A stretch of 64,000 nt of DNA from Marsupella aquatica (taxonomy: Eukaryota > Plantae > Marchantiophyta), in the NCBI GenBank assembly GCA_973895155.1, contig OZ316891.1, positions 23,683,899 to 23,747,898 on the forward strand. The letters are read 5' to 3'. A program made the position numbers and the translations under genes. The notes below the pieces were generated by a model. The model made no database searches. It was not told the origin of the DNA and saw only the letters and a program-made list of their open reading frames with translations. Each line of letters starts with the position of its first letter. Position 1 is the first letter of the stretch. Below, piece after piece: positions 1 through 64,000 of this stretch.

Positions 1-2630
1 GCCGGATCCGGCTTAGAGGCCTTTGTAAGATTACCATGGCTGAAGCCGGAGGTGCCGGATTCAGACCTATTAGAATTTGTGGGGTCATGGGAACCCGAGA
101 CCAATTGCACGAGGATATATGGGAAGGATTTCTATCTTACTCCCAAGGTAATTGCCGAAGTGTTTGGCTTGCCGATAGGCAATAAGACCAAGGTTGATAC
201 CAGGAAGACCTTGCCTGACAAAGAGTTCTGGTCGTTCCCCGGGCCATCAACGAAGAATGGCTTCTTCCGGAACACCTGCACCAACCCACACATAGGAGAG
301 ATGATCGACTTCTTGCGGGTGACCATGCATTGTAACTTGCCGAGGGCAGAGATTGGCAAGGCACAGGTCTATCTGGCAGAGAGGCCAGACCCAAGCCGGG
401 ACTACAATGGGCACCTCCTCAACCAATTGAAGAAGATCTTAAAGGAGGAGCAGCAGGTAATCGGCATGGGGAGCGTGTCGCGGCTTGGCTATCACATGCC
501 GCTGTTGTGCCGGTATGCCAGAGGTCAGACCTTTGCCCCAGTACTTCCCCTGCAGGTAAGGACACCCGAGGAAGCTCCAGCACCGAGGCCGGTAGCAGAA
601 AAGCCTCAACCACCTGTTAGCCCTACGATTGAGCAGGTGTTTAGGCCAAGGAAGGAAGACTTGCCGATGCAGCAACCAGGCATGCAGAATCTGCTACTAC
701 TGGAGAAAGAAAAGAGATCGGCAACGACAACGGCAACGGCAACAATGCAGGACACTGCCCCAGAGGTCAACCTAAGCAGACTTAGAAGGGAAAACCCCTT
801 TACCGGAAATAAGGAGAGAATCAGGCCAGAATCCAAGCCAGGTGTTCGAATGTACGTAGGAGTCTCAAGCTCAGAATCTGAGGCAGAATTGCCTGAAGCT
901 CCTACCGACGAAGAAGAGAGGGAGAAGCCGGAAGTCCAAGAAGTAGAGGAGGCAGTGGAGGACTGCAGCCATGATAACTCCGGCTATGGGTCGGACCATC
1001 ACGTTCCAGGAGTAAGGACCTGTGTCCGGTTTATCCCCACACTTCCAAGGGTAGTACGAGGGGACCCCAACCAGCAGAGTAGCCCTGAGTCTCCCCCACC
1101 AGATGTTTCTCCCCGAGCTTTGACGGCATAAAACAGACGGCGCAGGAATTTCAGGAGCGAATCAGGCAGGAAGGGGAGGCAGCCCTGGCTAGGGAAAAGG
1201 ATTTACCAGGAGGAGATTGGCCGGAGGACATCAGGCGGCTAGCCAAAAAAGGAAGCAAACCTCTAGCCACGATTGAAGAGATCCGCAAGACGGCTTGGGA
1301 GTAGAGGCCGCGATGGGCGATGCCGATCACTTCTACTTACTCCACCTACGCTAAGAATAGAGCCATGGAGTATGGTGAGATGTGTGGGGAACTTGCGCTC
1401 GGCATCTTTGGGGAGGAGTTGGAGGTAGGACCCTTTTTCCATAGGGAGCAGTTGGAGAAGCACCAATAAGATGAAGCGGTGGTTTTAGAGAGAAGCAAGA
1501 AGGACGAGGTCATCCGGTGGCTTAGGAGGATGGAAGCCGAGATTGAAGATCTAAGGGCGGCCAAGAAAGCCCAAGATGAACTGCGGATTAAGCGGCATGA
1601 GCTGAACATCATGCAGGGGCAGTTGGACACAGCGCAGGCTGATAGTCAGATTATCAAGGATAAACTGACTCAGACCCAGGGAGAATTGGCCGATGCAATC
1701 AAGGACAGGGAGAAATGGAAGAAGGAGCTGAGAGACGCAGAGGAGGCCCATATAGCAGTCAACAACTGGGTCATGGCGGAGACCCAAAGAAAGGAATGGG
1801 CGTTGAAGGGGGAGCTCGAGAAAAGCCGCGGAGCCCTTGAGCAGAAGGAGGCCGAGTTAGGGAAATCCTATCAAGGGATTATTGCGTTGCAGCAGGAGCT
1901 TGCGTCCCTAACGGCTAGCTTCAAGGCCGACCTAAGGGAGAAGGACGATATGCTCGATCAGACTTATGCCAAGATGAATAAAATGGAGTCTGAGATCGTG
2001 ACAGAGCTCGACAAAGAGCTAAGAGCAACCCAGGAGGGGCTACCTTGAAGAAGGAATTGGAGGAAGCCCACAGGGAGCAGGAGGAGGCCAAAAACGAGTT
2101 GGAGGGGGCACGTAAGGACCTGGATGAGACCCAGGAGGAATTGGAGGAAATCACGAGGAAGATGGAGAACCTACAGCGGCGGGCCGACAACCAAACAGAG
2201 CGGCTGAAGAAACAAGCCGCAGTATTTAAATGCTTAGCTGTAGCAGGTCCATCGCCCGTTGGGGCGAACCAGTTACCAGGAGTGGTACTGGCCGAAGAAC
2301 AAGCCGCACCACCTGCACCAGTGCCGAAAGTAAGTGGGAAGGGGAAGGGACCAGCTGCCGAGCCGGAAACAAAGAAGAAGCGGAAACCTTCAGGGTCAAG
2401 GAGTAATACGACTCCACAGGCCGTGGTGACCAAGGAGGTAGACCCAGCACCGACCCCAGACAGGGTCATGGCAAAGGATCCAAGGGGAGGCCAAAGCCGT
2501 GGGAGTGGCTCAGGCCGAGGGAGAGTTGACTCGGTCAAGGGCAGGTAATCTGTCAGTAGGCGGGCCAACGGCAATGGCTGAAGAGGAAGCGTTGGGGGCG
2601 TCCATTGAGGATCCACCACCGGTGTCGTGA
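1..2630 (+). pseudogene. Disrupted copy of the LTR-encoded PMD-like/coiled-coil ORF
   Basis: ORF pieces 52-1131, 1479-2048 and 2045-2548 match consecutive parts of the intact protein at 13284-16904, separated by frameshifts and stops. Confidence 0.9.
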
Positions 2631-3544
2631 TGGTGCAAGGGCGTCGTTCCTTTTAGGAAGGGCGGACGTGGAGGTAGGAGGCGTGAGTGGGCAGGGCGGG
2701 CGCTGATCTCCAAGTTTAAGATTAGGATCAGGACCAGGAGCGGCCCTGACACTTAGCTTAGTGGGATTGCGGTTCCACTGGTAGGAGCAACACTTGTGCC
2801 CCTACCTTGCTGTACATAGGTAGATCCGGGCAGGTAGATTACTGTTAGGTAGATTAGGCTTACGCTGCAAAGAATTAGGCGGATTCGCTACCAGGATAAA
2901 TACCTGGGCTGCGGGGAGCTCAGGGCCTCTTCTTTAGCAAGTTTTTAGTTTGCACCAGCCGGGCTAGGATCAAGTAGTAAGAGAAGCTCTCGGTTAGTCA
3001 TACAGTGACCTTGTGTATATTCATGTTTCCTCATGCCTAAGAGCTGAATAGAGTTGGCCTCACGGCTTAGTTCGCAGAGCTTGTGTATGAAATGTACTGT
3101 TTGTATGGCAAGTGCATGGTATGACTCAGTCAAAAGGAGTCATTTTACTATTTGTGTGTCGCATTAACTTGTGTGAAGAGTACCCACATCAACTAATAGG
3201 AGAAGGAAAGTAAGCAAGGGAGTGAGAGTTGGATGTGTCGAGCTGAGAGAGGTCTTAGCGGCTTAACCAAGCCTATTGGGGATCATTCCGGCGGCGGAAT
3301 CCAAATATACCTAACCAGAAGGAGAGGAAGACAAGGGAAGGCCTAGAGTAGGCCGGCTTCATATCTCATGACCCGATGAAGGATCTGTCCAGTATATGTG
3401 TGTAAATTGTTAATAGATGTAGAGGAGATTAGCAGCGTCCCATGCCGCTAAGCCGCGGAAACGGCCCCGCCAAGCGCAAAAGTTGCGGGAATCGGCTTGA
3501 GCTGGGGGGTTTCTTGGGTTTAGGGAGCCATGGGATGCACCACA
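1..3544 (+). mobile_element. Family A giant LTR (5' part outside window), inserted into another family A LTR
   Basis: Colinear with 14164-17825. Ends ...GGGATGCACCACA at 3544 and is followed by TAAAT plus minus-strand family A LTR sequence. No PBS follows, so it is a 3' or solo LTR. Confidence 0.9.
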
Positions 3545-5063
3545 TAAATACTGCGGCTTGTGTCTTCAGCCGCTCCATTTGGTTGTCGGCCCGCCGGTGT
3601 AGGTTCTCCATCTTTCTCGTGATTTCCTCCAACTCCTCCTGGGTCTCGTCCAGGTCCTTGCGCGCCTCCTCCAGCTCCTTATTGGCTTCCTCCAATTCCC
3701 TCCTTAAGGTAGCCCTCTCCTCCTGGGTTGCTCTTAGCTCCTTGTCGAGCTCTACTACGACCACAGACTCCATTTTATTCATCTTGGCATAAGTCTGGTC
3801 GAGCTGGTTGTCCTTTTCACGCAGATCAGCCTTGAAGCTGGCCGTCAGGGACGCAAGCTCCTGCTGCAGCGCAATAATCCCTTGATAGGATTTCCCTAAC
3901 TCTACTTCCTTTTGCTCAAGGGCTCCGCGGATATCTTTGAGCTCTCCTTTCAACGCCCTCTCCCTTCTCTGGTTCTCCGCCATGGCCCGATTGTTGGTTG
4001 CTAAGTGGGCCTCCTCTGCATCCCTTAGCTCCCGCTTCCATTTCTCTCTTTCCTTGACTGCGCCGGCCAACTCTCCTTGGGTCAGAGTCAGTTTATCTTT
4101 GATAATCTGATTGTTAGACTGAGTGGTATCCAACTGCCCCTGCATGATGTTTAGCTCATGCCGCTTAATCCGTAGTTCATCTTGGGCTTTCTTGGCCACC
4201 TGCAGGATTTCCATCTCGGCTTCCTTCTCCCTAAGCCGTCGGATGACCTCGTCCTTCTTGCTCCTCTCCAAAGCCACCGGTTCTTCTAATCGATGCTTTT
4301 CCAACATCTCCCTCTGGAAAAAGGGTCCCTGCTCCAACTCCTCCCCAAAGATGCTGAGCGCCAATTCCCCACACATCTCCCCATACTCCATGGCTCTATC
4401 CTTAGCATAGGTGGAGTAACTAGAAGTCATCGGCATTACCCACCGCGGCCTCTGCTCCCAAGCCGTCTTGCGGATTTCTTCTATGGTGGCAAGAGGGTTG
4501 CTTCTTTTTTTGGCAAGCCGCGTGATGTCCTCCGGCCAATCTCCTCCTGGTAAATCCTTCTCCCTAGCCAGGGCTACTTTCTCTTCCTCCCTAAGTCACT
4601 CCTGAAATTCCTGTGCCCTGGCTAGGGAGAACGCTTCCAATCGTGAAAACGGCCTCTGGTTTCCAGGCTGTCGTCTCCTTCTGCTCTCCATGGAAAGGAG
4701 CCTTAGGCTGCTCTGCCTCTGATTCGGGGCTTGAGGCTCCCACATACATTCGCACTCCCGGCTTGTGTTCTGGCCTCCTTCTCTCCTTGGCTCCGGTAAA
4801 GGGATCTTCCCCTCTGAGTCGGCTTAAGCCGACCTCGGGGGCATCGTCCTGTATTGTTGCCGTTGCCGTTGCCGTTGCCGGAACCGTTCTCTTTTCCTTC
4901 TCCAGCAAGTTCAGCAGAATTTGCATGCCTGGTTGCTACATCGGCACGGCTTCTTTCCTTGTCCGAAACACCTGCTTGATCATTGGACTGTCGGGTTGGT
5001 TGCGCTTCTCTGGTGCCGGCCTCTGCTCCGAAACCTCCTCCGGTCCCCTTGCCAATAGGGGAA

Positions 5064-6404
5064 ATCCGAATTTGGGATAAGGAGTATACGCCGCGGCACT
5101 TCAAACCTGAGGGTAAGACGGACAATGGATACAAGCAGGGGGCGTGCACCAACTTAACCTGTATGGAGCGGCTTAACTTCATACGGACTACCCTACACAT
5201 GATTGAGCCACGATCCGAGATTTCCCTCTGCACGATAGTGCAGATGGAACAGTACAAACGACGAAACTGGGCCCAATTCTTCTACCGAAGATTCTCGGGG
5301 GAGCTGAAGCGGGCTCAGGGTGGTATGGCTATTGGAGGGAAGACTTACTTGGGGAGTCATATCGCCATTATCCTCGCCTGGTACAAGGCACGGTGGGAGG
5401 CCAGAGGAAAGAATACGGCCACCTCAGCCCCGGGTAATGTCACCCCCACCCCAGAGGAGGCAACCCCGACTACGCGGACTACTGTCCCTCGGACAAACCC
5501 CGAGCCGGAAGCCCCGACTAATACTCCGCAATCGCCCCCTGTGGAAATTCCACCGCCTCCTTTCGTTGAGCCTCCGCTACCTGCAGTACAACCACCCCCA
5601 ATCCCTCCACCACCTGAAGAAACCTTCCCCTCCCTAGCGCTGACTACGGAGGAGCTCATTGCCCCTGCCGAGGAACCACCGGTACCCGAGAGGATGGAGG
5701 ACTACCAAGTAGCCCCGGGGACCATGGCCTACGACCTGGTCCAGAAGTTTAGCCAGACTATGTCTGGGGAGTTGGCGACATACATCGGACAACAAGTCTC
5801 GGCGTACTTTCATCCAGCCTTCTTCATGTTAGAGCACCAACCACGGATCGTCAGCCGCTTGGAAGAAGAACTCATGGTGAAGGGGAATGAGATCGGGTGT
5901 CTCCAGATGCTGGTAGAGCACCTCGAGGAGGAGGCAACGACCCGCCGCGAGGATTTAGTCCGCACTGTCGAATAGAGGGACGGACTAACCCAGGAGTTAA
6001 GCGGAGCGCAGGCCGAACTCAAGAAGCTGGACGACACCGTGCTTCAATTACGCTCAGAATCTTCGGCTCGGGTTACCAGCCTGACCGACCTCAACAAACA
6101 ATTCCTGCAGGCAGCACAGCAGGTGGCTAGTCTCTCCGCCGAACGAGATAAATTGCTAGCGCAGGACCAGGTCCATCGCGACGCCATCGACCAGCTCAAC
6201 TTGGAGGTGGCGCGGCTCCAGACTGAAGCCGACGAAGCTGCAAACGAGGCGGAGGAAGCATTACGGGACAACAAGGCTTTGCAGGACCGCGTCACCCTGC
6301 TCGTCCTCCAGCGGGGAAAACCTGGACCCACCTCTGATCAAGGCGGCTTGAGGTCTCGCCCCGACAAGGGGACCAGCCCTGGTCCAACCACTGCACACAC
6401 GTAA
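5064..6404 (+). pseudogene. Family B accessory ORF (PMD-like C-terminal half, Pro-rich linker, coiled coil)
   Basis: ORFs 4983-5975 and 6039-6404 are in frame across one TAG (CAG in the 31.4-kb copy). Motif NGYKQGACTN...LNFIRTTLH...YLGSHIAIILAWY aligns with family A NGFFRNTCTN...IDFLRVTMH...RLGYHMPLLCRY. Confidence 0.75.
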
Positions 6405-7387
6405 GGGGTAGTTAGCGAAGGGTAGAAGCAGGCGCCGCGCGAGGCGGTTAAGTCAACGGCATCTTTTAGTTAGGCGTAACGACAGAATAACTGTCATTAG
6501 GCGCCGATTAGCGGCAGTAGGAAGAATTAGGGCCGATCAGTTAGGATCAGCCAACGTAGGATTGAGTCCATCAACGGACTAGAGTTTGTCAGTAGGCTTG
6601 GCCGCTGCCATTCCGGTTGGCACACTCGTAGTCGACGGTCAACCGGTCAGTGCAGCGCGACCGGTAGTCAGCAGTTAGTTAGTCAGTAGGTAGTACCCCG
6701 GAAGGTAGTATCCTCCGGTTCTCTTCCGCTATGGTAGTATTTAGGCTTCCCCTTCCGCGATGGGAAGGGGGAGAAGGCTTAGTTATCTCAGCAGAAGAAA
6801 GGCGAGGCACGGGGAGTCCCGGCCTGAGTAGGGTCAGAGCGTACCAAGGAGTGAGAGCCAGAGTCGAGCTTGCTGGGCAAGTGCGAGGCAGGGCCTCGTA
6901 GAGACTGGGCATCGACTGCCGTTGGGCCTGCTGACCCCCTTTGAAGTCGAGTCAACCATGTAAACTGATGCTTCGCTGAGTAAATGTAGTCTTTTCCCCT
7001 TAATGTTTTTGAGAGTAACTGGTGTTGTGTGTATGCTTTGTCCGGGCAAAGGCGCCATTTTAAGGGACGTACCGGGTGCGGACTAATGGTAGGGATTGCC
7101 ACTCATTGCATGTCACAAGGTCCTGTCACGTCGATGGCTTGAAAAGCCCCAAGTCGGGAGTTAGTCCGCGTCACTAACTGAGGGAAAATTCCAGCGGTGG
7201 AAAATAAATATACCTATGACAAGTACGAATTATGCGAGTGTTATACCAGTAAGTATAGCGGCTTAGCCCAACTTAGGGCTATTGAAGGTCACTACACACC
7301 TCCTTGCCCGAACCCTCACCCCTACTGGTGGTCGAGGTCGCACCACGACACTAACCCGGATTTAAGGCCCAGGGTAGGGGTGCGACA
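5064..7387 (+). mobile_element. Family B element 3' end (LTR-type terminus ...GGTGCGACA)
   Basis: Homologous to 28270-29106 plus 31335-32827. Ends in CA at 7387, where family A sequence resumes. Confidence 0.8.
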
Positions 7388-9221
7388 CGGCACAACAGCG
7401 GCATGTGATAGCCAAGCCGGGACATGCTTCCCACGCCGATCACCTTCTATTCCTCCTTCAAGATCTCCTTCAGTTGGTTGAGGAGGTACCCGTTATAATC
7501 CCGGCTTGGGTCTGGCCTTTCTGCCAAGTAGACCTGAGCCTTGCCGATCTCTGCCCTCAGCAAGTTACAGTGCATGGTCACCCGCAAGAAATCGATCATC
7601 TCTCCGATGTGTGGGTTGGTGCAGGTGTTCCGGAAAAAGCCATTCTTCGTTGATGGTCCTGGGAACGACCGAAACTCCTTGTCAAGTAAGGTCTTCCTGG
7701 TATCAACCTTGGTCTTATCACCCATCGGCAAGCCAAACACCTCGGCAATCACCCGGGGAGTGAGATAGAAATCCTTCCCATACACCCTTGTGGAATTGGT
7801 CTCGGGTTCCCATGATCCCACAAATTCTAATAAGTCTGAGTCCGGCACCTCTGACTTCAGCCATGGTAATCTTACAAAGGCTTCCAAGCCGGATCCGGCC
7901 ATGAAGCCTTGGTAGTTCTTGGTCTGCATGGCTGTAAAGCATGCATCCTCCTCTCGTGCAAAGTGTAATTGCACTTCCTCCGGTAGGGTCGCCACCCAGC
8001 CTTTCCAGGTGTCATTGTCTGTTGGAATGGCATTGATGGGATTGACCTCTTCCTCCTCGGCTTCTCCCCTAGTCCCGCTCTGCTGCGGTGCTGGCTTCCT
8101 AGGTGCCGCCGACCTCGTTCTTTTTGTCGGGGTGTCCTCTTTGTTGTTGTTTCCTTTCCTCTTCATCTCGGCTGCCGTGGATGTTTCTCCTAGCAAGGTT
8201 GCCTTCGTCCACCCGTTCGTGTTACCCTTCAACTCCCAGTGTAGGTCGCTGCAGCGATTGATGGCTTCTCGGATGCCGACGATTCTGTTTTCGCAAAACA
8301 GAAGGTCGTCGAGCTGATTGGCAGTAAGAGTCCACAAGAACTTGGCCTTGATAAGTTCTCCTCCTAAGAAAGCCGTCTTTTGTAGTTCCCAGAGCCGAGC
8401 GAGTTCCTGCCGTTCTTGAGCTGCTCTCTCCGATTCCTCGTCCTCGTAAGTCCTGATGTACTCACCTGCCCGTTCGAACAAGCATCCCCAAAAATGTGTT
8501 GCTTGAATAATGTTGCTCATAACAGTTGCCTTTGTCCACCCCTCCGTGCTACCCTTCAACTCCCAGTGCGCATCGTTGCAGCGGTTGATGGCTTCCCGAA
8601 TGCCGACGATTCTATCTTTGCAAAATAGAAGGTCATTGAGCTGATTGGCAGTAGGAGTCCACAAGAACTCAGCCTTGATGAGTTCTCCTCCTAAGAAGGC
8701 AGACTTCTGCAGCTCCCACAGTCGAGCAAGCTCCTGCCGTTCTCGAGCTGCTCTCTCCGATTCTTCATCCTCGTAAGTCCTAATGTACTCAGTTGCCCGT
8801 TTGAACAGGCATCCCCAAAAATGTGCCGCTTGATTGACGTTGCTCATACCTCCTTGACTCGATCGTTGGTATCTGTTCCCACCCCGAGTGCTTGCCTAAG
8901 CAGCTAACAGTGATTGGCCTCCCATAGTCGTCTGCCCAGTTCATTCTTGCAAACGAGCCACTATTCCTTGCGAGCGGTCCTTACCCCTCTCCTCCTAAGG
9001 TCTTCCCTCCCGTTGGTCACCCCTAGCCGCCGACGCTTAGCGCGCCCTAACCCTAATCGTGTTTTCTCCCCCCGCATTCTTACTTCCGGCCTCGGCCCGG
9101 GTTCCATAGTCACCCTTAATTGTTTATATTTTCCTTGTTTTGTTCCTATACTAAGGTGTTTCCAGGGTACACTCCTGCCTTACCATTAAACCGGGCTAGT
9201 GATTCTTGGCTAGGCATCACA

Positions 9222-10800
9222 TTGTGGCCGGTCCGCCCTGGACCGGTCTTGTTGCATTTGTTTGAGCGGCTATTACCAATGGACAGTTGGCCGTGGAACA
9301 AGCTTCCATTTTGCAGACTTGCCTCGGCCATCCCCCTGCCGTCTTGGTTCAGTGCATTCCCGTGCAAAGTGGCCTGGCTTCTCACAGTTGTGACAAACCG
9401 GGGATCGCCAAATCCCTGGCTTAGGAGGAATGCTCAGGTTACTGATAACTTGGAAACTCCTGCCATTGTTTGGGTAGGGGTATGCAGTTCTACTTGCTAA
9501 GTTACGCGGACCCACCGTTGAAATCTGATACACCGAATCAGAAGGGTCTTCAAAGAAATACTCCGTGGACTCCAATTCAGGTCCCGGGTTGTCAACATCA
9601 TCTAATTCCACCTGGTGGACTCGATTCTTCCATCTTGGGCATTCCTGCACAACATGCCCGGATTGGAGGCACTTTGAACACCACGCATGGGCTCGTGTCT
9701 CAGGTGGCTTCTTCTTCTCCACCGGCTTTTCCGCAAGATGTACTGACAATGCTTTGAGATGATCCGTGATTTCATTAAGCTTGTCTGTTTTGGCGGCCTT
9801 TGGATCAGGTATCGCTCTTCAAACCCGGGGCTTGATTTTCCCCTCCTTCTTAACTTGCCTCTTCTTCTTCTTGCCCCGGCTCTTGCTCTCTGAATCACTT
9901 CCTGATGAGCTAGAAGTGGAGGATCCGCTGGTCGAAGTTGAATCCAAACTAGATTCTGTCTCCGAACTGGACGAGGTCAAACGATGTTTCTTCTTCTTCT
10001 TGCATTTCTTCTTCTTCTTGTCGTCCGATTCAGAGTCACTATCATTGAAGGTCTCGTACTTGCCCTTATTGCGGCGTGCCCGCTGGCTTTGCCGGAAGTT
10101 ATAGGTGGACTCCCGGTAGGTTTCAGCGCACGCTATGGCTGCTTGCATTGAAATTGGGTTATTCTGGCGCACCCAGAATTGCATATTCATGGGCAAACCA
10201 TGGAGGAACCACGTAAGCTGGAGCGCGTCTCCCGGCCTGGGCCAGATCTTGGCAGCAAGTTTCTGAAACTTCTGAATGAACTTTCATAGGGACTCCTTCT
10301 TCCCCATGCGAATCTGGCCGATCTTTAATAAAGAACGCTGCATTGATCCAATGGCACAAAACTCTTGCAGCAACGCGGCTTGGAATTGTGCCCATGTAAT
10401 CCCGGGTTGCAGCGAGTTGTACCATGGACGAGCTTCTCCCCGCATCACTCCGGGGAGGACGGTTAGCTTAATGGCATCTTCCCCGTTGGCCTTAGCAGTG
10501 GCTTCAAACTCATCCAACCATTCATCCGGATCATCCCCATGACGCCCTTTGAAAGCTCAATAATGAAACCGCGATCATTGTGATATTTGTGGGGGAGCTT
10601 GAGCAGCGCGGGCCATAGCCGGTGGGGGGGCAGCCATAGGTACTGGTGGCGGTGGTGGTGCTGGCGGAGGTGCAGCAGGGACGAGAGCAGGACTGGCTGG
10701 ACCAGACCCCAAAGGTCCCGGTGGTATGTTCATTCGTCGAGGTGATTGTGAATCCTCCGAGCCTGAAGAGTCGGAGCTTGTTGGGGTTGCACTCTCTCAT
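9222..10800 (-). pseudogene. gag: Family C Gypsy gag remnant
   Basis: Retrotransposon-gag-like segment DEFEATAKANGE...GEARPWY, a Ser/Lys-rich tract, and zinc knuckles CSKCLQSGHVVQEC and CHNCEKPGHFAREC. Related to family A gag. Confidence 0.85.
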
Positions 10801-10948
10801 TTGATGGTCAATCTTCTCAAGTAAGCTGCTTGAGAACGAGTGACGGGCATTTACTCGTATAAATGCGATGGTTAGTAACTCACAAGGGCCTGGTGTATTC
10901 TGCCCAGGTGCACCCGCACATGTCTCCCCTCTACTACTCGTAGAGTGC

Positions 10949-10966
10949 CCCCTCCATCTAGCGCCA
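10949..10966 (-). promoter_or_regulatory. Primer-binding site (tRNA-Asn-like) of family C
   Basis: Minus strand TGGCGCTAGATGGAGGGG, identical to the family A PBS. Resembles the complement of the plant tRNA-Asn(GUU) 3' end (recalled as ...CCTCCTTCTAGCGCCA). Confidence 0.7.
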
Positions 10967-10979
10967 AAAACAAAGGCTA

Positions 10980-12908
10980 TGTCATGTCGTCAACCTAGGC
11001 CTTAACCCGGGCACATCCTTTGTCAAAATGAGGGTTTGGGCAGGGAGGGAGGCACGGAATGCACCTAACTCACATAAACTAGCGCTAAGTGCGCCTATTG
11101 TCATATACGGACACCTCAGTCGATAGCAGGATTGACCCTAGCTTACTGGCTTCTAAGCCTTCGTGTTGTCCGCCTTTGATCCGGATTTGATGATATGGGT
11201 ACCCAACCCGGGCTCGCAACCACTTACCCGCAAGCTGCACCCCGTGCACAACTTGGGTAGTGCGTTCAGCCAAGCGTTGGCACCTATACACAAGACACAC
11301 ACATATACATACGCACAAGCATACAATCTCGATTTACATGAAGGAAATAATGGGAAGGGATTTTACTACATAGGGGACATATGCGTACACTTAGTTGACC
11401 CGGAAGCTCTGGAATGAACAGGTCCAAGGCCAAGGGTGTACACTACAATGGAGCCCGGCTCCGCACTCGCCCAGCGAGCTTAGTCCTACACCCTCCCCTT
11501 GGTACTCTTTCACTCCCAGAGGTCGGGACTCCCCGCACATACCACGGATGTCCAACACTGAGACTAAAAATCCCCCCCTTGCCTCTACCAAGGGCTGCAC
11601 TAAATACTAAGGGCCAAGGAATTGAGTGCCCTCGCGCCCAAAGATTTGCTAACTAAGGTCCTAACTAACCTGGCTGTCAGGCCAAAAAACGGCTTGTCTT
11701 ATTAGAAGATCCTAATCTACGCAGGTTGGACAGCATGGCAGTGCTGCTTTAACTAGGGCAGGTGCTTGTCCCTATAGCCTGATTTAGCTATTCCTAACTC
11801 TATTTTAATCCTACTCCGCCGCTAATGCCTGGCACGCTTGCCAGAGCCGCCTGAGTGGGAGCGGCTATCCCGCTGCCTTCTGAGTCTGTCGACGTCCTGC
11901 TTGAGTAGCTGGACCTGGTCTAGTAGAGATTTGTCCTCTCGCTTTGCCGCATCCGCCTCTTCCGCGGCCTCCTCGCATGCCTCCTCCAGTTGCTGGGTGT
12001 CACTCGTCAGCTTATCCACCAACTGGGCCTGTTTCGTGGCTTCTCCTTGAAGCCGCGCCACCTCTGCCTTCAGGGTGTCAATTTTGGCTGTGTCCCACTA
12101 AGATGTAGAGTCAACTTCCTCCAGATCCTTTTGCCAATTGACGGTTTGTCCCTTCAAACCGTCAATTTTGGTCCAGAGCCATGCGATCTTGGCGTCCTTC
12201 CCAAGCCCGGCCTATTCTGCTAAAGCTTCTCGGGCCCTAGCCTTGGCAACCTGGTCCTCCGTGGCCGTTACCTGAGGTCGTAGTTGCTAGAGTTCAGCCT
12301 CCAGGGTTGCCACTTCGTCCTTCAGGTAGGCAGACTCAACCCGATATTGCTCTATTCTCTACATTGTCTCTGCTTGTGCATGTCGTGCCCTTACAGCCAC
12401 GACCAACTCCTGGTTGAAGAAGAAGGCCACCCTCCGGGCCATGTATTCCCTGGTGTCCCGAGAGATCTGTTGCAAGAAATCTCCCAGCAACCCGTTCAGA
12501 AATGTGCCCAACGCAAAGAGTTCCGGATGGTCTAGACTGTGTCCATCTGGATTTGGGCATGGGCAGACTCCAACCCGTTCAAGAGTAGGAGTGGACACAT
12601 CCAGCCCTTGAGGTAAGTCGGTCGTAGGGGCTGGTTCCACTGGAGGTGGGCGGTTCTCCTGCATAACCGTGGGGGGTGGCAGAATCTCCTCAGCTACCGT
12701 GGCATCTGCTTTGGGTGTGGCCTCATCTGGCCCGACTTCGATTGCATTGTCCCGATTGATCGCGTCTAAGGTCGCGATAACGTCAATGGGTATGCCCAGC
12801 GGGGCGGCAGCGGCAGGTTGCAGGGCCGGGGTAGCAGGACTTGCAGTTGCCAGACTTTGGGCCTCGGTCTGCGGTCGCCTCACCTGGGCTGGGAACTGTA
12901 GTTTGCTA
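10980..12908 (-). mobile_element. Family C 5' LTR (partial) containing a coiled-coil ORF remnant
   Basis: Ends ...CATGACA 13 nt before the PBS. ORFs 12359-12925 and 11822-12061 resemble the family B ORF C-terminus (EEAAEEADAAKREDKSLLDQVQLL vs DEAANEAEEALRDNKALQDRVTLL). Confidence 0.7.
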
Positions 12909-13168
12909 TGAAGAACCAAAAACACACTTAAAGGTCTTCAAACTTGGTATTCGTTCTCGTAAAGAACAAGATGGGGTTGGTTTGATAGATTTAAACAATA
13001 ATAAAGAACTAAAAATGTTTTCCACACATAGTAATCAAGTTTGGTTACTTCAATAAGGTATTTTGAAGATCACTCCACAGCGGTGAGTAGTTTTCAATGA
13101 TAACTCAGCATGAGGTAACCATAAATTAATGAAAAGGGAATGATTAACAAAACACAAGAGAAAATAAT

Positions 13169-16100
13169 TGTGATGCCTAGACAGGAATCACTCGGCCGGT
13201 TAAGTGGGTAAAGCAGGAAGGCACCCTAGGAACACCTTAGTATAGTGACAAAACAAGGAAAATATAAACAATTAGGGGCAACCATGGAACCCGGGCAGAG
13301 GCCGGAGGTAAGGCTGAGGGTGAAAACCCGATTAGGGTTAGGGCGCGTTAAGCGTCGGCGGCTAGGAAGGATCAACGGGAAGAAGGACCGGCAGAGGAGA
13401 GGGGTAAGGAGCGCTTGCAGGAGATGGTGGCTCATTTGCGAGCACGAACTAGGCAGACGACTATGGGAGGCCAACTACTGTCAGCTGCTTAGGCAAGCAC
13501 TCGGGGAGAGAGTAGATACCGACGATCAACCTAAGGAGGGTATGAGCAACGTCAATCAAGCGGCACATTTCTGGGGATGCCTGTTCGAACGGGCAACTGA
13601 GTACATCAAGACTTACGAGGACGAGGAGTCAGAAAGGGCAGCTCGAGAACGGCAGGAGCTCGCTCGATTGTGGGAGCTGCAGAAGACGGCTTTCTTAGGA
13701 GGCGAACTCATCAAGGACGAGTTCCTGTGGACGCCTACTTCCAATCAACTCGACGATCTTCTGTTTTGCAAAGACAGCGTCGTCGGCATCCGAGAGGCCA
13801 TCAAGAACTGCAACGACATACACTGGGAATTAAAGGGTAGCACGGAAAGGTGGACCCAGGCAACGGTGCTAGGAGAAACCTCCACGGCAGCAGAGATGAA
13901 GAGGAAGGGAGCCGTCAACGATGAAGCCACCCCGGCAAAAAGAACGAGGTCGGCGGCACCAAAGAAGCCAGCCGAGCAGCAGAGCAGGAGGCAGGGAGAA
14001 GCCGAAGAGGAGGAGGTCGATCCCATCAAGGCCATTCCAACCAGGGATGACACCTGGAAGGGCTGGGCGGCAACCCTACCGGTGGAGGTGCAACTACATT
14101 TTGCACGGGAGGAGGATGCATGCTTTACGGCCATGCAGACCAAGAAGTACCAAGGCTTCATGGCCGGATCCGGCTTGGAGGCCTTTGTAAGATTACCATG
14201 GCTGAAGCCGGAGGTACCGGAGTCAGACCTATTAGAATTCGTGGGGTCATGGGAACCCGAGACCAATTGCACGAGGATATATGGGAAGGATTTCTATCTT
14301 ACTCCCAAGGTGATTGCCGAAGTGTTTGGCTTGCCGATGGGCAATAAGACCAAAGTTGATACCAGGAAGACCTTGCCTGACAAGGAGTTCCGGTCGTTCC
14401 CCGGGCCATCAACGAAGAATGGCTTCTTCCGGAACACCTGCACCAACCCGCACATAGGAGAGATGATCGACTTCTTGCGGGTGACCATGCATTGTAACTT
14501 GCCGAGGGCAGAGATCGGCAAGGCACAGGTCTATCTGGCAGAAAGGCCAGACCCAAGCCGGGACTACAACGGGTACCTCCTCAACCAATTGAAGATCTTA
14601 AAGGAGGAGCAGCAGGTAATCGGCATGGGGAGCGTGTCGCGGCTTGGCTATCACATGCCGCTGTTGTGCCGGTATGCCAGAGGTCAGACTTTTGCCCCGG
14701 TACTTCCCCTGCAGGTAAGGGCACCCGAGGAAGCTCCAACGCCGAGGCCGTTGGCTGAGAAGCCTCAACCACCTGTTAGTCCTACGATCGAGCAGGTGTT
14801 TAGGCCCAGGAAGGAAGACTTGCCGATGCAGCAACCAGGCATGCAGAGTCTGCTGAAACTACTGGAGAAAGAAAAGAAATCGGCATCGGCAACAACAACG
14901 GCAACGGCAACAATGCAGGACACTACTACAGAGGTAGGCCTACACCGGCTCACAAGAGAAAACCCCTTTGCTGGAGACAAGGAGAGAATCAGGCCGGAAT
15001 CCAAGCCAGGTGTTCGAATGTACGTGGGAACCTCAAGCTCCGAATCTGAGGCAGAATTGCCTGAAGCTCCTACCGAGGAAGAGGAGAGGGAGAAGCCGGA
15101 AATCCAAGAGGTAGAGGAGGCAGTGGAGGACTGCAGCCATGATAATTCCGGCTATGGGTCGGACCATCACGTTCCAGGAGTAAGGACCTGTGGCCGGTTT
15201 GTCCCCACACTTCCAAGGGTAGTGCGAGGGGACCCCAACCAGCAGAGTAGCCCTGAGTCTCCCCCACCAGATGTTGCTCCCCCGAGCTTCGACGGCATAA
15301 AACAGACGGTGCAGGAATTTCAGGAGCGAATCAAGCAGGAGGAAGAGGCCGCCCTGGCTAAGGAAAAGGATTTACCAGGAGGAGATTGGCCGGAGGACAT
15401 CAGGCGGCTAGCCGAAAAAGGAAGCAAACCTCTAGCCACGATTGAAGAGATCCGCAGGACGGCTTGGGAGCAGAGGCCACGATGGGCGATGCCGATCACT
15501 TCTACTTACTCCACCTACGCTAAGAATAGAGCCATGGGGTATGGTGAGATGTGTGGGGAACTTGCGCTCGGCATCTTTGGAGAGGAGTTGGAGGTAGGAC
15601 CCTTTTTCCATAGGGAGCAGTTGGAGAAGCACCAATTAGAAGAAGCGGTGGCTTTAGAGAGAAGCAAGAAGGACGAGGTCATTCGGCGGCTTAGGAGGAT
15701 GGGAGCCGAGATTGAAGATCTAAGGGCGGCCAAGAAAGCCCAAGATGAACTGCGGATTAAACGACATGAGCTGAACATCATGCAGGGGCAGTTGGACGCC
15801 GCGCAAGCTGATAATCAGAATATCAAGGATAAACTGACTCAGACGCAGGAAGAGTTGGCCGACACGATCAAAGAAAGGGAAAAGTGGAAGCAAGAGCTGA
15901 AGAATACAGAGGAGGCCCACATAACAGCCAACAGCCGGGCCATGGCGGAGACCCAAAGAAAGGAATGGGCGTTGAAAGGAGAGCTCGAGAAAATCCGCGG
16001 AGCCCTTGAGCAGAAGGAGGTCGAGTTAGGGAAATCCTATCAAGGGATTATGGCGCTGCAGCAGGAGCTTGCGTCCCTGACGGCCAGCTTCAAGGCCGAC

Positions 16101-17825
16101 CTAAGGGAGAAGGACGAGATGCTCGAACAGACTTACGCCAAGATGAACCAGATGGAGTCTGTCATCATTGCAGAGCTCGACAAGGAGCTAAGAGCAACCC
16201 AGGAGGAGAGGGCTACCTTGAAGAAGGAATTGGAGGAAGCCCACAGGGAGCAGGAGGAGGCCAAAAACGAGCTGGAGGGGGCACGTAAGGACCTGGATGA
16301 AACCCAAGAGGAGTTGGAGGAAATCACGAGGAAGATGGAGAACCTACAACGGCGGGCCGACAACCAAACAGAGCGGCTGAAGAAACAAGCCGCAGTATTT
16401 AAATGCTTAGCTGCAGCAGGTCCATCTCCTGTTGGGACAAACCAGTTACCAGGGGTGGTAATTGCCGAAGGACAAGCCGCGCCACCTGCACCAGTGCCGG
16501 AAGTAAGTGGGAAGGGGAAGGGACCAGCTGCCGAGCCACCAACGAAGAAGAAGCGGAAACCTTCAGGGTCAAGGAGTAATACGACTTCACAGGCCGTGGT
16601 GATCAAGGAGGTAGACCCAGCACCGACCCCAGACAGGGTCACGGCTAAGGATCCAACTACCCTAGGGGAAGGGGAGGCCGAAGCCGTGGGGTTGGCTGAA
16701 GCCGAAGCCGTGGGAGTTGCTGAGGCCGAAGCCGTGGGTATTGTCGAGGCCGGTGTCGAGGCTGAAGCCGAAGGTGGACCCAGTCAGGCCGATGGAGAGT
16801 TGACTCGGTCAAGGGCAGGTAATCTGTCAGTAGGCGGGCCAACGGCAGTGGCTGAGGAGGAAGTGTTGGGGGCGTCCATTGAGGATCCACCACCGGTGTC
16901 GTGACGGTGCAAGGGCGCCGTTCCTTTTAGGGAGGGCGGACGTGGAGGGAGGAGGCGTGAGTGGGCAGGGCGGGCACGGATCTCCACGTTTAGGATTAGG
17001 ATCAGAACCAGGAGCGGCCCTGACACTTAGCTTAGTGGGATTGCGGTCCCACTGGGAGGAGCAACACTTGTGCTCCTGCCTTGCTGTACATAGGTAGATT
17101 CGGGCAAGTAGATTACTGTTAAGTAGATTAGGCTTACGATGCAAAGAATGGCGGATCCACTACCAGGATAAGTACCTGGGCAGCGGGGAGCTCAGGCCCT
17201 CTTCTTTAGCAAGTTTTTAGTTTGCACCAGCCGGGCTGGGATCAAGTAGTACGAGAAGCTCTCGGTTAGTCATACAGTGACCCTTGTGTATATTCATGTT
17301 TCCTCATGCCTAAGAGCTGAATAGAGTTGGCCTCACGGCTTAGTTCGCAGAACTTGTGTATGAGATGTACTGTTTGTATGGCAAGTGCATGGTATGACTC
17401 AGTCAGAATGAGTCATTTTGCTATTTGTGTGTCGCATTGACTTGTGTGAAGAGTGCCCACATCAACAGAAGGAAGGAAAGTAAGCAGGGGAGTGAGAGTT
17501 GGATGTGTCGAGCTGAGAGAGGTCTTAGCGGCTTAACCAAGCCTATTGGGGATCATTCCGGCGGCGGAATCCAAACATACCTAACAAGACAGAGGGGAAG
17601 ACAGGGGAAAACAGGGGAAGGCCTATATTAGGCCGGCTACGTATCTCATGACCCGATGAAGGATCTGTCCAGTATATGTGTGTAAAATGTTAATAGTAGT
17701 AGTAGAAGGTTAGCAGCGTCCCATGCCGCTAAGCCGCGGAAACGGCCTCGCCAAGCACGAAACCTGCGGGAATCGGCTTGAGCTGGGGGGTTTCTTGGGT
17801 TTAGGGAGCCATGGGACGCACCACA
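13169..17825 (+). mobile_element. Family A solo LTR, 4657 bp
   Basis: TGTGATGCC...CACCACA termini with a perfect 5-bp TSD ATAAT (13164-13168 and 17826-17830). No PBS or PPT adjacent. Length matches the 3' LTR at 40856-45513 (4658 bp). Confidence 0.95.
13284..16904 (+). CDS. LTR-encoded ~1206-aa protein: basic N-terminus, helical domain, PMD/Transposase_32-like domain, acidic/Pro linker, ~250-aa coiled coil, basic NLS-like motif, acidic repeats
   Basis: Uninterrupted ORF from ACCATGG at 13284. Motif LEAFVRLPW...LLEFVGSW...TRIYGKDFYLTPKVIAEVFGLP resembles plant-transposon mobile domains. Heptad-rich E/K/Q/R region and KKKRK motif. Five other copies are colinear. Confidence 0.85.
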   Translation: MEPGQRPEVRLRVKTRLGLGRVKRRRLGRINGKKDRQRRGVRSACRRWWLICEHELGRRLWEANYCQLLRQALGERVDTDDQPKEGMSNVNQAAHFWGCLFERATEYIKTYEDEESERAARERQELARLWELQKTAFLGGELIKDEFLWTPTSNQLDDLLFCKDSVVGIREAIKNCNDIHWELKGSTERWTQATVLGETSTAAEMKRKGAVNDEATPAKRTRSAAPKKPAEQQSRRQGEAEEEEVDPIKAIPTRDDTWKGWAATLPVEVQLHFAREEDACFTAMQTKKYQGFMAGSGLEAFVRLPWLKPEVPESDLLEFVGSWEPETNCTRIYGKDFYLTPKVIAEVFGLPMGNKTKVDTRKTLPDKEFRSFPGPSTKNGFFRNTCTNPHIGEMIDFLRVTMHCNLPRAEIGKAQVYLAERPDPSRDYNGYLLNQLKILKEEQQVIGMGSVSRLGYHMPLLCRYARGQTFAPVLPLQVRAPEEAPTPRPLAEKPQPPVSPTIEQVFRPRKEDLPMQQPGMQSLLKLLEKEKKSASATTTATATMQDTTTEVGLHRLTRENPFAGDKERIRPESKPGVRMYVGTSSSESEAELPEAPTEEEEREKPEIQEVEEAVEDCSHDNSGYGSDHHVPGVRTCGRFVPTLPRVVRGDPNQQSSPESPPPDVAPPSFDGIKQTVQEFQERIKQEEEAALAKEKDLPGGDWPEDIRRLAEKGSKPLATIEEIRRTAWEQRPRWAMPITSTYSTYAKNRAMGYGEMCGELALGIFGEELEVGPFFHREQLEKHQLEEAVALERSKKDEVIRRLRRMGAEIEDLRAAKKAQDELRIKRHELNIMQGQLDAAQADNQNIKDKLTQTQEELADTIKEREKWKQELKNTEEAHITANSRAMAETQRKEWALKGELEKIRGALEQKEVELGKSYQGIMALQQELASLTASFKADLREKDEMLEQTYAKMNQMESVIIAELDKELRATQEERATLKKELEEAHREQEEAKNELEGARKDLDETQEELEEITRKMENLQRRADNQTERLKKQAAVFKCLAAAGPSPVGTNQLPGVVIAEGQAAPPAPVPEVSGKGKGPAAEPPTKKKRKPSGSRSNTTSQAVVIKEVDPAPTPDRVTAKDPTTLGEGEAEAVGLAEAEAVGVAEAEAVGIVEAGVEAEAEGGPSQADGELTRSRAGNLSVGGPTAVAEEEVLGASIEDPPPVS

Positions 17826-20227
17826 ATAATCTCAAAGTACGCTAAGGGAGTCTGGAATAGACCAAGGTTACTCCTTAGACATAAGTCAAAATGAAAAGAC
17901 TTAAGGATTCAAATCCATATTGCTTCTCAGATCTAAACTGCTTACTAGAGTACCTTTTAAAATGCCGTCAACATGTCTTATCCTTTCTTTCTAAGTGGTA
18001 CTCAGATAAGATCTAAAAGGTAGCTACTTCAACATTTAGATGGTACTGAGCAACACGAAAGAAAATCCATCAATTTCAATGAGACTTAAACTCAATAAGT
18101 TAACTTTAAGAACTCAAGAGATTGCAATGAATCACCAACAAGGAATCTATCATTACAATTCAAAAGATTTGCACAAAAGGAAGTTTACTTCCTATGTTTA
18201 TAATCATAGGTAAAAACACAAGAAGGAGGTAAGTCTCTAAATGTTAAACCTGATCTCGAACTCATAGATTCATGATCAACTAGTTTAACACAAAGAAAAG
18301 GCAAAAATGCATAACTTAACTGTCACGCGATTGACATGGGTCTTAACACCAAAAATGTCACTAAGGGTGCCAAAACCATCTCCTTGTACCTGAGGATCAC
18401 GAAGGGATGTTGTGAAGGCCGGTAAACACCAATTTATGCCCTTAACACCAGACTATCATAGCAAGACTCTATCACACATCACCCAAGCTCAATCCCAAGG
18501 AACCAAGGTTGGGGATCAGATCTGCGCTCATGATAGTTTTGGTGAGAAGGGGTCTTCATATTGGGCCCGTACACACAGGGCCTAGCGCTACGGTGCGCAT
18601 AGGTCTATACGTATGCTTACTGTCATAGGTGTATTTCTATTCCGCCGCCAGAATGTACCCATAACCAGTGACTCCTGACTGATTCCCAGCTTAGGGACTT
18701 CTAAGCCATTGCCCGGGTATAGCGACGGAGACAGGAAACAGGTAAACATGAATTTTTTTCCTATTTTTAATATGCTGTTACCAGGAAAAAATCACTGTTA
18801 CCAGGAAAAATGACAATTTAAAAATGTCTCCTAAAACATGTTATTTCCCAAAAAAATTAACAATGCAACATTTTTGGCTAGCTTTGGGCGCTAGCAAAAA
18901 AAACTGGTCCACCAATTTTTTTTTTCAAAAAAAATTCAAAAAAAATTCAAAAAAAATTTCCACCCATTTTCCTGTTACCAGTTTTTTTCCTGTTACCAGT
19001 TCTGTTATTAAATCATGTTTCCTGGTTGCTGTCTTTTGTAAACACCTCCCATTGCCCCACCACTCTGCCATTCCACTCTCAGCAATCAGAGCTATGACAG
19101 TCCTCACCCAACCCGCTTCAATGCACCCTGTACACCTCTTAGTGGCGCTGCTAGTCCCATCATACACTCAGATTGCCTCACACACACACACATCCATGAG
19201 AGAAATGAGGCCTGAGAGGAAAACTCAATTAGATTCAAAGATGTGCACAACAGCTCACTGAGAACACTCCCCATGGATCACGTAGCCTTGCCAGACTGAA
19301 CTGTAAATGCTCCTCCTGCTGCCCCTCAAATAGTGTCTCAACCTCCCTAATGTGCTCACCACAAATCAAATTGAAATCCTTCCCACAGTTTACAATCACC
19401 AATACATCACCTATCACCAAGGCTCTATATCGAGGGAAAAGAACCCAGTTGTGTTGCCCACTAGAAAGAGCCATAATCCAGCTCGCAAACCTAGCAACCC
19501 GTTGTTGTGAAGCTTGGCTGATTACTCCCTGAGTAATAGCACCACCAAGCTCTCCCCAACACGCAGTGTCCAAGTCTAGCCTTGCTTGCACAGAGCTCCT
19601 CCATGCTGCTCAGTCTACGTGAGATCACACAACTGGAGTTCCCCCCCCTTGCCTCTACCGGGGGGCTGCTCTATATACTCTCATACTGAGCCAAAATGGG
19701 TGGATACTACACTGCTAGAGCCCCATCCCAGCCCTAACAGAGCCGCCACTATCTTAACTACTGAACCCTAACTCGCAACTTTATTTCTATCTTGAATTGG
19801 CTATGTACTTCGGATTTGGCCCTCCTCCATGGTTTTTGCGAGCTTGCGCCTCCTCTCCCGATTTCTCTATTCAACCATTTTCTGCGTGGATAGCAGCGTT
19901 GGAAGCGGCTTGAGCTCCTCTTTCCAACGAGGTCAATCATAGCCGATTTGGCCAAATACACAGAAAGTTATGCCCCCGCAACCGAGAGGGGGTACTCATT
20001 GCTACGCTAACCCGAGTTACAGAGCTAACCCGAGTTCGGCTAGCCTAGCTATCCTATCTAACCTTAGAAGAGTTAACCCGAGCATTTAATTTAATTAGAG
20101 GAAGCCAGGAAGGAGAAAGAGCAGAATGGCCGGGAGGAAGTTTATTCACCTTTGGGATTGAGAAGCTAAACTGAAGGGACAAGAGGGAAGAAAGTATGAG
20201 GTGCATAGTGGCCTCGGGCTAAGCCGC

Positions 20228-20526
20228 TATCCGTGTCCGTGTCCGCTATCCGTGTCCGCTATCCGTGTCCGTTGTCCGTGTTTGTTATCCGTGTCCGTTA
20301 TCCGTGTCCGTTATCCGTGTCCGCTATCCGTGTCCGCTCGCTATCCGTATCCGCTAACCTCTATCCGTATCTGATATCCGTGTCCGCTAACCTCTATCCG
20401 TATCCGCTATCCGTGTCCGCTAACCTCTATTCGCTATCCGCTATCCGTGTCCGCTAACCTCTATCCATATCCGATATCCGTGTCCGCTAACCTCTATCTG
20501 TATCCGCTATCCGTGTCCGCTATCCC
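20228..20526. repeat. Complex minisatellite of CCGTGT/CCGCTAT/CCGCTAACCTCTAT units
   Basis: Directly visible tandem units over ~300 bp, followed by CCCGGGTGACA, a possible LTR end. Confidence 0.9.
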
Positions 20527-21764
20527 GGGTGACACACTAACCCGTCACACTAATAAGATCATATCTTCCTTAATACACCTCCATTTCTCGAGTGTTTTAT
20601 ATCGATTTTACTCGCCTTGACCAGATCTTTCCAATGCTCTTTACAGATCCGGATTTGGTGATGTATTGAAAGAGATATGGTCGTCGACCACCCACGACAT
20701 AGCTTTTATTTCCCTACTCAACGCCATGATTGCCCTTATTCTTGCCATCTTGCTAATTGTTATGCAATATCAATAGCTACTCCTTGTATACAGCAACCTA
20801 CTTACTTAGATTATAGAATAAGGACCATGTCATCGGCGTCACATTAACCATAATCTACACTAGTGGTGGAGGGGTCTTATAGTAAAAATCTACAGAGTAA
20901 GAGGTCATAAAGTCGAAGAGACATGCCTCTTCATACTCCTCAAAAAGTTAAAATGACGATTCAGTAAGTGAAAAGCCAAAAATCTGGCTAAGTCTGAACT
21001 TGTAAACTAGTAAAAGCTGTGAACTAGTAAACTCTTAAACTCGTAAAAGTCTAACTAAGTCGTAACTCGTAATTGCAATAGAAGTAAAAACTTGGCAAAT
21101 TTAACTATTTTTAACTTCTTACTCCTAGCTCATAAAAGCCTCAAATTTTGCTAGAAGGCTTTCCTAAGTACAGACTATATATTGAAGAAGTATGACAGCT
21201 TTTAAAGCTCTAGAACACATTTCTAAAAATCAGATAAGATGCACTATTCTTAAAACTAACTAAATCACTTAAGACTACTCTTCAAGCTTGCTATCAGATC
21301 TCTTCTGGTTTGAGTAACTCCACAAGGGTAACAGTCTGATTCTGTGTAACTTCCATTAGTTCAGCCTGGCGTGGGAATCCTCGAGAATAGGGTAGGCATC
21401 TCAATTGCCTTTTAGGATACATCAGGGGCATTATCTTCCTTAGATAACATATGTCTATTCGAAGAGCTTCTCTATACATCCCAATCATGTCATAATTATT
21501 GCAAGTAGCAGCATATACTTGGGGATAATGGTATAGGAATTCATCAGAGTTCAGCATCCTAGAATAGAAAGGGTGAAGCCTCCATTTGACATCTCTGAAA
21601 TACCGGTTGAATTCTGTAAGAGTCTGAGAGGTAAGGTGGAAGAGAAGTCAGTAATGAGCGCTTATGTCCTGCATTCCTTCCCTTCCAAGGCGCGCTCTTC
21701 TTCTATTGTGGAGTCCCGTTGAACTAGCCGTAAGATGTCACGACATAGGATCGCCAAATCATAA

Positions 21765-21875
21765 AGCGTAACTCGTAAACTCTTAAGTCCTAACTCGTAA
21801 ACTCGTAAAGTCATAAACTCGTAAACTCGTAAAGGGAGTTTACTCGTAAACTCGTAAAGGGAGTTTACTCGTAAC
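21765..21875. repeat. Short tandem repeats of (T)AAACTCGTA, with a related cluster at ~21000-21070
   Basis: Repeated AAACTCGTAAA and a duplicated GGGAGTTTACTCGTAA. Confidence 0.7.
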
Positions 21876-21960
21876 TTAGGAACTTAGTAACTTTGAATGC
21901 TATTTCAGTTCTAGTTAGCAATAATTGCAGTCTAAACACCGTAAAAAATTTAGGAATTGA

Positions 21961-22849
21961 TACGCGGGAGGCTCTGGCGGTCAAAACAAGCGTACCACTC
22001 GATAATGCTTTCGATGTGGCTAGCGAAGTAGCCCTTCCGCCAAGGTACGAAGTCTTTTTTCTCCGCTCCATCTCCTCGTGGAACTTCTTGATGAAGAAGG
22101 ACGCCCACTTCCTAGGCCGATAGTTCTCCACCTGGATGACCTGAGCGGCCAATATTTCTCCTCTGGGTTCCATCATGTGGAGGGCATACCGCTGGAACTC
22201 CAGGCATTCTGCTACCTCCGGGATGAGGCACGTCCTCATTAAGAACCCATTGTCCACTACCCCCTCGGCCGGGAAGCTAGAGGACTGGTATTTGGCTCCC
22301 TTTCCCCTAGGAGCCCGCGACTCTACTCGATTTATCCCCTCAGGTAAACCAAAAATCATCTTTAGACGTGCCTCATTGAGACACATCACTCTTTCGTGCA
22401 CTCGGGTTTGTTGATGGGCCTCGTCAAAGTTCTGAATGAACTCCGACATATCCTGTCTGTAATACCTGCTTGAGTTCCAAGGGAGAGAGGCAAGGTGCTC
22501 AAACCCTTGGGTCTTCAGATAGCATGCATGCTTGAGGTGGAGGATGTTCTTGTGAACATTGTCCCCCATGCGATGCATGGTCAGCTTGGCAACCGCAACC
22601 GTGGCCAAAGGCAACCCAGATATGGCTGCAGGCTCCTTCCTCTTCCTACCCCGAGACTGATTCCCGGGGTGACTAGAAGAAGGGGACATCTCTCCTTCCT
22701 CTTGGTCAGGTGGTGGTAGCGCGACTACCGTGAGTATTGGTGCCGGGGTGGCTAGAGTTACCGTGTTATCCCCTCGGCCCTGCTGGAGTGGTGCTGGGTT
22801 GTTTGGCGCTTGCTGAGTCGTACCCCGCGGCCATCGATTCAGAGGAGGG
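21961..22849 (-). pseudogene. Third (family C-like) homologue of the PMD-like accessory ORF
   Basis: FEHLASLPW...MSEFIQNFD...TRVHERVMCLNEARLKMIFGLP...NGFLMRTC...LEFQRYALH. After a frameshift it continues YFASHIESIIEWY, matching family B YLGSHIAIILAWY. Confidence 0.75.
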
Positions 22850-25800
22850 TGTGGTGCATCCCATGGCTCCCCAAACCCAAGAAACCCCCCCGCCCAAGCT
22901 GATTCCCGCAGGTTTCATGCTCGGCAAGGCCGTTTCCGTGGCTTAGCGGCATGGGATGCTGCTAACCTCCTACTACTACTATTAACATTTTACACACATA
23001 TACTAGACAAATCCTTCATCGGGTCATGAGATACGCAGTTGGCCTAATCTAGACCTTCTCTTGTCTTTCCCTCCTGTTGGTTAGGTATATTTGGATTCCG
23101 CCGCCGGAATGATCCCCAATTGGTTTGGTTAAGCCGCTAAGACCTCTCTCAGCTCGACACATCCAACTCTCACTCCCTTGCTTACTTCCCTTCTACTTGT
23201 TGATGTGGGCACTCTTCACACAAGTTAATGCGACACACAAATAGAAAAATGACTCCTTCTGACTGAGTTATACCATGCACTTGCAATACAAATAGTACAT
23301 CTCATACACAAGCTCTGCAAACTAAGCCGTGAGGCCAACTCTATTCAGTTCTTAGGTATGAGGAAACATGAATATACACAAGGGTCACTATATAACTAAC
23401 TGAGAGCTTCTCTTACTACTTGTTCCCAGCCCTGCTGGTGCAACTAAAAACTTGCTAAAGAAGAGGCCCTGCACTCCCCGCAGCCCAAGTACTTATCCTG
23501 GTCGTGGATCCGCCTGATTCCTTGCAGCGTAAGCCTAATCTACCTACTGTAATCTACCTATGTACAGCAACGCAGGAGCACAAGTGTTGCCTTCACCCGT
23601 GGATCCAAAATCCCACTAATCTAAGTGTCAGGGCCATCTCCTGGTCCTGATCCTAAGTCTAAACTTGGAGATCAGCGCCTGCCCTGCCCACTCACGCCTC
23701 CTACCTCCACGTCCGCCCTCCCTAAAAGGGACGGCGCCCTTACACCATCACGACACCGGTGGCTGGTCCTCAATGGACGCCCCCAATGCTTCCTCCGCAG
23801 CCACTGCCGTTGGTCCGTCCTCTGACAGATTACCTGCCCTTGATCGAGTCAACTCTTCATCGGCCTGACTGGGTCCACCCTCGGCTTTGGCCTCAACATC
23901 GGTCACGGCCTCCGATACGGCTACGGCCTCCTCGACATGTTCTAGTGGAGGATCCGGTACCTCGGCATCATTACTGGTTCTCTCGGCCTTGGCCTTGCCA
24001 TCTCCACTTCCTAGGACTGGTGGATCCACCGCCGTGCCGATGCCAGAGATTGGTGCCGGGTTTATCTTCTCGGTCACAACGGCTTGAGAAGCCGTATAAC
24101 CCCCAGACCTAGAAGGTTTCCGCTTCTTCTTCTTCCCTATTTTGACAGCCGGTTCCTTCCCCTTGCCACTTACCTTCAGCACCGGGGTGAGTGTTTCGGC
24201 TTGTCCTGCGGCCAATACTACCCCTGGTAACTGGGTTCCCCATTTGGAGTTGGACCTGATGAAGCCAAGCATTTAAATACTGCGGCTTGTGTCTTCAGCC
24301 GCTCCATTTGGTTGTTGGCCCGCCGCTGTAGGTTCTCCATCTTCCTCGTGATTCCCTCCAACTCCTCTTAGGTCTCATCCAGGTCCTTGCACGCCTCCTC
24401 CAGCTCCTTATTGGCTTCCTCCAATTTTTTCTTTAAGGTAGCCCTCTCCTCCTGGGTTGCTCTTAGCTCCTTGTCGAGCTCTGCTACGACCACAGACTCC
24501 ATCTTATTCATCTTGGCATAAGTCTGGTTGAGCTGGTCGTCCTTTTCACGCAGGTCGGCCTTGAAGCTGGCCGTTAGGGACGCAAGCTCCTACTGCAGCG
24601 CAATAATCCCTTGATAGGATTTCCCTAACTCTGCTTCCTTCTGCTCAAGGGCTCTGCGGATATCTTCAAGCTCTCCTTTCAACGCCCTCTCCCTTCTCTG
24701 GTTCTCTGCCATGGCCCGATTGTTGGTTGCTAAGTGGGCCTCCTCTGCATCCCTTAGCTCCCGCTTCCATTTCTCTCTTTCCTTGACTGCGCCGGCCATC
24801 TGATTGTCAGACTGAGCGGTATCCAACTGCCCCTACATGATGTTTAGCTCATGCCGCTTAATCTGTAGCTCATCTTGGGCTTTCTTGGCCACCTGCAGGA
24901 CTTCCACCTCGGCTTCCTTCTCCCTAAGCCACCGGATGACCTCGTCCTTCTTGCTTCTCTCCAAAGCCACCGCTTCTTCTAATCGGTGCTTTTCCAACAA
25001 CTCCCTTTGGAAAAAGGGTCCTTGCTCCAACTCCTCCCCAAAGATGCTGAGCGCGAGGTCCCCACACATCTCCCCGTACTCCATGGCTCTATCCTTAGCA
25101 TAGGTGGAGTAACTAGAAGTCATTGGCATCAACCACCGCGGCCTCTGCTCCCAAGCCGCCTTGCGGATTTCTTCTATGGTGGCAAGAGGGTTGCTTCTTT
25201 TTTTGGCAAGCCGCCTGATGTCCTCCGGCCAATCTCCTCCTTGTAAATCCTTCTCCCTAGCCAAGGCTGCTTTCTCTTCCTCCCTAAGTCGCTCCTGAAA
25301 TTCTTGTGCCGTCTGCTTTATGCCGTCAAAGCTCGGGGGAGCAATCTCTGGTGGGGGAGACTCGGGGCTACTTTGCTGGGTGGGGTCCCCTCGAACTACT
25401 CTTGGAAGCGTGGGGATAAATTGGCCACAGGTCCTTACTCCTGGAACATGATGATCCGACCCATAGCCAGAGCTATCATTGCTGTAGTCCTCCACCGCCT
25501 CCTCCACTACTTGGACTCCCAGCTTCTCCCTTTGTTCCCCTGGTCCAGTCGTGAAAACGGCCTTATAGATCACGGGCTCTGGTTCCTCTGGTTTCCAGGC
25601 TGACGTCTCCCTCTGCTCTCCACGGGAAGGAGCCTTAGACTGCTCTGCCTCTGATTCGGGGCTTGAGGCTCCCACATACATTTGCACTCCCGACTTATGT
25701 TATGGCCTCCTTCTCTCCTTGGCTCCGGTAAAGGGGTCTTCCCTTCTGAGTTGGCTTAGGCCGACCTATGGGGCAGCGTCCTATATCGGTGCCGTTGCCG

Positions 25801-27531
25801 TTGCCGGAACCGTTCTCTTTTCTTTCTCCAGCAATTTCAGCAGATTTTGCATGCCTGGTTGCTACATCGGCAAGTCTTCTTTCCTTGTCCGAAACACCTG
25901 CTCGATCATCGGACTGTCAGGCTGGTTGGGCTTCTCTGGTGCCGGCCCCTGCTCTGGAACCTCCTCCGGTGCCCTTGCCGATAGGGGAAGTACTGGGGCA
26001 AAGATTTGACTTCTGGCATACCGGCACAACAACGGCATGTGATAGCCAAGCCGGGACACGCTTCCCACGCCGATCACCTGCTGTTCCTCCTACAAGATCT
26101 TCTTCAGTTGGTTGAGGAGGCACCCATTGTAATCCCGGCTTGGGTCTGGCCTTTCTGCCAGGTAGACCTGAGCCTTGCCGATCTCTGCCCTCGGCAAGTT
26201 ATAGTGCATGGTCACCCGCAAGAAATCGATCATCTCTCCGATGTGCGGATTGGTGCAGGTGTTCCGGAAGAAGCCATTCTTCGTTGATGGTCTTGGGAAC
26301 GACCGGAACTCCTTGTCAGGTAAGGTCTTCCTGGTATCAACCTTGGTCTTATTACCCATCGGCAAGCCAAACACCTCAGCAATCACCCGGGGAGTGAGAT
26401 AGAAATCCTTCCCATACACCCTCGTGGAATTGGTCTTGGGTTCCCATGATCCCACAAATTCTAATAAGGCTGAGTCCGGCACCTCCAGCTTCAGCCATGG
26501 TAATCTTACGAAGGCTTCCAAGCCGGATCTGGCCATGAAGCCTTGGTACTTCTTGGTCTACATGGCCGTAAAGCATGCATCCTCCTCCCGTGCAAAGTGT
26601 AATTGCACTTCCTCCGGTAGGGTTGCCGCCCAGCCTTTCTAGGTGTCATCGTTTGTTGGAATGGCATTGATGGGATTGACCTCTTCATCTTTGGCTTCTC
26701 CCCTTGTCCTGCTCTGCTGCTCTGCTGGCTTCCTAGGTGCCGCCGACCTCGTTCTTTTTGCCGGGGTGGCCTCTTTGTTGTTGTTTCCTTTCCTCTTCAT
26801 CTCGGTTGCCATGGATGTTTCTCCTAGCAAGGTTGCCTTTGTCCACCCCTCCGTGTTACCCTTCAACTCCCAGTGTAGGTCGTTGTAGCGATTGATGGCT
26901 TCCTGGATGCCGACGATTCTGTTTTCGCAAAATAGAAGGTCATTGAGCTGATTGGCAATAGGAGTCCACAAGAACTCGGCCTTGATAAGTTCTCCTCCTA
27001 AGAAAGCCGTCTTCTGCAGTTCCCAGAGCCGAGCAAGCTCCTGCCATTCTCGAGCTGCTCTCTTCGATTCTTCGTCCTTGTAAGTCCTGACGTACTCACC
27101 TGCCCGTTCAAACAGGCATCCCCAAAAATGTGCCACTTGATTGACGTTGCTCATACCCTCCTTGAGTCAATTGTTGGTATCTGTTCTCACCCCAAGTGCT
27201 TGCCTAAGCAATTGACAGCATTTGGCCTCCCGTAGTTGTCTGCTCAGTTTGTTCTTGCAAATGAGCCACTATTCCTTGCGAGCGGTCCTTACCCCTCTCC
27301 TCCTTTGGTCTTCCCTCCCGTTGGTCATCCCTAGCCGCCGACGCTTAGCGGGCCCTAACCCTAATCGTGTTCTCTCCCCCGGCGTCCTTACTTCTGGCCT
27401 CGGCCCAGGTTCCATAGTCACCCTTAATTGTTTATATTTTCCTTGTTTTTGTTCCTATACTAAGGTGTTTCCAGGGTACACTCCTGCTTTACCATGTAAG
27501 CCGGGCTAGTGATCCCTGGCTAGGCATCACA
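22850..27531 (-). mobile_element. Family A isolated LTR, 4682 bp, ORF disrupted, no TSD
   Basis: Both termini are present. Flanks GAGGG and GTAGC do not match. ORF fragments 23748-24272, 24590-24826, 24833-25687, 26090-26536 and 26639-27154. Confidence 0.9.
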
Positions 27532-30500
27532 GTAGCAGAGGCAATTCTTGAAGTCCCAGCAAAGTTCTTTAGGCTGAAGGGCAACCAGTGGCTTACTCAA
27601 GCGGAGTTCGACAAGATTCCGGGGTACCTAGACCAGCAAAACGCAGCCAAAAAGCGCCAAGAAGACATCAGCAAACAACGGGAAGCGGCGCGTAATCTTA
27701 CTTTCCTCGGGGAAAGTTCTAACGCCTTTGACTGGGATATGGCTACCCCAACACCACCAGCACCTCAGCCGATGACCACTAGCGTACCTCCAAACCGGTC
27801 CCAAGTCCAACCAGTGATCAACACAGAGTGTTCTTCGGGTTCCGAGCGAGTTAGTCCGCAACTCGAGCAGCATTCTCGTAAGTGGGCAAGGACGGCGCCG
27901 GCCCCCAAATTGACAATGTGAACCAACGCCGTGCCTGCATCTACCCTGGCAAACCCCCCGGCCAACCAGACCTGACGGCCCCCGGATAACCCGAAGTCCA
28001 ACTTATTACAGGTAATCCGCGTCCCCAAAGTAGAGTGGATCACGATCAAGAAACTGGAACACGCGGACTATCTCAAGGAGCATCAGTTGGAGCAGTTTGC
28101 TCACTTGCTATGGAGGCAGTGTGCCGCCGGGCCAAAGGAGATTTGTGAGTTCATCTCCAATTTTGACACCGACGCATCGACCACTAAAGTTTTAGGGCAG
28201 ACCTTATCACTCACGGAGCATCGGTTGGCACAGATCTTCTGCCTGCCAACCGGACCAGTGCCGGTTGAACTTTGAATTCGGGATAAAGAGTATACACCTC
28301 GGCACTTCAAACCTGAGGGTAAGACGGACAACGGATACAAGCAGGGGTCGTGCACCAACTTAATCTGCATGGAGCGGCTTAACTTCATACGAACTACCCT
28401 ACACATGATTGAGCCACGATCCGAGATCTCCCTCTGCACGATCGTACAGGTGGAATAGTACAAACGGCGGAACTGGGCCTAATTCTTTCACCGTATATTC
28501 TCGAGGGAGCTAAAGCGGGCTCAGGGTGGTATGGCTATTGGAGGGAAGACTTACTTGGGAAGTCATATCGCCATCATCCTCGCCTGCTACAAGGCACGTT
28601 GGGAGGCCAGAGAAAAGAATATGGCCACCTCAGCCCCGACTAATGTCACCCCCGCCCTCGAGGAGGAAACCCCGAGCGTGCGGACTACCAACCCTCGGCC
28701 AAACCCCAAGCCGGAAGCCCCGACTAATACTCCGTCACCTCCTCCTATTGAAATTCCGCCGCCCCCTTCCGTTGAGCCTCCGCTACCCGCAGTGCAACCA
28801 CCCCCAATCCCTCCACCACCTAAAGAAACCTTCCCCTCCCCAGCACAGACTACGGAGGAGATCGTTGCCCCGCTCGAGGAACCACCGGTACCCGAGAGGA
28901 TGGAGGACTACCAAGTAGCCCCGGGGACCATGGCCTACGACCTGGTCCAGAAGTTTAGCCAGACTATGTTTGGGGAGCTGGCAACGTACATCGGACAACA
29001 AGTCTCGGCGTACTTTCAACCAGCCTTCTTCATGTTAGGGCACCAACCACGGATCGTAAGCCGCTTGGAAGAAGAACTCGTGGCGAAGGGGAATGAGATC
29101 GGGCGCTGTCATGAGGTTTCCATCCTAAAGAAGGAATCCTCATGTTTTGTGAAGGAAGTTGAAACCAATTTTGCTTCTAACTTGGGCAAGTTGACTTGAC
29201 TTGAGCTAACTTGACCAAGGTGAAGGAGGAAGTAGAGTTATGAGGGTCAAGGTAGGGATGAGGTTGAGCCTACCCACCATTGTTACTATTGTGGGGTATG
29301 TTTTTCATTTGTGACCAGCGATTAAGTTATCATTTGGTGGATTGGCGGAATGGAGGTTGCTTGCTCAACAAGCAAGGTATTTAGGGTTTTGGCAACATGG
29401 TGACCAGGTTCATTGAATACATGGAGGAGGTGACCAGGTTCAAGGCATGTAAGAGGGTTTGGTCCAAGTGCATCAGTTTTGTGAGATTTGGACCAGATTC
29501 AGATTTTTGTGTTAAATGGACCAGATTCAATGTATCTACTTCAACAGTGGATCTTGGTTTTGGTTAATGGATGGTTTGGATTGAAGGTGGAGATGTGAGT
29601 TAGGGCTTGGTGGAGGTCGTGGCTTTTTCAAAAAGGTCGAAGCTCATTTGGTTTACAAGTTACTAAGGAGGGGTTTTTTGGCTCATTTTTGGCCGTTTGA
29701 TCTAATTGGTGTGAGATCGAGGGCTGTGATTCAATGAGGATTAAAACCATAAGTGGAGGGGCTTGTGGGTGCCCTGGGCCTTCCCACGTGGGTACTAAAG
29801 GAGGAAGTTCGACTGGCCAAGGGTTCGGAAGTTAGATGCTGCTGAAGTGCTGCCGTTTTGCCGTTTTGGAGTGTTAAGTCCCATTTTTAGTTGTAGGAGC
29901 GAACCTCTTGAGGGGAGCTCGAGCATGAGGCATGAGTGAAGGGGGAGCCCTCCTCCTTGGCCATGGCCTTAGGATTTTGAGGGTAGGAGATGTAGAGGCA
30001 ATTTTGTGAAGAGATAAATGGAGTAGAAGCTTTGAATGTGAAGAGATTGAGTTTTGTGACGGTTTTTCTAGGGATTTGGAGAGAGGTTTCGAATGTAGGA
30101 GAGGCTGACTCAAAGCCTTAGGAAGGAGGTAGGATGTGAGTAGGAAGTATAAGGAGCTTGCATGAGAGATTGCCCACAAGAAGGCATACTCGAATGTAGG
30201 TTTGTTGCTTCAAGTTTTGAGGAGAATGGACTTGTAGGAGATTTTCGAAAGCTTAGAGGAGATGAGACCTAATCTTGTTGAAGCTTGGGAGTCTTGCATT
30301 AGAGATGGCTCACTAAGAAGGCCTACTCTCTTGTAAACTCCTTGACTTGAAGCTTCGAAAGTAGATTTGGTTGATAGAAGGAAGTATGAGAGAAGGAGAC
30401 TAGGGTTTTGAAGCTTGGATAGGCTATGGAGGGATTTTGAATGCTTGGTTGATGATTAGACTTGGTGATGATTCATTTTTGCTAGGAGGGTCTTGCTTGT

Positions 30501-32827
30501 GACCCATGTTTTTACTTGGAGGCCATGATGCTACATGTGCCTTCTTGCTATGCATTTAGAGGAGAGGTATCCTCATTTTTGAGATGTGTGTTGATGCCTT
30601 GCTTTGGCTATGAGTGATGGAATGGTTAGAATGAATGTCTTCATGCCATTTTTGAATGTTGTTGTGAGCTTGAAGGTGTTTTTGAAAGTAGATGGGTTGG
30701 ATGAAGGTACTTTCAAAAGTAGTTATTATGCATGAGGGAAGTTGCAAGAGTAAAGAGTGAAGGCATTTTCGATTGATGGAATGGGTTGTTTGTGGATTGT
30801 ACTTGGTGGTTCTACTAGAGGAAGGGACTAAGGTCAATTCCATGTTTGTTAAGGAGTTTGTTGACCAACCCTAGGTCACTTTTCGAAAGTAGTTTTCCAT
30901 GTTTCAACAGTTGGATGTTTGAATGGTGCATAGAGATGCCTTGCATACCTTTGGATGTCCCACTTGTCTTAGCCACAACCAAGAGTGACCCTTAACTTGA
31001 CCACATTGATGTAAGCTTGAACTTGTGTACCTTAGAGGGTTGCAAGGGATTGTGTGCAATCAAGTGTTGGAAAAGGAATGGTGACCAATTGAATGTTGGG
31101 CTTAGACTTGTGAGGATTACATTGGGAAGCTTGAACTAGTTATTTTGATTGTGATTGGATATGAGTATGTAAATGGCTTGAGTTTTGAAAGCATGCTTGC
31201 TTGCTTGTGATGATGTGGATGAAAGGTTAGGGTAGATACTTTGTCTTGTTTGCAACCGTTTCCTATCTCAAGCAGCCATACACCCTGCGTGTCCCTTGAG
31301 GCCTTTTCCCACCTCTTTGCTTATCCTCAGGACAACGCCTCCAAATGCTGGTAGAGCACCTCGAGGAGGAGGCCACTACCCGTCGTGAGGAGTTAGTCCG
31401 CACCGTCGAACAGAGGGACGGACTAACACAGGAGTTGAGCGGAGCGCAAGTAGATCTCAAAAAGCTGGACGATTCCGTGCTTCAATTGCGCTCAGAATCT
31501 TTGGCTCGGGTTACCAGCCTGACCGACCTCAACAAACAGTTCCTACAGGCAGCTCAGCAGGTAGCTAGTCTCTCCGCCGAACGGGATAAATTGCTGGCAC
31601 AGGACCAGACCCATTGCAACTCCATTAACCAGCTCAAGCTGGAGGTAGCGCGGCTCCAGACAGAGGCCGATGAAGCTGCAAACAAGGCGAAGGAGGCGGT
31701 GCGGGACAACAAGGCCTTGCAGGATTGCATTGCCCTGCTTGTCCTCCAGCGGGGAAAACCTGGGCCCACCTCTGATCAAGGCGGCTTGAGGTCTTGCCCC
31801 GACAGGGGGACAAACCCTGGTCTGACCACAGCACACACGTAAGGGGTGGTTAGCAAAGGGTGGAAGCAAGCGCCACGCAAGGCAATTGAGTCAGCGACAT
31901 CTTTTGGTTAAGCGTAAAGACAGAATAGCTGTCATTAGGCGCCGATTAGTGGTAGTAGGAAGAATTAGGACCAAATCAGTTAGGAGCCGCCAGCGTAGGA
32001 TGGAGTCCATCAACGGACTAGATTTTGTCAGTAGGCTTAGCTGCTGCCATTCCGGTTAGCACTCTTGTCGTCAATGGTCAACCAGTCAGTACAGCACGGC
32101 CAGTTAGTCAGAGGGTAGTTAGTCAGTAGGTAGTCTCCCGGAAGGTAGTATCCTCCGGTTCCCTTTTGCAACTGTAGTATTTAGGCTTCCCCTTCCGCCA
32201 TGGAAGGGGGAGAAGGCTTAGTTATCTCAGCAGAAGAAAAGGCGAGACACGGGGAGTCCCGGCCTGAGTAGGGTCAGAGCGCACCAAGGAGTGAGAGCCA
32301 GAGTCGAGCTTGCTGGGCAAGTGCGAGGCGGGGCTTTGTAGAGACTGGGCATCGACTGCCGTTGGGCCTGCTGACCCCCTTAGAAGTTGAGTCAACCATG
32401 TAAACTGATGCTTCGCTGAGTAAATGTAGCCTTTTCCCTCTAATGTTTCCGCAAGTAACTGGTGTTGTGTGTATGCTTTGTCTGGGCAAAGGCGCCATTT
32501 TAAGGGACGTACCGGGTGCGGACTAATGGTAGGGATTGCCACCCATTGCATGTCACAAGGTTCTGTCACGTCGATGGCTTGAAAAGCCCCAAGCCGGGAG
32601 TTAGTCCGAGTCACTAATTGAGGGAAAATTCCAGCAATGGAAAATAAATATACCTATGACTAGTACAAATTGCGTAAGTGTTATACCAGTAAGTATATCA
32701 ACTTAGCCCGACTTAGGGCTAATCGGGGCCACTACACACCTCCTTGCCCAAACCCTCACCCCTACTGGTGGTCGAGGTTGCGCCATGAAACTAAACTGGA
32801 TTTAAGACCCAGGTTAGGGACGTGACA
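27532..32827 (+). mobile_element. Family B element 3' part with disrupted accessory ORF, interrupted by a solo LTR
   Basis: LEQFAHLLW...ICEFISNFD...VLGQTLSLTEHRLAQIFCLP (28087-28275), then 28531-29106 and 31345-31842. Terminus ...GGACGTGACA at 32827, as at 7387. Confidence 0.8.
29107..31334. mobile_element. Unrelated solo LTR-like insertion (2228 bp)
   Basis: Termini TGTCATGAGG...CCTCAGGACA (9/10 inverted match). A 4-bp TSD GCGC/ACGC restores the family B reading frame seen at 5890-5910. No long ORF. Confidence 0.8.
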
Positions 32828-35800
32828 TTGGCTCGCCGCTGTAAGTTCTCCATCTTCCACGTGCTTTCCTCCAACTCCTCCTGCACTTCGTCCAGGTCCT
32901 TGCGCGCCTCTTCCAGCTCCTTCTGGGCTTCCTCCAATTCCTTGTGGGCTGCCTCCAACTCCTTCTTTAAGGTAGCCCTCTCCTCCTGGGTTGCTCTTAG
33001 CTCCTTGTTGAGCTCCGTTACGACCTCAGACTCCATTTTATTCATCTTGGCATAAGTCAAGTCGAGCTGGTCATCTTTCTCATGGAGGTCAGCCTTGAAG
33101 CTGGCCATCAGGGATGCAAGCTCCTGTTGCAGCATAATAATCGTCTGATAGGATTTCCCTAACTCGGCCTCCTTCTGCTCAAGGATATCCTTGAGCTCCC
33201 CCTTCAACGCCCTCTCCCTTCTCTGGGTCTCTGCCATGGCCCAGTTGTTGGCTGCTATGTGGGCCTCCTCTGCGTCCCTTAGCTCTCGCTTCCACTTCTC
33301 CCTCTCCTTGATTGCTTCGGCCAACTCTCCTTGGGTCCGAGTCAGTTTATTCTCGATAATCCAATTATCAGACTGTGCGGTATCCAATTGCCCCTGCATG
33401 ATGTTTAGCTCATGCCGCTTAATCCGCAGTTCATCTTGGGTTTTCTTGGCCGCCTTCAGGTCTTCTACCTCGGCTTCCCTTGCCCTAAGCCGACAAATGA
33501 CCTCGTCCTTCTTGCTTCTTTCCAAAGCCACCGCTTCTTCTGATCGGCGCTTCTCCAACATCTCCCTCTGGAAAAAGGGTCCCTGCTCCAACTCCTCCTC
33601 AAAGATGCTGAGTGCAAGTTCCCCACACATCTCCCGTACTCCATGGCTCTGTCTTTAGTTGGGTGAGGAGGTACCCGTTGTAGTCCCAGCTTGGGTCTAG
33701 CCTCTCCGCCAGATAGACCTGTGCCTTGCCGATCTCTGCCCTTGGCAAGTTGCAATGCATGGACACCCGCAAGAAATTGATCATCTCTCCTATGTGCGGG
33801 TTGGTGCAAGTGTTTCGGAAGAAGCCATTCTTTGTTGATGGCCCTGGAAATGACCAGAACTCCTTGTCTAGCAAGGTCTTCCTAGTATCTACTTTGGTCT
33901 TATTGCCCATCGGCAAGCCAAATACTTTGGCAATCACCCGAGGAGTGAGATAGAAATCCTTCCCATACACCCTTGTGGAATTGGTCTCGGGATCCCATGA
34001 TCCCACGAATTCTAGTAAGTCTGAATCCGGCACCTTCGGCTTCAACCACGGCAACCTTACAAAGGCTTCCAAGCCGGATCCGGCCATGAAGCCCTGGTAT
34101 TTCCAAGTTTGCATGGCCGTAAAGCATGCATCCTCTTCACGTGCAAAGTGTAATTGCACTTCCTTGGGGAGGGTCGCCGCCCAGCCTGTCCAGGTATCAT
34201 CTCTTGTTGGAATGGCATTGATGGGGTTGACCTCCTCCTCTTCGGCTTCCGCCTGCCTCCTGCTTCCCTACTGTGCTGGTTTCCTAGGTGCCGCCAACCT
34301 TGTTCTTTTTGCAAGGGTGGCTTCTTTGTTGTTGTTCCCCTTCCTCTTCATAGTGGCTGCCGTGGATGTTTCTCCTAGCACGGTTGCCTTTGTCCACCCC
34401 TCCGTGCTACCTTTTAACTCCCAGTGTATGTCGTTGTAGCGTTTGATGGCTTCGCGGATGCCGATGATTATGTCCTTGCAAAACAAAAGGTCGTCTAGCT
34501 CGTCGCCAGTAGGTGTCCACAGGAATTCAGCCTTGATGAGTTCTCCTCCTAAGAAGGCAGACTTTTGCAGCTCCTGCAGTCAAGTGAGCTCTTGTCGTTC
34601 TCTAGCTGCTCTCTCTTCATCTTCATCTTTGTAGGTCCCAATGTACTCAGTTGCCCGTTCGAAAAGGCATCCCCAAAAATTAGCAGCTTGATTGACGTTG
34701 CTCATACCCTTCTTGCGTTGATTAGCCGGTATCTGCTCCACCCTGAGTGCTTGCCTAAGCAACTGACAGTAGTTGGCCTCCCGTAGTCGTCTGCTTAGTT
34801 CGTGCTTGCAAATGAGCCACCATTCCTTGCGGTCGGTCCTTACCCCCCTCATTGCCCGGTCTTCCTTCCCGTTGGTGACCCCTAGCCGTCGACACTTAGC
34901 GCGCCCTAACCCTAATCGTGTTCCCTCCCTCGGCGTCCTTACTTCCGGCCTTGGCTTGGGTTCCATAGTCACCCTTAATTGTTTATATTTTCCATATTTT
35001 TATTACTATACTAAGGTGTTTCCAGGGTACACTCCTGATTTTACCATTTAACTGGCCTAGTGATTCCTGGCTAGGCATCACATAGCTCCCCACTTAATTG
35101 TGAAGCGTCCTCGTGAACAACTTCATCCATATAGTATTTCTTGAGGCGGTCGTAATGAATGCAAACTGGGTATATTTCTCCAGTAATGTTGGCCAATTGC
35201 ATGGAGCCATTCATTTGGAGAACTTCATGTTTACCCTGAAGGGTCCTAACCAGCGAGTGTAAAGTTTACCTGGGAACCTACTATATCTACTATCATAAAG
35301 TAATACAAGATCTCTTGGGTGAATACTAACTGGTTTCAACTTTTTATCATACTGTTGCTTCATGGTATTCTGTCTATATTCTACTCTCTTGGCTGAAATC
35401 ATTTTTGCCTCTTCTAAAGCTTCTAATCTATATTCTCGCTCTTTCAGGCTTTCCTCCTCTGAGACTCTTTCCTCAATTGTAACTTGAAATGTAGGTATCT
35501 CAAGTTGCATGGGTACCAGAGCTTCCTGCCCAAAGGTTAAGAAAAAGGGTTTATGACCAGTAGTGGATTTATAGGCTAAATTGTAAGCAAAAACAGTAGC
35601 AAACAATTTATCATCCCAATCGATTTTGTTCTAAGCTACAGTCTTGTTTAATATTTTTCCTATAATCCCATTGGCTCGTTCTGTCAACCCATTTGCCTTT
35701 GGGTGGTAAGGAGTAGTAGACCTATGTCTAACCAAATACTGCTCATTTAAACGACTAATTATATCATTCAGAAAATGGGTTCCTCCATCACTAACTAAGT

Positions 35801-37293
35801 CTAGGGGTGCTCCATACCTGGTGAAGATCTGCTCATACATAAATCGAGCCGTAGTAATTGCATCATCCTTCATTGTCAGCCTGGCCTCCACCCACTTAGT
35901 TGCATAATCCGTGGCCAGGATTATGTACTTGTTCCTCCGAGGATGAGTTAATGGTTTTAGGGGTCCAATGTAATCAATACCCCACTTCTCAAATGGTGCC
36001 AGAGGTAGAATAGGATGCAGTGGATGTCTTGTAGACGCCCTTGGTCCTCCCGCTTGCTGACAAGGATTGCATTGTTTGATAAACTAATAGACATCCTTGT
36101 GTAAGGTGGGCCACCAGTAACCGATATTTAATATCTTTTTAGACGTGGCTACTGGAGCAAAATGTCCTCCGGCCTCCTCTCCATGCATAGCCAGTAAGAC
36201 CGTTTTACCTCTCCCTTCTCCAACCACCTTTGAATAGTGCCGCTGATTCCATACCTGTGTAGTACACCCTGAATGTACTGATATTGTCTGACCTTCCGCA
36301 GAAAGACTGCGGCTTGTTCTCGGGTTAGCCCTGACTGTAATCTGGACGTACTGAGAAAGTGCAAAATCTCAGGGTACCATGTATCAGCTATTTCCACAAC
36401 GAATAGCTCCTCGTCGGGGAATCGATCATCGATGCAATCCGTGGCAGGTTCTCCTGTGATCCTTGAAAAGAAGTTGGCATTGGCGTGTAGCTTTCCCGGC
36501 TTGATTTTTAGCTTGTAGTCCAATTCCTGTAATAACAAAATCCATCTTGCTACCCTGCCTATAAGGTCCAGCTTATTTACTAGGTACTTCAAACTTTCAT
36601 GATCGGTATGAAAGATTACTTTGTACCCTAGCAAATAATGCCTAAACTTTTTACATGAATAAATGACTCCTAATGCTTCTCTTTTTGTGGTGGAGTAGTT
36701 CCGTTTGGCATCGGCAAGCTTGCAGCTTGCAAAGTATATGGGATGGTCCCTTCCTTTCTCATCCAACCGACTTAGTACTGAGCCGATACAGAAGCCTGAG
36801 ACATCTACAAAGACATGAAAATCATTGTTCCAGTCTGGTGCTATCATGACTGGGGCCTCCACTAACTTTTGCTTTAATTCCACCACAGTTGTTACTCTTT
36901 CTGGTGTGGGTTCAAAGCCTGCGCCTGCCTTGAGCATGTTGGTTAATGGTAAAGCTAGCTTGGCAAAATCCTTGATGAACCGGCGATAATACCCAATGCA
37001 CCCAGAGAAGGATCTCACATCCTTTATGTCTTAGGTTGCATGATATCAAGCCACACTGCTAGCTTACGCTTGTCAATCTCAATGCCCTTCTTTGATACCT
37101 TGTGACCTAGCAGCACACCTTCTGTTACTCCAAAGAAACATTTATCTGGGTGTAACTTGAGACCTACCTCTCTGCATCTCATGAAGGTCTTCCTTAGGTA
37201 TTTAGCATGTGTTGATGCCTTCCCGAATACTGCAAAGTCATCAATGAAGATTTCCATGAACTTTCTCAAGTAATCATGGAAAATGTTCATCAT
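32828..37293 (-). mobile_element. Truncated family A element: pol remnant (RT end, RNase H, integrase), PPT and deleted 3' LTR
   Basis: FIDDF at 37024-37293, RNase H at 36149-37018, integrase pieces to 35083. PPT AAGTGGGGAGCTA, then LTR start at 35082. LTR ORF remnants with a large deletion near 33655. Confidence 0.9.
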
Positions 37294-38159
37294 TAATGGT
37301 GGATTGCATGATTGAGGACTACCAAAGGAGGCAAAAAGTCTCCAGTCCTTTCACTAATCCAAAGGACTGTCAACGGCCAAGATTAGCACATCTAAAGTCA
37401 AAAAGGACTTAAACAAATCAAATGCGTATAAGATGCATTCATTAGTATTTCAGCTCCCGAGGTAACCCCTTTCTTGTTGCAACTATAATTTATGAGTGAA
37501 GGACAATCGGTTCTCTAGGAGAGTGCTGGCGCTATTAGTTTTGCATGGAGGACTTTTCAAAAACAAGGAGTCAAAGTCCTTTGGGGAAACTCATTTTTTG
37601 TCCCGACATGTAATTTATAGTTGGACAACTAGTTCTATGGGAGAACGTCGTCGGCGCTACTAGTTTCGTAGGGAATTTTCAAAATCTAGGAGTGAGAGTC
37701 CTTCTCACTTAGGCGCGAGCTACAATTTGTTCAGAAAGTATCAAAGTCGAGCGCAAGGGTCCATACTTAGCCTCGTGAAGCACAAGATGGATGCCTCTGT
37801 GAGAATTCATTCAAGAGCAGTCGTGCGATGATGTGAGATTCAAGATGTTCTAATTTGTGTTGCCTTCAAAGCATGGGGAATAAGCTCATGCAAAAAGGAG
37901 GGTAGGGTTTACCTGAAGCTCTCCCAAACAGCCAATCAAGCTGCAGATTTAATTTGCGTCTGAAGCTTCGTGGATGACATTCAAATCCAAGCATGAGCAA
38001 GGGGAATGAGCGCAAAAAGGAGGGCAATGAAGCTACAAGTTTTATTAGGGTCTGAAGCATTGCTGATGATGACGGGAACTTTGGGAAAGAGTGCGAAGGA
38101 GGTCTGAAGAGGATCAAAGGGTTGAACATTGACTCAAATCACTCACTAGCAGCCATCAC

Positions 38160-40539
38160 TTGGCAAATCGCAAATCCAAGTTGAAAAGACAAGAGCAAAT
38201 AGCAAACGGTCAGCACATAGGTGGTCAACAGGCAGTTCCCACTGATGAAATGATTCATGAAACAAAACAACAGTGCAATCTCATGATGGAGATTGCTAAG
38301 CAGCAATGTCAAGATTTAGTGATTGATGGCAACCGAAGGCAAAGAGAGTTATTGGCTGCTGGGCAATCAGAGGCAATGAGAATTACTAGTGAGGTTCATG
38401 AAGCTGCCGCTGTGATGTTGCGTACAGCCCGAGAAGAAAGTGAAAATCTCAAGGAGGCTGCGCATTCATGCCATTTTGAGATTTTAGAGTCTAGGCGGAG
38501 GACCCTAAGGGCAAGCATTCCAACACAGGTCAACGCCCACATTCGAATGCCAAGGCAGAGCACCCAAACTACTTGCACTCAAGTGCATGCAGCCCACCTT
38601 CATCCACTAAATGAAGGTGAGCACGATAATTGTGGTTGTGATGACCAATTGCAGGAAGATTCCATTCTTGAGAAGAGGAGGAAGGATGCAGACAGGAAGA
38701 GATTTGAGTACCAAAGGAGCAAGCGCTCTGTTCCAGAAGACGGTGTAACTCCCAACCGAAAGAGAAGGTGCATTACAATTGTTGTGGAAAGGTAAAAAGG
38801 AACTACGGAGTGAAAGTGATCCATTTAAAAACATTTTAACCTTACTTGAAGCTTATTTAGGTTTATCTGTCACCCCTTAATCCATTCTAAGCCTCAAAGG
38901 AATGTTATGGAAGAAAGCTAAGAAGTTTGAGTTTGGAAGGAAGAATCGTTTCAGACAAACAATCGCTTTCAAAGAAATCCGAAACAAATCGCTTTGGGAG
39001 GAAGCAGAAGAATCGCTTTGCAGAAAGACCGGCTGAAGAATCGCTTTGGAAGTTGGAAAATCGGTTTGGACTTTTGGCAGCAACTTTGACGGACGATTGC
39101 GGATTGGTCCGATGTCGGTTTGAGGAGATATTTGGTGCGTTGGAAAGCTCTTTCCAAGGGCTATAAGGAGAATTTCAGTTTGGTTCCAAAAGACCAACTT
39201 CAGAATAACCCAAACCGATTCTCCAAGGTTTTTTGGCATATGTTACTTAAATCGTTTTCTATCTCTTTTCTGACCTCTTGAGCTTTCCAATGAGTTAGAT
39301 AGAGTAGGATATAGAGGGACATAGTTTAGTGTACCTTTAGGAATTAGATATAGAGAGTCTTAGACTTATTTTACCTTTTAGGACCCTAAGTTTAGATGAG
39401 AAAAGGTTTTTAGGCTTCTAAAACCTTTTGGCATCTTAAACCTTTTGAGGGAGCCTTACAAGTGGACTCCCAAGATCATGATTCATTGTCTTTTCTTGGA
39501 AATTAATCTTTGACCAGTTTTGGGTCTTTCTCTCAAGCCAATTTTGGGCATAGGAGGGAAGATTGAACTAGAGGAATTGTACCACACATTTGCACTTGAA
39601 TCATAACATTTATCACAAGTTCATGGATGAATGTCATAGAGTCATGGATTTATAAAGAAAAGCTTTGGATTCTAGGGAAAAGAGAATTGTAGTGAATCAT
39701 TCAACGTAAAACCGATCTCTGTTGAGTATATGGAAGTTGATGAGGAATGAAAATTAAGATTACCTATTGATAAGAAGTAATCATTTATAAATTTGATGAT
39801 AGATTGAAATCCATTGAAATGTCATTGTAGAATCGTTTGTACCAGAAAGATAGTAAAGAAATCGCTTTGAGGTTTAAAAGCATTTAAACACCTGCATAAT
39901 TCGTTTCACTTATTCCTTACGGGACCGAACCTTGGTAATTAAGGACGAATTACATACATTTGAATTATTATCACTTACCACAATTGTGTTATCAGATATA
40001 GTTAGGTACATTTTGGAGAAGACCGCTACATTCAATGTAGGTGCGAGGGCAGTACTATCTGGTATCTGGTTGCACAAATACTTGAAGAAGTACCAGCCTA
40101 CAAGACTAGGTTTGCCTAAAATGGATTGGGTTGTAGCTGCTGCATTATGTGATGTGAGGAAAACCTTGAGCATAGTGAAGCAAGGGAAGCGCAAAGACCA
40201 TCTTGCTGCAAAGTACCAAGTTTGTCAGTACTTGTAGGAAAGACATGTGTAGATAGAAGGCAGCAGACCTCTCTAGCTCAAGCTTTGGGTATACAACGGT
40301 AAAATCTTCATAGGGCATCTAAGATCAGGATGCAGATTGATGAAGATCGTGAAAAAACTTATCCTATGGGGGAAAGAAAGGTACATCGAGATAAGATTTC
40401 TGATGAAGTTCGAAAATAGGTGGAACACTTTTGGGAAACCCACACTCGGATTTCTCCATGTAAGAACAATGAAGCTAGATTGCGACTAGGGCGGAAAATG
40501 TATAAAACACATCAAGTGCACTGGCTGGAGGATACACAG
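38160..40539 (+). pseudogene. Degenerate DNA-transposon (possibly Sola2-like) transposase N-terminal exon, split by a solo LTR
   Basis: ORFs 38160-38782 and 39988-40237 join in frame once the insert is removed. Downstream RDKISDEVRK*VEHFWETHTRISPCKNNEARLR...HWLEDTQ is followed by a GT donor. The superfamily call is from remembered motif similarity only. Confidence 0.45.
38783..39982. mobile_element. Unrelated solo LTR (1200 bp)
   Basis: TGTGGAAAG...CTTACCACA termini with a perfect 5-bp TSD ATTGT (38778-38782 and 39983-39987). Confidence 0.9.
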
Positions 40540-40855
40540 GTGAGAAATTCTCCATGATTGATTTGCCACTTTTGATTTTAACTCATAATACGATCTGCAG
40601 ATGTTGAGAAGTAGTTTTCCTTCATGTGTGCTTTAGCCATTGTGCTCTGCTGTAACCGCCTAGTTTTTTCTTTAAGGTAGGATCTGAATAATTTTGTGAG
40701 ACCTGACGTCCTACATAGCCTAGCAGGAAGGACTCTGTTCCAGGAAAATTCCTTCAGGACTGACTATCTAGGCCTTCAGGAAGCACTGTTGAATCCTTGT
40801 CAAGTGAAATCTGGCATGAGAAACGAGTTGAGTCCTTGGCAAAGTACTATCTAGT

Positions 40856-43800
40856 TGTGGTGCGCCCCATGGCTCCCTAAACCCAAGAAACCCCCCAGCG
40901 CAAGCCGATTCCCGCAGGTTTCGCGCTTGAAGAGGCCATTTTCGTGGCTTAGCGGCATGGGATGCTGCTAACCTCCTCCTCTACTACTATTAACATTTTA
41001 CACACATATACTGGACAGATCCTTCATCGGGTCATGAGATACGTAGCCGGCCTAATCTAGGCCTTCCCTTGTCTTCCCCTCCTTCTGGTTAGGTATGTTT
41101 GGATTCCGCCGCCGGAATGATCCCCAATAGGCTTGGTTAAGCCGCTAAGACCTCTCTCAGCTTGACACATCCAACTCTCACTCCCTTGCTTACTTTCCTT
41201 TGATGTGGGCACTCTTCACACAAGTTAATGCGACACACAAATAGCAAAATGACTCATTCTGACTGAGTCATACCATGCACTTGCCATACAAACAGTACAT
41301 CTCATACACAAGCTCTGCGAACTAAGCCGTGAGGCCAACTCTATTCAGCTCTTAGGCATGAGGAAACATGAATATATACAAGGGTCACTGTATGACTAAC
41401 CGAGAGCTTCTCTTACTACTTGATCCCAGCCCGGCTGGTGCAACTAAAAACTTGCTAAGGAAGAGGCCCTTAGCTCCCCGCTGCCCAAGTATTTATCCTG
41501 ATAGTGGATCCGCCTAATTCTTTGCAGCGTAAGCCTAATCTACCTATGTACAGCGAGGCAGAAGTACAAGTGTTGCTCTTACCAGTGGAACCGCAATCCC
41601 ACTAAGCTAAGTGTCAGGGCCGCCTCCTGGTCCTGATCCTAATCCTAAACTTAGAGATCTGAGCCCGCCCTGCCCACTCACGCCTCCTCCCTCCATGTCC
41701 GCCCTCCTTGAAAGGAGCGGCCCTCCACCACCGTCATGGCAGCGGTGTCTGTTCCTCAGTGGACGCCCCCAACGTTTCCTCCTCAGCCACTGCCGTTGGC
41801 CCGTCTACTGACAGATTACCTGCCCTTGACCGAGTCAACTCTTCATCGGCCTGACTGGGTCCACCCCCGGCTTCGGCCTTGACATCGGTTTCGGCATCAG
41901 CTACGGCTTCGGCCTTTGCCACGGCTTCGGCATCCCCTTCTTCTAGGGTAGTTGGATCCTCTGCCGTGACCCTGCCTGGGGTTGGTGCTGGGTTTACCTC
42001 CTCGGTCACCTCGGCCTGTGGAGCCGCAATACTCCTTGACCCAAAAGTTTTCCGCTTCTTCTTCTTCTCTGGTTCGGCAGCTGGTCCCTTCCCCTTCCCA
42101 CTTACTTCCGGCACTGGTGCAAGTGGCGCGGCTTGTCCTTCAGCCAGTACCACTCCTGGTAGCTTGGTTGCCCCAAGTGGAGTTGGGCCTGATGAAGCCA
42201 AGCACTTAAATAATGCGGCTTGTTTCTTCAGCCGCTCCGTTTGGTTGTCGGCTCGTCGTTGTAAGTTCTCCAGCCTCCGCGTGCTTTCCTCCAACTCCTC
42301 CTGCACCTCATCCAGGTCCTTGCATGCCTCCTCCAGTTCTTTCTGGGATTCCTCCAGCTCCCTGTGGGCTTCCTTCAATTCCTTTTTCAAGGTAGCCCTC
42401 TCCTCCTGGGTTGCTCTTAGTTCTTTGTCAAGCTCCGTTACGACCACAGACTCCATCTTATTCATCTTGGCATAAGTCTGGTCGAGCTGGTCGTCGTTCT
42501 CCCGTAGGTCAGCCTTGAAGCTGGCCGTCAGGGATGCAAGCTCCTGCTGCAGCGCAATAATCCCTTGATAGGATTTCCCTAACTCGGCCTCCTTCTGCTC
42601 AAGGGCTCCGTGGATATCCTCGAGCTCCCCCTTCAACGCCCTTTCCCTTCTCTGGGTCTCTGCCATGGCCCGGTTGTTGGCTGTTATGTGGGCCTCCTCT
42701 GCATCCCTCAGTTCTCGCTTCCACTTCTCCCGCTCTTTGATCGCATCGGCCAACTCTCCTTGGGTCCGCGTCAGTTTATTCTTGATAATCCGGTTATCTG
42801 ACTGTGCGGTATCTAACTGGCCCTGCATGATATTTAGCTCATGCCGCTTAATCCGCAGCTCATCTTGGGCTTTCCTGGCCGCCCTCAGGTCTTCGGTTTC
42901 GGCTTCCCTTGCCCTAAGCCGACGGATGACCTCGTCCTTCTTGCTTCTTTCCAAGGCCATCGCTTCTTCTAATTGGCGTTTCTCCAACATCTCCCTCTGG
43001 AAAAAGGGTCCCTGCTCCAACTCCTCCCCAAAGATGCTGAGCGCCAATTCCCCACACATCTCCCCGTACTCCATGGCTCTATCTTTAGCATAGGTGAAGG
43101 AAGTAGAAGTCATCGGCATTATCCATTGCGGCCTCTGCTCCCAAGCCGTCTTGCGTATTTCTTCTATGGTGGCAGGAGGGTTGCTTCTTTTTTTGGCAAG
43201 CTGCCTAATGTCCTCCGGCCAATCTCCTCCTGGTAAATCCTTCTCCCTAGCCAGGGCCGCTTCCTCATCCTCCCTAAGTCGCTCTTGAAATTCCTGTGCC
43301 GTCTGCTTTATGCCGTCAAAGCTCGGGGGAGCAATCTTTGGTGGGGGAGACTCGGGGCTACTCTGCTGGTTGGGGTCCCCTCGGACTACTCTTGGGAGCG
43401 TGGGGATGAAGCGACCACAAGTCCTTACTCCTGGAACATGATGATCCGACCCGTAGCCGGAGTCATCATTGCTATAGTCCACCACCTCCTCCTCGGCTTG
43501 GACTACCGGCGTCTCCCGCCGTTCTCCTGGTTTTGTTGTGAACACGGCTTTACCTCTTATTGGTCTTGGTTCCTCCTCCGGCTCCCGTGTTGATCTCTTC
43601 TTCTCCTTGTCGTGGCCGGGAGCTACGGCCTGCTTCCCCTCGGCTTCGGGACTAGAGGCTCCTACATACATCCGGACTCCCGGCTTGGATTCCGGCCTGA
43701 TTCTCTCCTTGACTCCAGTAAAGGGGTTTTCCTTTGTAAGCCGGTTTAGGCCAACCTCTGGAGCAGTGTTCTGTATTGTTGCCGTTGCCGTTGTCGTTGT

Positions 43801-45513
43801 TGTTCTCTTTTCTCTCTCCAGCAATTTCAGCAGGTTTTGCATGCCTGGTTGCTGCATCGGCAAGTCCTCCGTCCTTGGCCTAAACACCTGCTCGATTGTA
43901 GGACTGTCGGGCGGGTTGGGTTTCTCCGTTGCCGGCCTCTATTCCGGAACCTCCTCGGGTGCCCTTGCCTGTAGGGGAAGTACCGGGGCAAAGGTCTTAC
44001 TTTGGGCATACCGACACAATAGCGGCATGTGATAGCCAAGCCGGGACACGCTTCCCTTGCCGATCACCAGCTGTTCCTCCTTCAAGATCTTCTTTAGTTG
44101 AGTGAGGAGGTAACCGTTGTAGTCCCGGCTGGGGTCTGGCCTCTCTGCCAGATAGACCTGTGCCTTGCCGATCTCTGGTCTCGGCCAGTTGCAATGCATG
44201 GTCACCCGCAAGAAATCGATCATCTCACCTATATGCGGGTTGGTGCAGGTGTTATGGAAGAAGCCATTCTTTGTTGAAGGCCCTGGAAATGACCTAAACT
44301 CCGTGTCTGGCAAGGTCTTCCTGGTATCTACCTTGGTCTTATTGCCCATTGGCAAGCCAAACACTTCGGCAATCACCTGGGGAGTGAGATAGAAATCCTT
44401 CCCATACACCCATGTGGAATTGGTCTCGGACTCCCATGATCCCACGAATTCAAGGAAGTCTGAATTTGGTACCTCCGGCTTCAGCCACGGTAACCTTACG
44501 AAGGCCTCCAAGCCGGATCCGGCCATGAAGCCCTGATATTTCCGAGTCTGCATAGCCGTAAAGCATGCATCCTCCTCCCTTGCAAAGTGTAATTGGACCT
44601 CCTTGGGGAGGATCGCCGCCCAGCCTTTCCAGGTGTCATCTCTTGTTGGAACGGCGTTGATGGGGTCGACCTCCTCCTCCTCGGCTTCTCTCTCTCTCCT
44701 GCTCTGCTGATCGGCTGGTTTCTTTGGTGCCGCCGACCTCGTTCTTTTTGCCGGGGTGGCCCCTTCGTTGTTGTTTCCCTTTCTCTTCATCTCGGCTGCC
44801 GTGGATGTCTCTCCTAGCACGGTTGCCTTTGTCCACCCCTCTGTGCTACCCTTCAACTCCTAGTGTATGTCGTTGCAGCATTTGATGGCTTCGCGGATGC
44901 CGACGACTCTATCTTTGCAAAATAGCAGGTCGTCTAGCTCGTTACCGGTAGGAGTCCACAAGAATTTGGCCTTGATGAGTTCTCCTCCTAAGAAGGCAGC
45001 TTTCTGCAGCTCCCACAATCGAGTGAGCTCCTGCTATTCTCGAGCTGCTCTCTCTGATTCTTCGTCCTTGTAAGTCCCAATGTACCCAGTTGCCCGTTCG
45101 AACAGGCATCCCCAAAAATGTGCCGCTTGATTGACGTTGCTCATACCCTTCTCGAGTTGATAGTTGGTATCTGCTCCCACCCTGAGTACCTGCCTAAGCA
45201 GTTGACAGTAGTTGGCCTCATGTAGTCGCCTGCCCAGTTTGTGCCTGTAAAATGAGCCACAACTCCTCGCAAGCGGTCCTTACCCCTCTTCTCCTCGGCG
45301 TCTGTCTTTCGGTCGTGACCCCTAGCCGCCGGCACTTAGCGTGCCCTAACCCTAATCATGTTCTCTCCCCTGGTGTCCTCACCTCCGGCCTCGGCTCGGG
45401 TTCCATAGTCACCCTTAATTGTTTATATTTTTGTAACTATACTCATGTGTTTCTAGGGTACTCTACCCTTTTCCACTTTAAACTAGCCCAGTGATTCCTG
45501 GCTAGGCATCACA
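40856..45513 (-). repeat. 3' LTR of the family A element (4658 bp)
   Basis: Starts TGTGATGCC directly after the PPT and ends CACCACA. Colinear with the solo LTR. Confidence 0.93.
41734..45406 (-). pseudogene. LTR-encoded PMD-like/coiled-coil ORF with a few stops/frameshifts
   Basis: ORFs 41734-43887 and 43939-44856 plus upstream pieces match 13284-16904. Confidence 0.88.
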
Positions 45514-48500
45514 TAGCTCCCCACTTAATTGTGAAGCGTCCTCGCAAACAACTTCATCTTTGTCCATATAGTATTCCTTGAGGCGGTTGTAGTGAATACG
45601 AATTGGGTACACCTCTCCGGTAATGTTGGCCAATTGTACCGAGCCATTGGGGAACTTCTTTGATACCCTGAAAGGTCCTAGCCAGCGAGTGTAAAGCTTC
45701 CCTGGAAACTTACTATACCTACTGTCATAAAGTAATACAAGGTCTCCTGTGTGAATACTAACTACTTTCAACTTTTTATCATACTACTGCTTCATGATAT
45801 TCTGTCTATATTCTACTCTCTCGGCTGAAATCATTCTTGCCTCCTCTAAAGCTTCTAATTTATATTCTCATTCTTTCAGGCTTCCCTCCGCAGAGACTCT
45901 TTCCTCAATGGTAACTTGAAATGTTGGTATCTCAAGTTGCATGGGTACCAGAGCTTCTTGTCCAAAGGTTAAGAAAAAGGGTGTATGATCGGTAGTGGAT
46001 TTATAGGCTAAATTGTAAGCAAAAACGGCAGCAAACAATTTATCATCCCAATCGAGTTTTTTCTGAGCTACTGTCTTGTTCAATATCTTTCCTATAATCC
46101 CATTGGCTCGTTCTGTCAATCCATTTGCCTTTGGGTTGTAAGGAGTGGTAGGCCTATGTCTAACTAAATACTGCTCATTTAAACGACTAATTATATCATT
46201 CAGAAAATGGGTTCCTCTATCACTAACTAATTCTAGGGGTGCTCCATACCTGGTGAAGATCTGCTCATACATAAATCGAGCTGTAGTAATTGCATCATCC
46301 TTCATTGTCGGCCTCGCCTCCACCCACCTAGTTGCATAATCCGTGGCCAGGATTATGTACTTGTTTCTCCGAGGATGGGTTAATGGTTTCAGTGGTCCAA
46401 TGTAATCAATACCCCACTTCTCAAATGGTGCCAGAGGTAGAATAGGGTGCAGTGGATGTCTTGTAGACGCCCTTGGTCCTCCTGCTCGCTGACAAGGATC
46501 ACATTGTTTGATGAACTGATAGACATCCTTGTGCAAGGTGGGCCACCAGTAACCGGCATTTAATATCTTTTTAGACGTGGTTACTGGAGCAAAATGTCCT
46601 CCGGCCTCTTCTCCATGCATAGCCCGTAAGACTCGTTTTACCTCTCCCTCTTCTAAACACCTTTGGATAGTGCCGCTGATTCCATACCTATGTAGCACAC
46701 CCTTAATGTACCGATACTGTCTGACCTTCTGCAGGAAAACTGCGGCTTGTTCTTGGGTTAGCCCTGGCTGTAATCTGGACGTGCTGAGAAATTGCAAAAT
46801 CTCCGGGTACCATGTATCAGTTATTTCCACAATGAATAGCTCCTCGTCGGGGAATCGATCATTGATGCAATCCGTGGCTGGTTCACCTGTGATCCTTGAA
46901 AAGAAGTTGGCATTGGCGTGTAGCTTTCCCGGCTTGATTTTTAGCTCGTAGTCAAACTCCTGTAATAGCAAAATCCATCTTGCTACCCTGCCTGTAAGGT
47001 CCGGCTTATTTACTAGGTACTTCAAACTTTCATGATCGGTCTGAAAGATTACCTTGTACCCTAGCAAATAATGCCTAAAATTTTTACATGAATAAATGAC
47101 TCCTAATGCTTCTCTTTCTGTGGTGGAGTAGTTCCGTTCTGCATTGGCAAGCTGACGGCTTGCAAAGTATATGGGATGGTCCCTCCCTTTCTCATCCAAC
47201 TGACTTAGTACTGAGCCGATACAGAAGCCTGAGACATCTACAAAGACATGAAAATCCTTGTTCCAGTCTGGTGCTATCATGACTGGGGCCTCTACTAACA
47301 TTTGCTTCAATTCCACCACTGCCGTTACTCGTTCTGGTGTGGGTTCAAAGTCTGCACCTGCCTTGAGCATGTTGGTTAATGGTAAAGCTAGCTTGGCAAA
47401 ATCCTTGATGAAGCGGCGATAGTAACCAATGCACCCCAAGAAGGATCTTACATCTTTTATGTTCTTAGGTTGCATGATATCTAGCCATACTGCTAGCTTA
47501 CCTTTGTCAATTTCAATGCCTTTCTTTGATACCTTGTGACCTAGTAGTACCCCCTCTGTTACTCCAAAGAAACATTTATCTGGGTGTAACTTGAGACCTA
47601 CCTCTCTGCATCTCATGAAGGTCTTCCTTAGATATTTAGCATGTTTCGATGCCTTCCCAAATACTGCAAAGTCATCAATGAAGATTTCCATGAACTTTCT
47701 CAAGTAATCATGGAAAATGTTCACCATCAATCGTTGAAACATAGCTGGTGCGTTACAGAGTCCAAATGGCATACGATTGAAGACATAGATCCCCCATTCC
47801 GTGATGAAGGCTGTCTTGATTTGGTCCTCCTGCCTAATCCTGATTTGGTTATAACCAGAGTACCCATCCATGAATGAATATAGTTCATGACTGGCTACCA
47901 TGTCTAGTACCATATCAGTAAAGGGTAGAGGAAAATGGTCTTTTAACGTTGCTTCATTCAGCTTCCTGTAATCCTGACAAACCCGAATCTTGGGTTTACC
48001 ATCGGGTCCAGCTTTCTTGGGAACTATCACAATTGGAGACACCCAGTCTGAGTGATGAATCCGGCTTCCACTAGTTTGTCAATTTCCGTTTTGACCATCA
48101 GGGAATACTTAGGGTTCATCCTTCGAATCGGTTGTCAAAATGATTTGGCTCCTAACATGAGATCAACTCGGTGTTCTCCCAGTTTTGGGTCTACTCCTTT
48201 CAGATCTTGATGACTCCATGCGAACACATCTTGAAATTCAATTAGTAATTCACTGATCTCTTTCTCTAGCTCAGGTGCTAGGTCCCGCCCCAAGTTCAGT
48301 TCCCTTTCTTCTCCTAAGTCGAGCTTCCGGTATTGCCATGCTTGGATCATATTAATCTGCTTCTTCAAATTCGGGTCCAACCCGGCCTCCAACCTCTCCA
48401 GTCTCATACCTCCATAGACTGGAATCTCGGCAGTACTGGCCAAGTTGGTTTCTTCCTTGGTGTCCCCAGATTGTCCCCTTGCCGGTCTATCTGGTTTTGA

Positions 48501-48755
48501 ATTGGTAGTCGGCTTTCCTTCCTGCCTTGGCTCTAGATTGGGTATGTGCATTTCATCCGTCTCTTCCTCTTGAGGGTCAGGCCGCTGTGCTCTCCTGGCT
48601 TCTACTAGGGCCTCAATTTGTTCTGCCCTCGTAATCGGCTTGTATGCCGATCCCTTGGTTTTTAACTCCTTGCCAATGATAGATGGCGTTGTGGATCTTG
48701 CCGGCTCTGCCACAACCCCTGAGGAAAATCCACCATCTTGGGTATTGCTCCCCAC
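45502..48755 (-). pseudogene. pol: Family A pol (RT-RNase H-integrase)
   Basis: ORFs 48135-48755, 45868-48042 and 45502-45771. RT FIDD, RNase H FVDVS/EREAL, integrase HHCC and D-D-E (GIDYIG, VSDRG, TER). The stop lies in the first 12 nt of the LTR. Confidence 0.92.
45514..45526 (-). promoter_or_regulatory. Polypurine tract
   Basis: AAGTGGGGAGCTA immediately 5' of the LTR TG. Identical at 35083-35095. Confidence 0.75.
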
Positions 48756-51649
48756 CTAGCCGTTTCCAACTGGCTTACCTCTTGTGCTTCCTTCGGAATT
48801 GAAGCTAAAAAGGTGGACTCTATGGCAAAGCAGTCCTCAGCTTCATCGTCACAATCCTCCAAGTCACCTTCCATAGGTTCTTGCCATAGTCCGCTAGGGG
48901 ATACCTCTGGTCCAAAGACAGTTTCTTTGGTTTGGTCAGCGAGGCATTCTAGCCATCGTACCTCATCGGCTGATTCCAGTCCACTGTCGTACCCGTCTAC
49001 CTCCCTGATGCTTCTTCGACGGTCATCCTTGGTATCCCAGGATACTGTGATAGAAGGGGTCCCAAAAGTGAACTCCTTCTTACCCCAATCCTCTATTACA
49101 TTGGCTAGGTATAGCCATGGCCTACCAATCAACAGTCGGAATGATGTAGGATTTACCGGCTTCATTACTACATAGTTAATGCTAAAGAAGATACCTCCTA
49201 TCTCTGTCTTGATGCCGGTTAACACTCCCGTGGGAATGACCTGATATCCATTGGCCATGTTCAACACTCTTCCAGTCATCTCCGGTGTTAGACCCCACCC
49301 TTTTGCTGTTGAATCAATCATAATACATACCCCTGATCCTCCATCAATGGGTACCCGTAGTAATAATTCTCCTTGAATCATTAATGGTAAAGCGGGGGCT
49401 CCTTGATCTTCTTCTATCGTCAGCACGTCGGATCTGGTCGCTACCTTGGGTAATCTCGGCTTGCCGAGAATTGCCTTTCTTAACTGCTTCCGGAAGTACG
49501 GGCTATTTTTCAATAGCTGACCAACTATTGCCGAGACTCTAGATTCTAGTACATCTTTAGCCAGGTCATAGGGAACTATCGGCTTCTCTAGTGGTGTCTC
49601 CATCTTGGATTCGGCCTGTTTTTTCACGCTAGTCCCCACAGCTATTGGATCCTCCGAAGCAAACAATGCTTTTGCTCGTTCCACATCCTTGGCTATGGCT
49701 TCAGTGTTCTCCAGGGTTTCTAATTCTCGCAGTTGTTCCTTAACACTAGCTGTAATAGAGGGGTAAAACAACTTAGGGTGATCTCGATTGAAATCGCTGT
49801 CCTGTGAAGGATTGGGGTCACTGGTGAGCTCATGGCTTACCTGTGTTGCCGGCGCCTTTCCTTCTCCTTCCGTTGATGTCGACAAAGAGTCAATCTTCTC
49901 TTCTTTATCCTTCCCTTTATTTTTGGCTAGCCCATCCCACCTTTCCTTCCTTCTGGTTGATTGAGTAGAGACCCGGTAGCAATCATGATCCATATCCTCT
50001 TCTGAAAATGTTGATAGGGCCTCGGTCTCATCATCAGATGGTCCAAACTCTGCCTCGGCATCCACTTGCCATCCGAGCTCGATGTGGTTGATTTGAACTC
50101 CTCTGGGGGTAGTACCTGGCAGCAAGACTTTGACCGGCAAGAGCTTATGATTTGCGGCCAATCCTGCCAACCAAGTAGGACATTGTCCTAGCATGTGACC
50201 CTCCTGTCGGCATCCCATACATAGCTGAGCTGGCTGTCCATCACCTTGTTTGCGTGCATTCGGGCATTCTCTAGCAAAATGGCCAGGTTGACCACAGTTA
50301 TAGCATGCCGCAAATCTTTGCACATTCGGCCTAGGAGGTACTGACGGATTCTGAATAATTCGAGGATACATCTCTCCTGGATTGTTCCTTAATCCAGACC
50401 AGAGAGATGCAGGTCAGTTGGATAGGTCTTGTGCTCCAGTCTCACTGATGCCAAAAACACTATCAGCGGCATCTCCTAGAAAGTATTCTACTTCTCCCTG
50501 ACATGGTCTGACTTCAGCCACATGCCGAACACGACTAGTATTGAGCTTAGGACATGCATCTTTATGGTGTCCGGTTTTATAACATAAGGCACACCATACA
50601 GAGCTATCCTCCTGCACTACCTTCTTCTTTGGCTTCATCTCTACTATTATAGCTTTAAGCTGCTCGGTAAGGGCTACGATGTTATCTGGTGGTTTAGCCT
50701 CCAGATTGACTTTCGTCTTCCCTCTTCTTCTGCCCTTCCTTTTCCTAGTTTTTTCTTCTTCAGAACTAGAAGATGACTCACTCTTGCTACCTCCACTATC
50801 CAAGCTTGAGTTATCACTTCTTGACTTCTTAGAGTGTTTCTTTTTCTTATCCTTTTTCTTATGGGGTGATCCTTCCTCCGATGAGGAACTCTCAGACTTA
50901 AGCTATTTCTTCCGGCTTGTGATATCTGCATTAATGTATAATTGAATATCTTTAATTGCCTCGGCTAGAGTCTCTGGGTTCTCCTTCCTTATTGCAAAAC
51001 TCATCTTCTGTGGCAAAGCATTCACTAACCATTGAAGTTGCATACCTTCAGAGGCATTGGTCTTTGTACGTCTTACCAACTTTTGAAAGCGTTGCAAGAA
51101 CTTCCTGAAGGATCTGTTCTCCTTGAACCAAAGTCGTCCCAACTTCAGCACTGCTAACTCTGAAGTTCCAATGGGTCGAAACTCCTTAACAAATAGTGTT
51201 TTGAAGATATTCCAGATGGCTTGATCTTCCACATTCAATGCTCTATACCAAGGCCTAGCCTCACCCTTGAACAGGCCGGGAAGAATCTGCATCTTGATGG
51301 CCGATTCTCCATTTGTTGCAGCGGTGCCTTCGAAATCATCCAACCATTCATCCGGATCCTCATCTCCTCTCCCATGAAACGCCTTGTAATGAATGTGCGA
51401 CCATTGGCTCAGTCTGGTCCCTGGCCTATCATCTGGCCGTGCCTCAGGTTCCCCCATGTCAGTTGGGTACTCGTTTCTTGCTACCGACTCTTCTTCTGGT
51501 ATCTCTTCTTCGACGCCACTCCCAGCTTTGGAGCTACTAGCTCTTTCTGCCCCTCTCAGTCGCTGTGTATCATGCCACCCTGCGAGCTGCTGCAGACGAG
51601 CTCTCTCCTGTTGAATCGCTCTTTCCTCCCTTGGCGTAGGTTCAGTCAT
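48662..51649 (-). pseudogene. gag: Family A gag-protease
   Basis: Gag core, three CCHC knuckles, protease VPIDGGSG...LLIGRPWL. Two point stops (50903, 50414) are sense codons in the second copy. Confidence 0.9.
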
Positions 51650-51696
51650 TACCTACGCTTCTTTCCTAACTTCATATCTCACGGCTTAAGAAATTC

Positions 51697-51714
51697 CCCC
51701 TCCATCTAGCGCCA
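51697..51714 (-). promoter_or_regulatory. Primer-binding site (tRNA-Asn-like) of family A
   Basis: TGGCGCTAGATGGAGGGG, 4 nt after the LTR CA end at 51719. Confidence 0.8.
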
Positions 51715-51718
51715 AAAA

Positions 51719-52392
51719 TGTGGTGCGCCCCATGGCTCCCTAAACCCAAGAAACCCCCCAGCACAAGCCAATTCCCGCAGGTTTCGCGCTTGAAGAGGCC
51801 GTTTTCGCGGCTTAGCGGCATGGGACGCTGCTAACCTCCTCCTCTACTACTATTAACATTTTACACACATATACTAGACAGATCCTTCATCGGGTCATGA
51901 GATACGTAGCCGGCCTAATCTAGGCCTTCCCTTGTCTTCCCCTCCTTCTGGTTAGGTATGTTTGGATTCCGCCGCCGGAATGATCCCCAATAGGCTTGGT
52001 TAAGCCGCTAAGACCTCTCTCAGCTTGACACATCCAACTCTCACTCCCTTGCTTACTTTCCTTTGATGTGGGCACTCTTCACACAAGTTAATGCGACACA
52101 CAAATAGCAAAATGACTCCTTCTGACTGAGTCATACCATGCACTTGCCATACAAACAGTACATCTCATACACAAGCTCTGCGAACTAAGCCGTGAGGCCA
52201 ATTCTATTCAGCTCTTAGGCATGAGGAAACATGAATATATACAAGGGTCACTGTATGACTAACCGAGAGCTTCTCTTACTACTTGATCCCAGCCCGGCTG
52301 GTGCAACTAAAAACTTGCTAAGGAAGAGGCCCTTAGCTCCCCGCTGCCCAAGTATTTATCCTGATAGTGGATCCGCCTAATTCTTTGCAGCG
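51719..52392 (-). repeat. 5' LTR remnant of the family A element
   Basis: Nearly identical to 40856-41529, including a shared private deletion. Similarity stops abruptly at 52392. Confidence 0.9.
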
Positions 52393-54989
52393 ACCTTTGC
52401 CTAAACTAGAAAAAGCTGTTTGATGTGACTAGTAATGCTTGGTTGACCCGTAGGCTGACTGGAAACGCATGCATGAGATCATGCAAAAGCCTATTGATTC
52501 GTGTTGACTATAGAGCTCTTATATTCAATAGGGAGCTGATACAAATTCACCACTAGAATTCCACAAATTGCATAGATCCAAAAGAACAATCTGATGGATT
52601 GAATAAAAGAATAAGTTGATTCGGAGTGATTAGTACCACCTTGCTTTGACATAGGTCAGAAAATCAATACGGGCTACCTTATACTGATCTTTTATAATTT
52701 TCTAAGATGGCGGGTTTGAAGAAGATATGTAGGCATCAGTTTTACATGAGTTTTTACACCAATGATTCTTAATGTACTACCGCTGGTCATGAGTTACTAT
52801 GTAGTGATAAGGTATATTTCCATCTATAACTCACCTTCTATCAGTTTTCACGCCGCTGGCTTTTGGTTTTGTTTAACACTTTTTACCCCCTTTTGATTGC
52901 ACTATGGACGATACAAACGTCATACCTTTCATGGAAGTATCATAAAATTCCTTCCATAAACCTGAGCATGTTAAAAAGGCTTGTAACCTGAGTATGTTAC
53001 TCAAAAGTACTTAAAGTATCATATTACAATCTTTTAGGTCTCAATAGCTCTTAACGGGAACGAATCTAGGCTATTAAAGAGAAGAATAGTTATTCTTACT
53101 CTAAACCCTACTCTACAGCATCTACGTCCACACCACAGCCTACTGCACGGAAGAGCCAGAGGGAGAAGCCTACTGCACGAGAGTCTACCAGCCAGAGACC
53201 TATGCCCTCTTATGCTGGACAGCAGTCAGGATGTTGGACCTGTGGTGGGGATCATGCACAGAGATATTGTCCAGATCATAGAGGATCAGGGGGAGCATCA
53301 GCGCCTGATCAGCGACAGTGTGATCACTGTGGAGCTCCTGGACACACCAAGGATAGGTGTTTCTCACTCCACCCTGAGTTACGGAGAGGAGAATCCCGTA
53401 CACATGATCAGGGAAGAGGAGGAGGAGGTAGAGGTGGTGGACGTGGTCGTGGCATGCCACATGCAGGGAGACAGGGAGGTGACGCTGCCCCTGCTGTAAC
53501 CATAGATCCAAAGGATGCTAAAATTGCTCAATTGGAGCAACAACTAGCTGCCATGGCTAGTTCCCAGGTGAGACCTAATTCTGGTGATGGGGCATCTACA
53601 TCCTATGGACCTTCCACATCCCATGGTCCTTCCACATCTTATGGAGCTGATGGAGACCTTGCCACCATGGGATTCATGTGTGGCACTGCACATATTGATG
53701 CATCAGCAGCTTTGACACGTGGGGCAGCCAAAGCTCTTGAGCCCCGAGGAGCAGTAGTGGAGTTAGATCCACAAAGGGGGGATGCACGTCGGCAGACAAA
53801 GCTTCCTCAGTCTTTTACATTGTTAGAGACAGTTCAGACTGCCTCTATGAACCCGGTTCGGACAAACCCTGATGTGGGTAAGTTGGCAGAATCAGGTAGT
53901 GATGCAACAGGGATGACAGGTACCTTGCTGGGGGCGGCTACTGCCATAGTACGCACCCCATTATTTTCAGCGACAGACATGCTAAACTTGGGAGTTGGTC
54001 CTACAGAAGTGTTCAGATTGGCAGCTACACTCTGTGAGGACACTCCAGTGGTTGCTTCCCATGCAGAAGCAACTTGCAGTGTTGATGCAGTGAAGACCAT
54101 GCCACCTACTACTACTAGTGAGACATGGCATGCAATAGCAACGAGGTTGGTGGATTTACCAGCACGCCCTGCATTTGAGAGGACTAGGTTTAAACCTAGT
54201 GTTGTGTCATTGGATAATCGGAGTGGTATCTTCCAATTAGTTGGGCCTTCTGGAGCAGTATACCAGCCAGAGAGAGTGTTATTGGATACTGGTGCTCAGC
54301 CCTTGATGTTGGGGAAGTCTGCCATACGTGGATTGGGATTGCGTCCAGAGGATTTGGAGGATTGTCCCTTTCCCATTCAGACTTCATTGAGGGGACCTAC
54401 ACCTACACAGCATATCACCAGGAGACCACTTGATTTGAGGATTCAGGAAGGTCATACCACAGATAACTCACAGATATAGGCGCGAGCTATTCTGACTAAG
54501 GTAGAGTCATATGATGTGTTGGTGGGATGTACAGTGCTCTACCCCATGGGATTTATTCTTGATTTTTGGGAGGAATCAGTGTCATATAGACCTGATTGGC
54601 AGTCAGGAGATGCTCGATTGAGCAAATTGCCAGTGAGATTTAGTGGACTTGTGGGAGGCCCTAAATCCACACCATTGTCTTTGGCAGCATTTAGTGGTGT
54701 AATTGCTGGACCTGATGATTTGATTGAGGGTAATGCGCATGCAGCCGATGTTCCACCATTGGAGGAGTCTCATGAGGAGCACATCATGCGAGGATTACCT
54801 ATTGGCAGTGTTGTGCCACTAGTGTGGGGCACTGCACAGGCCTTGCCACAGGCAGCAGCACGATTGGTACATGATGCATGGCGTCATGCTTTTACACCAC
54901 AGTCAGGAGCAGAGCAGTCTCTTGCAGATGGACCTGTGACTCTTTCACCATTGGATACCACTCCTATTGCTTGGCAGTATCCACCGGAG

Positions 54990-55920
54990 GGTATTTGTTT
55001 GTTGGATCTTTTTGGTGGGATTAGCACTGGATTGGCTGTTGTTCTTCAAGCAGGAATTCCTGTGCGTCGTTATTTGTATGTGGAGACAGATGAGACAACA
55101 CGGAGGGTCTCATTGCGACATGTGGCTATGTTGGTGGATAGATATCCACAGTTGCTGCCAGTGGATGCTGTTCGTGGTTATCAGCATGCACTACCTGCTG
55201 ATATTTCATTGTTGGGGGCGGATCATCTACATCGTGTTGGCCCCATTGATTTGGTGATTGCTGGTTGGCCATGTCAGGGCCAATCTAGAGCTGGCATTGG
55301 GCATGGACTTCATGATCCACGCTCTGCATTGTTTTGGGAGATGTTACGGGTGCTGCGTCATCTCTAGCTACATCAAACATAGTCTCCAACATACATTTTG
55401 GAGAATGTGCCATTGTTAGGTGATGATCGTAGTCAGATTGTTGCCAGTGTTCACCAGGTGAGGTCTTGGATTGGACCTGCTGTGTTATTGGATGCTGCAC
55501 GTGTGGGTTCTCGTGCACATCGTCCATGCTTGTGGTGGACTAATTTGATCCCATGTGAGGTGCTGAAGCGCGCATTTGACATCATTCCACGCTCACCAGC
55601 CTTAGTGGTGGATGATATTTTGGATCCAGGGCGTCGGGCATAGGGTGTGACCCAACCTGATAGACCTCCATTGGCAATGGTCAATGCAGTTGGGCGCCCA
55701 CGTTGTGCATTACCCACTCTTGTAAGCCACTCTGCTTCATATGCATTCAGAGCAGGTGGCCCTGGACTTGTGTGGGACACAGCTCTCCAGCAGTTAGTGG
55801 AGCCTACTGCTGATGAGAGAGAGCGTGCTATGGGATTTTTGACTGGCACCACTGCAGTTGCCTCTATGTCAGAGGGTTTGCGGCGCCAGATTCTTGGTCA
55901 AGCAATGGACCTGAATTGTT
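54990..55920 (+). pseudogene. C5 DNA cytosine methyltransferase domain within the polyprotein
   Basis: Motif I LDLFGGI (55002), II YVETD, IV AGWPCQG (PC at 55269-55274), GLHDPRSALF, VI ILENV (55401), VIII AHRPCLWW, IX ERERAMGF, X RQILGQAMD, in canonical order. Confidence 0.92.
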
Positions 55921-58900
55921 TGACTTGGATTATCAGCTTGGGAGTAGCTGAACAGTTGCGGATGCGCTCTGCTGGAATTACTGATTGTCCCTTGGTGAGC
56001 TTGCGGTCCACTGAGACAGTATTGACCACAGTTGGGGGCGAGCAGACAGTCCATGGACCTATGGCAGGATTGGCCAAGGCTGGACAAATTGTTGAGCAGG
56101 AAGGGACTGCTCAATCTACTGCTAAATAGCAATCATCGGCTATCTCTTCTACCCTACAAAGAGATATTAGGGATTTGGTGGAGAGTTGGGAACCACAGTT
56201 TGGCCCTAAGTTAACAGGGGAGGAGAGACGTCGCATGCATCGATTCTTGAAGTGTTATTGGAATTGTTTTGCATTCAGCATGAAGGATTTGGGGACACTA
56301 AAGGGCCCTGGTATTCAGATTGAATTGGCTAGTGATGCGCCAATCTTTCGTAGACCATACCATTATAGTGACATGGAGAGAGCTCTCATTCAAAGCAGAA
56401 CTCAAGATTTGTTGGAGGCTGGATTGGTGGAGATTTCATATGGGGAGTATGCATCTGCCACAGTGATGCCAGCCAAGAAGGATGTGCATGGCAATTACAC
56501 AGATAGGCGCATGTGTGGTGATTACAGACCTATTAATCGCCAGACAAAATCTGATCGATATGCCATGCCCACACCTGAGGAGATCTTTGATGCTGTGGGG
56601 CATGCAAAGGTTTTCAGTTCATTGGATCTGAGGGCAGGGTACCATCAGCTTCCAATTAGGCATGCTGACAGGTCCAAGACAGCATTCTGGGGGATTGATT
56701 CTTATGGCAAAGATCGTTTGTATCAGTGGTTATTCTTACCATTTGGGTTGAAGAATGCACCAGCTGAGTTCCAGAGAGTCATGGATCGAATCCTTGCAGG
56801 TTTGGATTTTGTCAGATGTTATATTGATGATATTTTGGTCTATTCTTCTACTGTGGAAGAACATCAACAGCACTTGCAGATTGTGTTGGAGAGATTGAGA
56901 GCACATGGGTTGAAGCTCCATCCTGGCAAGTGTAAGTTCTTCCAAGACCAGATTGAGTATTTGGGCCACACTATATACCCAGGGGGATTGGGTGTACAGC
57001 AGACTAAAGTGGAGGCCATTACACAGATTTCTTGTCCTACTGATGTGAGTAGAGTTCGTGCATTCTTGGGATTGGCGAGCTACTACAGGAGGTATGTTAA
57101 GGGATTTAGCCAGCTTGCTAAACCTTTGACCATATTCACTAAGTTGGATCAGGAATGGATTTGGGGTGATGACCAGGAGCATGCCTTTCAGGAGTTGAAG
57201 CAAAGGTTGGCATCATCCCCTATTTTGAGAAGACCCATTTCAGGCAGACCATTTCAGCTACACACTGATTGGAGTGGAGTAGGACTTGGAGCAGTGCTGA
57301 CTCAGAAGGATGATGAGGGGAATGAATTTGTTGTGGCTTATGCCAGTAGATCAAACAATTCAGCAGAGGCTAAGTATAGCTCTTATAAGGGAGAGTGTTT
57401 GGCAGCAGTGTGGGTTGTTGCACACTTTTGTTGCTACTTGTTTGGTAACCCCTTCACCTTGATCACTGATCATCAGCCTCTTAAGTGGTTAATGAAGTCT
57501 GACAAGCTTACAGGGAAGCTTGCACGATGGACATTGTTGTTACAGGAGTATGATTTCCAAGTGGTGCATAGGCCTGGAAAAGTGAACTTGGATGCAGATG
57601 GATTAAGCCGCAATCCATGTACCAGTCAGCAAGATGAGACTGGAGCCAAATGGCATGATGAGTCAGATAAGGAGATGGTGCCAGGATGGCATGCATCTGC
57701 CTTTCTTTGTTGGGTGCCAGCATACAGTGGATCTGTGGACTCTACCTCATTGGATGGAGTGGATGATGAGTCTTCAGATGTGGATGTTAGTGAGGTAACT
57801 ACTGGACAGCAAGATATTCACAATGATGTGAGAGTGTTGGAATATCTGCGCAGTGGTTCTATTGTTGGCAGTGTTGATGCCAAGGAACGTGACAGGGTTC
57901 TACAAAGAGCCAAGAGGTTTTGATGGGAGGGAAACCATCTTTTGAGAGTACTACATGATGGTAGAGTGTTGGTGGTCCCAAAACCATCACAGAGAGTCCA
58001 TTTGGTGCGACATGCGCACGAGGAGTTGGGTCACTTTGGTGTAAAGCGCACTTACAGCTTGTTGCAGACACAATATTGGTGGCGTGGTATGCACACTCAT
58101 GTCCAGCTGTTGATAGCTAAGTGTGTGGTATGTGATAGAGTGAGAGCATCATTTAATGCTCCCACTCCCCAGTTGCACCCGTTGCCGATCATGGGTTTGG
58201 GATATCGTTGGAGTTTGGATTTTGCTGGTCCATTACCTCTTACCCAACGTCATAATCGGTATGTTTTGGTCATGGTGGAGCACTTCTCCAAGTGGATTGA
58301 GCTAGTGGCGTTGCTAGATAAAGCCAGTGGAGGAGTTGCTGCTACATTTTTGGATCGTGTACTCAGTCATTTTGGAGCACCAGCTGAGGTGTTGACTGAT
58401 CAGGGAACTGAGTTCCGTGGAGAGTTTGAGAGTTTGTGTGAACAAGCTCTGATTGATCATCGCACTACCTCTCGTGATCATCCTGAGGTAGATGGATTAG
58501 CTGAGAGAGTTGTGCAAACTGTGAAGAGAGGATTGCGTAAGTATGGCTTGCAGGTTGGTCATCTGGGAGATTGGGATCTCCAGCTACCTTGGTTAGCTAT
58601 GGGCTACCGTTTCAGTCGGCAAGCATCACTTGCATCCTTCTCACCCTACTTTTTGCTCTATGGTAGAGAGCCAGATTTGCCAGCAGCTATTCGTCGTGAT
58701 GCTGCACCAGTTGTGAACTTGGATGATCCTGATGTTTGGGTCAAGGTGTGTTCAAAGAGAGCACGGGTATTTCAGAGAGTGATGCCCATGGCTTTTGACA
58801 ACCTTGCCATTGCCCAACATTGTGATACTTTGAGGTATGCCACTATTCGTGGAGGAGGTTACCGTGCAAGCATTCGACGATTTCATCCTGGTGATTATGT

Positions 58901-59114
58901 TTATTTGCAGCAGACAACACCCACGACACTTGATGTGACCGTAGGCCGGACAATCTTACGTGTGCGTGAAGTGTTGCCTTCTGGTGTCCTGATGTTGGAG
59001 GGATGCGATGGTATGGTTTGGAAGGATCATGTGCACAACTGTGCACCATGTCACCTTCCCAACATTGATGGTACAGTAGATCCAAGCTTGGCACATGTTC
59101 GTGCTGGCTTGAAA

Positions 59115-59249
59115 TGTATGTTGTGTGGATCTGCTCAGGGAGCAGCTACTATGTTGATTTGTGATAAGTGTTCTAGAGGATGGCACATGTCATGTTTGAC
59201 ACCACCATTGCAGGTGATTCCTAGTGGATCATGGTTGTGTCCTCAGTGT
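59115..59249 (+). other. PHD finger (C4HC3) at the integrase C-terminus
   Basis: CMLC...MLICDKCSRGWHMSCLTPPLQVIPSGSWLCPQC, with canonical PHD spacing and the conserved W. Confidence 0.92.
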
Positions 59250-59430
59250 CGGTGAAGCCAACTAGTTATCATTTGTGTTCTCTTGGCAGATATGGATTGC
59301 AGGTAGGTGATCGATGGGGCTCACTTGCACTCGGCCTCCTGATCTTCACACCTAAAAAGGTGTATATCAACCTTGTAGAACTCATGGCTAGCTAGAGTTA
59401 GGGGACCTTACTCCCAGCTAGGGGGGCGAT

Positions 59431-60035
59431 TGTGGGTTTTGGACATGTGTGGACATGAGTTCCACTTGTATTCCATTCTCTTGTGTTTGTGATGTGGCAG
59501 TGTGACTATACCTGGATGTATATGACAAGCGATGTATGTTGTGTAGCGATATGTATGCGCACAACAGTTGTCACACCATTCTGAGTAGTGTAGTAGTATA
59601 TCATGCTATTAGAGTATGTACGTTTGGTATGAGTGCTATTGGAGCCGATAAGGTTCTGTCAAGTTTGTGTGAGAGGGTACTTCTCACTTGTGAGGCATTG
59701 AAAGGTCATCTTTCAATGTTGAGCCTTGGAGAGAGAGGAGCTTGAGTGTGGCTATGGTGGCTGTGAGCTCCGCTTGTGTAACGTGGATTCCTTGAGTAGT
59801 GCAAGGTGCGTTGGCTTGACATACGTGTGTGATCGGATCGGTGCGGGATCGATGGGGTATTGTTGACCGGGATCATTGTGCCAATTGTATGGAGATTATT
59901 GTGGGTTTTGGACATGTGTGGACATGAGTTCCACTTGTATTCCATTCTCTTGTGTTTGTGATGTGGCAGTGTGACTATGCTTGGATGTATGTGACAAGCG
60001 ATGTATGTTGTGTAGCGATATGTATGCGCACGACA
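59431..60035 (+). repeat. 3' LTR region of the MTase element with two 136-bp direct repeats
   Basis: 59431-59566 and 59900-60035 are near-identical TGTGGG...ACA units separated by 333 bp. Confidence 0.8.
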
Positions 60036-63000
60036 AGTCATACTGCTAGCTTACCTTTGTCAATCTCAATGCCCTTCTTTGATACCTTGTGACCTAGTAG
60101 CACCCCCTCGGTTACTGCAAAGAAACATTTATCTGGGTGTAACTTGAGACCTACCTCTCTACATCTCATGAAGGTTTTCCTGAGATATTTAGCATGTTTC
60201 GATGCCTTCCCGAATACTGCAAAGTCATCAATGAAGATTTCCATGACCTTTCTCAAGTAATCATGGAAAATGTTCACCATCAATCGTTGAAACATAGCTG
60301 GTGCGTTACAGAGTCCAAATGGCATACGATTGAAGACATAGATCCCCCATTCCGTGATGAAGGCTGTCTTGATTTGGTCTTCCTGCCGAATCCTGATTTG
60401 GTTATAACCAGAGTACCCATCCATGAATGAATATAGTTCATGACTGGCTACCATGTCTAGTACCATATCAGTAAAGGGTAAGGGAAAATGGTCTTTTAAC
60501 GTCGCTTCATTCAGTTTCCTGTAATCCTGACAAACCCGGATCTTGGGTTTACCATCGGGTCCAGCTTTCTTGGGAACTATCACAATTGGAGACACCCAGT
60601 CTGAATGCAGGACTGGAGTGATGAATCCAGCTTCCACTAGTTTGTCGATTTCCGTTTTGACCAGCAGGGAATACTTCAGGTTCATCCTTCGAATTGGTTG
60701 TCGAAATGATTTGGCCCCTAACATGAGATCGATTCGGTGTTCTCCTAGTTTTGGGTCTACTCCCTTTAGATCTTGGTGACTCCATGCAAACACATCCTGA
60801 AATTCAATCAATAAGTCACTGATCTTTTTCTCGAGCTCAGGTGCTAGGTTTCTCCCTAAATTCAGTTCCCTTCCCTCTCCTAAGTCTAGCTTCCGATATT
60901 GCCGTGCTTGGATCATATTAATCTGCTTCTTCAAATTCAGGTCCAGCTCGGCTTTCAGTCTCTCCAGTCTCATACCTCCATAAACTGGAATCTCGGCTGT
61001 ACTAGCCGAGTCGGTTTCTACCTTGGTGCCCACAGATTGTCCCCTTGCCGGTCTATGCGGTTTTGAATTGTTTGTTCGCTTCCCATCCTGACTCGGCTCT
61101 GGATTCTGTCTGTGCATCTCATCCACCTCTTCCTCCTGAGTGTCAGGCCGCTGTGCTCTCCCGGCTTCTAATAGGGCCTTAATTTGTTCTACCCTCGTAA
61201 TCGGCTTGTATGCCGATCCCTTGGTATTTAATTCCTTGCCGATGATCGATGGCGTTGTGAACCCTGCCGGCTCTGCCACAACGCCTGCAAAAAATCCCCT
61301 ATCCCTGCTATTGCTCCCCACTTAGCCGTTTCAACCAATTGGTCTACATCCTTTACTTCCTCTGGAATTGCAGCTAAAAAGGTGGATTCTATTGTAAAGC
61401 AGTCCTCGACTTCTTCGTCTTCTTCTTCCAAGTCACCTTCCATAGGTTCTTGCCATAGTCCGTTGGGGGATACCTCTGGTCCAAAGACACTTTCTTCGGT
61501 TTGGTCAGCGAGGCATTCTAGCCAACGTACTTCATCGGCTGACTCCAGTCCACTGTCGTACCCGTCTACCTCCCTGATGCTTCTTCTGCGGTCATCCTTG
61601 GTATCCCAGGATATCGTGATAGAGGGGGTCCCAAAAGTGAACTCCTTCTTACCCCAATCCTCTATTACCTTGGCTAGGTATAGCCACGGCCTACCAATCA
61701 ATAGCCGGAATGACGTAGGATTTACCGGCTTCATTACTACATAGTTAATGCTAAAGAAGATACCTCCTATCTCTGTCTTGATGCCGGTTAACACTCCCGT
61801 GGGAATGACCTGATATCCATTGGCCATGTTCAACACTCTTCCAGTCATCTCCGGTGTTAGACCCCACCCTTTTGCTGTTGAATCAATCATAATACATACC
61901 CCTGATCCTCCATCAATGGGTACCCGTAGTAATAATTCTCCTTGAATCATTAATGGTAAAGCGGGGGCTCCTTGATCTTCTTCTATCATCAGCACGTCGG
62001 ATCTGGTCGCTACCTTGGGTAATCTCGGCTTGCCGAGAATTGCCTTTCTTAACTGCTTCCGGAAGTACGGGCTATTTTTCAATAGCTGACCAACTGTTGC
62101 CGAGACTCTAGATTCTAGTACATCTTTAGCCAGGTCATAGGGAACTATCGGCTTCTCTAGTGGTGTCTCCATCTTGGATTCGGCCTGTTTTTTCACGCTA
62201 GTCCCCACAGCTGTTGGATCCTCCGAAGCAAACAATGCTTTTGCTCGTTCCACATCCTTGGCTATGGCTTCAGTGTTCTCCAGGGTTTCTAATTCTCGCA
62301 GCTGTTCCTTAACACTAGCTGTAATAGAGGGGTAGAACAACTTAGGGTGATCTCGATTGAAATCGCTGTCCTGTGAAGGATTGGGGTCACTGGTGAGCTC
62401 ATGGCTTACCTGTGTTGCCGGCGCCTTTCCTTCTCCTTCCGTTGATGTCGACAAAGAGTCAATCTTCTCTTCTTTATCCTTCCCTTTATTTTTGGCTAGC
62501 CCATCCCACCTTTCCTTCCTTCTGGTTGATTGAGTAGAGACCCGGTAGCAATCATGATCCATATCCTCTTCTGAAAATGTTGATAGGGCCTCGGTCTCAT
62601 CATCAGATGGTCCAAACTCTGCCTCGGCATCCACTTGCCATCCGAGCTCGATGTGGTTGATTTGAACTCCTCCTAGGGTAGTACCTGGCGGCAAGACCTT
62701 GACCGGCAAAAGTTTATGATTTGCGGCCAATCCTGCCAACCAAGTAGGACATTGTCCTAGCATATGACCTTCCTGTCGGCATCCCATACATAGCTGAGCT
62801 GGTTGTCCATCACCCTGTTTGCGTGCATTCGGGCATTCTCTAGCAAAATGGCCAGGTTGACCACAATTATAGCATGCCGCAAATCTCTGCACATTCGGCC
62901 TAGGAGGTACTGACGGATTCTGAATAATCCGAGGATACATCTCTCCCGGATTGTTCCTTAATCCTGACCACAGGGATGCAGGTCTGTTGGATAGGTCTCG

Positions 63001-64000
63001 CGCTCCAGTCTCACTGATGCCGAAAACACTATCAGCGGCATCTCCTAAAAAGTACTCTACTTCTCCCTGACACGGTCTGATCTCGGCCACATGCCGAACA
63101 TGATTAGTATTAAGTTTAGGACACGCATCTTTATGGTGTCCGGTTTTATAACATAAGGCACACCATACATAGCTATCCTCCTGTACTACCTTCTTCTTCG
63201 GCTTTACCTCTGCAATTATAGCCTTAAGTCGCTCGGTAAGGGCCACGATGTTATCTGGTGGCTTAGCCTCCAGCTTGACTTTCGTCTTCCCTCTTCTTCT
63301 GCCCTTCCTTTTCCTAGTTTTTTCTTCTTCAGAACTAGAAGATGACTCACTCTTGCTACCTCCACTATCCGAGCTTGAGTTATCACTTCTTGACTTCTTA
63401 GAATGTTTCTTTTTCTTATCCTTTTTCTTATGGGGTGATCCCTCCTCTGATGAGGAACTCTCAGACTTAAGCTGTTTCTTCCGGCTTGTGATATCTGCAT
63501 TAATGTATAATTGAATATCCTTAATTGTATCGGCTAAAGTCTCCGGGTTCTCCTTCCTAATTGCAAAACTCATCTTCTGTGGCAAAGCATTCACCAACCA
63601 TTGATGCATTGGTCTTTGTACGTCTTACCAGTTTCTGAAAGCGTTGCAAGAACTTCCTGAAGGATTTGTTCTCCTTGAACCGAAGTCGTCCTAACTTCAG
63701 CACTGCTAGTTCTGAAGTTCCAATGGGTCGAAACTCCTTAACAAAGAGCGTTCTGAAGATATCCTAGATGGCTTGATCTTCCACATCTAATGCTCTGTAC
63801 CAAGGCCTAGCCTCACCCTTGAACAGGCCGGGAAGAATCTGCATCTTGATGGCCGATTCTCCATTTGCTGTAGCGGTTCCCTCGAAATCATCCAACCATT
63901 CGTCTGGATCCTCATCTCCTCTCCCATGAAATGCCTTATAATGTATGCGCAACCGTTGGCTCAGTCTGGTCCCGGGCCTCTCGTCTGGCCGTGCCTCTGG
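60036..64000 (-). mobile_element. Second family A internal region (gag-PR and RT N-half), cut in RT by the MTase element
   Basis: ORFs 61228-63609 and 60038-61321 match 48662-51649 and 47490-48755. RT is interrupted at ...GKLAV|W. Confidence 0.92.

Follow-up and report, generated by a model that had tools for sequence, protein, structure and literature searches.

The window, the whole 64-kb stretch of Marsupella aquatica DNA that was analysed, contains at 13169-17825 on the forward strand a 4,657-bp unit with TG..CA ends, which opens with TGTGATGC and closes with GCACCACA and whose terminal inverted repeat matches at 7 of 8 positions. It is directly flanked by target-site duplications (TSDs) ATAAT (left, 13164..13168; right, 17826..17830), a duplication expected by chance with a probability of about 0.005 at the local base composition. 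The 5' end of the same long terminal repeat (LTR) is preceded by an identical polypurine tract (PPT; AAGTGGGGAGCTA and then TG) at 45513 and 35082, where the upstream internal regions are two distinct sequences, 89.5% alike. The LTR 3' end at 51719 is followed by TTTT and a TGG.. sequence resembling a primer-binding site (PBS). A direct repeat joining both ends of the 13169-17825 unit was looked for and none was found, which rules out a short-LTR element enclosing a cargo open reading frame (ORF). The LTR limits that the original prediction had taken from these TSD, PPT and PBS positions are thus upheld, and 13169-17825 is a solo LTR with an ORF inside, an architecture that we regard as very nearly certain.

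Six ORF-bearing copies lie in the window, one of them split in two by later insertions. Copy B (1..3544, +) is cut by the window edge and its ORF is broken. Copy F/G (3545..9221, -), whose left end lies in another element's gag, is interrupted by a related family inserted at 5064-7387 and is also cut by copy B. Copy C (22850..27531, -) is full-length, lacks a TSD and contains 12 stops. Two further copies are 3' LTRs: copy E (32830..35082, -), which has an internal deletion, is truncated and is preceded by a PPT (35083-35095) and pol, and copy D (40856..45513, -), which is complete, preceded by a PPT (45514-45526) and colinear with the solo LTR over its full length. Element D also comprises a broken gag-PR-RT-RH-INT region (45502..51649, -), a PBS-like site (51697..51714, -) whose TGG begins 4 nt past the CA of the LTR, and a stump of the last 674 bp of its 5' LTR (51719..52392, -). 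Its pol frame passes through the PPT and terminates at LTR positions 10-12, and the ORF lies inside the LTR and is oriented like gag-pol, as had been claimed. No other pair in the window is as close as the stump and copy D, which differ at 8 of 674 sites; this fits the two LTRs of a single element. At 52392 the 5' LTR is cut by other DNA, with neither a TG start nor a TSD there, and the full-length element with two complete LTRs that the original prediction envisaged is absent from the 64-kb window. The three left ends that are joined to target DNA instead of a PPT (13169, 27531 and 9221) all continue into the ORF, and this speaks against a 5' LTR that is short and lacks the ORF.

The ORF at 13284-16904 is open over 1,206 codons, begins at LTR position 116 and covers 78% of the LTR. 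The solo LTR keeps it whole, and its predicted extent, from 115 bp inside the LTR over about 78% of it, is correct for the open frame; the coding sequence, however, likely starts 86 codons later, at Met87 (13542, LTR position 374), which would give a protein of 1,120 aa and a coding share of 72% of the LTR. This likely coding sequence (13542..16904, +) is intact, and its TGA stop is common to all four copies that reach the site. Codons 1-86 (13284..13541, +), the likely 5' leader, are not coding-like: their dN/dS is 0.39-1.04, and stops or frameshifts occur in four of four other copies. The homologues P0127, P0141 and P0150 have their initial Met at the position equivalent to Met87, and of the variants listed in public-run contigs, 17 of 22 downstream of Met87 change a third codon position, as against 2 of 12 upstream (p 0.001). 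Variants listed within the ORF of copy D show no such bias (3 of 8 at third positions), and since nearly all contigs differ from copy D at those 8 sites, they are probably private mutations of that copy.

Across the ORF, dN/dS is 0.10-0.43 in all 20 overlapping copy pairs, with 0.55-1.18 and 1.09-1.85 in the shifted frames of the same pairs. The original prediction would have been undone by neutral evolution; instead, the copies in the window point to purifying selection from Met87 onwards, with a dN/dS of 0.17-0.25 over codons 87-1060 (four pairs; upper 95% limit at most 0.32), similar to that of the element's pol (0.20) and gag-PR (0.21). This signal is one of selection during family replication, not of host-level retention of solo LTRs, and the intact solo copy may simply be young.

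The encoded protein contains an N-terminal conserved domain (residues 87-215; 13542..13928, +), a globular domain that is its most constrained part and has a predicted VANC21/PMD/DUF1985-like fold (residues 266-490; 14079..14753, +), and a long coiled coil at about residues 785-1036 (15636..16391, +), behind which come a KKKRK stretch and a tail of low complexity. No transmembrane or hydrophobic segment was found in it (best 19-residue hydropathy 1.11), and an env-like ORF was rejected for this reason. When a model of the approximately 200-aa domain was compared with 48,161 chains, the top match was DNA-bound VANC21 (9lnk; Z 7.3, rmsd 4.5, 201 residues aligned), with the runner-up chain at Z 2.8. 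Several unnamed Calypogeia fissa proteins are homologues of the ORF, and a model of the Calypogeia homologue P0150 (21% identical) again has VANC21 as top match (Z 7.4, rmsd 4.3, 197 aligned), although the two models are not independent, having common alignment rows, and Z values below 8, according to the tool note, can reflect a common arrangement only. The sequence identity of the domain to VANC21 is 8-10%, and searches with Foldseek, against PDB sequences and in Pfam gave no match to the domain. Atlas leads for the domain are DUF1985, PMD, ATHILA ORF-1 and Transposase_32, with scores of 0.87-0.91 and fewer than 170 shared features; the first named match is DUF1985 (0.90, 138 shared features), for which Pfam gives no match. 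The homologue in the related locus L004 matches Transposase_32 weakly (160 of 177 positions, E 2.5e-4). The domain is thus predicted, on its model, to fold like VANC21; a common fold by itself shows no function.

Relatives of the family carry the gene in two positions. In L001, L002 and L006, which form one clade with the window family, it lies after pol and within the LTR, with a PPT and TG directly behind pol and ahead of the ORF; in L001 this TG end forms a 9-bp perfect inverted repeat with the LTR end before the PBS. These three sequences stop short of the far LTR end, and a further PPT and TG may lie in the part that they do not reach. In L003 and L004 the gene lies between pol and an LTR of about 1 kb, with a PPT and TG downstream of the ORF and a PPT on each side of the gene. 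The four rows with the ORF after the TG form a single clade (SH-aLRT 96) nested among the other rows, in a quick tree for which 70 of 500 label shuffles were equally low. The PBS-like TGG site, presumably of the tRNA-Asn type, is the same in L001 and L003 as in the distant loci L008-L033; elements of the Athila lineage have a PBS for tRNA-Asp or tRNA-Asn.

A PPT-like relic at 16913..16940 (+), 9-36 nt past the stop of the window ORF, is a candidate for the former LTR-proximal PPT. Both PPT motifs of L003 find their best match among 461 windows just past the ORF stop; three of five PPT queries do not rank the relic first, with 27, 78 and 381 windows scoring higher. Passages on Athila4 and Calypso in PMC2829016 report an extra PPT in these elements. 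The relic suggests that the gene was likely taken into the LTR when plus-strand priming shifted, and we consider an origin of the LTR-borne gene by such a shift fairly probable from the sequences compared. The ancestor would have had a PPT flanking the accessory gene on both sides, as in L003 and L004; plus-strand priming and the TG end would then have moved to the pol-proximal PPT, the downstream PPT would have decayed, and U3 would thereby have grown by about 3.75 kb and taken in the accessory gene.

The non-coding tail of the solo LTR (16905..17825, +; 921 bp) is 90-94% identical among copies (ORF 83-94%), about as long as the complete L003 LTR (approximately 1 kb) and rich in TGTA at 17354-17450. 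It is a candidate ancestral LTR of about 0.9 kb and a putative genomic promoter and poly(A) region. At the other end, a TATA-like block, AAAATATAAACAATTA (13259..13274, +; LTR +91..106), is the putative promoter of the LTR gene. It is invariant in five of five copies and, at 16 nt, is the longest invariant run within the first 373 nt; TATATAA is also present between TG and ORF in L002 and L006. The leader (13284-13541) holds an invariant telobox-like 15-mer at 13330-13344. The LTR gene probably has its own promoter. Its mRNA would start at the TATA block, end in the poly(A) region of what was once the 0.9-kb LTR, and could come equally from 5', 3' and solo LTRs, while genomic RNA would start at a second promoter within the tail.

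By its sequence features, the family is Athila-like Ty3/Gypsy with a giant gene-bearing LTR. It shares with the Athila lineage (PMC6317226) the GAG-PR-RT-RH-INT order without chromodomain or second RNase H, a 5-bp TSD, a TGG-type PBS a few nt after CA, a large size (about 15.5 kb inferred here), an additional same-sense ORF behind pol whose domain is close to ATHILA ORF-1/Transposase_32, and the extra PPT near the extra ORF mentioned above for Athila4 and Calypso. It differs in that the PPT separates its additional ORF from pol, leaving the ORF in the LTR and not internal, its pol ends inside the LTR and its ORF has no Pfam match. The protease of element D is recognised only by a DGGSG motif in the translation. 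In a quick pol tree that contained no classified Athila references, the family forms a clade with proteins of the liverworts Calypogeia and Riccia, apart from Rosa and Melia. No second RNase H was found in the pieces spanning PR to the end of INT, and Tat (TatI-III, Ogre, Retand) was rejected because the additional archaeal-type RNase H is absent. Phygy/Selgy was rejected on the 5-bp ATAAT duplication, the extra ORF and the size of about 15.5 kb, as opposed to a 4-bp TSD (NCGN in Phygy), no extra ORF and 4-10 kb. The pol-filled internal region does resemble Phygy/Selgy. TRIM/LARD was rejected since no terminal direct repeats surround the cargo region.

An entire gene within the LTR, at both ends of the element, is known from sag of the betaretrovirus MMTV, which is about a quarter the size of the window ORF and, unlike it, encodes a membrane protein. 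Ogre and Retrosat2 (PMC6431247, PMC3485330) have 2-6.5 kb LTRs, extra ORFs and many solo LTRs, but published descriptions place those ORFs in the internal region. VANC21 of VANDAL21 (PDB 9lnk; PMC5735166) is likewise a transposon-encoded accessory protein, resembles the window protein in the predicted fold of the latter's domain of about 200 aa and also has a coiled coil; VANDAL21, however, is a Mutator-like DNA transposon, whereas the window gene lies in a Gypsy retrotransposon LTR, and the window protein is remote in sequence, lacks a DUF1985 Pfam match and has a putative activity. VANC targets are dense same-strand arrays of one short (8-9-mer) motif in non-coding DNA; a search of the LTR non-coding parts for such tandem arrays found no 8-9-mer more than twice. 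TTAG is strand-biased in the tail (14 against 5.9 expected), a motif chosen post hoc that behaves likewise in the ordinary LTR of L003. PMD proteins (MAIN/MAIL1) are structurally linked to VANC, PMD-A is retrotransposon-encoded, and host PMD-C opposes Polycomb silencing at telobox-bearing promoters (bioRxiv 10.1101/2024.09.27.615353), a likeness to the telobox-like 15-mer of the window LTR. The window ORF differs in having no PF10536 match, and in Ogre the PMD is mostly encoded in antisense and in the internal region.

PMD-C, VANC and DUF1985 are reported to be structurally similar and anti-silencing. Athila, Ogre and Retand elements carry additional ORFs without a demonstrated function (PMC7264820, PMC11963269). 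The LTR-encoded protein may have an anti-silencing role, for which, going by the fold model, we put the chances at or just short of even. Its putative DNA-binding domain and coiled-coil oligomer would act like VANC/PMD proteins on the element's own non-coding DNA, binding family DNA sequence-specifically and counteracting host silencing. The whole best explanation, an Athila-like solo LTR with a lineage accessory gene, its own promoter and a VANC-like anti-silencing protein, has about an even chance of being right.

The strongest rival, only somewhat less probable than that, is that the gene functions in active full-length elements only and that solo LTRs are silenced and decaying, the intact copy being merely young; a factor that they leave behind would then be without effect. 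An intact ORF occurs in one of the six window copies, the solo at 13169-17825, and the other five carry stops or frameshifts; CpG observed/expected is 0.56-0.72 across all copies (0.68 in the solo LTR). Furthermore, 971 of 2,602 public-run contigs (run X1) are at least 99% like the 5' part of the solo LTR, which indicates that its subfamily is large and young. The solo LTR nevertheless holds promoter-like block, ORF and tail together, and a product of the VANC type could lift the silencing of the very template that encodes it. It is unlikely that the protein instead has a part in particle assembly or nuclear import, or anchors the integration complex to particular chromatin: pol lacks a chromodomain, predictions for Athila-domain proteins include oligomerisation and contacts with many host proteins, and reviews suggest nuclear or regulatory accessory roles, yet the sole solved structure matched is an anti-silencing factor. 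Window copies do lie inside or next to other retroelements, frequently in homologous ORFs or in gag, but any repeat-rich region would be expected to show such nesting. Less likely still is a giant R, with the TATA at +91 as the only promoter, the ORF in R and not U3, its mRNA ending at the 5' LTR poly(A) site and gag-pol expressed by read-through or ORF-skipping splicing. This would accord with the best TATA of the LTR lying at +91, with only weaker TATA-like words in the tail, and with two conserved GT(A/G)AG donor-like sites past it in the leader and, at about 17229, a T-rich CAG that is likewise conserved and is a possible acceptor, read by eye; but splice-like words are frequent by chance, a 4-kb R demands unusually long strong-stop DNA, and the tail is the most conserved part and of the size of the L003 LTR, which would fit a promoter retained there. 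That 13169-17825 is no LTR, but either a non-autonomous element left by deletion or a short LTR together with a 3' internal region, is very improbable, for although the window has no two-LTR element, the 5' stump is just 674 bp and L003 and L004 carry the ORF internally, the TSD abuts TG, no terminal direct repeat exists, a PPT directly precedes TG twice, the three target-joined left ends continue into the ORF, the stump has neither TG nor TSD, and L001 has its 9-bp inverted repeat.

The sister families with the gene inside or outside the LTR and a decayed PPT at the former boundary would reveal a simple route to several-fold LTR growth and gene gain. The predicted VANC-like fold offers a candidate function for the additional ORFs known from Athila, Ogre and Retand elements, sequence-specific anti-silencing by a retrotransposon protein. 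Solo-LTR formation deletes gag-pol and spares the gene together with what are likely its promoter and its poly(A) region, and the arithmetic of host control is thereby altered. Tentatively, and with the odds against it, a bryophyte Gypsy clade may have moved a VANC-like anti-silencing gene into its LTR, so that expressed solo LTRs lift silencing of the family in trans. If true, this would be the first LTR-retrotransposon anti-silencing system, one undeletable through LTR recombination, and solo LTRs, which host removal usually leaves in the end, would be scattered self-contained expressed genes, which would be annotated as intronless host genes.

The solo LTR of the main family, an Athila-like Ty3/Gypsy family, spans 13169-17825, starts with TGTGATGC, ends with GCACCACA and has ATAAT at each flank (chance about 0.005), and self-comparison of the window recovers six ORF-bearing copies that are 82-94% alike together with a 674-bp stump (51719-52392). 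The PPT directly precedes the 5' end of the LTR at 45513 and 35082, a PBS-like site directly follows its 3' end at 51719, and the limits that the original prediction had drawn from the ATAAT TSD, from PPT plus TG and from CA plus PBS were all found again. A 6.2-kb gag-PR-RT-RH-INT region lies between 51718 and 45514. In elements D and E (LTR copies at 40856-45513 and 32830-35082 with their adjoining pol), the pol frame reads across the PPT and stops alike at a TAG at LTR positions 10-12, so that no space is left for an extra ORF in the internal region. Between the stump and the complete 3' LTR (copy D), 8 of 674 sites differ; the stump is truncated by unrelated DNA, and the window is therefore without a two-LTR element; a 5-mer resembling the right flank of element D, 36 bp past the stump, is taken as chance because no TG comes after it. 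The left ends adjoining target DNA, at 13169, 27531 and 9221, continue into the ORF in 3/3 cases. A solo LTR takes its left end from the 5' LTR, and a single template gives rise to both LTRs of an element. For these reasons a short, ORF-less 5' LTR, the counter-case named with the original prediction, is very unlikely in this family, and we are highly confident that its architecture is that of a conserved gene within a 4.66-kb LTR.

Most of the 5' LTR of element D, and the start of a chromovirus-type Gypsy element at 53070-59255 (+), are replaced by an AT-rich repeat of another family at 52393-53070. Between its protease and RT, this chromovirus encodes a C5 cytosine methyltransferase domain (Pfam DNA_methylase, E 6.6e-8), whose frame continues beyond stops, and it has a PHD finger downstream of integrase; the available portion of bioRxiv 10.64898/2026.05.21.726589 refers to Gypsy-DNMT3 elements of streptophytes as already known. 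An LTR remnant of the chromovirus (59429-60035) adjoins a further main-family internal region at 60036-64000 (-), 93% like 47483-51448. A second family at 27532-32827 (+) and 5064-7387 (+) carries a paralogue of the LTR gene (domain identity 28-31%) with a coiled coil, and its stop lies 985 bp ahead of the CA end, like that of the main family; both copies sit in main-family ORFs and lack their left end. A third domain paralogue (27% identity) at 21865-22849 (-) is truncated by LTR copy C at 22850-27531 (-), which is full-length, has no TSD and lies between two different families that are oppositely oriented; copy C is likely the product of recombination between the LTRs of two insertions. In copy F (3545-9221), the N-terminal domain is duplicated in tandem and in frame (327 nt, 8181-8850).

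The LTR ORF, a 1,206-codon frame at 13284-16904, was proposed for a dN/dS comparison, and pairwise values of 0.10-0.43 in 20/20 overlapping copy pairs, as against 0.55-1.18 and 1.09-1.85 in the shifted frames, indicate purifying selection and do not bear out neutral evolution; among antisense frames, low values occur only in the frame with the common wobble position. Codons 87-1060 reach 0.17-0.25 (bootstrap upper limits <=0.32, four pairs), in line with pol (0.20) and gag-PR (0.21). Codons 1-86 give 0.39-1.04, with stops or frameshifts in 4/4 other copies, and the last 146 codons give 0.64-1.04, the stop being nevertheless common to the copies. Synonymous divergence between copies D and E is 0.38 in the LTR ORF vs 0.19 in pol, twice as high, a hint that ORF variants may move between internal regions or change more quickly.

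Contigs from four public runs were aligned to 40600-52700 and 13090-14000. Thousands of short contigs match the main family, which points to a high copy number; their summed depth, which is not a copy-number measure, is about 3-5 times greater over the ORF than over the internal region, and none in the four runs is long enough to join PBS with ORF. Among the best-supported 40 of 137 variants, 34 fall in the LTR ORF frame, and third positions hold 17/22 downstream of Met87 vs 2/12 upstream (p 0.001); the listed variants within copy D show no such bias (3/8), and these eight look private to that copy. The homologues P0127, P0141 and P0150 have their own start Met at the Met87 position, and none of them matches residues 1-86. 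Because codons 1-86 appear noncoding, the variants are biased and the homologues start there, the gene likely begins at 13542 (Met87) and would encode 1,120 aa; the predicted ~1,200-aa frame is open and intact as claimed, with a start probably set 86 codons too early. Only the solo copy is intact, the others having 2-12 stops each, so that selection acted during replication; the purifying selection would reflect replication of the family rather than retention of solos. That solo LTRs are silent and irrelevant, which is compatible with other readings, has somewhat less than an even chance of being correct.

The LTR protein consists of an N-terminal domain (residues 87-215), a basic linker, a globular domain (266-490), an acidic, proline-rich linker followed by a helical region, a coiled coil (about 785-1036), a KKKRK motif and a low-complexity tail. 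It has no membrane segment, and an env-like membrane protein was rejected on this ground. Searches with the ORF returned coiled-coil noise only in Pfam and no sequence match in the PDB. For the globular domain, modelled with AlphaFold (pLDDT 69.7), Foldseek found no match in the PDB; one unnamed row among viral models (E 0.01, TM 0.29) was set aside. The best of 48,161 chains is DNA-bound VANC21, the anti-silencing protein of VANDAL21 (structure 9lnk), at Z 7.3, which is below 8 and not proof (rmsd 4.5, 201 residues), and the runner-up has Z 2.8. The model of P0150, from Calypogeia fissa, again has VANC21 as top match (Z 7.4, also below 8; rmsd 4.3, 197 residues), the alignments behind the two models having rows in common; its remaining rows concern another part of the model. 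Atlas neighbours of the protein (DUF1985, PMD, ATHILA ORF-1 and Transposase_32, scores 0.87-0.91) serve as leads only. According to the available sections of the respective sources, VANC carries DUF1985, binds short motifs of non-coding DNA and removes methylation (PMC5735166), PMD-C has a VANC-like structure and counteracts Polycomb silencing while PMD-A is encoded by retrotransposons (bioRxiv 10.1101/2024.09.27.615353), and coiled-coil pentamers are predicted for VANC as well as for the Athila domain (PMC13547354). VANC targets are short-motif arrays, whereas no VANC-type array was found in the main-family LTR; TTAG/telobox, though enriched, was not adopted as a target motif, TTAG being strand-biased (tail, 14 vs 5.9 expected), chosen post hoc and likewise present in the ordinary LTR of the related locus L003. 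A shared fold, itself modelled, is not by itself enough to establish the function of the protein, and a role in targeting or in the particle is a tentative alternative, held at about one chance in four.

Relatives were sought among 79 loci fetched by pol alignment, many of which stop near pol or are distant. The globular-domain profile matches 7/79 at E <=0.05, the short and weak matches of L033 and L078 being left uncounted, and the N-terminal profile matches 0/79. Five of the nearest loci by pol (51-58% identity), L001, L003, L004, L005 and L006, have the domain as well, in a sense-strand ORF lying 300-850 nt past pol; L002 stops within the start of the ORF, and L005 counts toward neither of the layouts that follow. 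L003, a circular contig holding a whole element, has the order pol, PPT-like site without TG, ORF, family-type PPT with TGTGATG, ~1-kb LTR and PBS, and L004 has PPT plus TG about 50 nt downstream of the ORF stop. In L001, L002 and L006, a family-type PPT plus TG follows pol directly, ahead of the ORF; the TG end of L001 matches the LTR end preceding the PBS as an inverted repeat of 9 bp without mismatch, and does not recur in the next 1.37 kb. In a quick tree, these three loci group with the main family and the Calypogeia pol proteins in a single clade (SH-aLRT 96) nested within the others, with 70/500 label shuffles equally low as the observed layout. Both L003 PPT motifs have their best match of 461 windows in the main LTR at 16913-16940, just past the stop; three other PPT queries had theirs elsewhere. 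The 0.9-kb tail beyond is of the size of the L003 LTR and is the most conserved part. Extra PPTs are reported for Athila4 and Calypso, and DNA primed upstream is said to lose out to the natural PPT, in the accessible part of PMC2829016. The simplest reading of the layout, from sequence comparison, is that plus-strand priming and the TG end would have shifted to the site next to pol, with decay of the former PPT downstream of the gene; insertion of the gene into the U3 of an ORF-less element is a possible alternative. Distant elements in L008 (13593-17393), L010 (6849-10865) and L027 (14785-17559) have internal extra ORFs of 925-1,339 codons followed by a PPT; in L027 and L033 a PPT-like site also lies immediately upstream of the ORF.

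Word-based searches with the LTR ORF gave no match, and an exhaustive search gave 23 homologues, including C. fissa proteins without a name; a metagenome scan using the homologue P0149 found no relative. Pairwise comparison of P0149 and P0150 with residues 87-215 did not beat shuffled sequences (30/500 and 212/500 shuffles), and their N-terminal homology therefore depends solely on the multiple alignment. Among named pol proteins, those of Calypogeia fissa are nearest (68% over 440 columns), followed by Riccia and Marchantia. A leafy liverwort would be the probable host. The family lacks a chromodomain and a second RNase H, and these absences, together with its 5-bp TSD and the form of its PBS, fit Athila, and fit Tat, Phygy and Selgy worse, in the portion available of PMC6317226. 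By this fit, and with a tree that is without classified references, the family appears closer to Athila; Tat membership was rejected for want of a second RNase H, and Phygy membership because of the 5-bp TSD, the extra ORF and an element size of about 15.5 kb.

A gene carried by an LTR has a precedent in MMTV sag. The review PMC7264820, and in their available parts PMC6317226, PMC11963269, PMC6431247, PMC3485330 and PMC1142308, describe extra ORFs as lying internally, agreeing with the original prediction that those of plant elements normally lie between the LTRs. In literature mostly outside subscription journals, no description of a plant retrotransposon LTR containing a protein gene was found; PMC1560396 and PMC6673714 matched the phrase in another meaning.

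Over the first 373 nt, the longest stretch without any difference among five copies is AAAATATAAACAATTA, at LTR +91; a transcription start ~30 nt past it would lie beyond the ATG first proposed. A giant R with a single promoter is an unlikely arrangement. That 13169-17825 is not an LTR can be practically dismissed, a short-LTR non-autonomous element being rejected as the unit's ends share no direct repeat and a DNA transposon with short inverted repeats by the PPT and PBS junctions. The best reading, which as a whole chain stands at about even odds, is a VANC/PMD-like accessory gene that would lie in U3, be driven by a promoter of its own and shield the family from silencing.

Follow-up and report, generated by a model that had tools for sequence, protein, structure and literature searches.

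The closest described system is KnitGypsy-Dnmt3 of the alga Klebsormidium nitens (de Mendoza et al. 2018, PMC5890265), which joins Gypsy domains to an unrearranged DNMT3-like domain under purifying selection and has DIRS-like split repeats. That paper places the DNMT within the Pol ORF and regards its capture in K. nitens as an independent event; no methylation was obtained in yeast, a result that the authors deem inconclusive. The same paper describes SymbioDIRS-Dnmt3, a dinoflagellate tyrosine recombinase element with a DNMT3-like domain and A-coding-B-A-B repeats, which methylates CG de novo in yeast. The EpiLTRs/DAM-LTRs are LTR elements that pair DNA methyltransferases with a histone reader; they carry Dam, a DNMT4-sister enzyme and a chromodomain, and their authors separate them from streptophyte Gypsy-DNMT3 (bioRxiv 10.64898/2026.05.21.726589). 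In Chlamydomonas, the Gypsy elements Gypsy-7a_cRei and REM1 contain a PHD finger that has been proposed to lower harmful insertions (PMC9940879).

Here, we analyzed a 64,000-nucleotide stretch of Marsupella aquatica DNA (the window) that contains an element of this kind. The kind itself is known from Klebsormidium, and later papers refer to it as streptophyte Gypsy-DNMT3; an earlier note on this DNA had mentioned Klebsormidium DNMT retrotransposons, and a Gypsy-Dnmt3 with the same repeat layout as relatives of the window element is indeed published there (PMC5890265). The window lineage likewise combines Gypsy domains with an unrearranged DNMT3-like domain under purifying selection, but differs from KnitGypsy-Dnmt3 in its land-plant and chlorophyte relatives, in the placement of its enzyme with Gag, ahead of a conserved stop, and in a terminal PHD finger, which goes unmentioned in the text of PMC5890265 and the supplements searched. 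It resembles the EpiLTRs/DAM-LTRs in pairing a methyltransferase with a histone reader, whereas the published domain list of Gypsy-7a_cRei (PMC9940879) has no methyltransferase. A literature search returned no description of copies in land plants, of the PHD finger, of the stop or of a second domain layout, with the proviso that subscription papers and supplements beyond its reach may list bryophyte copies. The REXdb text mentions neither a PHD finger nor a methyltransferase.

Structure of the Marsupella element and its terminal repeats

The Ty3/Gypsy remnant spans positions 53106–60035 of the window and is decayed and 5'-truncated (Table 1). Its domains, Gag, protease and C5 methyltransferase followed by reverse transcriptase (RT), RNase H, integrase and PHD finger, lie in a single frame (53070–59255) with six internal stops and zero frameshifts. 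This bears out the single, unshifted frame described in the earlier note, which spoke only of point stops; the stop at 56127, however, is no decay stop but a feature of the whole family. The Ty3/Gypsy order PR-RT-RH-INT is present, and 34 residues separate the second D and the E of the integrase DDE triad. The limits given earlier (53202–59255) were too narrow at both ends. Similarity to the Marchantia ORF1 protein P0003 (tblastn) begins at 53106, which corresponds to P0003 residue 257, indicating that the 5' repeat and the Gag N-terminus are absent from this copy; on the right, the element continues through split terminal repeats and stops at 60035, within the RT of another Gypsy copy.

Table 1. 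Features of the Marsupella aquatica element, in window coordinates
Feature	Position	Strand	Basis or remark
ORF1 remnant: Gag C-terminal half, protease, methyltransferase	53106..56129	+	5' part deleted; tblastn to P0003
Two CCHC-like zinc knuckles	53232..53360	+	Sequence; homologues P0030, P0037 match PF00098
Aspartic protease, DTG motif ~54285	54192..54629	+	PF13650 E 0.009, below cut-off; same region in homologues
ORF1 decay stops	54477, 55365, 55380, 55641	+	Four, in reading frame
DNMT3-like C5 methyltransferase	54960..55973	+	Catalytic Cys 55272, ENV Glu 55401; inactive copy
Conserved stop TAG + CAATCA, predicted readthrough signal, TMV CAR-YYA type	56127..56135	+	
Reverse transcriptase, YIDD at 56820	56322..56999	+	PF00078 E 3e-34
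RNase H	57147..57569	+	PF17917 E 7e-35
Decay stop upstream of integrase	57921	+	
Integrase: HHCC, D 58218, D 58398, E 58503, C-terminal region	57972..59099	+	PF17921, PF00665
C4HC3 PHD finger and final stop	59115..59255	+	PF00628 E 9e-11
Polypurine-tract-like run, directly 5' of B1	59420..59428	+	Sequence; also precedes B1 in relatives
Repeat B1, ends CA	59429..59566	+	97% identical to B2
Repeat A2, TG start two bases after B1	59569..59897	+	Inferred from position, A1 deleted; layout in L050, L057, L063
Repeat B2, true right end	59898..60035	+	Adjoins RT of another Gypsy copy, minus strand

Contig pieces of run X1 (21,353 in number) map to the window across its full length and represent many sibling sequences; contig depth, which we did not take as copy number, climbs sharply near 53150. 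The segment immediately to the left (52393–53105) is AT-rich, was unmatched in the window or the loci, and has a contig depth far below that of the element. Beyond it, on the minus strand (40856–52392), an 11.5-kb Gypsy element lies between 674-bp repeats that are 98.8% identical; it has long extra ORFs 3' of pol with no clear Pfam family (e.g. 41737–43938), and fragments of the extra region turn up in at least five places across the window. A tandem array of a 13-bp unit and its variants occupies 20223–20558.

Two complete identical LTRs are absent, and the ends are instead split repeats of the form A...B-A-B, which is non-canonical for Ty3/Gypsy. Complete relatives (L050, L057, L063) are ~9.2 kb long and have this layout, TG...CA ends and 4-bp target duplications. 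Such duplications were found in all six related loci with both ends (five distinct insertions); the left end of the window copy is deleted. The DDE integrase in the window and the target duplications of the relatives set the lineage apart from DIRS/Ngaro elements, which use a tyrosine recombinase and leave no duplication, and hence from SymbioDIRS-Dnmt3 (PMC5890265) despite the shared repeat plan.

A census of right ends showed 11 loci ending after one B, seven, including the window, with B-nn-A, and one at a contig end. Single-B copies also carry target duplications. L034 (one B, 13482) and L053 (B-A-B, 8171) have the same right flank in two assemblies, suggesting that single-B copies likely arose by later recombination or assembly collapse; we therefore dropped the idea that the integrase cuts the internal junction to make A...B copies. 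No tRNA-type (TGG-type) primer-binding site was found after A1 or B1. The purine run precedes B, but the left end starts at A, so that end cannot be explained as the plus-strand start alone. Cutting at the CA-nn-TG junction could yield it, although use of such a junction is a model given up for retroviruses (PMC11054761). We also considered self-priming through a palindrome at the beginning of A, and dropped it because the window does not retain the palindrome seen in metagenome subfamily 1.

The methyltransferase and the PHD finger

The motifs listed in the earlier note (FGG, PCQ, ENV, HRxx, ERAMGF, LGQA) are present and in order, and the domain matched PF00145 (E 5e-10, 39.8 bits against a cut-off of 22, stops read as X). 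Among solved structures its best match was DNMT3A (E 6e-12 alone, 3e-23 as a profile), and DNMT3A, 3C and 3B outranked DRM (1e-11) and M.HaeIII (3e-8) in the structure-sequence search. A predicted model of P0001, an intact relative with 87% identity, had a mean pLDDT of 89. Foldseek placed DNMT3A-DNA complexes first for this model, which scored highest with DNMT3B (Z 27.9, rmsd 2.8, 279 aligned), followed by DNMT3A (Z 27.3), the bacterial CpG enzyme M.MpeI (25.0) and DNMT1 (18.7). With motifs I–X unrearranged, the enzyme is DNMT3-like by sequence and predicted fold.

To survey conserved residues, 141 full-length methyltransferase domains were reduced to 105 at <80% identity. The catalytic Cys was kept in 104/105, the ENV Glu in 103/105 and each motif VIII Arg in 102/105. 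In the window copy the second of these Arg residues is replaced by Cys at 55527, and together with three stops inside the domain this indicates that the copy is dead. Between families, the methyltransferase dN/dS was 0.12–0.18 (eight pairs, the window against eight metagenome copies, with dS near saturation), similar to that of RNase H and higher than that of RT; values of 0.00, which reflect saturated dS, were left out. Close copies gave 0.56–0.96, against 0.30–0.70 for RT, as expected if much of their divergence postdates insertion. Loss of the catalytic residues and dN/dS near 1 had both been named as evidence against the earlier note's proposal; the residues are conserved, and the ratio is low between families but higher among close copies. 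These data support selection on the methyltransferase as part of the element, judged from sequence comparison.

The PHD finger noted earlier at the integrase end was confirmed by its match to PF00628. Across 108 homologues, seven of its zinc ligands never vary, and the remaining one is either Cys or His. The aromatic cage for K4me3 uses a Trp two positions before the PHD His; this position is Gly in 91% of the 108 homologues. The nearest PHD structures were those of CHD4, DPF3, ATXR5, KMT2D, KDM5B, PHF21A, UHRF1 and AIRE, among which KDM5B PHD1 and AIRE PHD1 are described as binding unmethylated H3K4. The finger resembles readers of unmethylated H3K4, and binding to K4me0 is predicted, although the bryophyte fingers have no acidic residue before the first Cys.

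The conserved stop between methyltransferase and reverse transcriptase

The TAG at 56127 and the CAATCA after it match the TMV-type leaky-stop consensus CAR-YYA, in frame with the downstream ORF. In TMV, UAG followed by CAR-YYA gives ~10% readthrough (PMC2754532); the window signal shares this context, is predicted from sequence and separates Gag-protease-methyltransferase from RT. No variant at ≥3% was found at the nine bases 56127–56135 in four runs of sibling sequences, whereas the decay stop at 55641 is missing from ~97% of X1 sibling depth. P0001 and P0337 terminate at the same residue. In metagenome subfamily 1, 41 of 42 dereplicated loci had TAG or TAA at the corresponding position, mostly followed by CAACCC, which is not a full CAR-YYA. 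Six loci of subfamily 2 had TAA-CAATCA (five) or TAA-CAATTA (one). The evidence amounts to three lineages, not 48 events. These counts leave aside 27 of 75 linker segments that could not be aligned to the subfamily-1 stop site, many being too decayed or carrying insertions, as well as motif matches in L028 and L043 (deletion, no RT). L047 and L064 have a sense codon at this position.

Most proteins with a protease and a complete methyltransferase end (31/36) terminate without RT, generally 60–170 residues on, some of them being decayed gene models; the other five comprise four annotated models of decayed copies and one true single ORF. The DNMT lies inside the Pol ORF in P0040, P0141 and P0338, and no stop separates methyltransferase from RT in the single ORFs P0141 and P0338. 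The intact ORF of about 2,000 residues envisaged earlier probably does not exist in the window family, where the conserved stop divides ORF1 from ORF2. A conserved stop in a TMV-type leaky context suggests that the methyltransferase is likely made as abundantly as capsid, with Pol produced by readthrough. As the methyltransferase belongs to ORF1 and the PHD finger ends ORF2, writer and reader likely end up as distinct proteins once the products are processed.

Host range, origin and proposed function

Named relatives carrying the methyltransferase were found in Marchantia, Calypogeia, Sphagnum, Mesostigma, Haematococcus, Closterium and Tetraselmis, and Pol relatives additionally in Riccia, Klebsormidium and one Coleochaete transcript. 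Among the matches listed, the closest named relatives were liverworts (72% identity in the methyltransferase, 76–77% over parts of Pol), and no vascular plant appeared (101 of 101, 120 of 2748 and 120 of 240 matches). Viral contigs gave no close relative, only weak partial matches of 26–37% identity at eight loci. Several Marchantia and Sphagnum gene models (P0003, P0004, P0016, P0235, including Mp4g09160, which is P0003, and Mp8g17980) are ORF1 of this element family, and several such models are labeled cytosine methyltransferase. Family proteins P0361, P0220 and P0101 are filed under Synechococcales, Obscuribacterales and Spirochaetia, probably because eukaryotic contigs were binned with bacteria. 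In P0215, P0193, P0207 and P0213, which are related Gypsy Pol proteins, the PHD precedes the integrase; P0215 also carries a deoxynucleoside kinase domain, and the other three a Dam adenine methyltransferase. Inverted same-lineage pieces around the methyltransferase (L055, L059, L064, L074, L079) represent one rearranged copy that these loci share.

A profile search yielded 550 clusters at E 1e-30 or better. Two layouts were seen: the methyltransferase before RT, as in the window, or between RNase H and integrase. In a 116-row tree of RT-RNase H, a single clade (support 0.87) held all methyltransferase carriers together with Klebsormidium proteins, including the Pol sequences P0177 and P0187; no retrieved Klebsormidium Pol carried a DNMT, and Klebsormidium P0162 has a terminal PHD. 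Methyltransferase and integrase trees of 64 elements had 25 of 61 splits in common (Mantel rho 0.64, 0/999 permutations as high). Elements with the RH-MT-INT layout formed a single clade (98) when the methyltransferase was used, whereas the integrase tree did not unite them. All trees were built by FastTree with a thin outgroup. Given the agreement of the two trees, a single ancient capture of the methyltransferase appears the simplest reading, for sequences gathered by their similarity to the window element. Conserved residues, dN/dS and agreeing trees also uphold the earlier view of the methyltransferase as element architecture and not a chance neighbor.

We consider it probable that the Marsupella copy is a decayed member of an old green-lineage Ty3/Gypsy group whose DNMT3-like enzyme ends the Gag-protease frame, is likely produced at capsid level and would methylate new cDNA. 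The domain order, conserved stop, catalytic-residue conservation, split repeats, 4-bp duplications of the relatives and breadth of lineages are established; self-methylation of cDNA is our best reading of them. The CpG content of the window element offers a hint. Its CpG o/e was 0.32, against 0.61 in the copy hosting the insertion and 0.61–0.64 in neighbors, with a CA/TG excess of 1.54 against 1.03 in neighbors. The element must be younger than the copy that received it, and age therefore does not account for the loss. CCG sites are lost from the element and retained in neighboring elements (33/216 of CpG against 503/1284), a contrast whose significance by Fisher test is overstated because both strands and repeated neighbors were counted. 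For moss DNMT3b, CCG is reported as the least affected of the CG contexts (PMC6453930). In metagenome subfamily 1 neither loss was seen (CpG o/e 0.54–0.59, CCG spared), and unrelated-looking Gypsy pieces in its loci had CpG o/e of 0.29–0.38. Since the footprint is missing from the metagenome subfamilies, we rejected it as proof of self-methylation.

Other explanations were weighed against cDNA methylation by a capsid-level enzyme. If the 56127-type stop were a true terminator, Pol would have to be translated by re-initiation at an ATG further downstream or from an RNA that is spliced or subgenomic. An ATG lies 2–4 codons past the stop in both metagenome subfamilies, and several ORF2 proteins start with Met-Pro; yet the window has no ATG close to the stop, its family lacks a Met for 35 codons downstream, non-Met starts were assigned to P0443, P0472 and P0363, and the CAA after the stop is conserved although the linkers are unalignable, which makes true termination unlikely. 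The enzyme might instead be nuclear and target the insertion site or older copies, guided by the integrase-PHD. This would suit the second layout, in which the methyltransferase directly precedes integrase-PHD in one ORF (RT-RH-MT-INT-PHD, 34 of the best 150 representatives), but in the window family the two lie ~3 kb apart with a stop between them, and CCG loss is not common to neighboring elements; we regard nuclear action as improbable.

Retention of the domain as a nucleic-acid-binding or RNA-modifying module without DNA methylation seems very unlikely to us. It would accord with the inactivity of KnitGypsy-Dnmt3 in yeast (PMC5890265) and with a loop after the conserved PTL motif that varies among Tyr, Phe, Thr and Arg, but the catalytic Cys, Glu and both Arg are near-invariant in relatives down to 33% identity, and the enzyme is nearer to DNMT3 than to DNMT2. 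Retroelements lie nested in the window, a setting in which a piece of a host DNMT3 gene could have been captured once or inserted into this copy. We give this virtually no credence, since most of the 101 longer homologues carry retroelement domains, as do all 80 proteins of ≥1000 aa among the best 150 of the 550 representatives, and sibling contigs cover the methyltransferase like the remainder of the element; one-off capture, an objection anticipated in the earlier note, is thereby refuted.

With capsid-level production and cDNA methylation as the preferred reading, most ribosomes would halt at UAG-CAAUCA, and a minority would read through to make RT, RNase H, integrase and PHD. The protease would release the methyltransferase inside the particle, where it may methylate cDNA, probably at CG, before or during integration, and a new copy would thus arrive resembling methylated host chromatin. 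The DDE integrase would insert DNA bearing TG...CA ends, and its PHD finger, by binding K4-unmethylated H3 tails, could bias insertion away from active promoters. A bolder version is conceivable and is put forward tentatively: a green-plant-wide ancient Gypsy lineage, hidden from LTR surveys by its split ends, captured DNMT3 once; in bryophytes a leaky stop loads particles with capsid-level methyltransferase, and the fully methylated cDNA is then placed in silent chromatin by the K4me0-reading integrase via the internal CA-nn-TG junction.

In 2018 the sole Gypsy example of a transposon-borne DNMT was algal and inactive in yeast. The Marchantia and Sphagnum copies bring the role of such enzymes within reach of genetically tractable land plants, and the conserved stop predicts a large excess of enzyme over RT. 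The host range recasts what was a lineage-specific capture as an old green-plant lineage.
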